Virus record (IMG/VR): IMGVR_UViG_3300032327_000495
Coordinates: 1-55,137 of that record
Length of the DNA: 55,137 bases
Direction: 5' to 3' (one strand)
DNA from: a virus
Lineage: Duplodnaviria > Caudoviricetes
A program made the translations under genes and the position numbers. Of the stretch, positions 1 to 55,137 are shown one piece after another. A model generated the notes under the pieces. The model did not search any database. It saw only the letters and a program-made list of their open reading frames with translations, and was not told where the DNA came from. Positions within the stretch are counted from its first letter, which is position 1; every line of letters begins with the position of its first letter.

Positions 1-61
1 CGTGTGGAATAAAATGCTGGTCGCTAATTAAAAATGCAATTCGTTTATTGTATGTTCTCAT
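1..61 (-). CDS. 5' end of a gene running off the window (MRTYNKRIAFLISDQHFIPH...), possibly a GT-B glycosyltransferase N-terminus
   Basis: ATG at 61 overlaps the TGA of the upstream ORF (ATGA); frame open to the edge; hydrophobic first strand RIAFLIS; only 20 codons visible. Confidence 0.45.
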   Translation of the reverse strand, partial: MRTYNKRIAFLISDQHFIPH

Positions 62-264
62 TTTGTTAACATCCATATAATATGGGCATTCTTATCGTGC
101 CATCGATATTCAAATATTGTATCGCCGGGTCCAGTAATTAATCTAGTCAAACGATACGCATACTTTAACCAAATACGTTTGCCTGATATATAGCAAGTCT
201 TAGGGAACCAAACAAATTTAAGTTCGACTCCTAATGACCATCTATAAAATGAATCGTGCGGCAT
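58..264 (-). CDS. small hypothetical protein
   Basis: TGATG coupling to the queE stop suggests start at 264 (MPHDSF...) rather than 276. Confidence 0.6.
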   Translation of the reverse strand: MPHDSFYRWSLGVELKFVWFPKTCYISGKRIWLKYAYRLTRLITGPGDTIFEYRWHDKNAHIIWMLTK

Positions 265-1112
265 CACGTACCCCATTCGTTTTTGAATAGAGGTACCTGA
301 AGTCTGTCACTATAGCGCCATCCTCGTTTCATTGCAGCCAGTGCAACATTCTTAGCATTCATGTTGTATACACTCTCGACCCCGCCACAGGGCATCAAGT
401 ATACAGGACCTCTGAATCCACCTGCACGATACTCCATAACTGCTTTTTCTGCTTCTTGTACATCTTCGTCCGTTGCCACAACAAATTTAAGATATACAAA
501 CCCCACGCTTTCATATTGACGAATAACAGTGGGTTTAATTGCTTCTTCCCATTTCTCACCGCTAATACTTAGTTTAGGACTAACGCTAAATGTTAATGCA
601 TTTTTTTCACGATTAATTTTCCATGACTGTAAAAATATTTTTAAGTCTTGACTAAGTTCTTGTGTACCATTAGTCTCAAATGTAATCTCTTTGAGAGATT
701 TCATTTTTTCATGTGAAAGTAATTCAGGATAACTTCTTTGCCATCCAAGTAACGGTTCACCACCTGTGATAACAAGGTGTTCATCCATCCAACGATTGTG
801 AGGAAGTATATCCATAATACTGTCAACAATACTATCGGTAGTGAGCATAGGACTAAGATGTTTAAACCTAGGGTCCCAAGATGCATAACTATCGCAACCT
901 GTGCTGACAAGTGGTAAGGATTTATAATCTGTATAATCTTCTGCTTTGATTGCAATAGTATCTCTTTCACTGCTTATTTCCCCTTTACTCATGCCAAATC
1001 CACCGCATGTAAAATTACATCCATATGTTCGTAGGAAAATACTTGGTACTCCGATATATCGGCCTTCTCCCTGAATGCTATAAAATAATTCTGAAATTTT
1101 TAGTTTGCTCAT
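264..1112 (-). CDS. queE: 7-carboxy-7-deazaguanine synthase (radical SAM)
   Basis: ELFYSIQGEG, FLRTYGCNFTC...GCDS, VITGGEP, ETNGT, SVSPK, RYSDRLQ; near queD and folE. Confidence 0.95.
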   Translation of the reverse strand: MSKLKISELFYSIQGEGRYIGVPSIFLRTYGCNFTCGGFGMSKGEISSERDTIAIKAEDYTDYKSLPLVSTGCDSYASWDPRFKHLSPMLTTDSIVDSIMDILPHNRWMDEHLVITGGEPLLGWQRSYPELLSHEKMKSLKEITFETNGTQELSQDLKIFLQSWKINREKNALTFSVSPKLSISGEKWEEAIKPTVIRQYESVGFVYLKFVVATDEDVQEAEKAVMEYRAGGFRGPVYLMPCGGVESVYNMNAKNVALAAMKRGWRYSDRLQVPLFKNEWGT

Positions 1113-1615
1113 TGTTCACCGTTGTATAGTTTTATTAAATTTGGTATTTCTTTGATGTGGTCTTCTGTGATATTAAACCATTCACCTCTAACTCGTAAAT
1201 CATCAAAATGTTTATGAATTTTACTTTCAATTTTGTCCGCACGTTCAAGTACCTCTGATTTCCAAATTAATTTCAAATCTAACCAATGGGAAGTTTGTAA
1301 TGCTGCTTTACGTGCAGCAACACATGAACCAGTAGTAACACCAATTTTATAAGGCATTCCTGGAATATCAGGTCCTATTACATAAATCGTACCTCTTACT
1401 GCTTTAGCTAAAGATAGCGAAGTTTGTTGATTTCTTGTCAATCCAATATCTTTAACCCTTTTACGGTGCGCGGCTCCATACGTAGCCGCGCATCTTCTGC
1501 ATTTGGGAATAGAAGTTTTATTTTTTTCTGTTGCTATTTTTAGATTACTAGGAAAAAAATTATTTTCAGTTGCATCTAATTTTTCATTACATGTTGTACA
1601 TTTATATTGTTTCAT
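1109..1615 (-). CDS. T5orf172/GIY-YIG-family putative endonuclease with N-terminal CxxC...CxxC Zn ribbon
   Basis: IYVI...YKIGVT...R..LQTS...IESKIH...RVRGEWF; TAATG coupling gives start 1615. Confidence 0.75.
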   Translation of the reverse strand: MKQYKCTTCNEKLDATENNFFPSNLKIATEKNKTSIPKCRRCAATYGAAHRKRVKDIGLTRNQQTSLSLAKAVRGTIYVIGPDIPGMPYKIGVTTGSCVAARKAALQTSHWLDLKLIWKSEVLERADKIESKIHKHFDDLRVRGEWFNITEDHIKEIPNLIKLYNGEQ

Positions 1616-1800
1616 TACCAATGCCTTATAACACCTGCTACAATGAAGCAGTTTGTTGTTATGTATGATAGCACAATTAATGTGCGTATAAAAGCAATAC
1701 GGTCAGCTTCCTGATCCGTATTACCGGCCTTTTCACCTAACGCCTTTGCCCAAAGGCTCCATAGATATTTAGCCTTCGTATGTAGCCGAATTCGCACCAT
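1615..1800 (-). CDS. small putative membrane protein
   Basis: WSLWAKALGEKAG...C-terminal hydrophobic helix ending RHW; start uncertain, overlaps the queD 3' end. Confidence 0.55.
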   Translation of the reverse strand: MVRIRLHTKAKYLWSLWAKALGEKAGNTDQEADRIAFIRTLIVLSYITTNCFIVAGVIRHW

Positions 1801-2284
1801 GTTCAAATACTTCAACACTTTTAACTCTTACTGTTGGATTAATTGGGTAACGCATTTTACCACTTGCAAGCAACTCTGCCATTTTATCATAGCACATTTT
1901 AGCAAACATTTCACAGCCTACTCCGGGTACAATACGCAAGTCGCAGAGTGCACCTCGCTCATGAGGGATCATGCTCAGATGATTTTTACTTTCAATATCT
2001 ACCATCTCGCTCATGTGTATGAAGAACTCTAGCATTGGGTCATCCTCAGCAATAACCAAAGTATGATCAAACATGTGATCCGCCCAAGCCTTGAATTCTT
2101 TGAGTCCACCAAAGTCCATACACCAGTTTTTTTCATCCAGTGTGTCGCATTCAAATACTAATTTGATACCAAGACTGTAACCATGTAATGTAGAACAGTG
2201 ACTGTGTTTAGCACGCCATTGTCTAAAACAGCAGGATAAGCCTCTGTCTGTACCGTAAGTTTTTGTTGAATAATATTTTGCCAT
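1769..2284 (-). CDS. queD: 6-carboxy-5,6,7,8-tetrahydropterin synthase (T-fold)
   Basis: HCSTLHGY, WCMDFGGLK, FDHT, GCEMFA, VEVFEH; AGGAG SD. Confidence 0.9.
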   Translation of the reverse strand: MAKYYSTKTYGTDRGLSCCFRQWRAKHSHCSTLHGYSLGIKLVFECDTLDEKNWCMDFGGLKEFKAWADHMFDHTLVIAEDDPMLEFFIHMSEMVDIESKNHLSMIPHERGALCDLRIVPGVGCEMFAKMCYDKMAELLASGKMRYPINPTVRVKSVEVFEHGANSATYEG

Positions 2285-2290
2285 TGATTT

Positions 2291-2366
2291 CTCCTATGTT
2301 AATTATAGCATAGGACGCAGAATTTATATACCGGGATGAGCCCATAAGGCCGGTTATCTTTATTTA
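2291..2366 (-). promoter_or_regulatory. structured queD leader: late TAAATA promoter, GC-rich hairpin, and an SD-sequestering hairpin with an extended -10 element in its loop
   Basis: Minus strand: TAAATA (2361-2366), ACCGG...CCGGT (2330-2354), TCCTATG-ctataattaa-CATAGGA (2292-2315) covering AGGAG; TGcTATAAT. Confidence 0.65.
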
Positions 2367-2950
2367 CCTTTTTGAGAATTCAAAAATATTTCTATTATTT
2401 TTTTAAGTTGCAAATAATTTGCCGGTTTGGTAGTCTTAATTAAATTGTCTGAAAATTTTAGGTCTTCATAATATAAATCTGCATCAAACTTTGCTGGAAA
2501 CGCTTTTAGAATCTTATTTCTATTACTCGTATCATTGATTGCTTGACGAATCCCCGCTGGATCAATGTCTATATTATTCATAAAACTAGAATTATTGAGA
2601 TCAAGATTATCATACATAAACTTAAACTCCCTTTTTCTAGCAATGTATAAACTAGCACATTGTGCTACTATATCTCTACGTTGAATTCTAATTAAAAAAC
2701 ATTTTTTAGAATCAATAATTGATTTTAAGTCTTGGTAATAATTATAATGATGTGCATGAAATTTTACAATATAATTATTATTTGTTTTTATATACGATAA
2801 GAATTCATCATATTGTTCATTGGTGTCCGGTTCATTGAACATTTTTTCCAAATTGAGTTGATTCTGAATGTCGTGCAATAAAATAGTAGACCCGGTTCTT
2901 TGACCAGATACAATAATAACAGGTAATATTATTGATGTCGGTAAAAACAT
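2360..2950 (-). CDS. Stf0-like sulfotransferase-family protein
   Basis: 5'-PSB-like SGQRTGST, FNEP, 3'-PB-like IRIQRRDIVAQCASLYIA, LYYEDL. Confidence 0.65.
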   Translation of the reverse strand: MFLPTSIILPVIIVSGQRTGSTILLHDIQNQLNLEKMFNEPDTNEQYDEFLSYIKTNNNYIVKFHAHHYNYYQDLKSIIDSKKCFLIRIQRRDIVAQCASLYIARKREFKFMYDNLDLNNSSFMNNIDIDPAGIRQAINDTSNRNKILKAFPAKFDADLYYEDLKFSDNLIKTTKPANYLQLKKIIEIFLNSQKGK

Positions 2951-2959
2951 GCTGTCATA

Positions 2960-3433
2960 TTATTTATTAATCTTGTTGATGATCTGGGCATCAGCTACCC
3001 GTTTGCGTAAACTACTACTACTGAAACTATGGTCACGACCATTGAATACTATTTCAATATTTCTATCATAACATTCATCTTTACCTGTAAAGTCTTTATC
3101 AGCGTACTCTACACCCAATATACGAACATTTACCGGAAGTATAAGTAAAAGGTCAATAAGGTCCTGTTCAGTTTGATATACTACTACTTCATCAACATAC
3201 CTACATGCTGCAAGTTGAATTTGTCTTTCTACAATGCTTTGAACAGGTTTATTTTTAGTGTCAGGTCTATCAATAGTAGGATCAGTTTGCAATCCTGCAA
3301 TTAAATAATCACAATGATTCTTTGCCTCACTTAACATAGCAACATGGCCTGCATGTAGCATATCAAATGACGAAAAAACAATACCGATCTTTTTACCTTC
3401 TTGTTTAAGTTTTTTAATATGATTAAAAATCAT
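2960..3433 (-). CDS. HxGH cytidylyltransferase (TagD/RfaE-like)
   Basis: SSFDMLHAGH, IAGLQTD, KPVQSIVER, RYVDEVVVY, RDHSFSSS. Confidence 0.85.
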   Translation of the reverse strand: MIFNHIKKLKQEGKKIGIVFSSFDMLHAGHVAMLSEAKNHCDYLIAGLQTDPTIDRPDTKNKPVQSIVERQIQLAACRYVDEVVVYQTEQDLIDLLLILPVNVRILGVEYADKDFTGKDECYDRNIEIVFNGRDHSFSSSSLRKRVADAQIINKINK

Positions 3434-3627
3434 GCATGACCTTTTTTAATCAAGTTATTTACCATGTTAAGGTCAAATTGTATATTGGCAACCTTCTCTT
3501 TAAGAGTTTGATATTCTACACTATCTACATCACCACCTTGTGTAACAATTTTTAAATATAACTCAGCAGCCTCTTCATGAGCCTTAATAAGATCATGTTC
3601 TAGTAAAACCCGTCTATCTTTTAACAT
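3430..3627 (-). CDS. hypothetical helical protein
   Basis: 65 aa, translationally coupled on both sides. Confidence 0.65.
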   Translation of the reverse strand: MLKDRRVLLEHDLIKAHEEAAELYLKIVTQGGDVDSVEYQTLKEKVANIQFDLNMVNNLIKKGHA

Positions 3628-4304
3628 TATTTTCCTTTATTTGCAATACTTAAAAATTCTGCTCTTGCAGATGGGTCAGTTTTGAATCCTCCGCCCAACC
3701 GACACGTAACCGTACTACTACTTGTATCCTCAATTCCCCTGCTTTTCACGCAAAAATGCTGGGCATCAATCATAACTGCAACATCTTCTGTATCAAGGAT
3801 AAACTGTAAGGTGTGAAATATTTGCTCTGTTAAGCGTTCCTGAATTTGAGGTCTCTTACTGAAATATTCTACAATACGGTTAATCTTACTAAGCCCTAAA
3901 ACTTTGTGTTTAGGGACATAAGCCACTGTGGCCAATCCATCGATGGTTACAAAATGATGTTCGCAGTTAGATTGAACATTAACATTACGCTCTACAACCA
4001 TTTCGTTGTATTGCATCTTGTTGTCAACTGTTGTACATTTGGGAAATGCTTCATAATCAAGACCATAAAATATTTCATTGACATACATCTTAGCAACACG
4101 CTTTGGTGTTTCAATCAGACTGTCATCAGACAAATCTAAACCCATAATACGCATAATGTGTGTAAAGTGAGCCTCGATATGGTCGATCTTTTCTTTACGA
4201 TCCATAGTATTAGGTAGTGTAGGAGTTTCAACTCCCATCTTAACCAAGTGTTCGTGAACCTTTTGACCCAACTCTGGATCTGTTTTTGTTTTATTATAAC
4301 TCAT
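3627..4304 (-). CDS. folE: GTP cyclohydrolase I
   Basis: ETPKRVAKMY, SNCEHH, GLSKINRIV, RPQIQERLT, HFCVKSRG. Confidence 0.97.
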   Translation of the reverse strand: MSYNKTKTDPELGQKVHEHLVKMGVETPTLPNTMDRKEKIDHIEAHFTHIMRIMGLDLSDDSLIETPKRVAKMYVNEIFYGLDYEAFPKCTTVDNKMQYNEMVVERNVNVQSNCEHHFVTIDGLATVAYVPKHKVLGLSKINRIVEYFSKRPQIQERLTEQIFHTLQFILDTEDVAVMIDAQHFCVKSRGIEDTSSSTVTCRLGGGFKTDPSARAEFLSIANKGK

Positions 4305-4339
4305 AGATAACCTTCCTTTGTGATGGTTTTTGTTTTGAA

Positions 4340-4378
4340 ATGTAAGCTACCGTTGTGTAGCCTACATGTTTATTTATC
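4340..4378 (-). promoter_or_regulatory. late promoter followed by an 11-bp hairpin in the folE leader
   Basis: GATAAATA (4371-4378), then ATGTAGGCTAC-acaacg-GTAGCTTACAT (4340-4367). Confidence 0.6.
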
Positions 4379-4382
4379 ACAA

Positions 4383-4580
4383 TTACTTGGCAGCAAGTTT
4401 TTCTGCGGCACGTGCGTTCTTAGTCTCAGTGATTTCATTACGGCGTGCTTTAACTGCTTTAGCCAATTCTGCTAGTGCTTTACGGGCACGTGTTCCTGCG
4501 GCTGAATTACCTGCTTCAAACTTTGCTGATTCGGCTTGATAAGCTGCCAATTGTGTTTCGATATCTTGATGTGCGCTCAT
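4383..4580 (-). CDS. histone H1-like (Hc1 family) DNA-binding protein
   Basis: KFEAGNSAAGTRARKALAEL signature; Ala/Lys-rich. Confidence 0.75.
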   Translation of the reverse strand: MSAHQDIETQLAAYQAESAKFEAGNSAAGTRARKALAELAKAVKARRNEITETKNARAAEKLAAK

Positions 4581-4774
4581 TGTTTTTCCTTTGTTAATTT
4601 GCGTTTTGTTTTTGGTACTTCTACCGAGTTGAGTGCTTCTCGCACTTCTTTTAATAATGCTTCGTCATCCCATTCTAGCATAGTTTTGCCATCAGGGAAA
4701 GTAGTTACGGTCAAATGATTGCCCTTAACTATTGTCGGTTCTTGTGATTCTGTTTTCTTTTTACGTGTTGCCAT
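4577..4774 (-). CDS. hypothetical protein
   Basis: Start reassigned to MATRKKK (4774), immediately after the GT stop. Confidence 0.65.
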   Translation of the reverse strand: MATRKKKTESQEPTIVKGNHLTVTTFPDGKTMLEWDDEALLKEVREALNSVEVPKTKRKLTKEKQ

Positions 4775-4775
4775 T

Positions 4776-5951
4776 TTAGTATTTGCTTTCTTTAGTATAT
4801 TTACGATAGTCAGTTGACATTCGCAAGTATTTGTCTCCACTACCCTCTAATACATCGATGATACGATCTATCGTACTATTATTGTAATCACTAATCTTGC
4901 CCATCTTTTCATGTGGCTTCTTTAATAATATCTCTAACTTATCTAGTGCATCGGCTATAGACCATGGCACATACAGTCGTTCATGGTCATTTGCGAAAGT
5001 TTCCGGAAAGGACCTGTAAGCAGGGTATAGAACATTGCACCCAAGACTATCTGCTTCACTTACTGTGTTAGAAACCCAATCTTGAAGGGCGCAATTAAAC
5101 ACAACACGACTATCATTAACGATATTATAGTAATCATTCTTTTCTAGATCCTCATAAACTTTTAATTGACCTATGTTAACCATGTGCATTGTTCGGTTCA
5201 TATAGTTTTCACTATTTGATTTTAATTTACCACCGCTACAGACACAGAATTCAACACCGCTATTAGGATAACGTTCATTCCATGCTTCAATAAGGTCCAT
5301 ATAAAAGTCAGGTTGTTTCTCTTGATCCCAACGAGCCGAAAATACAACCCTATGCTTACGATCAACAAATGGCTTAATATTGCCTACACGACCTTGTACT
5401 TCACTCTTGCCAAATGCCAAACCACTGATGTTATACAGTGGGGCCTTCCAGCCTGCAATCTTCATGTGCATGACCATTTCTTCGTTTGTAGCCAATACAC
5501 CATCAACAAAACTATCTACCATCTTTTCGTAATGACCCATAAATTCAGACATTCCCCAGACATGAACAAAGTCATCTGGATCAATACTTTGTGCAAGGCA
5601 ACGAACAAAAATCTTTGGTCGTAATGATGTATCAATTTGTTTAAGAATATACGGCAATGATTCAATGCCAGGTTGAAACATATCTTCAAAGTAAACGATA
5701 TCTTCGTTATTTAATTCTCCGGCTTTCATCATTTTGATTAGATTCATTAACTGACTCATACCAAAATATGTACGACCATGTGCATCTAATACTTGACCTG
5801 TTACAATTGCTTGATCATTGGTTAGTGTGTCACCGGGTACAACTATATAGTTAATTCCCCTACGTTTAAATACACACTCATTCCACTCTTGGAGTTGAAA
5901 AGTGTAACGGGCAACATATTTTTCTAAACCCATGTAGTAGAGTTTTCTCAT
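4776..5951 (-). CDS. GT-B fold (GT4-like) glycosyltransferase
   Basis: VVFSARWDQEKQP; FNCALQDWVSNTVSEADSLGCNVLYPAYRSFPE donor-binding region. Confidence 0.8.
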   Translation of the reverse strand: MRKLYYMGLEKYVARYTFQLQEWNECVFKRRGINYIVVPGDTLTNDQAIVTGQVLDAHGRTYFGMSQLMNLIKMMKAGELNNEDIVYFEDMFQPGIESLPYILKQIDTSLRPKIFVRCLAQSIDPDDFVHVWGMSEFMGHYEKMVDSFVDGVLATNEEMVMHMKIAGWKAPLYNISGLAFGKSEVQGRVGNIKPFVDRKHRVVFSARWDQEKQPDFYMDLIEAWNERYPNSGVEFCVCSGGKLKSNSENYMNRTMHMVNIGQLKVYEDLEKNDYYNIVNDSRVVFNCALQDWVSNTVSEADSLGCNVLYPAYRSFPETFANDHERLYVPWSIADALDKLEILLKKPHEKMGKISDYNNSTIDRIIDVLEGSGDKYLRMSTDYRKYTKESKY

Positions 5952-6727
5952 TTACTATCCTTTATTTCTTTATGCTTATAATACAACATTTCAATTGTCA
6001 TGTCACTCTTATTGGACTTTTTTCTATTAGATATACCATCTATCAACCTTAAATTTACCCGAGATCCTATAATTTCAGGTGGAACTTTGTTGACCCACCC
6101 ATCCGTAATAGATACTATATGATCTAAATGGGTATCTCTGTTCCTACTCTCTCCGATAAAGTATTTTTTAAAATTCTTATCAGTTTCTTTCCAAACAGCA
6201 ATTTTATATTTTTCATGCTCGGTGATATCATCGGGATGCCTGCACTGCCCTTTCTTAATTTTAGTGGTCAATGCTCGTTGCGTACCGCATTCACTACAAC
6301 CTGAATCAGATAGTAAGGTGTTGGGTTTAATCATAAAATATCCATGTTTTGGACAGCCAACTTCTACTTTAGTGTGAGAATTCTTATAGTCTACTTTACT
6401 ATAGTCATAATTAGGAAAAATGTTACGAACCTCATTTAAGAACTCATCTGTGGTTTTACTAAAACTATTACCACATTTTGGACAGCCCCCTCTCCCCTTC
6501 ATATCATTTGGCCATTTAAAAAAGTACCCGTGCACCTTACATCCTATTTCTATTTTAGTTGAGGAATTTACATAATTAACTCGGTCTAGTAAGTATCTGT
6601 CTCCGTGCGATAGTTTTATTTCAATAATAATTTGTTCTGTTGTTTTTCTGAAGGGGGAGGGTCCCTTTTTAATTCCACGAATTTTGTTTATCCTAGCCTC
6701 TATGTGCTCTTTGGTTTGTTTACTCAT
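5948..6727 (-). mobile_element. free-standing HNH homing endonuclease with two Zn-binding repeats
   Basis: Two Y...K(I/V)E(I/V)GCxxHGYF...GCxxCG repeats; HLDHIVS...NLRLIDGISNRKK; GATAAATA (6748-6755) and an AGGGG SD support start 6727. Confidence 0.75.
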
Positions 6728-6801
6728 AATTAACCCCTTTGATAAAGTATTTATCATCGGGTATTGTTTTTTATAAGGTTCTAAGCACATAAAGGTGTCA
6801 T

Positions 6802-7560
6802 TTACGCATCTTTTCTCTCAATATCATCTTCATCACATGCTTCGCCATATTGAATTTCTACAACACGACATGGTACATCATATGGATTACTTAGTCTATG
6901 CCAATCACCCTGTGGAATTTGTACTTCGCTATATTTTGTCAATTCTATAGTAGGCATACTATAGCCACTGGCTAATTTCATATCCAGTATACAATTACCT
7001 TCGGTTACATGCCAAAATTCATGTCGTTTAAAATGTCTTTGCATACTTAAACTTTTGCCGGGCTCTACTGTTAATTCTTTTACTTTACATCCATTTACAT
7101 CATGCAGTATACGATAGTAACCCCATTCTCGCAATGTTTTTGGTTGTTTCCATTCACGCAAAATCCAACTGCTTGAATTCATTTTATTATCACCGCCAAC
7201 ACCGAAAACAAATTCAACATCATCAAAAACCATTTCAGGGATGTTGTCTTTGGTTCTGTCCCCACCATTGGCAAATATAATTTTTGATTTTGGGTATAAA
7301 CTCTTTACTTGTTTGATAGCATCGATTGCAGTATCATCACTATCATCAAATTCTATTACCTTGTGTATCTGATACAGGCTTTCAATGATTGCTTTTCGTT
7401 CAGAGATAGGCATAAAAGGTTGACCTTTTTTACGGGTCAACCATGCGTCACTGTTTACTCCTACTATAAGTAAGAAGCCTAATGCCTTAGCAGCCTTGAA
7501 GTATTCAATGTGACCACTGTGCAGAGGATCAAATCCCCCGGTGACTAGTACTACTTTCAT
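6802..7560 (-). CDS. HxGH nucleotidyltransferase fused to a mannose-6-phosphate-isomerase-like cupin
   Basis: VTGGFDPLHSGH, FANGGDR; REWGYY, SLSMQRHFKRHEFWHV, WHRLSN, VEIQYG...EDDIER; ATGA coupling gives start 7560. Confidence 0.85.
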   Translation of the reverse strand: MKVVLVTGGFDPLHSGHIEYFKAAKALGFLLIVGVNSDAWLTRKKGQPFMPISERKAIIESLYQIHKVIEFDDSDDTAIDAIKQVKSLYPKSKIIFANGGDRTKDNIPEMVFDDVEFVFGVGGDNKMNSSSWILREWKQPKTLREWGYYRILHDVNGCKVKELTVEPGKSLSMQRHFKRHEFWHVTEGNCILDMKLASGYSMPTIELTKYSEVQIPQGDWHRLSNPYDVPCRVVEIQYGEACDEDDIERKDA

Positions 7561-7763
7561 CGGCGAATCGCATCTTCCCATGAATCTTTTGCCCACTTGC
7601 CACCAAGTTGTTTAGTATGCTGGCGATATGCAAAACTACGCATATCATAAAGTGTTGCTTCATCAAACTTATAACCGAAATCTACGCAGAATTCCTTGTA
7701 TTTTTCAAGGTCTTCAAAAATTTGATAGACACGGGGATTAGATTGAAATTGTTGTTTTGCCAT
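7557..7763 (-). CDS. hypothetical protein
   Basis: 68 aa with AAGGA SD, inside the operon. Confidence 0.7.
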   Translation of the reverse strand: MAKQQFQSNPRVYQIFEDLEKYKEFCVDFGYKFDEATLYDMRSFAYRQHTKQLGGKWAKDSWEDAIRR

Positions 7764-7775
7764 TTTAATAATCCT

Positions 7776-8231
7776 TTAAATAGCGAGTTGTTGATAAGGT
7801 TGAGTTTTGTTATAATGAATCGTGGCACCATTTTCATTGTCTTCGGATACAGAGATAGTGATATTACGATTTGAATATCGAGTTGCAATAACTTCATAGA
7901 GGTCATCACTAATCATTTCACAACTTTTGTAATCCAACGCAAGAATGCCTTGAGAATATTGATTCTCTAACCATCGCTTGAATTGGATAAACTCGATATC
8001 ACGGTCGTTGTGAAATACTTCAATCGTCACTTCAAAGTGAAAAATGTGACGATGTGGAGTTGCTAGAAAGCTAACATCATACTCATCACCTGTTGCCAAG
8101 TTAGGGTCTGTTGCTGCCGCTGGGTATTTATGAATACCTTCTTTTTGAAAACGCACAAAAATAGTGCGAATTGCCTTGTCCTTAATGCGTTGACGTTGTT
8201 CAGTCATTGCTTGTTCTTTTTGTTCGTTCAT
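7776..8231 (-). CDS. QueD-like T-fold protein, DpdL-like (candidate CDG decarboxylase)
   Basis: LATPHRHIF fits LxxxHRHxF; DRDIEF, SCEM, VSEDNENGA; second T-fold gene besides queD. Confidence 0.7.
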   Translation of the reverse strand: MNEQKEQAMTEQRQRIKDKAIRTIFVRFQKEGIHKYPAAATDPNLATGDEYDVSFLATPHRHIFHFEVTIEVFHNDRDIEFIQFKRWLENQYSQGILALDYKSCEMISDDLYEVIATRYSNRNITISVSEDNENGATIHYNKTQPYQQLAI

Positions 8232-8440
8232 CGGTCATCATCCAAATTAACTGTTTCATGGTCATGATCCCATTGTGCTCGGTTCATGTTCCTCAGTTCA
8301 GTAAAATACTTCTCTTTGGATTCTCTTAATTCAGACAATTTTTTAGTATCAGTGGACCCACTTTTTTCTAATTGAAAAATTTGATTATCTAACAATCTAA
8401 CTGATTCTTCTAGTGTTTTAATACGACTTCTATATGGCAT
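8228..8440 (-). CDS. hypothetical coiled-coil protein
   Basis: 70 aa between the TGT-like and DpdL-like genes; GGAG SD. Confidence 0.7.
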   Translation of the reverse strand: MPYRSRIKTLEESVRLLDNQIFQLEKSGSTDTKKLSELRESKEKYFTELRNMNRAQWDHDHETVNLDDDR

Positions 8441-8441
8441 A

Positions 8442-9992
8442 TCATTCTCCTAATATTTTTGAAATTTCATCATCACTATCTTCAATGATTTCATCAACTT
8501 CGGGTTCATTGTTTACTTCAAACAATTGGTCAAACATTGTCATAGCATTCATTGTTTTTTTACCACTAAAGCCCTGACTACCAGATTTCATCTGCATCCA
8601 GAAGCTACTATGTGATTCTATCATGTCTAGACTCTTTTGTCTATCTTTTTGTGCAAATATCTTGTCTACAATTTCACCGAAATGTTCATCATCAAATTGA
8701 TTCATGACCATTTTTGGCATAATGCCCTGTTCATATTTACGATTTGCTTCTTGGACTGCGGTCATATGAGTATACACATTATGACTTTGCAATAATGTAT
8801 AACTTAATGTGTCCCAGCTTGTTTTGGTTTCTTTACCGTGCTGACCAATAAATCCTTGACCCCTGAAACAAAGGTCCTTCATGGTCATAAGGTCGGTTAC
8901 TGGACTATCAGTGAAGACTTTGTGAATACCATCTTGCAACACACCATCACTAAACTTGCGATTGTCATTGGCATAACTTTTCTTTTCGGCAGTTTTTTCC
9001 ATACTGTATGCCCACTTTTTATTGTGTTCAATACTGTTGTTGAAATATGCTAGACCTTTAGCCGCACTAAAGAACGGACTCGCACAGTCAAATGTAATCT
9101 GAAGTTTAGGGTTGTGATACTTACGTATAGCTTTTTGAATATCGGTAAAGAGTACCGCATACTCTAAGATAGATACACCCAAACAGTGAATCAAATCATG
9201 CTTGCCTTCAACTAACAATCCATCATGGATAATGTTAACTAATCTACGCAACATCAAGTGTACGTCAATTTTGTTTTGACCACCAAATGCCCAACCATTA
9301 AAGTGATTATCGGGATAAATGTTCGGGTCACAGTACTTCTTCATTTCTTCATACCAGTCATCACTTTGTGTATGATTACGACCTTGCAATACATTTAAGA
9401 ACTTGCAGTTACCATTACGATTCTTAATGAAGTATTCATTGTTAATATGAGTGGCACTAATAGCTTCTTCAATCGTACTGATACCATGAGCACTTTTACC
9501 TGTCTTTGGATCCTTAATGTGAAAGGTAGATAAGGATTGCGAAGGGATATCTAAACACATACCATAATCCATGTACGTGTCCATCCAGTTCAATACCGCT
9601 TTACGCTTAATCATAGCACGAGGGCAGTTAGGATCTTTCCAATCAGCAGACCATTGACATTTTAGAATTTGAAATCCACCACTGTCACCCAACATGAATG
9701 TACCTGCTTCACGCTTACGAATGATAGATTCATTTGGGTCATCTTTAGTTGTATCTAAGTTAGCATGACCTGCACTGTATAAGCCCCACTTATAATAGTA
9801 AAGACCTTCTTTGCTGTTTAAGAAGTTTAGTTTCTCTACATCTCCATTAAATGCAGGCGGCACACGTTGAGGTTCAAAATAAACTTCTCCCTCACGTTGC
9901 TTACCTAAGCCGGCGATATAAAAACTACTGACCGCCGGCAAGAACAACGCCCAGTCGTTATTATGACTTGCTGATAGATTTACTTGTTCCAT
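8442..9992 (-). CDS. dpdA: TGT-fold base-exchange enzyme, probably DNA 7-deazaguanine transglycosylase (DpdA-like)
   Basis: TGT motifs in order: LGDSGGFQ, CLDIP, NVLQG, GWAFGG, IHCLGV, ITFDCAS, SHN; no CxCxxC Zn site; between the clamp and deazaguanine genes. Confidence 0.8.
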   Translation of the reverse strand: MEQVNLSASHNNDWALFLPAVSSFYIAGLGKQREGEVYFEPQRVPPAFNGDVEKLNFLNSKEGLYYYKWGLYSAGHANLDTTKDDPNESIIRKREAGTFMLGDSGGFQILKCQWSADWKDPNCPRAMIKRKAVLNWMDTYMDYGMCLDIPSQSLSTFHIKDPKTGKSAHGISTIEEAISATHINNEYFIKNRNGNCKFLNVLQGRNHTQSDDWYEEMKKYCDPNIYPDNHFNGWAFGGQNKIDVHLMLRRLVNIIHDGLLVEGKHDLIHCLGVSILEYAVLFTDIQKAIRKYHNPKLQITFDCASPFFSAAKGLAYFNNSIEHNKKWAYSMEKTAEKKSYANDNRKFSDGVLQDGIHKVFTDSPVTDLMTMKDLCFRGQGFIGQHGKETKTSWDTLSYTLLQSHNVYTHMTAVQEANRKYEQGIMPKMVMNQFDDEHFGEIVDKIFAQKDRQKSLDMIESHSSFWMQMKSGSQGFSGKKTMNAMTMFDQLFEVNNEPEVDEIIEDSDDEISKILGE

Positions 9993-10723
9993 TATTTTGC
10001 GTTAGCTGGAAGTAAGTAACGATATGTTGCTAGACCACTATCAACTGTGATTTCAGTTGCGCCTGCATCACTAATGCGAACAGTTTTGTCACCGGCTAAA
10101 TCCATGATGGCCAAAAATACTTTAACAGGCCAGTTCCATGTTTTACTCAATGTTCCATTGACAGACGCTTGAAATACAAAGTTACCACTGTGAGTTGACG
10201 GGTCACCAAAGTTAATCTTTAAGTCACCGTTAACTGTAGTCATAGTAAAATGTTCTTGTTCACTATTAGCACTTGCTTGTTTCTTAAGACGCTGAATGCC
10301 TGCAATCGTTGGCTCAAACTCAACGTTCCAAGTAGTGCCTTTGAATGTAACATTTTTAACTTTTTCCTCGACAATTGATTTACTCATTAGTCGATAGTCG
10401 TTAACAAAATCACCGTTCTTTGTTTCAAAGTGAATTGTTGATGGAATATCAACGCCGTCACGATTAGTAGTTGTTACACTAATCTTAGCATCTGTATCAT
10501 AATCATCAAAGCCTAAAATAGTTTTTAGTTTACCTAAATTAGGCATACCAAATACTCCGATAAAGTCTGCTACTGGGCTATTCAATGTACCGGACACAAT
10601 AACAGATTTGTCTTCTGCGATTGCATTGATTTGTGTTTCTGTATCGGTACCACTAACTTTAATTAAGTCTACATTACCGAGACCATGAGTGTGTTGAATT
10701 AAATCTTGTAAGTTATCTTTCAT
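9992..10723 (-). CDS. DNA sliding clamp (gp45-like)
   Basis: 243 aa alternating beta/alpha pattern, C-terminal YRYLLPA; near polB; clamp loader also in the window. Confidence 0.7.
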   Translation of the reverse strand: MKDNLQDLIQHTHGLGNVDLIKVSGTDTETQINAIAEDKSVIVSGTLNSPVADFIGVFGMPNLGKLKTILGFDDYDTDAKISVTTTNRDGVDIPSTIHFETKNGDFVNDYRLMSKSIVEEKVKNVTFKGTTWNVEFEPTIAGIQRLKKQASANSEQEHFTMTTVNGDLKINFGDPSTHSGNFVFQASVNGTLSKTWNWPVKVFLAIMDLAGDKTVRISDAGATEITVDSGLATYRYLLPANAK

Positions 10724-10741
10724 GTTTTTCCTTTGTATACC

Positions 10742-10793
10742 TATTTAGGCAGTTTATGTTATCTATTATAGTGGGGTTTATTGCAAATTGCAA
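10742..10793 (-). promoter_or_regulatory. tandem sigma70-like and late promoters for the clamp-dpdA operon
   Basis: TTGCAA-17-TATAAT (10793-10765) and TAAATA (10742-10747). Confidence 0.65.
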
Positions 10794-10822
10794 TAGCAAT
10801 TTACCCTTTTATAAATATTAGT

Positions 10823-11461
10823 ATGTTTAAAAAAATTTTATGCATCGGGTGTAGTCTTACTTACGGTGAAGAATTACAATCACCATCACAAACATCATGG
10901 CCATCATTATTGGGTCAGATAAATGATTGGGATGTAACCAACGCCGGAAAATATAGAAGTAGTAATGACAGAATCATCAGAGTTGCATTTGAAGAATTAG
11001 ATAATAAATACGATCTAGTTATAATAGCGTGGTCACAAATTTCTAGATTTGAGATTATGCAAAATTCTAACTATAGAGATGTAAGTATAAATTGTCCTAC
11101 TATACGAAATTTCAAATGGGCTGAAGAATATTACAAATACTACTATGATCTTAATGATAGTTACCGTAAATGTCTACAGCAAATAATTTTACTTCAAAGT
11201 TATATGGAGAAGATAAATCAACCATATATTTTTTGCAACGCTTTTTCAGATTTGTCTAATCTTCCTAAAATTGATAACATTATGTCACTGGCATCAAAAG
11301 TAGACACCAAATACTATTTGGGCTGGATGTCCGATTCTATTATGGATTGGACTAAGTTTACTCCGCACGGTCCCGGACATCATCCGCTTGAGGAGGGACA
11401 TGTCATCATAGCCGATAAAATTAATAATTTTATACATAAGGTCTATCCTAATCAAATGTAA
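10823..11461 (+). CDS. SGNH/GDSL hydrolase-like protein
   Basis: IGCSLTYG block I, NAG...SN, GHHPLEEGH; TATAAATA at 10810-10817, 5 nt before ATG 10823. Confidence 0.75.
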   Translation: MFKKILCIGCSLTYGEELQSPSQTSWPSLLGQINDWDVTNAGKYRSSNDRIIRVAFEELDNKYDLVIIAWSQISRFEIMQNSNYRDVSINCPTIRNFKWAEEYYKYYYDLNDSYRKCLQQIILLQSYMEKINQPYIFCNAFSDLSNLPKIDNIMSLASKVDTKYYLGWMSDSIMDWTKFTPHGPGHHPLEEGHVIIADKINNFIHKVYPNQM

Positions 11462-14165
11462 ATAAATCATCAAACGTACTGTTAGTATCTGTATTAGAAC
11501 GAATGTCCCATTCTAGCACGCCTAATAAGTTATCAATCTTTTCATCTACCAATGTCTTTTCCATTTCAGCATCATCAAATGGTAAATCAGTAAACCATTT
11601 AGGTAATCTTAATTCATCCACTGGATAGGCAATGCTTGTAAATCCTAGTGCATTTGATTTGAGTTTACAAACAATAACTTTCATACCATCGATGATTTGT
11701 TGACTATATTGGTCACTGTTAACTCTACGCAAGTAGTTGTAATTAAGTGCCGCACGAACGTGCCCGGGCATATTAGCACGACCTGTCGCACTCTTAGATT
11801 CTAAGTCACCATAGTATGTAAGTTTGTTTACACCTTTGGGAGAACCTTTAGTCCAACTATCTTGTGCAGTTAGTATACGCTTGAAATCTTTGACAGCACC
11901 AATCACATCATCACGTCCTTTACCTTGTTGAAGAACCATACCCAATACATTCATTAAGAATTCTTGTACATACTTTGGAGTATCAGCACGTTTCAAGTCA
12001 AGGCCCATAGCTTTGATATCACCTAGCTTGCCGTCACTATCTTTGCGCTTACCTTCTTTATCAAAGATGTTGATAGCATAACGCTTCTTGACGATAAAGA
12101 TAGCACGATCACCGATCAGTTCACGACCAGCCTTAATAATCTCACCATTCTTTCGAGGAGCATGAAATGCTTTCTCCATGAATGCTGGGAAACTATCGTT
12201 TGCTTGGTCAGCAATACCATCGTACAAGCCGATACAAGTTTCTTTATTCCATTCTAATGCACCGGATTCAATCTGAGGCTTAAGTGTTGGATATGCAGTA
12301 AAGTAACATGAGTCAGTATCACCATACACAATTGCATTGCCTTCATGTGAATAGACACCTTCAACTGTTTCATTGATAGTACTCATCATGTGTTTAACAA
12401 TCTGACGACCACTTAATGTAACACTTTGACCAATACGCTTATCGTAGAAACGACAATGTTCGTTTAGTAGTGCGCCATATGCAGAGTTAAGCAAAATCTT
12501 GCGAACCAGTTGTCGCTTATCCCAATACTCTCTATCAGCATCAGTCGTTGCTTCTTTTAGTTTCTTCTGCATACTTTTACGATCACTGTACCATCGTGTA
12601 AGTAGACCGGGTACAACACCTTCTTTTTCATAAGTAAAGATTGTACCATTTGCACTTAGCATCCAGGGGCGATGACTATCAAAGACCAATTTCCATATCT
12701 CTGCCGCGCTCATTTCTTCACTACGACCATCTTCATAGTCTACTGTAAGTATAGTACCACGCTCTTGATTCATGATAGATGTGTACTCTAACGCACCGAA
12801 CAAGTTTTCCCATAGAATACTACCTGTTACTGCATCGTCACCCTCTTTAGCACGTTTCTTTTCACTTGCTAAACGATGACCTTTATCGTCCATATATTGG
12901 TCAGTTAATGTTTGTCTAACTTGTGCGACAATCGTTTCTCCACCCATGTTGAGGGCACGAATAACCGAGGGATAGAGTGAGTTAATGTCAACTGCTCCGA
13001 CATATTCGTGCATTCCCTTTTTGGGCGTAGCAACAAAGGCACCTGCTGCCTGCTGGACTTCTTCTGCATTTTCAACCTTTCGTTTTTTATCCGGAACTAC
13101 TAGCCCACGTTCGTGAGCCTCATTAAAAATTGCCATTTCAATCATAGCCACTGAACCCATAACTGTTGGGAGCAGTACTGTGTTCTCATGTGCAAGTTGA
13201 TTTGCTAATTCTAAAAACTTAAGTTTGTTGTGAATCTTTACCAACAACATTGTATCTTGTCTGTTGTATTCAATAAACTTTTTAAAGTCTTTGTTATACA
13301 ACTGGTCAAGTGTACCTTCATATTGTGTTTTGTTCTCACCTACTTCCATCTCACCGATACTGTCAAGTTTATAACTGTGGCGTGATTCATAGTTATACTT
13401 TTTGTACAACTGTAAATAGTCCAAATGAATACGACCTACTAAGTCATAAGTTGTTTCGCTTTTACCAAATCGTTCGTACTCTCTGGCCTTAGGCAGTTGA
13501 CCCATCAAACAAAACTTGCGTGTGTCATCTTTACTCATTACTCTAGTAACACGATTGACCATATATGGAATATCATAGCCCTCTGAGTTCCAACCAGTCA
13601 ATACATCAGCATCTTCAATGAGTTGAAAGAAAACATCAAACATTTCCTTCTCTGTTTTGAAAAGCATTGTGTTTTCAAATTCATTTACAATTTCGTTTGC
13701 TGTTTCACTTGTCATATGCTTGGGCGCAATAACAAGAGTAATACATTGATCGAGCCAATCTAAATAACAACTAATCGCAGTTACAGGATTGAATGGGTCA
13801 CTTGTGGGACTGAATCCTTTAACAGGATCAAAGTCTACTTCAATGTCAAAGAAGCAAGTGTGAAGTTTAGGGGCATCAACGCCCAGATAGTTTTCACTTA
13901 AACAACGAAAGACTACCGGCACATCACTTTCAAATAATTTCTTACCTGAGTGAATACGCTTTTCTTTTTCAAACTCTGTGCGTTTGCGTGTACTGAAACG
14001 ACTGACCGGATCACCATAGATACTACGCTGTTTGCCTTTGGGATCGGGATAGTATAACACATAATTAGTAGGATATTCTTTGTACTGGCGTTTGCCATTA
14101 CTATCTCTTTCAACTACATATATTCTGTCCTCATCCCTGCTATGGATGGCATCCACATAACTCAT
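11448..14165 (-). CDS. family B DNA polymerase (gp43-like) with 3'-5' exonuclease
   Basis: FFDIE, GWNSEGYD, YNRQD; DINSLYPS, KILLNSAYG, YGDTDS, KKRY; no intein. Confidence 0.97.
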   Translation of the reverse strand: MSYVDAIHSRDEDRIYVVERDSNGKRQYKEYPTNYVLYYPDPKGKQRSIYGDPVSRFSTRKRTEFEKEKRIHSGKKLFESDVPVVFRCLSENYLGVDAPKLHTCFFDIEVDFDPVKGFSPTSDPFNPVTAISCYLDWLDQCITLVIAPKHMTSETANEIVNEFENTMLFKTEKEMFDVFFQLIEDADVLTGWNSEGYDIPYMVNRVTRVMSKDDTRKFCLMGQLPKAREYERFGKSETTYDLVGRIHLDYLQLYKKYNYESRHSYKLDSIGEMEVGENKTQYEGTLDQLYNKDFKKFIEYNRQDTMLLVKIHNKLKFLELANQLAHENTVLLPTVMGSVAMIEMAIFNEAHERGLVVPDKKRKVENAEEVQQAAGAFVATPKKGMHEYVGAVDINSLYPSVIRALNMGGETIVAQVRQTLTDQYMDDKGHRLASEKKRAKEGDDAVTGSILWENLFGALEYTSIMNQERGTILTVDYEDGRSEEMSAAEIWKLVFDSHRPWMLSANGTIFTYEKEGVVPGLLTRWYSDRKSMQKKLKEATTDADREYWDKRQLVRKILLNSAYGALLNEHCRFYDKRIGQSVTLSGRQIVKHMMSTINETVEGVYSHEGNAIVYGDTDSCYFTAYPTLKPQIESGALEWNKETCIGLYDGIADQANDSFPAFMEKAFHAPRKNGEIIKAGRELIGDRAIFIVKKRYAINIFDKEGKRKDSDGKLGDIKAMGLDLKRADTPKYVQEFLMNVLGMVLQQGKGRDDVIGAVKDFKRILTAQDSWTKGSPKGVNKLTYYGDLESKSATGRANMPGHVRAALNYNYLRRVNSDQYSQQIIDGMKVIVCKLKSNALGFTSIAYPVDELRLPKWFTDLPFDDAEMEKTLVDEKIDNLLGVLEWDIRSNTDTNSTFDDLFTFD

Positions 14166-14428
14166 AAAGTTTTACCGACTGTTTCAAGAATAGTGTTAAG
14201 TTCTTCGTGGTCTTTGTTGGTCTGACCTAGACTTGCTTTGTGTGCAATACGAACTGCTTTCTTTAAGGTAGAAGCCTTGATTTCAAGTTCTTCTGCTACT
14301 GCTTTAATTGTATCGTTCAATCCACCTTGCAATGTATCAATTTCATGCATGACACTCATGCCCTCGTTGATAAGTTGTGTTAGTTTAATCTTTGCGTCAC
14401 CATTAAATGTTCTGTTATAGTCTGACAT
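14162..14428 (-). CDS. dsDNA-binding protein (T4 DsbA/GapR-like)
   Basis: 88 aa helical; IKAVAEELEIKASTLKKAVRIAHK pattern. Confidence 0.6.
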   Translation of the reverse strand: MSDYNRTFNGDAKIKLTQLINEGMSVMHEIDTLQGGLNDTIKAVAEELEIKASTLKKAVRIAHKASLGQTNKDHEELNTILETVGKTL

Positions 14429-14451
14429 AGGTTTTCCTTAAATAATTAGTT

Positions 14452-14480
14452 AGTATACTTGGCACATGTAAAGAAGTCAA
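14452..14480 (-). promoter_or_regulatory. sigma70-like promoter for the dsbA-like/polB operon
   Basis: TTGACT-17 nt-TATACT. Confidence 0.75.
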
Positions 14481-15073
14481 GCATTTCGTTTACCTTCTAC
14501 AATCTTTTTTACCAAAGTATGAATGCCCGGATTGACCTTCAATACATGCGGCATCATTTCATTGCGGATGTAATTTCTTGTATATTTAATATCTTGATTT
14601 GAGTTATCCTCAATCCATGGAACATTATGTTGCTGGCACCAACGAATGAATTCATTCTTTCGTGTAGTTAAGAATGGTCTTAATACATTATTTCTAACCA
14701 GTGGGATAACTTTACTTGTACCATGAAGACTTGACCAAACATATGTTTCAACGCAATCATCTAAGTGATGGCAAGTAATTGTTGGACCAAGTTCACTTAA
14801 AAAATCATAGCGTTCTCTACGCCAATATTCTTCCATTGATTCGTTTATGCCACGCTTACTACGACATGTTCCATAAAGCAACGGGATATTGTTTTCTGAA
14901 CAATAAGTAGCAACAAACTTGCTTGCTTCTTTTCCATGTTCTGTTCTATGATTAAAATGGGCAATTGTTACTTCGTGTTTTCGTTTGAGAAAGTCAACAA
15001 TAGCCATACTATCAACACCACCACTACATGCAATAGTAACTTGTTTGGGTAAGGGAACGGTGATTTTAATCAT
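14477..15073 (-). CDS. tilS: tRNA(Ile)-lysidine synthetase, N-terminal catalytic domain only
   Basis: CSGGVDS PP-loop, AHFNH, RRERY, TCHHLDDCVET, RPFL, WIEDNSN, YTRNYIR. Confidence 0.88.
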   Translation of the reverse strand: MIKITVPLPKQVTIACSGGVDSMAIVDFLKRKHEVTIAHFNHRTEHGKEASKFVATYCSENNIPLLYGTCRSKRGINESMEEYWRRERYDFLSELGPTITCHHLDDCVETYVWSSLHGTSKVIPLVRNNVLRPFLTTRKNEFIRWCQQHNVPWIEDNSNQDIKYTRNYIRNEMMPHVLKVNPGIHTLVKKIVEGKRNA

Positions 15074-15079
15074 CTATAC

Positions 15080-15108
15080 ATTATAGCACAGATTGAATTA
15101 TAAATCAA
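15080..15108 (-). promoter_or_regulatory. sigma70-like promoter, leaderless tilS
   Basis: TTGATT-17-TATAAT (extended TG), 6 nt to ATG, no SD. Confidence 0.7.
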
Positions 15109-15502
15109 GTATCATTAATGGGTTATTGCCCGCAGTACCTACTACTTCAAATCCAAAACCCTCATACCATTCGACTAAGTCGAATGGGTTATCTTCATCA
15201 GTATCTGAAACCAGTATAATTGCATCTGCACCATCATTGGCTGCGTCATCTATTGCGTTGCCTACCAAATCATTGCCGATGCCCTGACCGCGATAGTCAT
15301 CATCAACATACATATTTCTGATTAGACCCAAAGTTTTGTATTTTTTTGTAATATGATTTATTAATTCAGGTGTGACACCCTGACTTTGTAGGTAATTGCT
15401 AATATTAGGTTTGTCAGTAGATACAACATAACCTTCTAGTGAGCCACCTTCAGTATGTTGTGATATTGATTTCTGCTCAGTGATAAATTCGAACGATTTC
15501 AT
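15098..15502 (-). CDS. GNAT acetyltransferase with a capsid-targeting-like N-terminus
   Basis: MYVDDDYRGQGIG motif A, WYEGFGF; N-terminus MKSFEFITE. Confidence 0.85.
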   Translation of the reverse strand: MKSFEFITEQKSISQHTEGGSLEGYVVSTDKPNISNYLQSQGVTPELINHITKKYKTLGLIRNMYVDDDYRGQGIGNDLVGNAIDDAANDGADAIILVSDTDEDNPFDLVEWYEGFGFEVVGTAGNNPLMILDL

Positions 15503-16074
15503 TGAAAGATGTGATGATTTTTCTCACCATAAATCTTGATATATTTTCCAGCCAATAGGTCGGCCATTGCTTCGATTGGGCTACCAGGATAACTGTCGCC
15601 CGGCTTAATCATATCTAGCTCACCTTGACGGACATGAACCAATTCATGGAATACGGTTCGCAATATATCTACTAAGTTACGGTTATTAACATATACCCAA
15701 ATTTTAGATGAACCCATTTGATGACCACCGGTATGATGATTATTTTGGGCTTCTTCTGTATCCATACTTAATTCAATTTTGGGCTTGTTTTTAATATGTA
15801 ACGTTTCACATGCCCAATCACAAAATTTATCAACTTCATTTTTTAAAGTAGAGTCAACATCATTCTCATCTAATTTATTTTTAATCCAGTTGTCAGGAGT
15901 AAGATGAAATTTGCGAACAAATAAATCATGCAGTGCTTTACCAGTAATATTGTGCTGTTTAGCTACCGTCTTCATTAATCTATCAATGGTATTATAGTCG
16001 TGTTTTTCTAAACTAGGCAATTTTTTTGCTAGTTGTTTTGCTGCTGATTCTGATAGTACTTCAGTAAATCTCAT
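15499..16074 (-). CDS. two-module protein with a C-terminal HEXXH zincin-like peptidase domain
   Basis: LRTVFHELVHVRQ...PIEAMAD; N-terminus MRFTEVLSE; internal KLDE. Confidence 0.65.
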   Translation of the reverse strand: MRFTEVLSESAAKQLAKKLPSLEKHDYNTIDRLMKTVAKQHNITGKALHDLFVRKFHLTPDNWIKNKLDENDVDSTLKNEVDKFCDWACETLHIKNKPKIELSMDTEEAQNNHHTGGHQMGSSKIWVYVNNRNLVDILRTVFHELVHVRQGELDMIKPGDSYPGSPIEAMADLLAGKYIKIYGEKNHHIFQ

Positions 16075-16106
16075 TTAATTAAATAGTTATTTTGATAATA
16101 TATTTA

Positions 16107-16547
16107 TCAATTACACCAGCTTTGTTTTGCATCACCGTAGTACTCTCGTGCAAAACCGTTTTGAATCAGCATTGCACGAAGGCTTTGTCCGTTCAATAAT
16201 ATATCACCTAATACTCGTCCACCAAACTTGTCCCATGCATACAATGTTACTTGGCGTTTTTGTGCAGCAGCAACTGCGTCTTTAGTAAATTTACTTGCAG
16301 CTTGACCTTTAGCATCTTCTTCTGGACATTTTGCTCTGAATCCTTTTTCAGGAGTATCAACTCCATATATACGAATTGCCAATTCAGGCTTTAATGGTTG
16401 TGGTAAAAACGGAGCTGCAATTACAATAGTATCACCGTCAGATACTCTTATTATGTTTGCATCATATGTAACACCTTGAGGTGTTTTTTGTGCTACTGCC
16501 ACCGTAGTAGATATTGCAAGCAATATTGTTATTAAAATCTTTTTCAT
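16107..16547 (-). CDS. thermonuclease (SNase-like) with signal peptide
   Basis: MKKILITILLAISTTVAVA; SDGDT, RIYGVDTPE, DKFGGRVLG. Confidence 0.88.
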   Translation of the reverse strand: MKKILITILLAISTTVAVAQKTPQGVTYDANIIRVSDGDTIVIAAPFLPQPLKPELAIRIYGVDTPEKGFRAKCPEEDAKGQAASKFTKDAVAAAQKRQVTLYAWDKFGGRVLGDILLNGQSLRAMLIQNGFAREYYGDAKQSWCN

Positions 16548-16589
16548 TTTTTCTCTTATTGTTTTTTTATTAAGTTATACCTAACGATA

Positions 16590-17030
16590 TTACTCACGTT
16601 CTGTTTTTAATGTTGAACGAATGAACCATGCTTTCTTACCATATAGGTCTTGTAATTCAGCCATATAGTTTTCGATACCGTGTTGATTCTCATTAGCTGC
16701 CTCGTCAAACATTGCTGTTACTAACTGAAGCATTGTTTCACAGTCTTGTAGTGATTCAACAAACATTAATTCAGCACGTGGAATCTTTATTTGATCTTGA
16801 ATGATACTTAGTTCTGTATAGCGAGTTAAGCTACCAGGTGTATAATGACCTAATATTCTGATATACTCAGCAATAGGATCAATAGTAGCACTTACATCAC
16901 CGTACAATGTGTCAAAGAATTCATGGTACTGTGGAAAGTTACTACCTTCAACATTCCAATGAAAGTTTTGTGTTTTAATAGCAAACGCTTGTGTACTGGC
17001 TAATAGTACTTTTAAGTTATCTGATAACAT
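16590..17030 (-). CDS. dps: Dps/ferritin-like DNA protection protein
   Basis: KTQNFHWNVEG, HEFFD, IDPIAEYIRILG, KKAWFIRS. Confidence 0.9.
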   Translation of the reverse strand: MLSDNLKVLLASTQAFAIKTQNFHWNVEGSNFPQYHEFFDTLYGDVSATIDPIAEYIRILGHYTPGSLTRYTELSIIQDQIKIPRAELMFVESLQDCETMLQLVTAMFDEAANENQHGIENYMAELQDLYGKKAWFIRSTLKTERE

Positions 17031-17077
17031 TATTTTGGGTATCCTTTTCTATTCCAATAAAAATCATAGTCTTTCAT
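17030..17077 (-). CDS. 15-aa mini-ORF MKDYDFYWNRKGYPK
   Basis: ATGA overlap with the upstream stop and TAATG overlap with the dps start; fills the gap exactly. Confidence 0.45.
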   Translation of the reverse strand: MKDYDFYWNRKGYPK

Positions 17078-20000
17078 TTGTTTTTTCCTTGACAATGTGC
17101 TTTTTGACTGAAGCCTTTAGGATTACTACAGTTTATACTGTCTTTGTATTTCTGTGACCACTTTTCGTCTAGTTGATCTTCGTTCATTTGGTTTAATAAT
17201 TCTTGTGCTTTCTCGACACTAATCATATATCTACCAAAACGATTTGGGTCTGCGGCTTTTTGTAGATATTCTTTGCTGAAACCTTTTGGTGCTTCTGCTT
17301 GAGTAGGAGCTGTATCAGTTGCCTGTTGAGTAGCGATTGGTTTGCCTGTTAAACGATTGATGTTAGGATCATCTCCTGGGGTCACTCTCGCTTGAGCTCC
17401 TGCAGCACCCAAAGCCATTGAGCCGGCTAATGCGGCTGCACCTAACTTTTCTTTCCAACCTTCATCTATACTTTCGTTTGACTTTTTCTTTGTATTAACA
17501 TTAATGGCTTTACCACTACGCTCTGGATTAGGATCTTCTCTGCGCTTTCTTGCGGCAGCACTAGCACGACCTTCTTTACCTAAGTTTTGTGCTTTACTTT
17601 GTGGCAAACACTTTGGCTTACCTTCGCTGTCATCACCTCTAGCACAGTCGCCACGAATCTTTCCATCAGGACCAAAACGAACCCACTTCTCTTTGAACCA
17701 TTGATGTAAATTTTCATCTGCTCTATTAATACCTTCTAGTATAGAACTTTCATTCTTCTTACCGCCATTGCCCCAACTGTCTGCGCCACTCTTGCGGCAC
17801 TTTACTAACGCACCTGACGCATAAGCACTTGGCCATACTTTATAACGGCTCTTAACTTTGTAGTAGCAAGCATCTTTCTTTTCGTTCATTATCATTTCAC
17901 TGAACATTGGGCCACCACAATGTGGACATTTTTCTTCTGCTATGTCTTGATTAAAATCGTCCATTGGGAATTTAAGAAATTGATTACCTTTTCTTAATAA
18001 AATATCATCACCATCTTCACTGATATCAATTCCCATTAATGCTAGTGTTTTTACTGCTTGAGTATGTTGTTGTTCATTACCTAACCACCACATTTTAACC
18101 AGCCTAACTAGTAAATCGTATTCATCATCGTCATTATCATCGGATTTGTCAATAGCAAACTCGTTTAAGTCACCCGCCACATCTTCGTTCTTCACACAGT
18201 TAGGAACAGTTTTGCCGAACAACTCTTTGTTACCTTCTTTGTGATAACCCTTCCAGCAGTTTTCATCTAACTCATCTTCTGCCATTGCTGGTTGTTTCGC
18301 TGGCTTTGCTGTAGGTTGTTTGAATGTAGTATTCACATTGGCGTAACCAGTTGGACCCCCGCTGAAATTCGCAGGTTTTGCAACTGCTGGTTTGGCGTAT
18401 TTTTCCATACCCGGCATCTTCATTACATTATTAGCATTAAACCCCTGTGGTGCTGTAGTTGCAGATACTGCAGGCTTAGCTACAGGAGCAGCCGCTTTAG
18501 TTACAGGCGCTACTTGAGGTATAGTTGTTTGTTGGGCAGGAACTGCCATTTTAGTTGCAGGTGCTGCCGCTGTTGCTGCAGCAGGAGTCGATACCGGAGC
18601 TGCTTGTTGTGTGCTTGTTGCTGACTGAGACATAGCTCCGCCACCTGGTTCGCCGGCAAATGGTATCTTCATTGAAGCATATACTTGTTTAATAGTGTCA
18701 GATGGTACACCTATATTTTGTATAACTTTAGCAACATCTAAACTGTCAGTTGGGCTACCTGCTTTTTTCCATGCTTGTAATAGTTTATCAGCAGTAACTT
18801 TAGTTGTTAAGTTGCGACCCTTAGTTTGCGCCCAGTTCACTGCTTTTCCAGCAGCACCTTTAATGGTGTCCATGATACCTTCGTCAAGTTTGCGCTGACG
18901 CTCAACGATTTTACCAATCATTAAGAAGATTTGACTTTCGGTTAGTTCTATTGATTCACTAACCTTTGCTTTAATTGCGGCAAACTGTTTAGCTTGTTGA
19001 ATAATCATAGCACTTGGATTGTTGGGATCTTGTGCGTATTTGTTTATAAACCATCTTGTATAAAAACTTGGATTCATGCCATCTGTGGGGTTCCCGGTTG
19101 TACTTCCCACCACTTGTCTAGCAGTGTCACTAGCAACTCCAGCCATTGGGTCGCCTGATATAGAACCGCTACTAATACCGGGAGTTGCCATTTGTCCATT
19201 GTTGGTCAAATCAGCAAATACTTTCATATCCATAGTTTTTAATGGTATGTCTCCAGTGAATACTTTTCTGCCGGTAGAGTCAAATACTTCAAGGGAATCA
19301 CCGCTAGAGCCAAAAGTATATCCTTGATCGGGTGGAAACTTGTTAAGAATACGATCTTGAAATGCTTGATCGGAAGCCAGCCCCTTTTGAATATCTGCCG
19401 GAACTTCGCCGCTGCCACTAGTACCACCGGTAGCTTGGTCACCGCCCTTCATATAGTCTGCTAACTTACTAGCACCATATGCCATTGCACCTGTCTTAGC
19501 ACCCTGATAGGCAGCACTAGAGAATTTCTCACCTTGTAATAACTTGTCTACTAACTTGAACAGACCTAATGCGGCCGCACCACCAACACCTGCGCCACTG
19601 ATACCGGCGGCCGCAATCAATGCTGAATAAATTAAACTCTGTGCTATTGGGTGCTTCTTGGCAAAGTCTCTGTACTTTTGTACATACTTCATTACGCCTT
19701 GATCGCCACCAGTTGCTTGCTTCAACTTTTCAGCGGCATTGTCATACATAGCATCAACACCTTTAATAGGGCCTGAATTCTGTACTTTAGTCTTTAAATC
19801 TTCCCATGCTTTATTAACTGCACTTGCCGCATCTTTGCCTCTGCCAAGCATAGTGCGGTTGTTGCCAGCAGCAGTTGCACCTTGTTCTACTTGTTGAAAG
19901 ATTTGATTAATTTGATCGGCAGTTAGTTGTGCTTCCATCAACTTGTGACCAGCATCTTCCCATAACTTTTGTACAATCAATGCTTCTGTAATTATTGTTT

Positions 20001-20604
20001 TACTATTGTGATAGCCTTCCGCCACACCTTCTTTTTTTACTTGTTTGCTGTCGGTGTGTCGAACCGTAGTACCTATTTTAGAATTCTTGGCTAGTTTGCT
20101 AGAATCAACTTTGTTAAAATAGTCTCTCATCTGACTAGTTGTTGTAGGATCTTTAGCGTCTTTATTACCATCAAAATACTTACGCATAGTTGCTAAACTT
20201 GCTTCGTCTGTGTTTTGTTTGACAGGGACATCAAACACTGTATAGTATCGTTGTGTTTTTTCATTCCAAACTGTGCGACCTTTAACTCCGCTTAGTTTCT
20301 CTTGACTGGTCATTTGATCCCAAGTTTTAGCAACAGTCTTTTGTTCTTCTTCCGACACATGGACATCTTCATTCTGACCTTGTTTCCAGGTAGTGTAGTC
20401 ATCACTGTAATCAATATATGGATCACTCTTTGGTTTAGTTGGTTTTGGAGCAGGGGCATTTGCTCTAGCATTTGCTGCTTTCTTAGCCCACATTGCTTTT
20501 TCTTCAGGACTCTGTTCATGCTTTTTTAATATTTTCTGCATATAGTCAGGAAACAAATGATGGTCTTCGTGACTTTCAGTTAAACCTTTTAGAATATTAC
20601 TCAT
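17074..20604 (-). CDS. 1176-aa modular protein of cassettes delimited by [LIVM]-x-E sites; putative head-internal polyprotein
   Basis: Junctions LTE, VSE, VAE, ITE, LME, LDE, MAE, LNE, IAE, MNE, IDE; Cys-containing mini-modules; Ala/Pro-rich linker. Confidence 0.7.
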   Translation of the reverse strand: MSNILKGLTESHEDHHLFPDYMQKILKKHEQSPEEKAMWAKKAANARANAPAPKPTKPKSDPYIDYSDDYTTWKQGQNEDVHVSEEEQKTVAKTWDQMTSQEKLSGVKGRTVWNEKTQRYYTVFDVPVKQNTDEASLATMRKYFDGNKDAKDPTTTSQMRDYFNKVDSSKLAKNSKIGTTVRHTDSKQVKKEGVAEGYHNSKTIITEALIVQKLWEDAGHKLMEAQLTADQINQIFQQVEQGATAAGNNRTMLGRGKDAASAVNKAWEDLKTKVQNSGPIKGVDAMYDNAAEKLKQATGGDQGVMKYVQKYRDFAKKHPIAQSLIYSALIAAAGISGAGVGGAAALGLFKLVDKLLQGEKFSSAAYQGAKTGAMAYGASKLADYMKGGDQATGGTSGSGEVPADIQKGLASDQAFQDRILNKFPPDQGYTFGSSGDSLEVFDSTGRKVFTGDIPLKTMDMKVFADLTNNGQMATPGISSGSISGDPMAGVASDTARQVVGSTTGNPTDGMNPSFYTRWFINKYAQDPNNPSAMIIQQAKQFAAIKAKVSESIELTESQIFLMIGKIVERQRKLDEGIMDTIKGAAGKAVNWAQTKGRNLTTKVTADKLLQAWKKAGSPTDSLDVAKVIQNIGVPSDTIKQVYASMKIPFAGEPGGGAMSQSATSTQQAAPVSTPAAATAAAPATKMAVPAQQTTIPQVAPVTKAAAPVAKPAVSATTAPQGFNANNVMKMPGMEKYAKPAVAKPANFSGGPTGYANVNTTFKQPTAKPAKQPAMAEDELDENCWKGYHKEGNKELFGKTVPNCVKNEDVAGDLNEFAIDKSDDNDDDEYDLLVRLVKMWWLGNEQQHTQAVKTLALMGIDISEDGDDILLRKGNQFLKFPMDDFNQDIAEEKCPHCGGPMFSEMIMNEKKDACYYKVKSRYKVWPSAYASGALVKCRKSGADSWGNGGKKNESSILEGINRADENLHQWFKEKWVRFGPDGKIRGDCARGDDSEGKPKCLPQSKAQNLGKEGRASAAARKRREDPNPERSGKAINVNTKKKSNESIDEGWKEKLGAAALAGSMALGAAGAQARVTPGDDPNINRLTGKPIATQQATDTAPTQAEAPKGFSKEYLQKAADPNRFGRYMISVEKAQELLNQMNEDQLDEKWSQKYKDSINCSNPKGFSQKAHCQGKNK

Positions 20605-20605
20605 T

Positions 20606-21577
20606 TTATTTTGCCTTCTTATTCTTGTTATCTAACATACCACGCTTGTTAGCAGTAGCCCATGCAATGTTTTCTGCTTCGTCTTTACTCTTGCCAAGTT
20701 TCTTTTCAGATTTAGTAATGTGCTTAACCATTCTATCTACTTTAGCACCTTCTTTAACTTTATGAGCATCATCCCATGCTTTGTCAGTTTTGACATTGTA
20801 TTCTTTACCACCCGGACCGATATCGGCAATTCTTGAACCAATTTCTCTTTTAGTCTTTACAACTGCTTTATTGCTATTATCAATATTCTTTTGTATCTTT
20901 TTAGCAAAGTCAATCTTGCCTTCACCCATACTACCATTGCCAATAACGCCTGCTGGTGGAAGACTTTCTTGTTGCATCATCTTCTCATCGTAGTATTCTT
21001 TTACTGCATTTAGATAATCATTTGCTTTGATAAGTTTCTCTTGTACCCAGCCTTCTAAGCCTTCTTCTTCTGACCTATTCTTTAATAGTTCATAAATTGC
21101 TTTAGCATTCTTCATTGTTGCTAATACATCACTGCGAGCCATTTCAACTTCATGGTCAACACGACTTTTACCGTGAGGTACAAATCCAGTTTTCATTTTA
21201 CGACCTTGGCCGGGAACTAAAATTATATCATCTTCTGCTAGTTCTGCTTCGCTAACTGGTTGAAATTTCTTGTTTTGTTGTCTATTAGCAGATAACTCTT
21301 TGCGAGCCTCTTGCTTAGACATTTTGTATTTCTTTTGAAATTCTACATCGGATAGACCATCTGGACCACCTTTTAAATCTAATGAAAGTTGGTTCATTGC
21401 GCCTTCATTTAGACTGTTACCGTATGGCTTGTTAGTCTTTTTACCCTTGAATAAACTGCCTGCTTTTGTGTTTCCATAAACACTAGGACTGCGAGTTTGC
21501 ATTTTGACAAAACTATGCTCTACAGGCGCAACTGATCCTGATGTAGTAGTTTCTTGTACGATTTGATTAATTTTCAT
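20606..21577 (-). CDS. modular putative head-internal protein
   Basis: MKINQIVQE N-terminus; LNE, VSE, LAE, MGE, VKE junctions; late promoter at 21600-21607. Confidence 0.7.
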   Translation of the reverse strand: MKINQIVQETTTSGSVAPVEHSFVKMQTRSPSVYGNTKAGSLFKGKKTNKPYGNSLNEGAMNQLSLDLKGGPDGLSDVEFQKKYKMSKQEARKELSANRQQNKKFQPVSEAELAEDDIILVPGQGRKMKTGFVPHGKSRVDHEVEMARSDVLATMKNAKAIYELLKNRSEEEGLEGWVQEKLIKANDYLNAVKEYYDEKMMQQESLPPAGVIGNGSMGEGKIDFAKKIQKNIDNSNKAVVKTKREIGSRIADIGPGGKEYNVKTDKAWDDAHKVKEGAKVDRMVKHITKSEKKLGKSKDEAENIAWATANKRGMLDNKNKKAK

Positions 21578-21621
21578 AGCGAATTCCAAAGTAATGTAGT
21601 ATTTATCAAAATACTACATTA

Positions 21622-22890
21622 TCAGATTTTGCCTGAGGGTTTTGCTGTTGGTGGTACGCCGGCTCTATTTGTGAGCCAACTAAACGCTTTTGCATTCTTT
21701 TTTATACTATAAGGATTAACATCTACCGTTAATGCTGTCTTAAAACGAGGATCGTTTTTCTGTTTTTCACTAGGGATGTAACCACTAGATTCTGCAACAT
21801 TATATGTAGGATCTGTTTTCTGACGCTTCATGTTCTTTGGTTGATTAGGGTCGACCGGATCAATATCAGTTGTCGTTAATCCTGTCTTTTCTAAGTCTTT
21901 AATATATTTGTGTTCTTCATCTTCACTACCAAATGCCATGATAGTACTAGGAGGTCCTTGACCAAAGTCATGGTGTCCTAATCCTTTAAGATTACTAATA
22001 TGTTGACCTAACTTGTACCAATCGTATACATCACTCACATCTACTTTAACTGTACCGGCAGGCATTGTAGGTTTAAACTCAGGTCCAGGTGGCTTACCAT
22101 TTGGATCGTAATCTTCAAATTCTTTTGATAATTCTTCTTCTAAATTATCTTCAATTATCTTTGCAGGGTCTTGATACATTGTTTCAATAGTCAATGCTTC
22201 GCTGTGTAATTTGTCACGCAATGCATATAACTTAGTGATATGACCCTGACTACGCAATGCTTTATATGCTAGATTCTCAGGACCAAACTCACCACCTTTA
22301 TCTAATCCAGCTTGTCGATATTGCTTAATCTTCTTTAATACTTTTTGAATCTTAGTTAAGTTCTTTGAGTCTAATGCTCTTTGTACAATATCTAATAACT
22401 TTTCAAACTTCAATCTTGTAGCAGCTTGGTCAAAGTTCGCCCTACGCTTTGTAGGAATACGTAACCACTTGTCATTTTGTAAACTGTATTCTCCCAATGA
22501 CACTGATGGTTCTGCCGCATCTTGTACATACAATTCTACAGGAACTCCGTGAATAGTTATGTCATGTGAATCGTTATACAATGACTTCTTAGCGTCAAAG
22601 AATTCACGGTATATTTCATTGTTAGGTAAATCACTAATATTGACTAAGATATGTAAATCTAAGTCACTGTGTTTTGTATAACTATATGCTGCATTAGAAC
22701 CAGAGATAGTAATGTCTCTAACATCTAAATCATTGATTCCCATTTCTTCTAGGAAGTCTTGTGCTATTGTTTCTAGTTGATTTTTAACTTCAGGACGCAA
22801 TTTAGTACCTGTCCACAATTTAGGATTAAGTCTATCATGGAAAGTGACGGCATCGGATATTTTGAAGGAATCAAGCTCTTTTAAGTTCAT
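21622..22890 (-). CDS. DNA pol beta-superfamily nucleotidyltransferase with C-terminal add-on modules
   Basis: ISGSNAAYSYTKHSDLDLHI (GS...DxD) and VELYVQD. Confidence 0.75.
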   Translation of the reverse strand: MNLKELDSFKISDAVTFHDRLNPKLWTGTKLRPEVKNQLETIAQDFLEEMGINDLDVRDITISGSNAAYSYTKHSDLDLHILVNISDLPNNEIYREFFDAKKSLYNDSHDITIHGVPVELYVQDAAEPSVSLGEYSLQNDKWLRIPTKRRANFDQAATRLKFEKLLDIVQRALDSKNLTKIQKVLKKIKQYRQAGLDKGGEFGPENLAYKALRSQGHITKLYALRDKLHSEALTIETMYQDPAKIIEDNLEEELSKEFEDYDPNGKPPGPEFKPTMPAGTVKVDVSDVYDWYKLGQHISNLKGLGHHDFGQGPPSTIMAFGSEDEEHKYIKDLEKTGLTTTDIDPVDPNQPKNMKRQKTDPTYNVAESSGYIPSEKQKNDPRFKTALTVDVNPYSIKKNAKAFSWLTNRAGVPPTAKPSGKI

Positions 22891-22907
22891 TAAGTATTTA
22901 TCAATAC

Positions 22908-22988
22908 TTACTTAGTAGGATGATTGTTTTGTGGAACAGGCTCTCTGTATGGAGGGTACTTTGGAGGCTTATGTCTATACCAACTCAT
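22908..22988 (-). CDS. 26-aa proline-rich peptide MSWYRHKPPKYPPYREPVPQNNHPTK
   Basis: ATG 2 nt after the GT2 stop; fills the gap; below the ORF-track cutoff. Confidence 0.5.
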   Translation of the reverse strand: MSWYRHKPPKYPPYREPVPQNNHPTK

Positions 22989-22990
22989 TT

Positions 22991-23701
22991 TTAATTCCAA
23001 TATTTAGAAGAATCTAAACTGTCCCAGTATTTTTTATTGTTACGATTTACAAAGTTTTTAGCTAGGTACTTAGCCATACCTAGATACCCCATCTTTTTAA
23101 ACCTACGACTATCTTGACCAAAATGATGCCTAATGATTCTAAATTTTCTTGGGCTGTACTTCCTAGACAAGAAATAGTCTTCACTTGTTGAAAAGTTTTC
23201 AGGAAATCCACCATATTCTTCAAACTTGTCCCTACGAGTTAACATAAATGCACCGACTGCAAATGGTGAGAAATATTTTAATGCATGATTTATAGTATTA
23301 AAAATAATGAACCCAATCTTTGCTCTTGGATCCTTATCATAACATTTTATGTTTAATCCAATGAGGTCTAAATTTTTTGATTCAATTTTATTAACTGCAT
23401 CACTAATAACAGTATTTTTGAAAAAACGAACATCTGCATCAATGAATAAAATATATGGTGTAGTAACTAGTTTGGCACCATTGTTCTTAGCAATAGAAAC
23501 AGGACCGCCATCGATAATTTCAACATTCAATCCTGTACTGTTATCTTTTATGACCTGTCTAGTATTATCAGTTGAACAATCGGCGATGATGATTCGTGTA
23601 TCACCGATGTTCTGTGAACGCAATGATTCTAACAAATGATGTATGTAATTTTCTTCATTCTTGCAAGGTACAACAATGGTAATTTTATCACTCAATTTCA
23701 T
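22991..23701 (-). CDS. family 2 glycosyltransferase
   Basis: IVVPCKNEE, IIADCSTDNT, AKNNGA, LFIDAD (DxD), GGF...SEDY, DSRRF. Confidence 0.9.
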   Translation of the reverse strand: MKLSDKITIVVPCKNEENYIHHLLESLRSQNIGDTRIIIADCSTDNTRQVIKDNSTGLNVEIIDGGPVSIAKNNGAKLVTTPYILFIDADVRFFKNTVISDAVNKIESKNLDLIGLNIKCYDKDPRAKIGFIIFNTINHALKYFSPFAVGAFMLTRRDKFEEYGGFPENFSTSEDYFLSRKYSPRKFRIIRHHFGQDSRRFKKMGYLGMAKYLAKNFVNRNNKKYWDSLDSSKYWN

Positions 23702-24452
23702 GTTTATCTTTCTCTTTTGTCCAGGTTATTATTTCCCAACGGCCATCATGATGTTCCACCAGTGCTGTGCATGACTCAACCCAGTCACCATCATTCATAT
23801 AGATAATGCCGTCTATGATTTTTATTTCTGCGTGATGGATGTGACCACAGACCACACCGTCAAATCCACGTTTTTTACAATAGGCAACGAGGTTTCGTTC
23901 GAATTGGAAGATGAAATCCACAGCTTTTTTGACACGGTATTTAAGATACTGGCTAAGACTCCAGTAACCAAAACCCATACGATGGCGGAGCCAATTAAAT
24001 TTAGTATTAAGTCCCAGGATAAAATCATATGCCTTATCTCCTAAAAAACTGAGCCAGGGTGCTAGTCTAGTGATACCATCAAACAAGTCGCCATGAGTAA
24101 CTAAGTAGTGTTTGCCATCGACACCTATATGCTCTATCTGGTTGGCTATCTCAATATTACCAAAGCCGATTCCATATGGCATAAGTGGTCTTAAGAATTC
24201 ATCATGATTGCCAGCAACATAGATTACTTTAGTGCCACGTTTGGCAAATCCAAGTATACGGCGAACCACGTTAGTATGGCTTTGCTTCCAACGCCATTTG
24301 TTTTGTTGAATTTTCCAAATGTCTAAGATATCTCCTACGAGATACAATGTTTCGCAGGTATTATATTTGAGGAAGTTGTTGAGTTTGTCGGCTTGACTGT
24401 CTCTAGTGCCAAGATGAACATCACTAATGAAAATGCTACGATATGTTTTCAT
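23688..24452 (-). CDS. plcP: metallophosphoesterase of the PlcP (LpxH2-like) phospholipase C family
   Basis: SDVHLG, VGDILD, GNHD, HGDLFD, CGHIH, NDGDWVESCTALVEH, plus the PlcP-like mid region WLSFLGDKAY...GYWSLS...VKKAVDFI. Confidence 0.8.
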   Translation of the reverse strand: MKTYRSIFISDVHLGTRDSQADKLNNFLKYNTCETLYLVGDILDIWKIQQNKWRWKQSHTNVVRRILGFAKRGTKVIYVAGNHDEFLRPLMPYGIGFGNIEIANQIEHIGVDGKHYLVTHGDLFDGITRLAPWLSFLGDKAYDFILGLNTKFNWLRHRMGFGYWSLSQYLKYRVKKAVDFIFQFERNLVAYCKKRGFDGVVCGHIHHAEIKIIDGIIYMNDGDWVESCTALVEHHDGRWEIITWTKEKDKHEIE

Positions 24453-24473
24453 CTAGTATTTATTTTAAAAAAT

Positions 24474-24491
24474 ATGACAAACATGTGACAC
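24474..24491 (-). promoter_or_regulatory. Pho box-like direct repeat
   Basis: GTGTCACATGTTTGTCAT: two TGTCA(C/T) half-sites 11 bp apart, 21 nt upstream of the plcP ATG. Confidence 0.7.
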
Positions 24492-24508
24492 TATATTACG
24501 CAGCCGTT

Positions 24509-24528
24509 AAAAAGCCCCTTTCGGGGCT
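24509..24528 (-). terminator. intrinsic terminator insulating the plcP operon
   Basis: AGCCCC-GAAA-GGGGCT followed by TTTT. Confidence 0.85.
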
Positions 24529-24534
24529 ACTCAT

Positions 24535-25485
24535 TTAAGAGATTTTTAATGTGACGTTGCCGTTAGCATCTGGCTTAATTGCTTGTTCGGCTGCAGCCTT
24601 TGTTTTTTGTTCTTCAACATACATAGGTCCAATTGTGTTCATCAAGTGGTTCTGATTTTCCATACAGAAAACATAGCTACCACTGTGACGCAATAGAATA
24701 CGCTTGTCAACCCAGATTTTACCACCTAGATCGCGCCAGTTTTCACAGAATGTCCAGTCTTCACTGTAGTAACGATTCTGACGAACTGCTGTGTCAAAGT
24801 AAGTCTTCAAGTGTTGATCGTACTTTGGATCTAAACCAATGTCGTTCTTGTACTGCTTAACAGCAGGATGAGCCTTCATCTTTTCAAATACATGCTTCTT
24901 CATCAACAAGAAACCTGTACCTGCTTTAGAGACTTCTTGGAAGCCATCGGGTCCTTCTTCAGCACCTTCGAATCCGTTAACTACCCACTTGATAGGCATT
25001 GTCTTCATTGGGTACAGTCCTGCACATACATCAACGTCACGGTTCAATAACACTAACAAGTGCCATGGTTCCCAACCAATGTCAGCGTCAACAAAGAATA
25101 AGTGTGTTGCGTCTGGCATATCTAAGAATTTAGCAGTCAATGTATTTCGTGCTCGGCTAATCAATGATTCATTCACCATTGTTTCTAATGTCCAATCGAT
25201 ACCAAGTTGACGGGCAGTATTAGCCCACTTGATAAAACTCATGAATGTAGATTCTGTCAACATACCACCATAACATGGCATTGCAATATGCACTTTAGTT
25301 GTGCGTAGAAAGTCTACGTTAACTTGCACTTGTCCTGGCTGGGGTGCTTGTTCTTTTGGTTGCTCTTGTGATACTTGAGCGGCTTGATCAGCAATTTCTT
25401 GTACTTTTTCTACTGGAACTGTTTTTGGTTCTGTAGATTGTGTTGCAGATTTTGTTGCTTTTGAAGTTGTTTTTTTTGTTGCCAT
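24535..25485 (-). CDS. GT-A fold glycosyltransferase-like protein with disordered N-terminus
   Basis: HIAMPCYGG, ESLISRARN, HLFFVDADIGW, GTGFLL, SEDWTFC. Confidence 0.75.
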   Translation of the reverse strand: MATKKTTSKATKSATQSTEPKTVPVEKVQEIADQAAQVSQEQPKEQAPQPGQVQVNVDFLRTTKVHIAMPCYGGMLTESTFMSFIKWANTARQLGIDWTLETMVNESLISRARNTLTAKFLDMPDATHLFFVDADIGWEPWHLLVLLNRDVDVCAGLYPMKTMPIKWVVNGFEGAEEGPDGFQEVSKAGTGFLLMKKHVFEKMKAHPAVKQYKNDIGLDPKYDQHLKTYFDTAVRQNRYYSEDWTFCENWRDLGGKIWVDKRILLRHSGSYVFCMENQNHLMNTIGPMYVEEQKTKAAAEQAIKPDANGNVTLKIS

Positions 25486-25541
25486 TTGGTCCTCTTAAAT
25501 GATGTAAATATTTACACTAGATAAGAGGGGTCGAAATATTT

Positions 25542-26492
25542 TTATTTTTCGTCTAAGTAATCTACACTCTCAGTAGTAAGAGATGTAGTACGATGTCCGC
25601 CCTTATGGGTAAATGGTCCGTTTTCTTCTTCGTAAGTGCCTGGATAGTTCGTACCAAACCCACCGCCCACTCCACCGATTTCTTCATGTACAGATAAGTC
25701 TTTTGCCATAGTATTAACTTGAGTGGGATTCCAATGAAAATCATTGGGATTAACATTATATTTTTTAACCATTGCACTAATCAACAAATCAATGGTTTTA
25801 GAAGGAATATTTTGAGCAATAAGTTTAGCTTGTTTATTATGACGCTTGGGATGATAATAAACATCAACATTACCTGGATCAATGATTCTTGCCTCTTCTA
25901 CCCCTTCTGAACCACCCATACCTATATTCAGCATGTTAACAATATTAGCAGCTAATTTGGGATTTGATTGAGTCACCGGATATAAACTCATAACCATTGC
26001 TGTTTTTCGTTTATCATTCAATTTGGGCCATGCCGCACGAATTTCACTAGCACTAGTAATACCAGGTCCAAACTCTACGGTTGGTAAATACGAAATGTAA
26101 GCATGTTTGTTGAATGATTGTAAATCTTTTCCTGTATATGGTTGAAAGTATGCAGGTGTGCCATCTTTTTTCATGCCGCCCGGTTTAGGTTGTTCTGTTT
26201 TATCTTTCTCGCTGCGAACAAAAATTAATACATCTTCATTGGGGTTATAATGACTTGTAATTTCTTCCGCTTTGAATGGACTTTTAACTTGAACAAAATG
26301 TCCGGGTGCAACACCTGCGAGTTTGGCTAATTTTTCTTTAATACTAAAGGGGAATGGTCTTGTTTTTGTATCATTTGTTGCAGCCACATATACTTCTGCA
26401 TCAGGAAATGCTTTTACTGCACTTTGATATAATGAGGCATGACCTGCATGAAACGGATGAAAGCCGCCCGGCATGATTACAATCTTTTTCAT
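25542..26492 (-). CDS. HxGH nucleotidyltransferase-like protein with C-terminal add-on modules
   Basis: MPGGFHPFHAGH, ITSASEIR; tail with VEE, VHE, LDE junctions. Confidence 0.75.
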   Translation of the reverse strand: MKKIVIMPGGFHPFHAGHASLYQSAVKAFPDAEVYVAATNDTKTRPFPFSIKEKLAKLAGVAPGHFVQVKSPFKAEEITSHYNPNEDVLIFVRSEKDKTEQPKPGGMKKDGTPAYFQPYTGKDLQSFNKHAYISYLPTVEFGPGITSASEIRAAWPKLNDKRKTAMVMSLYPVTQSNPKLAANIVNMLNIGMGGSEGVEEARIIDPGNVDVYYHPKRHNKQAKLIAQNIPSKTIDLLISAMVKKYNVNPNDFHWNPTQVNTMAKDLSVHEEIGGVGGGFGTNYPGTYEEENGPFTHKGGHRTTSLTTESVDYLDEK

Positions 26493-26493
26493 A

Positions 26494-26883
26494 TTAATAA
26501 CTCAACTTAACATATTGTAGCACACCTGCATTAAAATCTTGTATTTTGGCTCGCATCCATACAAAGTTGCCTTCAATATTAACTGCTTCATTGATAGAAG
26601 AATTAATATTAGGTTCACTGTTTGCTGGCGCACCTGCGTTGGCTTCTAATGTATAAACATTAAACCAATCAGTATCTTCGGGAAGTGTTGCTAATGTTGC
26701 TTGCACAATTATGTTACCAGTCAATCCTACTTGATTGACGTTGATGGTTTGTAAATCTTTACTTCCAACATAATATGATGCAGCTTGTTTCTTTTCACCA
26801 ACTACATCGTATATCTGTACGTTAGAAACATTACCGTTCCATGTTGTTTGCGGTAACAAGATTAATGTTGTGGTTTGACTCAT
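26494..26883 (-). CDS. hypothetical all-beta protein, possibly virion-associated
   Basis: 129 aa; QATL..P...DWF, GNFVWMRA. Confidence 0.7.
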   Translation of the reverse strand: MSQTTTLILLPQTTWNGNVSNVQIYDVVGEKKQAASYYVGSKDLQTINVNQVGLTGNIIVQATLATLPEDTDWFNVYTLEANAGAPANSEPNINSSINEAVNIEGNFVWMRAKIQDFNAGVLQYVKLSY

Positions 26884-27044
26884 GCTTTGACAACCTCAAC
26901 AACTATTGCATCACCCACTAATTCTTGTGCAACTTGCTCAAGTGCAGACTGAACGTCGGCAGTAGCGACAGAACTACCTTCTTCGCTATCCTTCACTATC
27001 TTACTAAATTTGATGATTACTACATCTTCTACGATTTTTGCCAT
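26880..27044 (-). CDS. 54-aa hypothetical protein (MAKIVEDVVIIKFSK...)
   Basis: GGAG SD, late promoter at 27066-27073, ATGA coupling to the next gene; not in the ORF track. Confidence 0.7.
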   Translation of the reverse strand: MAKIVEDVVIIKFSKIVKDSEEGSSVATADVQSALEQVAQELVGDAIVVEVVKA

Positions 27045-27076
27045 GGTAAATACTCCATTATAGAGTATTTATCATT

Positions 27077-27796
27077 TTAGACAGGATCAGGTCGTTTTTC
27101 TAATTTATAGCGTTTTCCAAGCATATCTCCATACATCAATGCTAGATAGCTTAATGTGCTTTCATCATTGTAATCAATAAAGTGACTAGCGTTACTAAAA
27201 CGATATCTCCAACTACTTTGATTCCCTGCACTACCCTTAGCCCAGTGTCTAAGCGCAGGACTAGGATGTAGCGACTTGTTTTTTCTAAACATTTCGTGTA
27301 GGTCTTCGGCAAAGGTACCTTCAACACGCCTAGATTTTAGATAAATTCTAAATTTGTGTTTAGGATCACGAACAAAATGTTTAATCCCAATATAATTAGA
27401 TATCTGTGCTTGTGTATAATCGATTTCAAGTCCGGGAATACTAGTTTCAATATCTTTTAATAACTGTAGGTCATTACTAAACACTGCAACAGTATTATGC
27501 TCGATTCTAATTGTTGAGTTTTTCTTTTTCTTAATCTCATTTCTCCATTTCAAAAATGATTCTAAGATTGGTAAGTTTTCTCGCACTACATCTCGTTCAG
27601 ATGTCAATCGATAGCCTATTATAGGTGCATCTAGTCTATCAATTAATTCTTGGATATCATCCTTAATGAACCAAGTATATCTGACACCTACTAGATAGAA
27701 TCTAGCTCGGTATTCGTATTTGTTATAATAATGTTGATCCCGATAATCATAAAAATCAATACCGGGGATATTCTCAACTGATTTCAATAATCCCAT
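27077..27796 (-). CDS. hypothetical protein
   Basis: 239 aa ORF overlapping the clpA end. Confidence 0.7.
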   Translation of the reverse strand: MGLLKSVENIPGIDFYDYRDQHYYNKYEYRARFYLVGVRYTWFIKDDIQELIDRLDAPIIGYRLTSERDVVRENLPILESFLKWRNEIKKKKNSTIRIEHNTVAVFSNDLQLLKDIETSIPGLEIDYTQAQISNYIGIKHFVRDPKHKFRIYLKSRRVEGTFAEDLHEMFRKNKSLHPSPALRHWAKGSAGNQSSWRYRFSNASHFIDYNDESTLSYLALMYGDMLGKRYKLEKRPDPV

Positions 27797-30047
27797 TTTC
27801 GCCTACTTTTGCTGTTGCTTTTTGAGCAACTGTATATTCAATACCGTCATTGTCCATCACTGCTGTAATAGTTGAGTTTTTAATTCGTTCAAATAAGATT
27901 TTCTTACTAAGGGGAACACGAATTAATTCATCAATTTTACGTGCCAATGGTCTAGCACCCATCTTTTTATCATATCCCTGTTCTGCCAAATATTCAACGA
28001 CCGGCTCACTTAAATTCAACGTTATATTGTGTTTGTCCAACAATGAGTCTTTTAATTGTTCAACAAACTTGACAACGATCTTTTTAATTGCAAGCATATC
28101 CAGTTTATTAAATTTACATACCAAATCTAAACGATTTCTAAACTCCGGTTTGAAGAATTCTTTCAATGCTTTATCATCTTCACCTGTTTTTTCTTGACTA
28201 CCAAAACCAATGTTATTACGTTCACTATCACTACTGCCCAAATTACTTGTTAAGATAATAACACAGTTCTTACAGTTAACTTCTTTACCATTAGAGCCAG
28301 TGATACGACCTTCATCTAACATCTGCAAGAAAATGTTAAAGATATCAGGATGAGCTTTCTCAACTTCATCAAATAACAAAATACTGTGCGGGTTTTTACT
28401 CAAATCATTAATCAATCTACCACCACTCACTTGACTATCACCGAATCCAACATAACCAGGGGGCGGACCGATCAAGCTTGACACAGAGTGTTTCTCACTG
28501 TATTCACTCATATCATACTTGAGCAATGGCATGTCAAGGTTCTTACTCAACAACTTAGCCAATTCTGTTTTACCTGTACCTGTTGGCCCCAAGAACAAGA
28601 AACTTGCTGTAGGTTTAGATTCACTACCAATACCAGCAAAAGAAACATAGATGCGTTCAAGTACTTTATCAACTGTCTCATCCTGTCCGTACAACTTACC
28701 CTTGACATTGACTTCAAGTGTTTGAATACGATCCATGTTGTCTCCGTTGAGTTTATCAGCGGGGACTCCTGTAAATCGTTCAACTTGGTCAAAAATCAAG
28801 TCTTTAGTAATGACACCACCTTTATTATCTGCAACTCGTTGTTTAGCACAAGCCGCATCAAGTAAGTCAATTGACTTATCCGGGTTCTTGCGGTCGTGAA
28901 TATAACGGTCAGCACTTTCAACTGCGGTTGTAATAGCTTCCTCATTAATCACTACATTGTGGAAGTCGCTCAAACGTTGACTCAATCCAGTCAGAATACG
29001 AATTGTAGTTTCTTTATTAGGTTCATCAACTGATACACGATAGAATCTACGCATCAATGCACGATCCTTCTCAAAGGATTCGTAGTACTCTTCCCACGTG
29101 GTACTAGCGATAACTTTTAATGTACCTTTAGTAATCGCAGGCTTAATCATGTTAGCAAAGTCAACGCTACCACCGTTGCCGTTGCCGGCGCCGCTCATGG
29201 TGTGTGCTTCGTCAATGAATAAGATTGCTTTCTTTTTAGTGTTGAGTGCTTCTAATACTGCTTTGACCTTTTCTTCAAAGTCACCACGATACTTAGATCC
29301 AGCAAGCAATGCACCTACTTCAAGTGAATACACATCATGGTTAAGAATAAATTCGGGGCAGTCACCTAAGGCAATCATATTAGCAAGACCTTCAGCAATA
29401 GCAGTCTTACCTACACCTGGATCACCTACCATCAATACGTTTGCTTTGAATCGTTTAGCAAGTACATTAACAATATCGTCAAGTTCTTTAGCACGACCGA
29501 TCAATGGCTCAAGTTTGCCTTGACGTGCCATGTCGCTCAAATTAGTTGTATATTCTCCCAAAATTTCATCGGCTTGGCCATCACTCAACTTAGTAGTGAA
29601 CTCTGCACCCTTATAAGTTTTTTGCCAGTGATTTACAAATTCTTGTTTGTTGACACCGTACTTCAATAAAAAGTAATGTGCGTGACTGTTACCTTCACTT
29701 GCAATAGAAAGATACAAGTCAATAGTTGTAACTTGTCTACGACCAGTAAACAATACTTGTGTTACTGAACGATTCATTGTTCGTTCAAGGCTATTAGTTT
29801 TGCGTGGTTGAACATCTTCAGCCGCTACATTTTTAAGTTCAATTGCATGTAAACTATCTAGGTATGAACTTACTTCTTGAATCAGTAAATCAGAATCTGC
29901 TCCAAAACTATCTAGGCATTTTTTGAACGGGGTATGTGCTACTAATGCAAGTAGTAAATGTTCTACTGTGCAATATTGATGTTTGCGCTCTTTAGCATAA
30001 ACAATGGCTTGTTCAATGATGCTTTCGATTTCTGGTGAATTTGTCAT
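27774..30047 (-). CDS. clpA: ATP-dependent Clp protease ATP-binding subunit
   Basis: N-domain EHLLLAL; two AAA+ modules (GDPGVGKT/FIDEAH; GPTGTGKT/LFDEVEKAH); IGF ClpP-docking loop; no ClpB middle domain. Confidence 0.93.
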   Translation of the reverse strand: MTNSPEIESIIEQAIVYAKERKHQYCTVEHLLLALVAHTPFKKCLDSFGADSDLLIQEVSSYLDSLHAIELKNVAAEDVQPRKTNSLERTMNRSVTQVLFTGRRQVTTIDLYLSIASEGNSHAHYFLLKYGVNKQEFVNHWQKTYKGAEFTTKLSDGQADEILGEYTTNLSDMARQGKLEPLIGRAKELDDIVNVLAKRFKANVLMVGDPGVGKTAIAEGLANMIALGDCPEFILNHDVYSLEVGALLAGSKYRGDFEEKVKAVLEALNTKKKAILFIDEAHTMSGAGNGNGGSVDFANMIKPAITKGTLKVIASTTWEEYYESFEKDRALMRRFYRVSVDEPNKETTIRILTGLSQRLSDFHNVVINEEAITTAVESADRYIHDRKNPDKSIDLLDAACAKQRVADNKGGVITKDLIFDQVERFTGVPADKLNGDNMDRIQTLEVNVKGKLYGQDETVDKVLERIYVSFAGIGSESKPTASFLFLGPTGTGKTELAKLLSKNLDMPLLKYDMSEYSEKHSVSSLIGPPPGYVGFGDSQVSGGRLINDLSKNPHSILLFDEVEKAHPDIFNIFLQMLDEGRITGSNGKEVNCKNCVIILTSNLGSSDSERNNIGFGSQEKTGEDDKALKEFFKPEFRNRLDLVCKFNKLDMLAIKKIVVKFVEQLKDSLLDKHNITLNLSEPVVEYLAEQGYDKKMGARPLARKIDELIRVPLSKKILFERIKNSTITAVMDNDGIEYTVAQKATAKVGENGIIEIS

Positions 30048-30068
30048 GTTTTCCTTTTGTAAAAATAT

Positions 30069-30878
30069 TTATTTGTGTTTGGAACGTAAAATGCTTTGAG
30101 TTATATCGTCATCAATTATATCAGGAATAAAGGGTTTTAGCAAGATAATTTGGTCTCCAAATATACTAGAATTTGGAATGGGCATACCTTCTCCTGCAAT
30201 TTTAAGATGCATAAAGGGTTGAGTTTTAGGTGGAACACGTACCATTAATGTTTTACCCGAGATAGTTGTGAATTCAAATTCGTCACCCACAATTAAATCT
30301 AATACTGATACTTGCTGATTACATAATAAATCCATGCCTCTGCGTTCAAACTTTAGATGAGGGGCTACTCTAAACTCTACAATCAAACTTGAATTTGGTA
30401 TAAGATTATCATAGCGCATCTGCCCACCATCAGATACGCTTTTGGGTATTTCAATGTTAACTACATGCGTACCACTAGGTGTTTGTAATTTTAACGATTG
30501 TGTGCCACCAGTATAACTTTGTTCCAAAGTAACGTTTATTGCTGTTCTATAAGCATGCGGTTGATTAGGATGACGCTGGTGATGTTGGTTAAACATTTGC
30601 CCAAATATGTCATTAATATTATGTCCATTAAAATTAAAGTTAAATCCCCCCGGAGCTCCTTGAAATCCACTGAATGGATTACCTTGAGGCATGGGATTAT
30701 CATATTGTTGGCGTTGTTGAGGGTCAGAAAGAATACGATATGCTTCTTCTACTTTTTGGAATGTAGCGGTATCGCCACCTTTATCAGGGTGATGCTTACT
30801 TGCTAATCTACGATATGCTTTTTTAATTTCATCAGGAGTAGCGGTTTTGGCTACCCCCAATGTTTGATAATGGCTCAT
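30069..30878 (-). CDS. class B J-domain co-chaperone (DnaJ/CbpA-like)
   Basis: HHPDKGG J-domain, G/F-rich linker, C-terminal domain, no Zn finger. Confidence 0.92.
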   Translation of the reverse strand: MSHYQTLGVAKTATPDEIKKAYRRLASKHHPDKGGDTATFQKVEEAYRILSDPQQRQQYDNPMPQGNPFSGFQGAPGGFNFNFNGHNINDIFGQMFNQHHQRHPNQPHAYRTAINVTLEQSYTGGTQSLKLQTPSGTHVVNIEIPKSVSDGGQMRYDNLIPNSSLIVEFRVAPHLKFERRGMDLLCNQQVSVLDLIVGDEFEFTTISGKTLMVRVPPKTQPFMHLKIAGEGMPIPNSSIFGDQIILLKPFIPDIIDDDITQSILRSKHK

Positions 30879-30884
30879 ATGATG

Positions 30885-30913
30885 ATTATAACACTTTATG
30901 TGTTAGTTGTCAA
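30885..30913 (-). promoter_or_regulatory. consensus sigma70 promoter, leaderless dnaJ-like gene
   Basis: TTGACA-17-TATAAT with extended TG, 6 nt to ATG. Confidence 0.85.
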
Positions 30914-30914
30914 A

Positions 30915-31514
30915 TTATGACTTACCCTCAATCTTTTCTTTTGTTCTACCATATGCAGCGATACCAAGAACTGCACCCATAGCGATGTGATAAAGACCTG
31001 CACCTTGTAGTGTTAATGGTTGCCATTGCATTGTAACACTACCTTTACTCATTGCTTGTAACAATGACCATAGTATTGGGAATACAACAAAGTCCATTGT
31101 ACATGTTAGCATATAGATCCAACCCATAACCGGACGCCATTTTTTGTTGATCCAGTCAGTGGAATCTTTGTCATGCGCTACTAATACATCTGCGCCACTG
31201 GCGGCATTTGTTGGTGCGGCACCGGTGAGTACTGGTTGATTGCTGTTTGATTGATTAATGTTTTGTGTGCTTCCGAATCCAGTTGATACTGGTGCTGATG
31301 AACCAAAACCACCGGATGACCCGAAACCTCCTGCTGACGGTGAACCAAATGCTGAAGGCCCAGTTTGTGAAGAGGTGAATGCATTACTGCCTCCGAATGT
31401 ACTACCTTGAGGAAATTCCTGTATTGTTGGGTCTGCTGCCAATGCATCATGATGGTCATCATCAAGTGCCATTGGTTGCACAACGTTTGCTTTTTTTGGT
31501 AATATTGTTGCCAT
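30915..31514 (-). CDS. holin-like membrane protein (GTA 3TM holin-like) with FG-rich N-terminal tail
   Basis: KWRPVMGW...hydrophobic helices...MGAVLGIAAYGRTKEK. Confidence 0.6.
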   Translation of the reverse strand: MATILPKKANVVQPMALDDDHHDALAADPTIQEFPQGSTFGGSNAFTSSQTGPSAFGSPSAGGFGSSGGFGSSAPVSTGFGSTQNINQSNSNQPVLTGAAPTNAASGADVLVAHDKDSTDWINKKWRPVMGWIYMLTCTMDFVVFPILWSLLQAMSKGSVTMQWQPLTLQGAGLYHIAMGAVLGIAAYGRTKEKIEGKS

Positions 31515-31517
31515 ATT

Positions 31518-32069
31518 TTATAGTCCTGCCATTGATTTAAATGCTTTTATTTCAGCATCTTGTTTGTCAGCATGTAGTGCTTTAACTTCTAGTCCGGCAC
31601 GTTCACGCATTTCATTTAATTCTTCTTCATCGGGTTCGACTTCCACACGATATTGATGGGGTGAAATTGTAATAACTTGTGCCAACACTCCTGTTTCCGG
31701 TTCATATTCTTCATCATCAACTACTACCGTCCATTCTTTTAATGGAATGTCTGTTAATGTTTCTAAGTCATCTAACAATGTAACGATTCTTTCAGGAACA
31801 CTAGTTCTACGATTCATTTCTACAAACACTAGATATTTACCTGAACTTAATTCGCCATCACTAACTTGCGCGTCTAACACAAAGTCATATCCACGTTCAA
31901 ACCAGTCACTCAAATCTTTGCCTGCTTGTTTATTTTTTACAATAAAAGCCAATGTGACAATTTCACTGTCTTTGCCCATCTGTGCAGCATATTCATCTAT
32001 TGTTAGTCTAGGAATAACAATACCTTCTAGGTCGTGATAGTCTAGGCCTTCGTTAAGTATTTTACTCAT
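31518..32069 (-). CDS. acidic hypothetical phage protein
   Basis: 183 aa; MSKILNE N-terminus. Confidence 0.7.
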   Translation of the reverse strand: MSKILNEGLDYHDLEGIVIPRLTIDEYAAQMGKDSEIVTLAFIVKNKQAGKDLSDWFERGYDFVLDAQVSDGELSSGKYLVFVEMNRRTSVPERIVTLLDDLETLTDIPLKEWTVVVDDEEYEPETGVLAQVITISPHQYRVEVEPDEEELNEMRERAGLEVKALHADKQDAEIKAFKSMAGL

Positions 32070-32071
32070 AA

Positions 32072-32680
32072 TTACATCGCCGGTTGTTGATCCATGCCGC
32101 CAATATTGCCGGCCATGCCTGGTTCTTGTTGCTCATTCTGACCACCATCTTCAGTACCATCGCTATCTTCTGAATCCATATCGTCATCATAAGCATCATC
32201 TAAATCATTCAAATCAATATTTTGTCCTGCCAAGTCAATAGAACCTTCACGAATATCATCCATGATTTCTTTAGGCATTTCAATGTATACTAACCAAATA
32301 GGTTTTTCTTTCATCTTTGGATATTTAGATCCAGGTTGAAAATCGTCATAATCATCAACTTCAACAGGAACACGAATCTTAGTCTTTTTCCATTTGATTG
32401 TGCAACCTAAATGTATCAAGCGTTTGGCGGCTCTTGGGTCGGGCATTAGTTTATACGGCCACATGAACATGCAACCTACACTGTAGCGTTTTACAACAGG
32501 TCCTTGAACTAGTTCACCTAACTCCCAATTACGGAATGCGTACAGGTCTGCCTCATCTAAGACTCGTTCGTAATCTAACAGAACGGCCATAGATCCATCA
32601 CTAGTAAATATTCCCTTTACAGTGTCAATAATGCTGACATAATCAACATCGTCAAAGAATTTGTCGGCGGTTTTAATCAT
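32072..32680 (-). CDS. hypothetical phage protein with acidic tail
   Basis: 202 aa; GATAAATA 5 nt before ATG. Confidence 0.7.
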   Translation of the reverse strand: MIKTADKFFDDVDYVSIIDTVKGIFTSDGSMAVLLDYERVLDEADLYAFRNWELGELVQGPVVKRYSVGCMFMWPYKLMPDPRAAKRLIHLGCTIKWKKTKIRVPVEVDDYDDFQPGSKYPKMKEKPIWLVYIEMPKEIMDDIREGSIDLAGQNIDLNDLDDAYDDDMDSEDSDGTEDGGQNEQQEPGMAGNIGGMDQQPAM

Positions 32681-32850
32681 AGTAGTATTTATCTTTTATT
32701 GAATGAATACAACTTTTGAAAATGTTTTGAGATTAGCCTAATATTTATCATTTATTTTTGCGTTAAAAGTATGCTACTTTATGATTAAAGACTGACCTTA
32801 AATAAAGATGAGTGTTATGAGAACTCGCCGCTCTACAAAGGAGAATTAAC

Positions 32851-33633
32851 TTGAGCAAAAGAAAAACCAGCGCATTACGAACTACAGACACACGTTTTTC
32901 ACATAGTAAAAAAGAAGGTAATACATATTATACAAAAGAATCAAAAACAATAGATTTTACTCAAGCAACGCAAAAACCAAAAGTACGTAAACCCGTAAAC
33001 CTCATCCCCAAATCCATAAATCAAGAAAAATACATTATTGAACTCCTTGACGAAAACACAGATATAGTAGTGGTTTCGGGACCAGCAGGTACGGGTAAAA
33101 CTTACTTAGCTATGCAAGCCGCTATCAAAGCAATGCGAAACGGTGAGTGCGACAGGATTATCTTAACTAGACCCGCAGTTGGGGTCGATGATGAAAAGCA
33201 TGGATTCTTGCCAGGCGACATCAATCAAAAGATGGAACCATGGACTAGACCATTATTAGACGTATTACGTGAGTATTACTCAACTAAAGAAATTGCCGAC
33301 ATGCTAGAAGAACAAGTAGTAGAGATAGCTCCACTAGCGTTCTGTAGAGGTCGCAATTTTAAAAACAGTTGGATTGTGCTTGATGAAGCTCAAAATGCAA
33401 CTCCTAGCCAGTTAAAAATGATTATGACACGTATCGGTATCGGTAGTAAGATTGTCATCACTGGTGATGTAGAACAAACAGATAGACGCACGCCTGAGAA
33501 TGGCCTCCTAGACCTTTTAACAAAGCTAGAGAGTGGAAAGGGGGTGATTCCAGGTTTAGCGTCTTGCAAGTTTGATATGCGTGACATACAACGTCACAAA
33601 ATTATCGAACACATCCTCAAGATGTACTCATAA
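32851..33633 (+). CDS. phoH: PhoH-family ATPase
   Basis: GPAGTGKTYLA, RIILTRP, GFLPGD, RGR, LDEAQN, TRIG, TGD; TTG start with AAGGAG SD; TAAATA at 32799-32804. Confidence 0.95.
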   Translation: MSKRKTSALRTTDTRFSHSKKEGNTYYTKESKTIDFTQATQKPKVRKPVNLIPKSINQEKYIIELLDENTDIVVVSGPAGTGKTYLAMQAAIKAMRNGECDRIILTRPAVGVDDEKHGFLPGDINQKMEPWTRPLLDVLREYYSTKEIADMLEEQVVEIAPLAFCRGRNFKNSWIVLDEAQNATPSQLKMIMTRIGIGSKIVITGDVEQTDRRTPENGLLDLLTKLESGKGVIPGLASCKFDMRDIQRHKIIEHILKMYS

Positions 33634-33656
33634 AAAAGGGGCTTAGGCCCCTTTTT
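33632..33656. terminator. bidirectional intrinsic terminator between convergent genes
   Basis: A6-GGGGC-TTAG-GCCCC-T5. Confidence 0.85.
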
Positions 33657-33915
33657 CATTTTGTGTAATAGTTGCTTCTTTTTCTAATTGTGAAATTAAA
33701 TTAGGATATACTTGTTTATAGTATGCATCCATGCGTTCAAAATCAGTATCTACTACTTTTCCTTCAATGACGCATTTCAATACTTTTTTATCAGCATAAT
33801 CAATGATAACATTGCATGTTTGTAGGTCAGATGTTTTGACTTTTTTACTTACCGCAACCATTTCATCAATTTGTCCACCGGGCTTTCTCATAAACGTAAT
33901 TAAGAGATATCTCAT
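33643..33915 (-). CDS. hypothetical protein
   Basis: 90 aa; ATGA coupled. Confidence 0.7.
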   Translation of the reverse strand: MRYLLITFMRKPGGQIDEMVAVSKKVKTSDLQTCNVIIDYADKKVLKCVIEGKVVDTDFERMDAYYKQVYPNLISQLEKEATITQNEKGA

Positions 33916-34994
33916 TGAAATGGTTTTCTTGGAATAATCATAATATCCGGGAGTTTTGCATCTTCTGTATGTTTATGTCCGGGTGTACCATGAACCATGC
34001 GTCCATGTGCCTTCATATCGGGTGATCCCAATGCTTCAGCATAGTTAACTTTGCCTTTAAAACAACCAACACTATATGGATATTCATTGTTCAAATGATA
34101 ATGATAGATGTTTTTCATTTTACCGTCCCATAGTACTTTATGAGTATGTCCATGACATTCATCTAGTTGTTCGTTGGTAACCATTTTGCCATCATCACCT
34201 CGTGGGCCATAGATGCCAAATCCATCAAATGCATACCCGAATAGTGGTGAATGTCCTTCTGTCCCTTGATTAGGGAAACACTTCCATGAATAACCATGTA
34301 AGTGATATTGTTGAGCATAAGGATGCCCCCAGCATTGGTCAATTGGCAATAATGAAGTTGGATTGTACCATGCAGTACCACTGGCGTTTGCTAGTTCAAA
34401 ATGCCACACAGTACCGGTTAATGTTACACCAATTGGTAATGAAGCAATTGGATTTGGAGTAACACTAGGCTTTGGATGTTTTGGTAGTTGAACAACTAGT
34501 CTATAAGGACTAATGCCAATTGCCGCGGCACTTGAATAGTCTGAGCCAGGAATGCCTGTTCTAAAATCATGTCCACCGGGCGCAACACTATAATACTTGT
34601 ATGCTTCAGTTCCTTGTTGTACAGGATACTCTCCCATTACTGTTGATGGTAATCCGTTACCGTTAAAGTATCGATACTTTTTATCAACTTTTACAGTGAA
34701 TACACTTCCTTCTTTTGCATAATCTTTGGCATATTTGGTACCACTAACATATGGCATCTTTGAAATATCAATAGTATTGTTTGAAGAATCTACCCAAGGC
34801 TGTGTACTTATATCAAGTTTAGTGTTCCCGGGAATTACAAGAAGTAAATCTGGTGCCAGAAATATTCCACCACGTTCGGCCTTATAAGGGCTTATAGTTC
34901 CTGAATTTGATAATGTTGTTGGTGCATCTTCTGCCATAGCACTACCTACTAATGTAATACTAATCAATAATCCTATTAATATATTTTTAATCAT
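33912..34994 (-). CDS. exported YHYH-domain protein
   Basis: Signal peptide; IGVTLTG, DQCWGHP..QYHLH, HSPLFGYAFDGFGIYGP, LDECHGH, YHYH...YPY..GC. Confidence 0.8.
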   Translation of the reverse strand: MIKNILIGLLISITLVGSAMAEDAPTTLSNSGTISPYKAERGGIFLAPDLLLVIPGNTKLDISTQPWVDSSNNTIDISKMPYVSGTKYAKDYAKEGSVFTVKVDKKYRYFNGNGLPSTVMGEYPVQQGTEAYKYYSVAPGGHDFRTGIPGSDYSSAAAIGISPYRLVVQLPKHPKPSVTPNPIASLPIGVTLTGTVWHFELANASGTAWYNPTSLLPIDQCWGHPYAQQYHLHGYSWKCFPNQGTEGHSPLFGYAFDGFGIYGPRGDDGKMVTNEQLDECHGHTHKVLWDGKMKNIYHYHLNNEYPYSVGCFKGKVNYAEALGSPDMKAHGRMVHGTPGHKHTEDAKLPDIMIIPRKPFQ

Positions 34995-35068
34995 TTTGTT
35001 TCCTTTAAGTTGTGAATATTTGCCTGTCTATCTTTCACATGAATGTGATTAACAGATATTTTATGTGT

Positions 35069-35731
35069 TTATTTAGTTCTCTCTAGTAATGTGTTTAATA
35101 TTTCTTCATTTGCTAGATGTTTATTAGACTTGTTTAGTTTGTCTTTCCAAGACATTAACTGTAAATTTTCTACTATAGACATAACTGTCACCGGAATTTT
35201 TAATTGATATCCCAATGATACTGGAACTTTATGATCTATCTGAAATGCGCCAGGTATTCCGGCGCGTCCTAATAATAACCCATTGGGATTTAATAAAGTT
35301 ATATTTTGATTATATGTTTTTCTTGAGGCTGAATATACTGCTCTTTTATATTTCTGATAATCCTTGTAATCCTGTTCTGAAATTTTTCGTCTAGGAGTTC
35401 CTGCATATCCGCCTTTGCCTTTATTCCATGGCACCTGAACACCGGTCTTTCCTTTGTTCCAAGGCGTTCTCTCGTTTTCAGTCCAATGTTCAATATTTGA
35501 CTGTTTTATTTTTTCTCTAGTTTCTTCTTTGCATTCTCTGCCTATTAGTGCAACCCGAAGTTGGGCGCGACGAGCATCAGATAGTGGTTGCCCTTTTCGG
35601 GCTGCGCCGCTTTTTTCTCCTATTTTCTTTTTAACAACAGGACAAGACGGTGCTCTGGGAGCACAACATGGCTCACCGATATAATTAATAAATGTAGCTT
35701 CTAACCCGCATCCCCTATGACATAGTTGCAT
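35069..35731 (-). mobile_element. free-standing HNH homing endonuclease (possibly degenerate)
   Basis: Cys-rich N-terminus, two PWNKG repeats, QIDHKVP...ENLQLM. Confidence 0.7.
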
Positions 35732-35765
35732 ATAATAAGTCTCCTTATTACTATTTATGCCAACT
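35724..35765 (-). promoter_or_regulatory. hairpin burying the SD and start codon of the HNH gene, with an embedded late promoter
   Basis: AGTTG-g-CATA-aatag-TAATAAG-GAGA-CTTATTA-TATG-CAACT; TAAATA at 35752-35757. Confidence 0.7.
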
Positions 35766-35780
35766 CACATAATATCGCGC

Positions 35781-36710
35781 TTAAAGGCTACATAATTCTG
35801 CCAAGCTTGCTGCTAGAGAGATTTCGGGGATACCAACTAATGGCAGATTTGCTAGACCGTTACGAATGATAACGATACTTGCGTCTTTCTTTTCTTGATC
35901 CTTACCCCACAGATCCAAATTTTGATACATCCATTTATAACAGTCTTCAACGTGTGAAGGATACAGTGAAATGTACTGCATCAATTGCTGACGACCGTCA
36001 AGTACTTTACCTTGTTTGAACAATTGAACTGCCTCAACTAATAGTTCGTTCTCATCCGTGCCTCCTGTTGTAGCAGTTTGAAGTTTGCCATCGATGCAAT
36101 TCACTTGCAATTGATTCAATACTTTACGCAAGTCTGGATAACAAGCACGAACATAGTTATCTAATACATCTAAATCAAATTCAATACCTTCAGTTAGCAA
36201 AACTGTGGCTGCTCGTGCGGTAAAATCAGTATGATCTGGTTTACTAATATGAATCTTGTGGCAACGACTCTCACGCAATGCTGGAATAATCTTGTCAGGA
36301 TAGTTACAAGTAAGAATAAATCTAACAGTATCTGAATATGTTTCCATATCAGTACGCAGTGCAGCCTGTGTCAAGTGAGGCAATGAATCTGCTTCATCTA
36401 GTAACACGACTTTAAACTTACCAAAAGGCATCGTTTGTGCAAATGATAGCAACTTGTCACGAACCAATTCAATTTGTCGCTCACGACTTGCGTTGATTAC
36501 CATTACATCATAATCTTCTACACCAAGTTCCTTGATTAACACTTTAGCAAGAGTTGTTTTGCCTGTGCCAGGATCTCCACTGAACAACAGATGAGGGATA
36601 ATACCATCTTTTATCCATTGTTCTGCTTGTTGTTTGACCCTAGAATCGGTAAATACATACTCATTAATTGATGTAGGGCGGTACTTTTCTACCCACAATT
36701 GACTGTTCAT
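35781..36710 (-). CDS. clamp loader AAA+ subunit (gp44/RFC-like)
   Basis: WVEKYRP, GDPGTGKTT, INAS, LLDEAD, QAALR, FILTCN, SRC. Confidence 0.93.
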   Translation of the reverse strand: MNSQLWVEKYRPTSINEYVFTDSRVKQQAEQWIKDGIIPHLLFSGDPGTGKTTLAKVLIKELGVEDYDVMVINASRERQIELVRDKLLSFAQTMPFGKFKVVLLDEADSLPHLTQAALRTDMETYSDTVRFILTCNYPDKIIPALRESRCHKIHISKPDHTDFTARAATVLLTEGIEFDLDVLDNYVRACYPDLRKVLNQLQVNCIDGKLQTATTGGTDENELLVEAVQLFKQGKVLDGRQQLMQYISLYPSHVEDCYKWMYQNLDLWGKDQEKKDASIVIIRNGLANLPLVGIPEISLAASLAELCSL

Positions 36711-37036
36711 CGCTTTAATGCTTCCATAGTAATAATTTTAGAAATATGATTACCGAGTTCTTCTTCGTCATTCACAACATATAATGATGTATCCACTCTA
36801 TCATTTCTATGGTCGTATCGTCTAAACTCAACTGCCCAACCACCTGATGCTTTATACATTTTAAATTGTATTGGCTCGCTTGCAAAATCATCACTTTCTC
36901 TGACTGTTGCAATTCCCCTACGAACTTTACTAGTAGCTCTGTTACTACTCAAAGAACCTACAGTTTCAGGTGCATCCTCGTCTGTATACTTGGTTTCATC
37001 AATCTTTGATGATAGCCATTTAAAAAACCATTTCAT
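36707..37036 (-). CDS. hypothetical protein
   Basis: 109 aa; ATGA coupled to the clamp loader. Confidence 0.7.
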   Translation of the reverse strand: MKWFFKWLSSKIDETKYTDEDAPETVGSLSSNRATSKVRRGIATVRESDDFASEPIQFKMYKASGGWAVEFRRYDHRNDRVDTSLYVVNDEEELGNHISKIITMEALKR

Positions 37037-37055
37037 TATTTTTCTTCCTTAAGAT

Positions 37056-37709
37056 TTAGCTTATTTTACTAAATATTGATTCTGTTGTCATGTAATTCGG
37101 TGAAGTATCTTTATGTTTACAATTATCAAAATGGTATGTTTTTAGCTGTCGGACGGCACCAATTTTGTTACAATGCGGGCATGTTGTCGTTGGATATGGT
37201 CCTTTAGAGATACCCTTTTGCCAGTCACTCATTTTTGATAAGTGTTCGGTAGTAAATGGTTTTCTAGCTATACCAGTAAGTTTCATGCTTCTCTTTTTAT
37301 TTGATTCTTCACTTTGAGTTCTTCCTGATAGAGCCTTACTTATTGCCGGTTTCTTGACTCCCAGTTGACGCTCACTATTCCTGCGATTCATTTCCTCAGT
37401 TCGTTTATAACCAATTACACCACTAGGTCCCTCACCCCCGTCGGTTTCATTTCTAAGTATGCCGGTGTTTTTATCTTTTCTACCATACCAGACAATCAAC
37501 CGTCTTTCAATAGCGAACGCACCTGTCTCCGTTAGTGACGATTCAACTATGATTATATTGGCTTTATTTTTTGGGAGATGAATTCTATGCTGTGAAGACC
37601 ATGCTCGGCCATCTTTGCCTTTACCTATATAATACGGGGTTCCGTCTTCCCTCAGATATGCGTATACATAGAATCCTGCTGGAGGATTATATCTAGAATA
37701 AATAGTCAT
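37056..37709 (-). mobile_element. GIY-YIG (Seg-like) homing endonuclease with NUMOD3-like repeats
   Basis: FYVYAY...PYYIGKG..R, AFAIE, LRNETDGGEG; repeated (T/S)(E/T)E...S units; CPHC; AAGGAG SD supports start 37709. Confidence 0.8.
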
Positions 37710-37786
37710 GCTGGTGCTCCTTTTGTAAAACTTTAGCATTAGAGAGGGTAGATGTTGACGCATCGTGATCCTCACTTCTATTTATC
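37707..37786 (-). promoter_or_regulatory. late promoter and structured leader of the GIY-YIG gene
   Basis: GATAAATA (37779-37786); GAGG...GATG-cgtcaa-CATC...CCTC hairpin; ATGCT...AGCAT stem enclosing the SD and pairing with the start codon. Confidence 0.55.
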
Positions 37787-37790
37787 AATT

Positions 37791-38177
37791 TCAGTAAACT
37801 TTATCCGACATGGTCTCGTCTTCCATTGGTGTATCACTAATTAATAAAATATCGTTCGGGTCAACCTTGCGTAGGGTCACTTCGCCCTCTGGTGTTTCAA
37901 CTGTAATTCCACGAGTCCAACGTCCATGACTAATGAGAATATACTTGCCTATTTGTAGTTCCGTGTCTTTTACATCAGGACCTAATCCATAAATCTTTGC
38001 CCAACGAGGACGGATCCCTTCAGATTTTTTATCATCATCCAGTAAGATGATACCACCTTTAGTAATTCGTTGTTCAAACTTCATATCAGATACAATAATA
38101 TGATCATGAAAAAATGTTAGTTTGTCAACTTTGGTTGGACTAAAGGCTGGCTTAGTGTACATGCTTAAATCTGTCAT
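37791..38177 (-). CDS. groES: GroES-like co-chaperonin
   Basis: FFHDHIIV, TKGGIIL, KIYGLGP, IGKYIL, DILLI. Confidence 0.8.
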   Translation of the reverse strand: MTDLSMYTKPAFSPTKVDKLTFFHDHIIVSDMKFEQRITKGGIILLDDDKKSEGIRPRWAKIYGLGPDVKDTELQIGKYILISHGRWTRGITVETPEGEVTLRKVDPNDILLISDTPMEDETMSDKVY

Positions 38178-38536
38178 TTATTTTTCAATTCCTCTGCTTT
38201 GATCTTTTCAATTTCTAAATCATCTTCAAATGAAGATTCTAATTCTAATTCGATTGGTGTAAGTTCTTCTTTGATTTCGGGTTTAATTGGTGCAACTGTA
38301 GCTGGTCTAGTTGTAGAAGGTTTTTCTCTTACTGCATTTGCCGATTTATTACCAACTGTATTAGAATATGCTTTGTTTACTTTTGCAGTTACTGGTTTAA
38401 TAATTCTACCTTGCGAATCAATTGTGTCGCCACGCGCATTTACTTTCATATTGCCAACTGCTCTAGTGTTCTCATTCTTAGCCAGTAGAGCACCCATATC
38501 TACATTCTTTCCCATTGCTGATCTGTAACTTTTCAT
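38174..38536 (-). CDS. hypothetical phage protein
   Basis: 120 aa; AVGNMKVNARGD motif; AAGGA SD. Confidence 0.7.
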   Translation of the reverse strand: MKSYRSAMGKNVDMGALLAKNENTRAVGNMKVNARGDTIDSQGRIIKPVTAKVNKAYSNTVGNKSANAVREKPSTTRPATVAPIKPEIKEELTPIELELESSFEDDLEIEKIKAEELKNK

Positions 38537-38546
38537 AATATTTTCC

Positions 38547-39053
38547 TTATTTTAAAAACTCACCAATATCTAATTGGTAATATAAACTATTTATACGGTG
38601 AATACCGAGTAAAAACAATACAAAACTTGCTACGCTTGAACCTCTACCCACTCCCCATACAATATTGTTTTCACGCATAATGTCAACAAGATACTTTAGA
38701 TAGCGTAATAATACAAACATATCACGCTCTTGAAACAACAATAGTTCTTCACCTGCTCGTTGTAGTTCTGCTTCTCCCCGACACTGATTCAATATATATT
38801 GAGCAATGTCCATTGTTTTATATTGTTCGGGCATTAACCAATTTGACTGCATTTGATTGTCAAACTGTTCTACTGTCATGTCCAACTTATTATATTGAAT
38901 AAGTTCGGGTGCGTTTTCTAATTGTAATACTTCGTCAAACTTAATTTCATTTTCTACTAATGCACGTTTAATGGTACGATTAGGATCCTGCAAATAAAGC
39001 AGACATAATTCCATTTCATTGTAGATTTGTTGACCGTAAATATCAGTTCGCAT
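38547..39053 (-). CDS. stand-alone fragment of DNA polymerase III alpha (DnaE)
   Basis: R...EL..F...LRYLKYLVD...WGVGRGSSVASFVLFLLGI...EFLK; ends before the catalytic DxD. Confidence 0.8.
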   Translation of the reverse strand: MRTDIYGQQIYNEMELCLLYLQDPNRTIKRALVENEIKFDEVLQLENAPELIQYNKLDMTVEQFDNQMQSNWLMPEQYKTMDIAQYILNQCRGEAELQRAGEELLLFQERDMFVLLRYLKYLVDIMRENNIVWGVGRGSSVASFVLFLLGIHRINSLYYQLDIGEFLK

Positions 39054-39059
39054 TGTGTA

Positions 39060-39088
39060 ATGATACACTATCTGATAGGATAAATCAA
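39060..39088 (-). promoter_or_regulatory. sigma70-like promoter, leaderless DnaE fragment
   Basis: TTGATT-17-TATCAT, 6 nt to ATG 39053. Confidence 0.65.
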
Positions 39089-39089
39089 G

Positions 39090-39338
39090 TTATTTGGACT
39101 TGATTTCACCTTCTTTTTCAACACTAACATTTGTTTTGATGTTTTGCTTTTTAAACATCTCATCCATTTGCTTGTTATATTCAGTACGGTAGCTTTCTAG
39201 TACCATTTGTATTTGATGTATCATGGGACCGTTTTGCGTACGGTATGCAAAGGTTAACTTTTTAGTTAACTCTGAGATAGAGTTGGACAAGTCTTCCATA
39301 GACTTGCCCGATAGATCATTGATAAATGGATGTTGCAT
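39090..39338 (-). CDS. hypothetical helical protein
   Basis: 82 aa; TAAATA 5 nt before ATG. Confidence 0.7.
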   Translation of the reverse strand: MQHPFINDLSGKSMEDLSNSISELTKKLTFAYRTQNGPMIHQIQMVLESYRTEYNKQMDEMFKKQNIKTNVSVEKEGEIKSK

Positions 39339-39349
39339 CCAAATATTTA

Positions 39350-41146
39350 TTACCAGTTATTAAGTTGTGTTCTTTTCCATATGCTTGTACCTTCATATAC
39401 AGATACAACCATATTTCCATTTGCAGTTATTAATGACATCTTTTGGCCGGCAATTCCATTTGCTCTTGTTTCAGAAATTGATAATGTAGTTCCATTGGCA
39501 ATATTAGCAATATAATATATTTTATCGGATGTTACACCACCAAATACGTTACCAGAGAATACAATAGGATCGTTATTTGCAATATTGCTAGTACTATTCA
39601 ATGTAACTGTATAGTCAGTTACGGTTGTTACATTCATACTTCCATTTTCAGTCAACAATGCTACCGGTGCCCCACCTTGAGTTGTGGATACTGAAAATGT
39701 TGTTGCGTTAGCAATACTTTGTACAAAATAATCAGTGGTAGTTAAATTACCCATAATACCATTATAACTAGCAACACAATTTCCAGATGTGGTACCTGCG
39801 GTTAATGCAAGATTGCTACCATTAAAAGTAGTACTAACTGTGATATTAGAATTACCCGAATAAATGTTTTTTATATAATATGTTGTTGGTGATAGACCAC
39901 CAAATACATTTCCAGTAAATGCAATTCGACCACCCGTTAACATTCCTGCAGTACTAGATACCGTAATTACATTACCTGTACCATATGTAGCAGTGGCATA
40001 TACATTACTGATAGTACCAGAAAATGCAACTGGATATCCTACTACAAAATTAGCAGTACTCGAAACAGTAATTAAATTACCCGTAGCATTGGTATTTGTA
40101 CCTGTAACCGTTGTAGTTACTATAGAAGTATTTGATGCTGTTTTTGGTATAACTGTTGCATCATAAGAGCCCGATGCAACATACATATAATGTACCGGCG
40201 ATACTACCATTGAACCACTAGCAGTTGATAAATTAACTAAGGCCGCAGGACCCGCAGTAGTACCCGGCGTTGCTGAAATAGTGAATGTAGTTATACTAGG
40301 AATAGAACGTATATAATATGTTGTGCCCGCAGTTACGCCCCCAAATACAACACCAGTAAATTGAACAGGCATATCTAAGTAGAATCCTGCTGTGCTATCA
40401 CATGTAATTATTTCATATGTACCTTCAGTGGCAGTGCATGTAGCAAATGCCAATGAGGTAGCAGTATCTACGCATATTGTTCCCACAACATCACCTTGCT
40501 CACCAATTGGACTAGGAATGCGTTGTTGAATTTGTGTACTTTGTCTTGGTTGATTGTATGGTTCTATTGTAATTGATTCGCCGCAATCTAATGAACTAAA
40601 GCGATAGTCTAAACGATTAACACCATATGGTATACTTAGTGTAGGGGCGCCATTTGAATTAGCATAGTTTTCAATTGTTTCTATTCCCGATGTGCCGTTA
40701 ATAGTAACTTGAGTTGGTAAAGAAATTACTGCTAAATTATTAGATATATTTAATTGTACTTCGACATTACTTTGAGTTCCGCTCGGTGCCCATCCTGTAA
40801 ATTGAATAGTAGTGTTGCCGTTAATTGTTCCGGTTTGCACATCACCCAAACTTGCGTTAATGACAAGAGTGCCAGATATAGCATTACCTAAATTAAAAGT
40901 AGAATGTCTAAATCCTCTGGTTGCAGCATTGCTAATTAATGTATTAGCCATGTCATTATTTAAGGTAGTTCCAGATAATGCCTGTTTTAAAACAACATTG
41001 TTTTGAAGGTCTGTAATCTCAGTGGCTGCAGTATTCAAATCAGTTTTGATAACAGAGAAATTATCTCTAAAACCCTGTGAACTATTATTAATACCCGGCA
41101 CTGGGTAGTTTACATTGATTCCGTTTGTATTGATTGCACTTGTCAT
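39350..41146 (-). CDS. virion structural/fibre protein with internal beta-rich repeats
   Basis: YPVPGINNSSQGFRDNF N-terminal anchor; about four (V/I)xFxG..FGG.....YYI..I repeats; WKR C-terminal motif. Confidence 0.7.
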   Translation of the reverse strand: MTSAINTNGINVNYPVPGINNSSQGFRDNFSVIKTDLNTAATEITDLQNNVVLKQALSGTTLNNDMANTLISNAATRGFRHSTFNLGNAISGTLVINASLGDVQTGTINGNTTIQFTGWAPSGTQSNVEVQLNISNNLAVISLPTQVTINGTSGIETIENYANSNGAPTLSIPYGVNRLDYRFSSLDCGESITIEPYNQPRQSTQIQQRIPSPIGEQGDVVGTICVDTATSLAFATCTATEGTYEIITCDSTAGFYLDMPVQFTGVVFGGVTAGTTYYIRSIPSITTFTISATPGTTAGPAALVNLSTASGSMVVSPVHYMYVASGSYDATVIPKTASNTSIVTTTVTGTNTNATGNLITVSSTANFVVGYPVAFSGTISNVYATATYGTGNVITVSSTAGMLTGGRIAFTGNVFGGLSPTTYYIKNIYSGNSNITVSTTFNGSNLALTAGTTSGNCVASYNGIMGNLTTTDYFVQSIANATTFSVSTTQGGAPVALLTENGSMNVTTVTDYTVTLNSTSNIANNDPIVFSGNVFGGVTSDKIYYIANIANGTTLSISETRANGIAGQKMSLITANGNMVVSVYEGTSIWKRTQLNNW

Positions 41147-41168
41147 AATTATTTGTTCCGTCTAGTAT

Positions 41169-43664
41169 TTAGTATTGTGTTTGATCCGGCAAAATTGTCT
41201 GACGTGGGAATAACACATAAAAGTCTTTACTGTCTAACGGATCCGGGGCAGGAGTTGCACTAGGTAATCCTGTCCAAGATGCCGGAACAGTATGATTATC
41301 ATAGTCATATGTAACAGACTTATCTACACTAAATCTATCAATTTTAAAGTTAATTAAGTTTAATGTGTATGCAGTTCCTGTAGCGTCTTTCCACATTGTT
41401 TCGATGTTGGTCTTAATTGTTTTTGCATATCCGGGTTTGGTATAACAAATTACCCAAGCAGGAGTATAACCCAGAGTACTTCCATTAATTTGTTGACTAG
41501 TCATCCATAATGGTAACAATCTACTATCATATTCTTGTCCAACAACTTGTGCTACACGGTTACGCATATTGTATAAACTGTTTGGATATAGTATTTGTGC
41601 ATACCCAGGAGTTAAACTGGTATAATATTGTTGACCCAATAATTCTTCCCAACTGGTAAAAATATTAGTGCTACTTGTATACCATGGGCCCAATCCTAAA
41701 TCAATTGCTCGGGGCCATCTTATTTGACTATCAATGCTAACACCTTGGGGGTTAACTAAATTATCAATTACATCACTATATACTACTTCATAAATAATGT
41801 CACCTGCACTGTTTCTAGCAACCGCAGTTTTAATTTCACCTAAGGTAATATTTCTCCAATAATGATTTCTTGTCACTGATTGTAAGTACTCTTGTATATC
41901 ACTTGCATATATACCATAAGCATGTTCGTATATGATACTTGTTGATTTACCGAAATACTGATCGTTCGGTCTGTATAATAGATCATTGGGAATAATTGTT
42001 TCGTTGGTCAACAACTCTCGTAAAATTATTCGATCATTGATAGGAGGAGCAGCTTTAATGTACAAGGTGTCTGTGGGTTGAGTAAATTCTTGTAATACAC
42101 TAACTGTAAATGTTTTGCTAGAGAAAACGCTAGGGTAGATAGTTGAATATGCTTGTACAGTAAACGTGTAACTTGAAACAGAACCTTGTTCCAAATAAGT
42201 ATCTGTGGGCTGATCTGCTACCCTGCCAATTATTTCACCGTTACTTGCTAATGATAAATTAGGTGGCAATGAACCCGATGTCAATCTATAATTTAGACTA
42301 ACATCACTAGTTGCTCTTACAAAAAGTGTGCTGATAGTGCCATTAAATAATTGATCTAGATCACTATCAGTAATCCAGTTAATATTTCCTGTAATGTTCT
42401 TTTGTAATGAGAAATTAAAATTATAAAAAGGACTAGCATATTGCGGTGCGTCAGACTTGTAAACACCCACACTAAAATTATAATTACTAATTCCGGTTGA
42501 TGCTAGTACTGGTATACCTGTAATCCACCCCGTATTGACATCACCTGTTAGTCCTGCAGGTAAATCAGCATATATATATTTGATAGGATTTCCGTCAAAA
42601 TCATGACCTATCATTTTAAATGCAAAATATTCATTACTTTGAAAATTTCCCAGATTTGCAAATTGAGTAGGCGAGACTGGTGGTAATATATAATATCCAT
42701 AGTACGGGTCATCATCATTTATAATAAATGTAGGTGGTCTGGTATTATAAATAACAGGTATTCTACTATTATAGGGTTGACCGGGACCTCCCTGATTTAC
42801 GGGTAAATTTTGATTTACAACCGTAATTGAAAAATTACCCAAATCATTACCTAGTGGGCTAGATAATTCTAATGTGAAAGTGTAAGTTCTATTAATGGGA
42901 TTTCCAACAGACACCGGTGGTAATGTAACTATCATTAATCCCGATCCCGTATTCAATATATATTGAGGTCCGTTTTGTGTTGCGGTTATCGTAAAAGTAG
43001 TACTATTTAAAATAGATTTAACATAGTATGTTATGCCGGTGTTAACACCGCCGAATGTTGTTCCAGTAAAAACAACTGGTCTGCCAACACTAAATCCCGC
43101 AGTAGATGATACAATAATTGTATTATTATCATTTAATGTTTCCGATGCCGTTGCAGTTATTGAAGGTTGAGTAATAGTAGATATAGGTGGATTTGGATAT
43201 CCTCTTATAGTTCCTAATAAATCAATTTCTAAACCCGGGGGCAATGCGCCTTCTCTAACTTGAATAAGTATTGGATTATCTGATTTTGGATTGCTATATG
43301 CAATAGGTGCCTCTATCCATATACTGTCCTGAGTAGTTAAAATACTACCATTAGGTGTTAGAAATTGTGGTATAGCAGTACCTGTAATGGTCATACTAAA
43401 TGTTCTGTCTCTTAAATTACCTAAATTATCAGTGGCGCGAATAGTAAATGTTGATATTACATTTGATGTGACAATTGCCGGGGTACCTGATATTATTCCA
43501 TTTAATGTAATTGATAAACCGTCCGGCAATACCCCGCTAATCAGTGCATAGGTAACAGAACTTGCCGGGGCCACTGCACTTGCACTTAATTGAAACAATG
43601 CTGATACTAATGCAGGGTAACTACCTATCGAACCTGCAGGGGTATTCCAAATTGGCTGTGCCAT
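41169..43664 (-). CDS. virion structural protein with putative Ig (He_PIG-like) repeats
   Basis: Repeated G.LP.GL.....G.I.G.P units; one FGG...YYV repeat shared with the neighbouring gene. Confidence 0.7.
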   Translation of the reverse strand: MAQPIWNTPAGSIGSYPALVSALFQLSASAVAPASSVTYALISGVLPDGLSITLNGIISGTPAIVTSNVISTFTIRATDNLGNLRDRTFSMTITGTAIPQFLTPNGSILTTQDSIWIEAPIAYSNPKSDNPILIQVREGALPPGLEIDLLGTIRGYPNPPISTITQPSITATASETLNDNNTIIVSSTAGFSVGRPVVFTGTTFGGVNTGITYYVKSILNSTTFTITATQNGPQYILNTGSGLMIVTLPPVSVGNPINRTYTFTLELSSPLGNDLGNFSITVVNQNLPVNQGGPGQPYNSRIPVIYNTRPPTFIINDDDPYYGYYILPPVSPTQFANLGNFQSNEYFAFKMIGHDFDGNPIKYIYADLPAGLTGDVNTGWITGIPVLASTGISNYNFSVGVYKSDAPQYASPFYNFNFSLQKNITGNINWITDSDLDQLFNGTISTLFVRATSDVSLNYRLTSGSLPPNLSLASNGEIIGRVADQPTDTYLEQGSVSSYTFTVQAYSTIYPSVFSSKTFTVSVLQEFTQPTDTLYIKAAPPINDRIILRELLTNETIIPNDLLYRPNDQYFGKSTSIIYEHAYGIYASDIQEYLQSVTRNHYWRNITLGEIKTAVARNSAGDIIYEVVYSDVIDNLVNPQGVSIDSQIRWPRAIDLGLGPWYTSSTNIFTSWEELLGQQYYTSLTPGYAQILYPNSLYNMRNRVAQVVGQEYDSRLLPLWMTSQQINGSTLGYTPAWVICYTKPGYAKTIKTNIETMWKDATGTAYTLNLINFKIDRFSVDKSVTYDYDNHTVPASWTGLPSATPAPDPLDSKDFYVLFPRQTILPDQTQY

Positions 43665-43665
43665 A

Positions 43666-44286
43666 TTAATGACCCAAATGTTCTAGTGCAATGTGATAAT
43701 GGTGTTCTCTGTCTGCTAGACCAATGGTTCCGCCATTAATTCTTTTTGTCAATGTTACAAAATCATCTTTATCACAATACTGATTTAATTTATTGTTGTC
43801 CCAAAACCAACCTGCACTTGCCACAGCACCGTTTGGTGTTTCTAAATATCTAACAGTATCTTCAATACTCATATCTAGTGCTTCAGCAAAACGAGTATAG
43901 TTATCACGACCTGTCAACTGAATTAAACCACGTCCTCTAAATCTAAAGCCGTCACCCGAGTTTTCATCGCCGTTTTTCATACGATTTGCATAAACACGAT
44001 TAGCAATCATTTCTGGCTTGCGTTCATATTGCTTTGCTAGTTCTTCTGTTGGAAAATATTTTTTAAATGTTCCCATTAAACCCTTTGCAGAATAATTTAA
44101 GTTTTCAATTACTGCGTTGAACCCGCCACTTTCATGTGCGATTTGTGCTAAAAAACCAGCTACTCTTTTTGGATTATCAAACATCTCATAATATTCTGCC
44201 ACTGTGTTTAATGGTTCTACAAAACCTTCTAGTATGTTCTGTCTTGTTTTAGGACACATTGCCTGTAATAATTGTAATGTTATCAT
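43666..44286 (-). CDS. glycoside hydrolase family 19 lysin
   Basis: AGFLAQIAHESGG, FRGRGLIQLTG, AGWFW, TKRINGG; AAGGA SD supports start 44286. Confidence 0.92.
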   Translation of the reverse strand: MITLQLLQAMCPKTRQNILEGFVEPLNTVAEYYEMFDNPKRVAGFLAQIAHESGGFNAVIENLNYSAKGLMGTFKKYFPTEELAKQYERKPEMIANRVYANRMKNGDENSGDGFRFRGRGLIQLTGRDNYTRFAEALDMSIEDTVRYLETPNGAVASAGWFWDNNKLNQYCDKDDFVTLTKRINGGTIGLADREHHYHIALEHLGH

Positions 44287-44305
44287 GTTTATTTCCTTAT
44301 TAAGC

Positions 44306-45274
44306 TTATGCTGCACCCACTGTATACCATTGAGTTGTGGTAGGAGCAATAAATTGAATTGTTGCAGTTCCCTGTGAGAAACTTGCGTCAGTACCTAAAC
44401 TGTTAATCTGGGCGCCTGATGCTGGATATACTAATAATGCATTAGCATCTGTATTAGTGATAGTAATTGACATACCTGCAATTGCCAATGGTAACACAAC
44501 GCCTGAACCAGTTGATACAGTAGATACTATGTTAAATTCTTTTGTCAATCCAGTTGCATCAGATTGAACAGTGCCTGCTGCTGAAATAGCAGTATCAACT
44601 GAACGTATCTGATATCCAGTTGATATTATATTTGCACCACTAACATCACCTGTAGCAGTAATTAAACCAGCAGTACCTATGTTGCCTATGTTAGCATTAC
44701 CACTTACTGATAAGGAAATCAATGTACCAATACTAGTGATGTTTGGTTGTGCATTAGTTGTTACAGTTCCAGCAGTAGTAGATAATGCTACAGTACCCGA
44801 TATGTTAGCACCTTGTATGTTACTTAAATTATTTCCTGACCCTACAAAATAGTTAGCAGATGCTACATTTCCTAAACTTGCATTTCCAGCAATGGATAGA
44901 TTACCACTAATATTTGCGTTGCCTGATAATACCATATTACCTATAGAAAAAGTATTAGGTACGACAACGTACAATGTTTGAGTGGCTGAGGTATATACAG
45001 CAGAACTAGACAATACAGACAAACTAGTTCCAAATGTTAAATTAGGTGATGATACAGTAACACTCGATATATTAGCGGTAACTACAACATTTCCACTTGG
45101 GCTGTTAACTGTAATGCCCGCACCAGGTGATCTATTTATTGAATTAACCGAGGAATTAGTAAGACCGGCATAAACTTCATTAAAATTATTTTGTACTTTT
45201 TGGAATGCCGTTCTTATTGCATCCGCTGATGGATCATCAGGAAATGTGCCGAAATCTATATTTTGCTGACTCAT
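44306..45274 (-). CDS. fibre/baseplate-associated structural protein
   Basis: IDFGTFPDDPSADAIRTAFQKVQNNFNEVY anchor; GN-rich beta-helix-like repeats. Confidence 0.7.
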   Translation of the reverse strand: MSQQNIDFGTFPDDPSADAIRTAFQKVQNNFNEVYAGLTNSSVNSINRSPGAGITVNSPSGNVVVTANISSVTVSSPNLTFGTSLSVLSSSAVYTSATQTLYVVVPNTFSIGNMVLSGNANISGNLSIAGNASLGNVASANYFVGSGNNLSNIQGANISGTVALSTTAGTVTTNAQPNITSIGTLISLSVSGNANIGNIGTAGLITATGDVSGANIISTGYQIRSVDTAISAAGTVQSDATGLTKEFNIVSTVSTGSGVVLPLAIAGMSITITNTDANALLVYPASGAQINSLGTDASFSQGTATIQFIAPTTTQWYTVGAA

Positions 45275-45324
45275 ATATGTTATACCTTATCTACTATTTA
45301 TCGTTGTTGATAAAACGAATGACC

Positions 45325-45354
45325 AAAAAAAATACCCGTTGCCGGGCATTTTTT
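45325..45354 (-). terminator. intrinsic terminator
   Basis: TGCCCG-GCAA-CGGGTA-T8 after the 919-aa gene; flanked by A6, so possibly bidirectional. Confidence 0.85.
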
Positions 45355-45366
45355 AAGCAGATTTAA

Positions 45367-48126
45367 TTACTTAAGTCCGGCTAATTTTTTCCACTGTGCT
45401 ACTGCATCTGTAGAATCTACTGATTCGTTGATGTCAGTTGTTTTACGAGCAACTTGTCTACCTAATTGGCTTGCAATAACAGGGATAGTTGTTTGGCCAG
45501 TTGACTTGCGCTTGTTCAAACCACCACTGATAACATTCATCATAAAATCAATATCAGTTTCAAATGATGTATCTGTACCTTTTTGTCCTGCATTGTTGGC
45601 CCATTCATCAAGTTTGGCTCCCTCTTTCAAACGACCATCATTTTCTGCTGATTTTAATAATGCAGCACGATCGGCATAGCTACCACGCTTAACATCTTTG
45701 GCAGCATCTTTTTCACCCTGAGTAGGATTTTTAACATGCTTTAATGGATTAAACTTTTCTTCTTCATCTTCTTCAGATACCATTGGCTCTACTGGTTCTT
45801 CACTAGCTTCCGAGCCACCCTCACCTTCATCAATGTCATCGCTTGGGTTATATGCGGCGCCTGCTGCATTGGCTTGTGCTGTATCGGCAATTTCAGTTGC
45901 TTCTTCTGCCTCACCACTATCAGGTGGATTATCTTCAGCCATTTGATAAGTCATTTGGTCTTCTGATTCTACCTCATCAACCATTTCTTTATCATCGCAA
46001 CCGCACGATTCATATGCCATACCACATTCGTTGCAACTTTCTTCATGGACATGATCATGGCTTTCTTCACTACCTTCTTCGTCAGCGTAGTCGCCGTTAC
46101 CAGATTCGCCACCTGTAACTTTCTTAATCAATGCCATCATACCATCATGGTCACCGACAACATCTAAACCACCGTGTTGTGGAGCATCACCTTGTGGAGC
46201 ACCGTACCCGTTTGTTTCTTCACCACCAAACAAGCCTAAACCTGCCGATTTGATTAAACCCAATAATTGTTCTGCTTCAGAATCCTGTGCTGAAACACTT
46301 ACTGAATCGGGAGAGCCTTGGTTTCCTTTACTAATAGAAACAGTCATGCCTTCTGCAACATCTTCTTTGGATTCCAACAAAGCATTCAATTGTTGTTCTA
46401 ATGCTTCAAAAGCAAATGGACTTTCTAATACTTCTTTATCTTTGAAAGTTTGACCAAATGCTTTAAACGTATCGCCCGGAGTCTTCATTGCTTGTTGCTT
46501 CATGTATGCAGTCTTATCCATTTCATACATATCATCTTCCATAGCAGGCTCACGCATAGCTTGATTTGCCATACCAGGAACTGTTGCTGGAGGATTTGTT
46601 TCACCTACATAACCTTGAATTGGCATTTGACCATAGCATTCATCAAGACCTTCTTTATAGCCTTCGTGATAGTGCTTTGATTCTTCCATGTCATCATATG
46701 AGCAATTATAGCCTTGCTTACCTAAAGCATGTGCTTTACCTGTATGACGGGCAGCTTTTAATCTATGTTCCATACCTTCTTTAACTTTCTTTTTATCTTG
46801 GGCGGCTTTCTTCATTGGTTCTTTTTTGTTACCGTCTTTGTCAAGGTCTAAGAAGTCAGGCTTTTTGCCTTCTAACATACCTTGATTGCGTCCAGCGCCT
46901 AAACCAGCACCCATGTCACCATCATGTGTAGGCTGATCTGCCTCTTTTATTTTCTTCATTTGTGCGCCAGCAATACGCTTTGCCGCCTCTACACCATACT
47001 TAGGTGTTAACTTCTTAACTAATGCATCAAAGCCAGTAGTAGCATTGTTGTGCTTACCAATATCACCTTCTGGTAGATTTGGTTCAGGATGACGACCTAG
47101 TCTATCAGCAACTCGGTCTTTCATGCTCTTAGCATCTTGTTTGTGCATTACACCTGCTTTAGTGGTACGGAAATCGCCGACTGGTTTATTAGCACCACCT
47201 AAATTACTAGACCTATAGGCTCCGGAACCCCTGCCATCATCACGGCCGCCATAGCTTGCATGGGCGGCTCGCATCAAATGCTCACTGCCTTTTTGTCCAA
47301 ATCTTTTGGCTACATATTGCTCAATTGCATCACTTTCAGCAGATTCTTTGTCATCATAACTACCTTCATGTCCTTGATAGAACAATTGAGTATAACGGTT
47401 AATTATTTCATTGAACGAAGGATTCTTTGACAAGTCAATAGGATTCATAGACATATCTATATCGTACTGTCCTTCTGCCATTTCTTGGTCAGGATTCAAA
47501 GTCATTTCACCCTTGCCAATACTTTGTTTAATCTGTTGTGCTAATTGCGGGTTATTAACTGTACCCAAAGTCTTGTCACCTTGTGCAATAACTTGTGTGT
47601 TCTGTGCATTCTGAGGTGCTTGACCTTGAGCTTGTTGCTGCTGGCCAGGCTGTGAGGTTTGACCTGGCTTTTTAGGCATTTGACTTGCTGGTTTAATTTG
47701 AATTTGTTCAGCTTCGTTAAGTGCTTTGTCTAATGAATCAAAATATTCTTTTAGGCCCTTTTTCTTACTGCTTGATTCCTCAACATCAGTGTCATCATCT
47801 ACTTTATTAGAAGCATGGCTTTGTGATTTACCTTTAACAGTTGTAGTTTTCTTCTTGTCGTATTTGGGCAACTTAACATCTTTACCTGCCTTAACACCGA
47901 ATGCGCTAAAGTCATATTTCTTTTCTTCGCCGGTTGAAGAATCAGCATCTTTCTTTGGACGACCACGACCCTTTTTAACATCAGACTTGACTTTCTTGCC
48001 TTCTTCATCTTCATCGTCTTTACGACCGTAACCACCTGGCTCGGCAGTGTGCTTAATGCCAGTTTTAGTTTTTGTTGTAGCTTCGTTCAACTGGTCTAGT
48101 TGTGATAATAAACTTTTGAAATCCAT
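45367..48126 (-). CDS. 919-aa acidic, low-complexity modular protein; putative prohead core/internal protein
   Basis: Many [LIVM]-x-E junctions; AT-hook-like GRGRPKK; EF-hand-like DLDKDGN; C-terminal WKKLAGLK. Confidence 0.7.
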   Translation of the reverse strand: MDFKSLLSQLDQLNEATTKTKTGIKHTAEPGGYGRKDDEDEEGKKVKSDVKKGRGRPKKDADSSTGEEKKYDFSAFGVKAGKDVKLPKYDKKKTTTVKGKSQSHASNKVDDDTDVEESSSKKKGLKEYFDSLDKALNEAEQIQIKPASQMPKKPGQTSQPGQQQQAQGQAPQNAQNTQVIAQGDKTLGTVNNPQLAQQIKQSIGKGEMTLNPDQEMAEGQYDIDMSMNPIDLSKNPSFNEIINRYTQLFYQGHEGSYDDKESAESDAIEQYVAKRFGQKGSEHLMRAAHASYGGRDDGRGSGAYRSSNLGGANKPVGDFRTTKAGVMHKQDAKSMKDRVADRLGRHPEPNLPEGDIGKHNNATTGFDALVKKLTPKYGVEAAKRIAGAQMKKIKEADQPTHDGDMGAGLGAGRNQGMLEGKKPDFLDLDKDGNKKEPMKKAAQDKKKVKEGMEHRLKAARHTGKAHALGKQGYNCSYDDMEESKHYHEGYKEGLDECYGQMPIQGYVGETNPPATVPGMANQAMREPAMEDDMYEMDKTAYMKQQAMKTPGDTFKAFGQTFKDKEVLESPFAFEALEQQLNALLESKEDVAEGMTVSISKGNQGSPDSVSVSAQDSEAEQLLGLIKSAGLGLFGGEETNGYGAPQGDAPQHGGLDVVGDHDGMMALIKKVTGGESGNGDYADEEGSEESHDHVHEESCNECGMAYESCGCDDKEMVDEVESEDQMTYQMAEDNPPDSGEAEEATEIADTAQANAAGAAYNPSDDIDEGEGGSEASEEPVEPMVSEEDEEEKFNPLKHVKNPTQGEKDAAKDVKRGSYADRAALLKSAENDGRLKEGAKLDEWANNAGQKGTDTSFETDIDFMMNVISGGLNKRKSTGQTTIPVIASQLGRQVARKTTDINESVDSTDAVAQWKKLAGLK

Positions 48127-48144
48127 ATTATATGTTCCTTTTAA

Positions 48145-48768
48145 TTATTTACTTGCGCCAGTTGCAGGCTTTGCAGGGCGTTTGATTGTACTCATTGGGC
48201 TTTTAATTCCTCTTGGATCATTATCCAAATATGGCTTGAACGGGTCAAACGCATCAGGGGTTTTCTTAGCATCATAAGGTATATCAATCTTAGAATCTTT
48301 TGCTTGTTTCTGTATAGAACTCAAGTATGAATCGCTATAATTCTTATTTGCTTCTTTAGCACCAGGTTGTTCTTCTAATTCAGGGTGTAACAATAGTGGA
48401 TTGTGATCCATTTCGTTAGCATAACCTGTCGCTTCACTATTAATGCTATCATCAAAGTCAGTACTCACAACACGAACCATATCAACTTGATAGCCTAGTA
48501 ATTGTGCAATTTGTTGAATCATTGGCTCAGTCGCTGGATAGCGAAATTCTGCTTTAATGATAGTAACACTTTGATTGCTCAAGTTAGGAAATCCATATGG
48601 ATCTTTTTGTATAGGTGTACTAGTAGGCTCGCCAATTTTAACTGGATCAAACTTTTTTAAGTTGTACTTAAATAAGTCGATAAAGTTCTTATCAACATCC
48701 CCTGCAATTTTAATAGTGTAGTTGTAAGTGTGAACACTCTCTACGATGTATTGTTTTAGGCTACGCAT
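48145..48768 (-). CDS. putative head-associated protein
   Basis: CTS-like N-terminus MRSLKQYIVE; late promoter at 48788-48795. Confidence 0.65.
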   Translation of the reverse strand: MRSLKQYIVESVHTYNYTIKIAGDVDKNFIDLFKYNLKKFDPVKIGEPTSTPIQKDPYGFPNLSNQSVTIIKAEFRYPATEPMIQQIAQLLGYQVDMVRVVSTDFDDSINSEATGYANEMDHNPLLLHPELEEQPGAKEANKNYSDSYLSSIQKQAKDSKIDIPYDAKKTPDAFDPFKPYLDNDPRGIKSPMSTIKRPAKPATGASK

Positions 48769-48793
48769 TTCTTATTCCTGTATTCTGTATTTA

Positions 48794-49276
48794 TCATTTA
48801 TTGTCTGTTTTAGCAGACAACATCTTAAGTAGTTCATTACGGTCTAGACTTTTACCTTCACCTAAGGGGGTAGCTTCAATTTCTTCTGTTTTAGAAGCAA
48901 CCTTTTGATCTAAACTTGCTTTCTTTAATTGCAAATCAAGCATTTTTAGTTTCTTGTTAATCTTTGCTGTCTTAGCAGTAATAGCATGTCCTAACATACT
49001 GCTAGCACTATTGAATATCTCACTTGCAAAACGACTATCCACTTGCATACCCAAATCCATCAAGTCTTTGTAACTATTGGTGGCCATACTTGCTAATTCA
49101 TCTATCTCATTATCGGCAGCCTCTAATCCACGAACTTGTGGCAAAGCATTTTCTATCTTTTCTAAGGTATTAAGTGCATCAGTTGTTATTTCTTCTGCAT
49201 TTTCAGGGATAGAAATAGTCAAACCTCTAGTTTCGTCCTGAGGCAACTCGAATAATTCTTGCAATTTTTTTGTCAT
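48794..49276 (-). CDS. helical protein, possibly terminase small subunit
   Basis: Helical hairpin plus RNELLKML end, reminiscent of gp16; function tentative. Confidence 0.4.
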   Translation of the reverse strand: MTKKLQELFELPQDETRGLTISIPENAEEITTDALNTLEKIENALPQVRGLEAADNEIDELASMATNSYKDLMDLGMQVDSRFASEIFNSASSMLGHAITAKTAKINKKLKMLDLQLKKASLDQKVASKTEEIEATPLGEGKSLDRNELLKMLSAKTDNK

Positions 49277-49287
49277 AAATTATTTAG

Positions 49288-49725
49288 TTACTTTCGTGAA
49301 CCGTTTCTAAAAAGGTCATCCTCCGTCAAAACGCGAAAAGTATAGCCCTGGCTTTTGCAATAGGCAGAACATGCTGCCCATTTGGCATGGTTGATTGCTA
49401 CTACCATTCTGTCTTTAGCGTTAGCAACTTTGCTTTCAATAAGACTTTGTTTTTTTGGTTTAATCTCTACTACTTCTGCTATTTGTTTACCGTACTTATT
49501 TTGATAAACAACAAAAAAGTCGGGTATATAATTCTTTGCTTGCCCCGTAAACGGATTGCGATAGGGAACTGATATAGCTTCACTGGCCCAATATAACACA
49601 CTGTTGTTGTTATCACAGAAATTCATAAATGTAAGTTCCCATCCACTGCGATATCTAGGTGTGTGTTTACCTACATATTTTTGAGGATTCTTGGGGGTAA
49701 ATGTCCCCTGTGCGTACTTAGCCAT
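49288..49725 (-). CDS. head completion protein (T4 gp4-like, TnsA-like PD-(D/E)xK fold)
   Basis: PKNPQKYVG, YRSGWE, WASE, YIPDF, VEIKP, NHAKW, FRVLTE. Confidence 0.85.
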   Translation of the reverse strand: MAKYAQGTFTPKNPQKYVGKHTPRYRSGWELTFMNFCDNNNSVLYWASEAISVPYRNPFTGQAKNYIPDFFVVYQNKYGKQIAEVVEIKPKKQSLIESKVANAKDRMVVAINHAKWAACSAYCKSQGYTFRVLTEDDLFRNGSRK

Positions 49726-50084
49726 TATTGTACTATGTTTCTAGCAACTGGTTCGTTGGGTTGCGGAACAGTACCAAAACCATAAAGTGAACTTTTGCTT
49801 TTAAAGCTATTTAAATAATATGCAATGACTGTATTAAGTTCAAGTTTTGATTTACCTTGAATATAATTTAATAACTCTAATACAGATATTTGTGTTTCTT
49901 GTGATATTCTAAACAAATATACAGTAAAGTTACCTGCTATTTGTGTCGTGTCACAAATACTTTTGAAGTATGAAAATACAATGTCATACTCACTGACATT
50001 AACAACCAAGTTGAATGAATAAAATTCATCAAAAATTCTAACTGTTTGGTCTGTACTTGAGCGTGAATCGATAACTTGTGCCAT
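49725..50084 (-). CDS. hypothetical structural-module protein
   Basis: 119 aa; perfect TATAAATA at 50101-50108; GGAG SD. Confidence 0.7.
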   Translation of the reverse strand: MAQVIDSRSSTDQTVRIFDEFYSFNLVVNVSEYDIVFSYFKSICDTTQIAGNFTVYLFRISQETQISVLELLNYIQGKSKLELNTVIAYYLNSFKSKSSLYGFGTVPQPNEPVARNIVQ

Positions 50085-50117
50085 ATAAATCTCCGTAGAG
50101 TATTTATACTATTAAAC

Positions 50118-51335
50118 TCAACCGCCAGGAGTTGTTTGTTTGCCGGCGTTTGGAGTACTAATATCGATCCCATTGCCCGCTGAGTTGATTTGCGCTGGGC
50201 TACTTAATCCTAAATTAGGTGCCCCTGCAATGTTATTAGGACTTGTGCCATAACCAGGATAATATGAATTACTTCTAACTGCTCCGGGTAATTGCTGTTG
50301 AGTAGCGTTTACTAATAATTTGTTCAAATCTTGAGCAGCAACTTGTTTTAAACTTGTATTTTTAAATGTATTGTATGCTGTGCCTGCTGTTCTAACAGCA
50401 CTCAATATGTTACCATTAGATAAATCACTAATAACGCCGCCGGCTGCATCTACTAAACCACCTTTACCTAATATGCTACTATTTGAACCAAGTCTATTAA
50501 TAGGACTAGGAGTTTTGTCATAATTAGTATCTAAACCAAATCCAGTAACTATATTACTAGGAGATTTGCCATCCAATGCACCTTCTGCATATTTCACGGT
50601 TTCATAGTCAATGGTCATGGTATTTGACATTGTTCCATTTCCTTGTGCATAATCATAGGTATCATGATTAAAGGCAGTAATTACTGGATTAATTAATGTA
50701 TACTGCATGAAGTTATGCTGATTCATTCCAAAAATTTGAATGTTTTTAAAAAAGGGAATCTTGCTTATACCCTGACTTGATTGACTAGTTGTGCCGGACT
50801 GTTGACTAGACTCCCCTATAAATCCCCAATCTTCATCACCTGATATATCAGGTTTGTATAAATTGCGTGAATTATAATCAGCAGAACCAGTGTTAGTTCC
50901 TTGCGGTGATCTTCCTGCAGAAGATATTGTCGGTTTAGTGGCATCTTTGAAGTAGTATGTATAATAATTATACCACATATCATTTACTAAATTGCCATTG
51001 TCATCATGAAATACAATGTTAATAGGTTGATATTGTATTTTTGTTTGAACCAATCGTTTTCTGTTATATTGATTTAATGTAGCAGTAGTGATATTATACT
51101 TTGGTAGATCAATTGTTTTTACAGCTAAGCCAAAATTAGAACCCTGCGATATACCTCTAGCGTATACAGCAGGGTTGATTTCAAAGTATACATGAAATAA
51201 AAACTTAAACTTAGGAGCGTACTGGTAAGAGTTAGTTCTAAAAGTTTTTGCAGCATGGGTGTAGTCCCTTACATAGTCATTGCCAAAGAAACCTTTGGCA
51301 GTATCAGTCAAGAGATTTTGAAAAAACCCAGCCAT
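50118..51335 (-). CDS. tail-tube-like/baseplate tube initiator protein
   Basis: VKTIDLPKY...NQYNR...YQPINIVFHDD...INPVI..F...D...MTIDYE tube-fold pattern. Confidence 0.65.
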   Translation of the reverse strand: MAGFFQNLLTDTAKGFFGNDYVRDYTHAAKTFRTNSYQYAPKFKFLFHVYFEINPAVYARGISQGSNFGLAVKTIDLPKYNITTATLNQYNRKRLVQTKIQYQPINIVFHDDNGNLVNDMWYNYYTYYFKDATKPTISSAGRSPQGTNTGSADYNSRNLYKPDISGDEDWGFIGESSQQSGTTSQSSQGISKIPFFKNIQIFGMNQHNFMQYTLINPVITAFNHDTYDYAQGNGTMSNTMTIDYETVKYAEGALDGKSPSNIVTGFGLDTNYDKTPSPINRLGSNSSILGKGGLVDAAGGVISDLSNGNILSAVRTAGTAYNTFKNTSLKQVAAQDLNKLLVNATQQQLPGAVRSNSYYPGYGTSPNNIAGAPNLGLSSPAQINSAGNGIDISTPNAGKQTTPGG

Positions 51336-51350
51336 GTAATAATTTAATTA

Positions 51351-51986
51351 TTAGGCTTGACCGGATCCGATACCAGTAGCAATAGAACCACCTAGTATAC
51401 GACCAATATTTGTACCAACTCCAGAGCTTAATGGTGACTGAACTGCGTTATCATAACGAATTGTCATACCAATTTGAACTACTTCGTTTGTACCGTAATT
51501 TAAGTTGTTATAGTTTGCTTGTTGCAAGAAGCAACCATAGCATTCCCAAGTTTCTAGTACTATTGGTGCTGCTGTACCATTGCCACCATCTAATATTTCA
51601 ATGTTTGTTTGGAACTTGTAGTCTTGACCAGTTGCCGCACTCGCTTGCTCAACAAAGTCTAATTGTTTCTGCAATTGTTGTCCGATTAGTTTAGACACTT
51701 GACCCTGTGCGTCATCTCTAACGTTCACTGTCAATGCTTGCCATTCGTGACGACCTGCAAGATATATTGTTGAGTTATAAACCGGTATTGTAATTTCACC
51801 AAAACTAACTTGCGGACGAGTTACGTCTACAACTTGTTTAGTTAATTCTATCGTTTGACCAACACCAAAATTCAGAAAGTTAACTCTGAAACGGTATTGC
51901 AATTTGGGCATCAACAAGCCCTGGTTACCACCAGCGTTATCGCTAGCTACGGTCATGTTGAACAATGATTGTGAGGCTGTTGCCAT
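51351..51986 (-). CDS. tail tube protein (gp19-like)
   Basis: PKLQYRFRV, YLAGRHEWQ...VRDD, ETWECYGCF...YDNA; downstream of the sheath. Confidence 0.85.
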   Translation of the reverse strand: MATASQSLFNMTVASDNAGGNQGLLMPKLQYRFRVNFLNFGVGQTIELTKQVVDVTRPQVSFGEITIPVYNSTIYLAGRHEWQALTVNVRDDAQGQVSKLIGQQLQKQLDFVEQASAATGQDYKFQTNIEILDGGNGTAAPIVLETWECYGCFLQQANYNNLNYGTNEVVQIGMTIRYDNAVQSPLSSGVGTNIGRILGGSIATGIGSGQA

Positions 51987-52021
51987 TTTTTATCTCCTGT
52001 ATACTTATTTATCTTTAATGT

Positions 52022-52043
52022 TGATACCCCCTAAGGGGTATCA
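52022..52043 (-). other. perfect 9-bp hairpin between sheath and tube genes (weak terminator or mRNA stabiliser)
   Basis: TGATACCCC-TTAG-GGGGTATCA with no U tract, followed by GATAAATA (52006-52013). Confidence 0.6.
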
Positions 52044-52045
52044 CT

Positions 52046-55000
52046 TTACGCTGTACCTGCTATCTCACCTGTGTTTAGAACACGAACCGGGATATATATG
52101 AATTCAACAGCCTTAACAGGCTCAATTGCAACATCAATCCACAATTCATTTCTATCTATACGAGCCGGTGTGTTGTTACTTTCGTCACATACTACCAAGT
52201 AGTCATAGATACCACGTTTAGCAACTAAATCAACTAACAATGTTTGTATAACACCTGCAATCTCATTGCGTGTTAATTGGTCGTTGGGTTCAAATACAAA
52301 CGGACGAGCCGCAATAGTTAACTGACGGCGTACATAGTTAATCAAACGAGCAACGTTGATTCTATCTAATGCACTTTGTGAGTTGAAACTATTTTTATTA
52401 CCATAGTTCAACAAGCCAACGCCAGTAAAGAATACCATTGGGTTGATTTGGTTGATGTATAGTACATCACGTATACCAATGCGTGTCTTGATTGGTTGGA
52501 ACTCACCTGTAGTACGATCTAAGTAACCAATGTTTAATGCATTGTCAATGTTACCGCGGCGTGTGCCAGCTGGCGCTAACCAAGGATAGGCCACCGTATC
52601 ATTACGTAAGAATGTACGCAACATCATGTGTGATGCTGGCACAACAACTTCGTTACCACTCAAGTCATTCGCAAGTCCACTTGGATAGAATAGACCTAAA
52701 TAAGTATTGCGTGTAACTAATCCTGTTTCACCTGTACTTGATGCACCTGCTTCATTGTTAGCCCAAGCTTGAATTGCAGTAGCATCATCTGGTAGTCCTA
52801 ATGGTGTATCACCGATAATATAAGCTGTCTCTCCGCGATCAGCATTCAACACAACCATATTAGGTTGTAGTTCAGGATAGTTAGGTGTAGCCATCAAATT
52901 GAAGTAGTTATCTTCATCACGGATACTTGTATTTGTATCAATTGCTGAACGCAATGCCTGTACAACCATAGCACGTTGTGCGCCACGCCCCATATATGCT
53001 TGACCCTTTGTATTGTTACCACTCACTGATACCCATGTGTAGCTTACTAATGGCAAGTTATTGACATTAGTTGGAGCTCCTGCATCGTAAGCACCCGCAT
53101 TTGGATAATTAGCACTTGTAAAATAATTTGTTCTAAACTGTTTTACATTATATCCACTACGGCGTGTGTTAAATAACAACATACCTTGAGGATATAGAGT
53201 CGCAACTGGCACATCTAAATCTACATAATTGCTAGATAGTAGTGAACTGATTGTTGGAATAGGATCGTCAATTGGATTGATTGCACCAGAACTAGACCAT
53301 CGAGCGTCGGCAAATACAACACCATTTTGACTTGTTTGGTCAGTAGTGTCTATTAGAACCCATTGATCTATACCACTAACTTGTTGCCAGCGGGATATGA
53401 CTGGATATAATTCTAAATCGCTTGTGTCAATCCACAAATCACCGTATACCAATGCAGTACCATCACTCTGAACAGATGGAGCAGTAGCAGATATGATAGG
53501 ACCGTTTGGATCTGTATCTGGACTACCAGTAGTCGAAGGATGACCATTGGTATCGTATGCAGTTGTACGATAACCTATCCATGTACCATTTTTCTGAACC
53601 ATGATATCTACTTGATCAACTACGCTATAGAACCAATTTGTGTTGTTTGTAGGTTCTGCGACTGGTGCACCTTCATTGCTTGTATAGGTGAATTCTACCC
53701 AATTGCTTAATTGAATATCAAATAATGGAATTGCTTCGCCTGAATAATAAGAAACACCTGTTACAGCATTACTAGCTCCTATTTTAGTAACTACTAGTTG
53801 CAAATCGTTTGCCGGAGTTTGGCCAGCAAGACTGGTACCTGCAATAGTTAAGATATCACCCACTGCGTATCCGGTACCACCTGAGGATATTCCATTATTA
53901 AGTAAATTATTTAAAAAATAAGTACCAAACACTGAAAGAATATTAAATCTTGCGCCGGTGCCAGTTCCACCGGTTGATGCTATATTAGTCCAATTACCAA
54001 CTCTTCTAGGTCCATATTTAACACCAGTTGTTTCACCAATCACAAATCCAGATTCAGCTATAACACCACTGCTTTCTTCATTAATAAGATCATTTAATAT
54101 AATTTCTCCACCTTGAGTGTGAGATAATATAATTGATCCATCGGTTGCAATGTTTGCTTGTGTATACGGTACTCCTGCTGCAGCCCATGCAGTTACAAAA
54201 GCAGTAGCATCTGCTCCATCAGGAATAGTTATAGTATATGAGCTTGAAAGGTTAGTACTACCGGGCACACTAACTGCAGTATACAATGTATATGGCCCTG
54301 AACCATTACATGTAGTATCGTCAAACAATGGACTTGTATTAGTACCAGTAATTACTGTAGGACCAGTAGAAATTCTTTCCCATAAATAATATGGGGCTGA
54401 ACTTAATGATCCGTTATAATTATATTGTCCATAAATTGTACCTGCCGGAATTGCTTTGCCGCCGGTTGAATCTAATTGAGCAATAGCGGCCCAGTCACTA
54501 GTAGCCTGACTTACATTTTTTGCCACCCAACTTGCAGTAGCAGTATTATATCGAGAAACACTAGGATATAATCCATTACCCGCTGTACCTATTTTTATCC
54601 AAACAGAACCAGTTGGTCTTGGAGTAGTTTGTGAACTAGACCATAATGGCATTTGAGCACTTGTTCCGTACGCAACCAATGGTTGATAGTATGTACCTGC
54701 ATCAATACCACAGAATGCTAGTGGGGTGTTACTTCCATCTGTTAATGCGATATAAGGAACACCTGAAGCAAGAAGTTGATCAGACAAAATTTGCAATTTA
54801 CCACTAACTACTCTAGCAGTTACCACCGGTGTGTCAATATTATTAATTGCAGTTGCAACATCATTTACAGTAGTGCCGGTCACAGTAACAGTAACAGTGT
54901 ATGTACCGCTTACATTTAACGTAAAATTGCTAGTAGAGCTTAGTGTGGGATTAGATATAGATCCTTGTACAGTAGGAATATCACTTCTCCAGCTAGATCC

Positions 55001-55135
55001 TCCTAATGAAACCCATTCATTACTTGATGTTTTATAGAAAAAAGTTTTTATAGATGGGCTACTTGGTACAACATCAGTTGATGGTTGTATAGCGTTGACT
55101 GCATACTCACCAATATTACCGATACTATTTAACGG
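52046..55135 (-). CDS. contractile tail sheath protein (gp18-like), 5'-truncated by the window
   Basis: PWLAPAGTRRG, LYINQINP, DRINVARL, FVFEPND, VCDESNNTP..IDRNEL, VEFIYIP; frame is open from 54883 to the window edge. Confidence 0.93.
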   Translation of the reverse strand, partial: PLNSIGNIGEYAVNAIQPSTDVVPSSPSIKTFFYKTSSNEWVSLGGSSWRSDIPTVQGSISNPTLSSTSNFTLNVSGTYTVTVTVTGTTVNDVATAINNIDTPVVTARVVSGKLQILSDQLLASGVPYIALTDGSNTPLAFCGIDAGTYYQPLVAYGTSAQMPLWSSSQTTPRPTGSVWIKIGTAGNGLYPSVSRYNTATASWVAKNVSQATSDWAAIAQLDSTGGKAIPAGTIYGQYNYNGSLSSAPYYLWERISTGPTVITGTNTSPLFDDTTCNGSGPYTLYTAVSVPGSTNLSSSYTITIPDGADATAFVTAWAAAGVPYTQANIATDGSIILSHTQGGEIILNDLINEESSGVIAESGFVIGETTGVKYGPRRVGNWTNIASTGGTGTGARFNILSVFGTYFLNNLLNNGISSGGTGYAVGDILTIAGTSLAGQTPANDLQLVVTKIGASNAVTGVSYYSGEAIPLFDIQLSNWVEFTYTSNEGAPVAEPTNNTNWFYSVVDQVDIMVQKNGTWIGYRTTAYDTNGHPSTTGSPDTDPNGPIISATAPSVQSDGTALVYGDLWIDTSDLELYPVISRWQQVSGIDQWVLIDTTDQTSQNGVVFADARWSSSGAINPIDDPIPTISSLLSSNYVDLDVPVATLYPQGMLLFNTRRSGYNVKQFRTNYFTSANYPNAGAYDAGAPTNVNNLPLVSYTWVSVSGNNTKGQAYMGRGAQRAMVVQALRSAIDTNTSIRDEDNYFNLMATPNYPELQPNMVVLNADRGETAYIIGDTPLGLPDDATAIQAWANNEAGASSTGETGLVTRNTYLGLFYPSGLANDLSGNEVVVPASHMMLRTFLRNDTVAYPWLAPAGTRRGNIDNALNIGYLDRTTGEFQPIKTRIGIRDVLYINQINPMVFFTGVGLLNYGNKNSFNSQSALDRINVARLINYVRRQLTIAARPFVFEPNDQLTRNEIAGVIQTLLVDLVAKRGIYDYLVVCDESNNTPARIDRNELWIDVAIEPVKAVEFIYIPVRVLNTGEIAGTA

Positions 55136-55137
55136 TA

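Follow-up and report, generated by a model that had tools for sequence, protein, structure and literature searches.

Organization of the gene cluster

The window analysed here, the whole 55,137-nucleotide stretch of IMG/VR record IMGVR_UViG_3300032327_000495, derives from a jumbo myovirus, a giant freshwater phage, and contains a cluster of its DNA-modification genes. It equals the entire record, which is approximately 16 % complete (CheckV) and ends inside the cluster. The cluster lies on the minus strand, occupies bases 1–9992 and is located next to a DNA polymerase, among replication genes (Table 1). Every gene named in an earlier sequence-only reading was found on this strand, and profile matches, the DpdL motif and TGT-fold matches identify FolE, QueD, QueE, DpdL and DpdA, as that reading had suggested, as a 7-deazaguanine DNA-modification cluster, here of the DpdL type. 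The span of 1–10723 given previously is too long, since 9992–10723 encodes a homologue of the PA5oct virion protein gp314 (32 % identity, 245 aa, E 4e-44) and was rejected as a cluster member.

Table 1. Features of the cluster, in order of position within the window
Feature	Position	Strand	Basis
GT447, second glycosyltransferase, first 20 codons at window edge	1..61	-	N-terminus match in relatives
Conserved 72-aa ORF, 3' of QueE	58..276	-	tblastn match in 34/80 loci
QueE-like radical-SAM 7-carboxy-7-deazaguanine synthase	264..1112	-	phrog_2076 E 3.5e-54
T5orf172/MUG113 (GIY-YIG-type) homing-endonuclease-like insert	1109..1621	-	Pfam MUG113 1.6e-12, T5orf172 3.1e-11
QueD, 6-carboxytetrahydropterin synthase type	1769..2284	-	Pfam PTPS 1.3e-16; phrog_2389 3.3e-35
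Sulfotransferase-like protein	2360..2950	-	Atlas leads only
NT157, HxGH cytidylyltransferase, CDP-alcohol type (TagD-like)	2960..3433	-	CTP_transf_like 4.1e-11
FolE, GTP cyclohydrolase I	3627..4304	-	Pfam GTP_cyclohydroI 1.9e-61
Hc1 histone-H1-like small DNA-binding protein	4383..4580	-	Pfam Hc1 8.6e-14
GT391, predicted GT4-like retaining-type GT-B glycosyltransferase	4776..5951	-	AF2 pLDDT 94.8, Foldseek PDB
DUF723/HNH-type homing-endonuclease-like insert	5948..6790	-	Pfam DUF723 8.5e-8
HxGH nucleotidyltransferase + mannose-6-P-isomerase-type cupin fusion	6802..7596	-	CTP_transf_like 1.1e-12, MannoseP_isomer 1.8e-21, Cupin_2 5.2e-6
Conserved 68-aa ORF, DpdL/GT391 interval	7557..7763	-	tblastn match in 68/80 loci
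DpdL, QueD paralogue, proposed CDG decarboxylase	7776..8231	-	LATPHRHIF
Small 70-aa ORF, DpdA/DpdL interval	8228..8440	-	tblastn match in 27/80 loci
DpdA-like putative DNA transglycosylase, divergent long (~515-aa) TGT-fold family	8442..9992	-	AF2 model, Foldseek, motifs

For comparison, 80 related IMG/VR metagenomic loci were selected by GT391 similarity alone, and the presence of genes was scored by tblastn. The gene order of the window is repeated in the 46 loci that cover DpdA to QueE, indicating that the arrangement is not due to chance. The cluster is broken up by two homing-endonuclease-like genes, of which the GIY-YIG-type insert was found in none of the 80 related loci and the DUF723/HNH-type insert in five. 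Small genes are also retained, including the Hc1-like gene, which is kept within the cluster in 45/80 loci, and the 68-aa ORF, which is present in 39 of the 46 complete clusters. Where matched, the 72-aa ORF, which belongs to no Pfam family, invariably directly follows QueE, while the 70-aa ORF gave no family match.

The deazaguanine core

The conversion of GTP to 7-carboxy-7-deazaguanine (CDG) by FolE, QueD and QueE is established chemistry for these families. Among the 80 related loci, FolE was detected in 63 and QueE in 54; the window QueE matches the NCBIfam QueE models, but under their cut-offs. Alignment of the window QueD with those of phiST and ACP17 reveals a common CxxxHGY motif.

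The LATPHRHIF stretch fits LxxxHRHxF, which was defined as the DpdL motif (PMC10516641) and occurs in all 46 relatives' DpdL proteins, so the assignment of this gene made in the sequence-only reading holds. By tblastn, it matches 28 phage records, among them those of phiST (CGPG_00067) and ACP17. However, the role of DpdL as a CDG decarboxylase yielding 7-deazaguanine (DG) is a published proposal rather than a proven activity, and co-expression of dpdL and dpdA in E. coli has been reported to give no 2'-deoxy-7-deazaguanine (dDG).

The 516-aa TGT-fold protein was modelled with a pLDDT of 81.6 (AF2), and tRNA-guanine transglycosylases account for all of the best 12 Foldseek PDB matches (E 4.5e-7 to 5e-5), with xylanases next at E > 3e-3. 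The GDSGGFQ and FDCASP motifs are unchanged in 17/17 members of this long family, which is also represented in PA5oct-like phages and Phosso, and hhalign relates it to the DpdA of the ACP17/BUDD type (probability 91.8 %, E 7.6e-7). Fold, motifs and genomic context thus suggest that this protein is the DpdA exchanging guanine in DNA.

No true match to QueC (PF06508) or QueF (PF14489) is present within the window. The earlier description of the cluster as lacking QueC is therefore correct for the window but unsupported for the genome, since a record of such low completeness, ending inside the cluster, says little about absence. A canonical QueC was not found in the relatives, whereas five large relatives encode, elsewhere in the genome, weakly QueC-like PP-loop proteins (22–28 bits, confined to the C-terminal part). 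In one relative, a true match to QueF (62.6 bits) lies just past QueE. These observations suggest that the base may not be DG-derived in every lineage.

A glycosyltransferase linked to DpdL

The GT391 model is best matched in the PDB by the GT4 enzymes MshA, glycogen synthase, PimA, BshA, LmbT and SenB (Foldseek, E ~1e-12), and the family profile matches WlaC (3.4e-4). Among 62 diverse members with 28–58 % identity to the window protein, R207 and K212 never vary, and at least 90 % retain D291 and E299. GT391 is thus a genuine and probably active GT-B enzyme.

Comparative data strongly support the earlier placement of this glycosyltransferase in the pathway. DpdL was detected, beside GT391, in 77/80 and DpdA in 73/80 of the GT391-selected loci, and the four loci without a DpdL match of at least 40 % coverage start within 1.2 kb upstream of GT391. 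Both GT391 and DpdL are present in all 46 loci spanning DpdA to QueE. In a GT391 subfamily only ~30 % identical to that of the window, DpdL adjoins GT391 and FolE lies nearby in 12/12 loci, of which ten carry a DpdA of the classical kind, a homologue of the enzymes of phages Iggy, CAjan and 9g. Among 13 distinct cultured DpdL phages, a GT391-family gene is carried by seven (PA5oct, Phosso, BUCT-ZZ01, ACP17, BUDD, X1 and BCSR5), with record hosts from six different genera, and is missing from the other six. In six of the seven carriers it adjoins DpdL or a DpdA-type gene; in BCSR5 it is located ~3 kb from DpdL, beside a DpdA-type gene. In Phosso, the DpdA homologue is ~170 kb away, yet GT391 still lies beside DpdL, FolE and QueE. 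GT391 occurs with three different DpdA types, and its pairing with DpdL persists as the DpdA type changes, being tighter than that with any DpdA type. The lack of linkage to dpdA in relatives, which the sequence-only reading had named as evidence against its proposal, was thus not observed. No published description of a link between GT391 and DpdL or the deazaguanine cluster was found.

Sugar-supply genes and variable cargo

A GalE-like SDR, a putative UDP-hexose epimerase whose PDB matches are UDP-glucose 4-epimerases (1.8e-61 and 6.5e-36), has matches in 62/80 loci, while DegT aminotransferase, HIT protein and SAM methyltransferase genes are embedded in 5–6 of the 46 clusters. The possible glycosyltransferase noted earlier at the window edge was confirmed as the start of GT447: the translation of bases 61..1 (MRTYNKRI...) equals the N-terminus of 445–447-aa ORFs that are complete in close relatives (L011:17204-18547 and L012:15529-16866), match Glycos_transf_1 weakly and share 39 % identity (432 aa) with a 447-aa glycosyltransferase within the BUCT-ZZ01 cluster. 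By tblastn, this family was detected in 27 IMG/VR loci and BUCT-ZZ01. Judging from relatives, the phage would also possess a full second glycosyltransferase and the epimerase, both of which lie outside the window except for the 20 codons of GT447.

The HxGH nucleotidyltransferases are variable cargo. NT157, which among PDB entries most closely resembles ethanolamine-phosphate cytidylyltransferase (1.8e-20) and TagD (1.5e-11), is present in 41/80 loci, and its family in 27/46 complete clusters. The nucleotidyltransferase-cupin fusion occurs in 14/80 loci, each time between DpdL and GT391. The gene reported earlier as an Stf0-like sulfotransferase is present, but its identity is a lead: the protein has no Pfam, PHROG or NCBIfam match, and the Atlas leads consist of viral clusters in which 12–15 % of members carry PF09037, and an Stf0 cluster matched by structure (TM 0.71). 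This gene was detected in 2/80 loci and, like the fusion, in none of the five large relatives. Both are lineage-specific cargo rather than defining parts of the cluster.

Proposed pathway and alternatives

We consider the chances about even that the cluster yields a glycosylated 7-deazaguanine that takes the place of guanine in phage DNA. FolE, QueD and QueE would supply CDG from GTP, DpdL would process it, by the published proposal through decarboxylation to 7-deazaguanine, and the long DpdA would insert the new base into DNA in exchange for guanine. GT391 would attach a hexose to the deazaguanine, a step suggested by the fact that it stays paired with DpdL between deeply diverged lineages and with three DpdA types. 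The donor would probably be UDP-galactose or UDP-glucose, interconverted by the co-travelling epimerase, and the sugar may be added to the free base before insertion or to DNA afterwards. As 7-deazaguanine offers no obvious hydroxyl for O-glycosylation, the attachment site is conjectural. In the sub-lineage of the window, GT447, the CDP-alcohol-type cytidylyltransferase, the nucleotidyltransferase-cupin fusion and the sulfotransferase-like protein might, speculatively, extend or decorate the sugar; since these genes vary among relatives, decoration would be lineage-variable. The expected gain for the phage would be protection against restriction and other DNA-targeting defences. A sugar-decorated 7-deazaguanine in DNA would, if true, be a base not yet described.

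An unlikely but weighty alternative is that the base is plain dDG or dCDG, as in phiST, and that the glycosyltransferases, epimerase, nucleotidyltransferases and sulfotransferase-like gene act elsewhere, perhaps on proteins of the virion or the host, on the host envelope or on a small molecule, residing here only through a permissive insertion site or early co-expression. DpdL phages of the phiST type do make dDG without GT391, and the region takes unrelated cargo (the two homing-endonuclease-like genes and, in relatives, Bax1-I, radical-SAM and 2OG-oxygenase genes), so an insertion hotspot may account for the proximity of the variable genes. The rarity of the sulfotransferase-like gene and the fusion fits this explanation, as do the HxGH nucleotidyltransferase homologues of T4-like cyanophages, in whose records the features matched have sugar-nucleotide annotations only. 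Nevertheless, a hotspot leaves unexplained the GT391–DpdL pairing in 46/46 clusters, 12/12 distant loci and seven isolates, which outlasts changes of DpdA type and, in Phosso, the distance to DpdA.

It is rather improbable that GT391 is required while no sugar stays in DNA, the enzyme forming a transient glycosylated or activated intermediate (for example, an activated deazaguanine then processed by DpdL or DpdA) or serving as a non-catalytic partner. Such a role would suit the closer tie of GT391 to DpdL than to any DpdA type, the absence of dDG upon expression of dpdL and dpdA alone in E. coli, and the small-molecule GT-B enzymes (MshA, BshA, LmbT and SenB) among the top structural matches. 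On the other hand, phiST forms dDG without GT391, the conserved donor-site residues speak against a purely structural role, the epimerase and sugar-tailoring genes (DegT aminotransferase and methyltransferase) favour catalysis, and a second glycosyltransferase in the same cluster is more in keeping with the building of a glycan than with a transient intermediate.

Although tRNA enzymes share the TGT fold and huimycin-type clusters, as far as excerpts of the reports describe them, pair FolE, QueD and QueE with a glycosyltransferase acting on the free base, it is very improbable that the cluster, instead of modifying DNA, yields a huimycin-like 7-deazapurine glycoside in free form or modifies tRNA during infection, given that the module is found together with a DpdA-type transglycosylase in 73/80 close and 10/12 distant loci and in isolates, that relatives of the phage DpdA type are documented to act on DNA, that the cluster adjoins replication genes, and that the DNA of PA5oct is restriction-resistant.

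Comparison with known systems

The glycosylated-base proposal may be set beside published systems. Of the DpdL phages, phiST, phi19:2 and phi13:1 alone have had their DNA measured; they carry plain dDG, a short DpdA3 and no GT391, showing that DpdL there needs no glycosyltransferase for dDG. In huimycin biosynthesis, the glycosyltransferase HuiG transfers GlcNAc onto the 2-amino group of a 7-deazapurine, according to excerpts of the published accounts (PMC7439116; bioRxiv 10.64898/2026.04.15.718813). PA5oct carries the same module as the window, and its DNA is resistant at G-containing restriction sites, as stated in excerpts of the report on this phage (PMC12191111).

Conservation of a DpdL–glycosyltransferase module

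The key feature of the cluster is a conserved module of DpdL, a QueD paralogue and proposed decarboxylase of 7-carboxy-7-deazaguanine (CDG), and GT391, a 391-aa GT4-like glycosyltransferase, together with its epimerase, whereas the sulfo- and nucleotidyl-transfer genes are variable cargo. Scanning IMG/VR for relatives of GT391 gave 403, of which the 80 best loci were used for counts. When the window's proteins were compared with the 80 loci by tblastn, DpdL was matched in 77, DpdA in 73, FolE in 63, QueE in 54, QueD in 50, the HxGH cytidylyltransferase NT157 in 41, the HxGH nucleotidyltransferase–cupin fusion (NTase-cupin) in 14 and the sulfotransferase-like protein in two. The four loci lacking a good DpdL match start within 1.2 kb of GT391 on its upstream side. 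The constant gene order is PolB, virion protein, DpdA, DpdL, small ORF, (NTase-cupin), GT391, …, FolE, …, QueD, QueE, and both GT391 and DpdL are present in all 46 loci that span DpdA to QueE. The pairing extends to a distant member of the GT391 family (P0183, approximately 30 % identical to GT391), for which all 12 viral loci contain an adjacent DpdL gene and a nearby FolE gene, and most contain QueD and QueE. In 10 of these 12 loci, clustering and tblastn identified a neighbouring homologue of classical DpdA, as found in phages Iggy, CAjan and 9g, while the Pfam TGT and ACP17-type DpdA profiles gave no match in the 12 records.

Among cultured phages, tblastn identified 13 distinct records with DpdL, in which GT391 was sought with a profile. 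Homologues were found in seven, namely Pseudomonas phage PA5oct, Sinorhizobium phage Phosso, Synechococcus phage BUCT-ZZ01, Acidovorax phage ACP17, Xanthomonas phages BUDD and X1, and Burkholderia phage BCSR5. The glycosyltransferase gene adjoins DpdL or a DpdA-type gene in six of them, and in BCSR5 it lies about 3 kb from DpdL, beside a DpdA-type gene. The profile had no match in the other six (phiST, MA9V-3, D479, Ahp1, RHph_I1_18 and Bakedbeans), four of which have a short DpdA3 beside DpdL instead. Wherever the context is visible, GT391-family genes sit with DpdL, and the DpdL–GT391 module is widespread. The sequence-only reading had described a deazaguanine cluster with linked sugar-, nucleotidyl- and sulfo-transfer genes and had proposed a check on whether the GT4 and DpdL-like genes accompany this DpdA clade across phages. 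The counts in close loci, distant loci and isolates bear out the pairing of the glycosyltransferase with DpdL. The earlier interpretation is supported in part: the deazaguanine cluster with a linked glycosyltransferase is retained, but the sulfo- and nucleotidyl-transfer genes do not belong to its core.

Gene content of the window

The linear record, all of which is included in the window, has a CheckV completeness of approximately 16 %, a G+C content of 33–43 % throughout and almost every gene on the minus strand. It is considered a fragment of a large myovirus because a family-B DNA polymerase, an ATP-dependent protease, a tail tube and a tail sheath are encoded downstream of the cluster. 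The same cluster is present on relatives' contigs as long as 367 kb, and a megablast search with positions 1–11000 gave no match among phage records. The QueE, QueD, FolE, DpdL, TGT-fold, glycosyltransferase and nucleotidyltransferase genes named from the sequence alone were all found, and the suspected glycosyltransferase at the window edge proved real, being the start of GT447, a 445–447-aa protein that is full-length in close relatives. The last gene formerly counted in the cluster was removed from it, since its product is homologous to a virion protein of PA5oct and is not a pathway enzyme. The cluster runs on past base 1 and is broken up by two genes resembling those of homing endonucleases.

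Positions of the cluster genes, their downstream neighbours and the QueC-like proteins of large relatives
Feature	Position	Strand	Match or remark
GT447, first 20 residues only	61..1	-	full 445–447-aa glycosyltransferase in close relatives
QueE	264-1112	-	phrog_2076, 3.5e-54
Homing-endonuclease-like (T5orf172/MUG113)	1109-1621	-	inside cluster
QueD	1769-2284	-	PTPS 1.3e-16; phrog_2389 3.3e-35
HxGH cytidylyltransferase NT157	2960-3433	-	CTP_transf_like
FolE	3627-4304	-	1.9e-61
GT391	4776-5951	-	
Homing-endonuclease-like (DUF723 + HNH-like C-terminus)	5948-6790	-	inside cluster
HxGH–cupin fusion	6802-7596	-	CTP_transf_like
DpdL, 151 aa	7776-8231	-	LATPHRHIF
DpdA-like TGT-fold protein, 516 aa	8442-9992	-	structure model and motifs
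PA5oct virion-protein homologue	9992-10723		outside pathway
Family-B DNA polymerase	11448-14165		downstream of cluster
QueC-like PP-loop proteins, 206–222 aa	L088:1015-1683; L093:1060-1695; L092:1072-1692		22–28 bits

Several further genes were observed in and around the cluster. According to tblastn, the T5orf172/MUG113 gene has no counterpart in the 80 related loci and the DUF723 gene has one in five, while relatives carry other GIY-YIG and NUMOD inserts at positions that differ from those in the window. A 65-aa DNA-binding protein of the Hc1 (chlamydial histone-H1-like) type is encoded inside the cluster (4383–4580, minus strand) and recurs in 45 of the 80 loci. The sole sizeable plus-strand gene of this stretch, a DUF6071 ORF (10781–11461) between the virion-protein and polymerase genes, has no tblastn counterpart in the 80 related loci. 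A 757-aa ATP-dependent protease-like AAA+ protein (27774–30047, minus strand; phrog_4871, E 4.7e-233) is encoded among the virion genes.

DpdL and the glycosyltransferase

The window's DpdL contains LATPHRHIF, and the LxxxHRHxF pattern is kept in the DpdL of all 46 relatives. This pattern is described in the text of the NAR 2023 study as the signature that distinguishes DpdL from QueD, with its CxxxHGH, and the same text reports kinship of the two proteins by HHpred (PMC10516641). The window's protein is 55 % identical to its ACP17 homologue (E 3e-39) and 34 % identical to phiST CGPG_00067 (E 1e-4) by tblastn, and it can be aligned with QueD in one MAFFT alignment. It has no Pfam PTPS match, and a single-sequence PDB search with its 151 residues gave matches at chance level. 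Decarboxylation of CDG by DpdL is presented in the same text as a proposal, and co-expression of the ACP17 dpdL and dpdA genes yielded no 2'-deoxy-7-deazaguanine (dDG) (PMC10516641). The CxxxHGY motif of the window's QueD was considered as an unusual trait and rejected, being common to the QueD of phiST and ACP17. In Vibrio phage Bakedbeans (7254–8405 of locus L097) the DpdL match is the C-terminal third of the annotated 383-aa gp176, which has no Pfam match and may represent either a fusion or a doubtful annotation.

The structure model of GT391 (pLDDT 94.8) has the two Rossmann domains of a GT-B fold. At E ≤0.001 it has 385 matches in the PDB, the foremost being MshA, glycogen synthase, PimA and BshA. 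On the basis of this model, GT391 is a GT-B enzyme best matched by GT4 members. A single-sequence PDB search gave matches at chance level, and the C-terminal domain of the Pfam Glycos_transf_1 type stayed below threshold (17–21 bits against cut-offs of 25–26). Precomputed assignments to PF00534 or PF13524 exist for some of its close relatives in the family, and the family profile matches WlaC in the PDB (3.4e-4). No variation was seen at R207 or K212, and D291 and E299, at a spacing of eight residues, are kept in at least 90 % of 62 members; presumably these represent the donor-binding basic residues and the (E/D)x7E motif of GT4 enzymes. The family is large and diverse, with at least 7,989 proteins matching at E ≤0.001 and, separately counted, 761 matching clusters at 50 % identity. 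Both GT391 (pI 5.6) and the putative DpdA (pI 5.9) are acidic, and charge therefore does not discriminate. The predicted GT391–DpdL complex scored 0.01, a value that gives no verdict on contact.

The putative transglycosylase

The 516-aa protein has no match in Pfam (TGT included), PHROG or NCBIfam, and a single-sequence PDB search with it reached chance level. An AF2 model built with 17 family members (pLDDT 81.6) was compared with the PDB by Foldseek, and tRNA-guanine transglycosylases filled the top 12 rows (E from 4.5e-7 to 5e-5; target-based TM approximately 0.5), with unrelated TIM barrels following at E >3e-3. The protein as modelled thus has the TGT-type (beta/alpha)8 fold. Its GDSGGFQ and FDCASP motifs are unchanged in 17 of 17 family members and correspond in a profile alignment to DSGGLQ and YDSTTH in proteins of the ACP17/BUDD type; their aspartates are presumably the catalytic aspartates of TGT. 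FolE, QueD and QueE are clustered with this protein in the window and in the 46 related loci spanning DpdA to QueE, and the modelled protein is likely to be the enzyme that inserts the deazaguanine.

Homologues reached by tblastn and the family profile are confined to PA5oct-like phages, Phosso and one partial match in a Vibrio phage, whereas phiST DpdA3 and classical DpdA were reached by neither search. PDB searches with profiles of this family and of the classical-DpdA-like neighbours found no match, and PADLOC returned nothing relevant for 10 DpdA-type proteins. Among the 13 DpdL isolates the family occurs in PA5oct and Phosso alone, and its relationship to the ACP17/BUDD type is visible at profile level only (hhalign 91.8 %, E 7.6e-7); the type of transglycosylase thus varies across lineages that retain the DpdL–GT391 pair. 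The Phosso pair is still grouped with FolE and QueE, although the DpdA homologue was located about 170 kb from that cluster (loci L002 and L095). A gene annotated as 'glycosylase' lies immediately upstream of DpdL in the same phage.

QueC and QueF

The window contains no QueC candidate, and an apparent QueF match lies inside FolE and was rejected as FolE itself. Five large relatives, one of them rated 100 % complete at 367 kb, contain weak QueC-like matches of 14–21 bits, or 22–28 bits when ORFs are scanned alone. These matches cover the C-terminal zinc-binding part only and belong to PP-loop proteins whose genes adjoin those of radical-SAM proteins and are remote from the cluster. Among 25 other DpdL-bearing records, QueC had no match in 22, a weak match in two and a partial match over the cut-off in one. 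These counts indicate that DpdL broadly occurs without a canonical QueC; for the window, the earlier claim that QueC is lacking is not provable, as the record is so incomplete a fragment. A true QueF-family ORF was identified in one related locus with DpdL and GT391 (L017, 17907–18326, 62.6 bits), about 1.5 kb beyond QueE, and is the sole one among all fetched loci; some lineages may therefore make a preQ1-type base.

Sugar-donor and cargo genes

An SDR gene is matched in 62 of the 80 loci, lying directly after GT391 in one group of relatives and after QueE and the second glycosyltransferase in the group that includes the window, whose own epimerase, if any, is beyond the window edge. Both SDR forms match UDP-glucose 4-epimerases best (1.8e-61 and 6.5e-36). 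The second glycosyltransferase (GT447) is often present in the window's group, and its family is represented in 27 IMG/VR loci and in BUCT-ZZ01, where the orthologue of the edge-cut gene lies between FolE and DpdA (6010–7353 of locus L003). The same phage has a gene annotated as xanthine-guanine phosphoribosyltransferase between QueE and QueD (4093–4554).

The two HxGH proteins of the window exceed the CTP_transf_like cut-off of 21 bits (43.7 and 48.8 bits), with HAGH and HSGH in their translations, and the best PDB matches of NT157, an addition of the window's group, are ethanolamine-phosphate cytidylyltransferase and TagD (glycerol-3-phosphate cytidylyltransferase). An ADP-heptose pathway, suggested by PHROG and NCBIfam names, was rejected, as the SDR is GalE-like, with HldD appearing at the bottom of the list (4.3e-10), and NT157 best matches CDP-alcohol cytidylyltransferases instead. 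The 196-aa sulfotransferase-like protein has no Pfam, PHROG or NCBIfam match and reached chance level in a PDB sequence search; the Atlas gives two leads, a structural match to an Stf0 cluster at TM 0.71 and nearest viral clusters in which 12–15 % of the members carry PF09037. A P-loop kinase occurs in 16 of 46 clusters, often in the window's group, and is absent from the window. A coherent module of PAPS synthesis and sulfotransferase was rejected, since this kinase (28.5-bit APS_kinase, 21 fetched loci) is missing here and joins the sulfotransferase-like gene in a single locus, L043.

Other clusters contain a DegT sugar aminotransferase (5/46), a HIT protein (6/46), a SAM methyltransferase (5/46), a B12-radical-SAM protein (4/46), a radical-SAM protein (4/46) or a 2OG oxygenase (3/46). 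In five loci with a DpdA approximately 50 % identical to that of the window (L029, L050, L069, L070 and L077), a different tailoring set lies between GT391 and QueE, consisting of a GalE-like SDR, DegT, HIT, a B12-binding radical-SAM enzyme, a 280-aa protein and a SAM methyltransferase. This set suggests a different decoration, possibly an amino sugar.

Proposed pathway and alternatives

FolE, QueD and QueE make CDG, and modification of DNA with 7-deazaguanines is a major way in which phages counter defences. To our knowledge, eight 7-deazaguanine derivatives have been described in DNA, none of which carries a sugar. In the pathway proposed here, the TGT-fold protein would insert the deazaguanine base into DNA, DpdL would decarboxylate CDG, as has been proposed in print, and GT391 would glycosylate the deazaguanine, as the free base or within DNA, using as donor a UDP-hexose that the GalE-like enzyme adjusts. 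More speculatively, the second glycosyltransferase, the cytidylyltransferases and the sulfotransferase-like protein could elaborate the glycan in the window's lineage, possibly with a CDP-alcohol-derived phospho-substituent or a sulfate. The glycan may thus vary among lineages, with a hexose supplied through the GalE-like epimerase, an amino sugar through DegT and the methyltransferase, and a second sugar through GT447.

We judge the chances that glycosylated 7-deazaguanine in DNA is the cluster product to be evenly poised. Three observations keep that judgement from being higher: among DpdL phages, those whose DNA has been measured all have plain dDG (PMC10516641) and no GT391; the glycosyltransferase is missing from six of the 13 DpdL isolates; and the region also takes in unrelated cargo. 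A product of plain dDG, with the glycosyltransferase acting elsewhere, appears unlikely, though it deserves serious attention. That the glycosyltransferase is required and leaves no sugar in the DNA seems rather improbable, and a product outside DNA is very improbable.

Glycosylated 7-deazaguanine would make DpdL and GT391 a widespread, unnoticed branch of phage deazaguanine metabolism that ends in a purine analogue that would be the first of its kind to bear a sugar in any genome, a broader proposition that we put forward tentatively, as somewhat short of probable. If true, it would explain the lack of product from dpdL and dpdA in E. coli, as well as the identity of the 'modified G' in PA5oct, a therapeutic jumbo phage that has been described in the literature as a therapy candidate. 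If GT391 does add a sugar to the base, many environmental phages and several cultured ones, PA5oct among them, carry undescribed DNA chemistry. Such chemistry would matter for how phage DNA escapes restriction and CRISPR and is recognised by modification-dependent nucleases, as well as for artefacts in sequencing and for enzymes as tools to label DNA. With seven carriers already cultured, the hypothesis lends itself to direct testing.

Comparison with known systems

The glycosylated 5-hydroxymethylpyrimidines, formed in T4 by alpha- and beta-glucosyltransferases, resemble the proposed product in that a phage GT-B enzyme adds a sugar to a pre-modified DNA base, and in 5hmC hypermodification lineage-variable glycans reportedly arise from extra glycosyltransferases and sugar-nucleotide genes. 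Unlike those bases, the one considered here is a purine analogue without a hydroxymethyl handle, and we know of no glycosylated purine in DNA. In a BFVD search with GT391, phage 'DNA alpha-GT' models appeared at ranks 12 and 41, and GT391 is no nearer to DNA alpha-glucosyltransferases (TM approximately 0.5) than to many other GT-B enzymes.

A chemical precedent, likened by its described chemistry alone, is provided by huimycin, in which HuiG transfers GlcNAc onto the 2-amino group of a 7-deazapurine and is encoded alongside FolE, QueD and QueE homologues, as reported in the text of PMC7439116; such chemistry is therefore feasible. The huimycin and dapiramicin systems, as that text describes them, differ from the window in belonging to actinomycete secondary metabolism, in using QueC (preQ0) and an O-methyltransferase without DpdA or DpdL, and in releasing a free product (PMC7439116).

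The dDG system of Cellulophaga phages phiST, phi19:2 and phi13:1, as set out in the main text of PMC10516641, shares with the window FolE, QueD, QueE, a DpdL with LxxxHRHxF and a transglycosylase of the TGT superfamily. It differs in its short 259-aa DpdA3 and in having no GT391-family gene, whereas the TGT-fold protein of the window is 516 aa long, comes from another family and is accompanied by GT391, a second glycosyltransferase and sugar-nucleotide genes. Among DpdL phages, that text reports dDG measured in DNA for the phiST type only (PMC10516641). Full-text searches found no paper tying a glycosyltransferase to phage deazaguanine DNA modification, and the main text of the DpdL study, which used ACP17 dpdL and dpdA, does not mention the adjacent glycosyltransferase, though its supplementary lists may name neighbours (PMC10516641).

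The seven isolates with GT391 resemble the window in having the DpdL–GT391 pair among FolE and QueE and, except in Phosso, beside a DpdA-type gene; most of their cluster genes are annotated as hypothetical. The texts consulted name the base for none of these seven phages. In PA5oct, a modified G has been deduced on the grounds of restriction-resistant DNA and encoded homologues of QueE and PTPS, with the base left unnamed in the text of the END-nuclease preprint (PMC12191111). ACP17, BUDD, X1, BCSR5 and BUCT-ZZ01 differ from the window in their DpdA type of approximately 420–450 aa, whereas the DpdA of PA5oct and Phosso is of the window's family; the second glycosyltransferase of the window recurs in BUCT-ZZ01.
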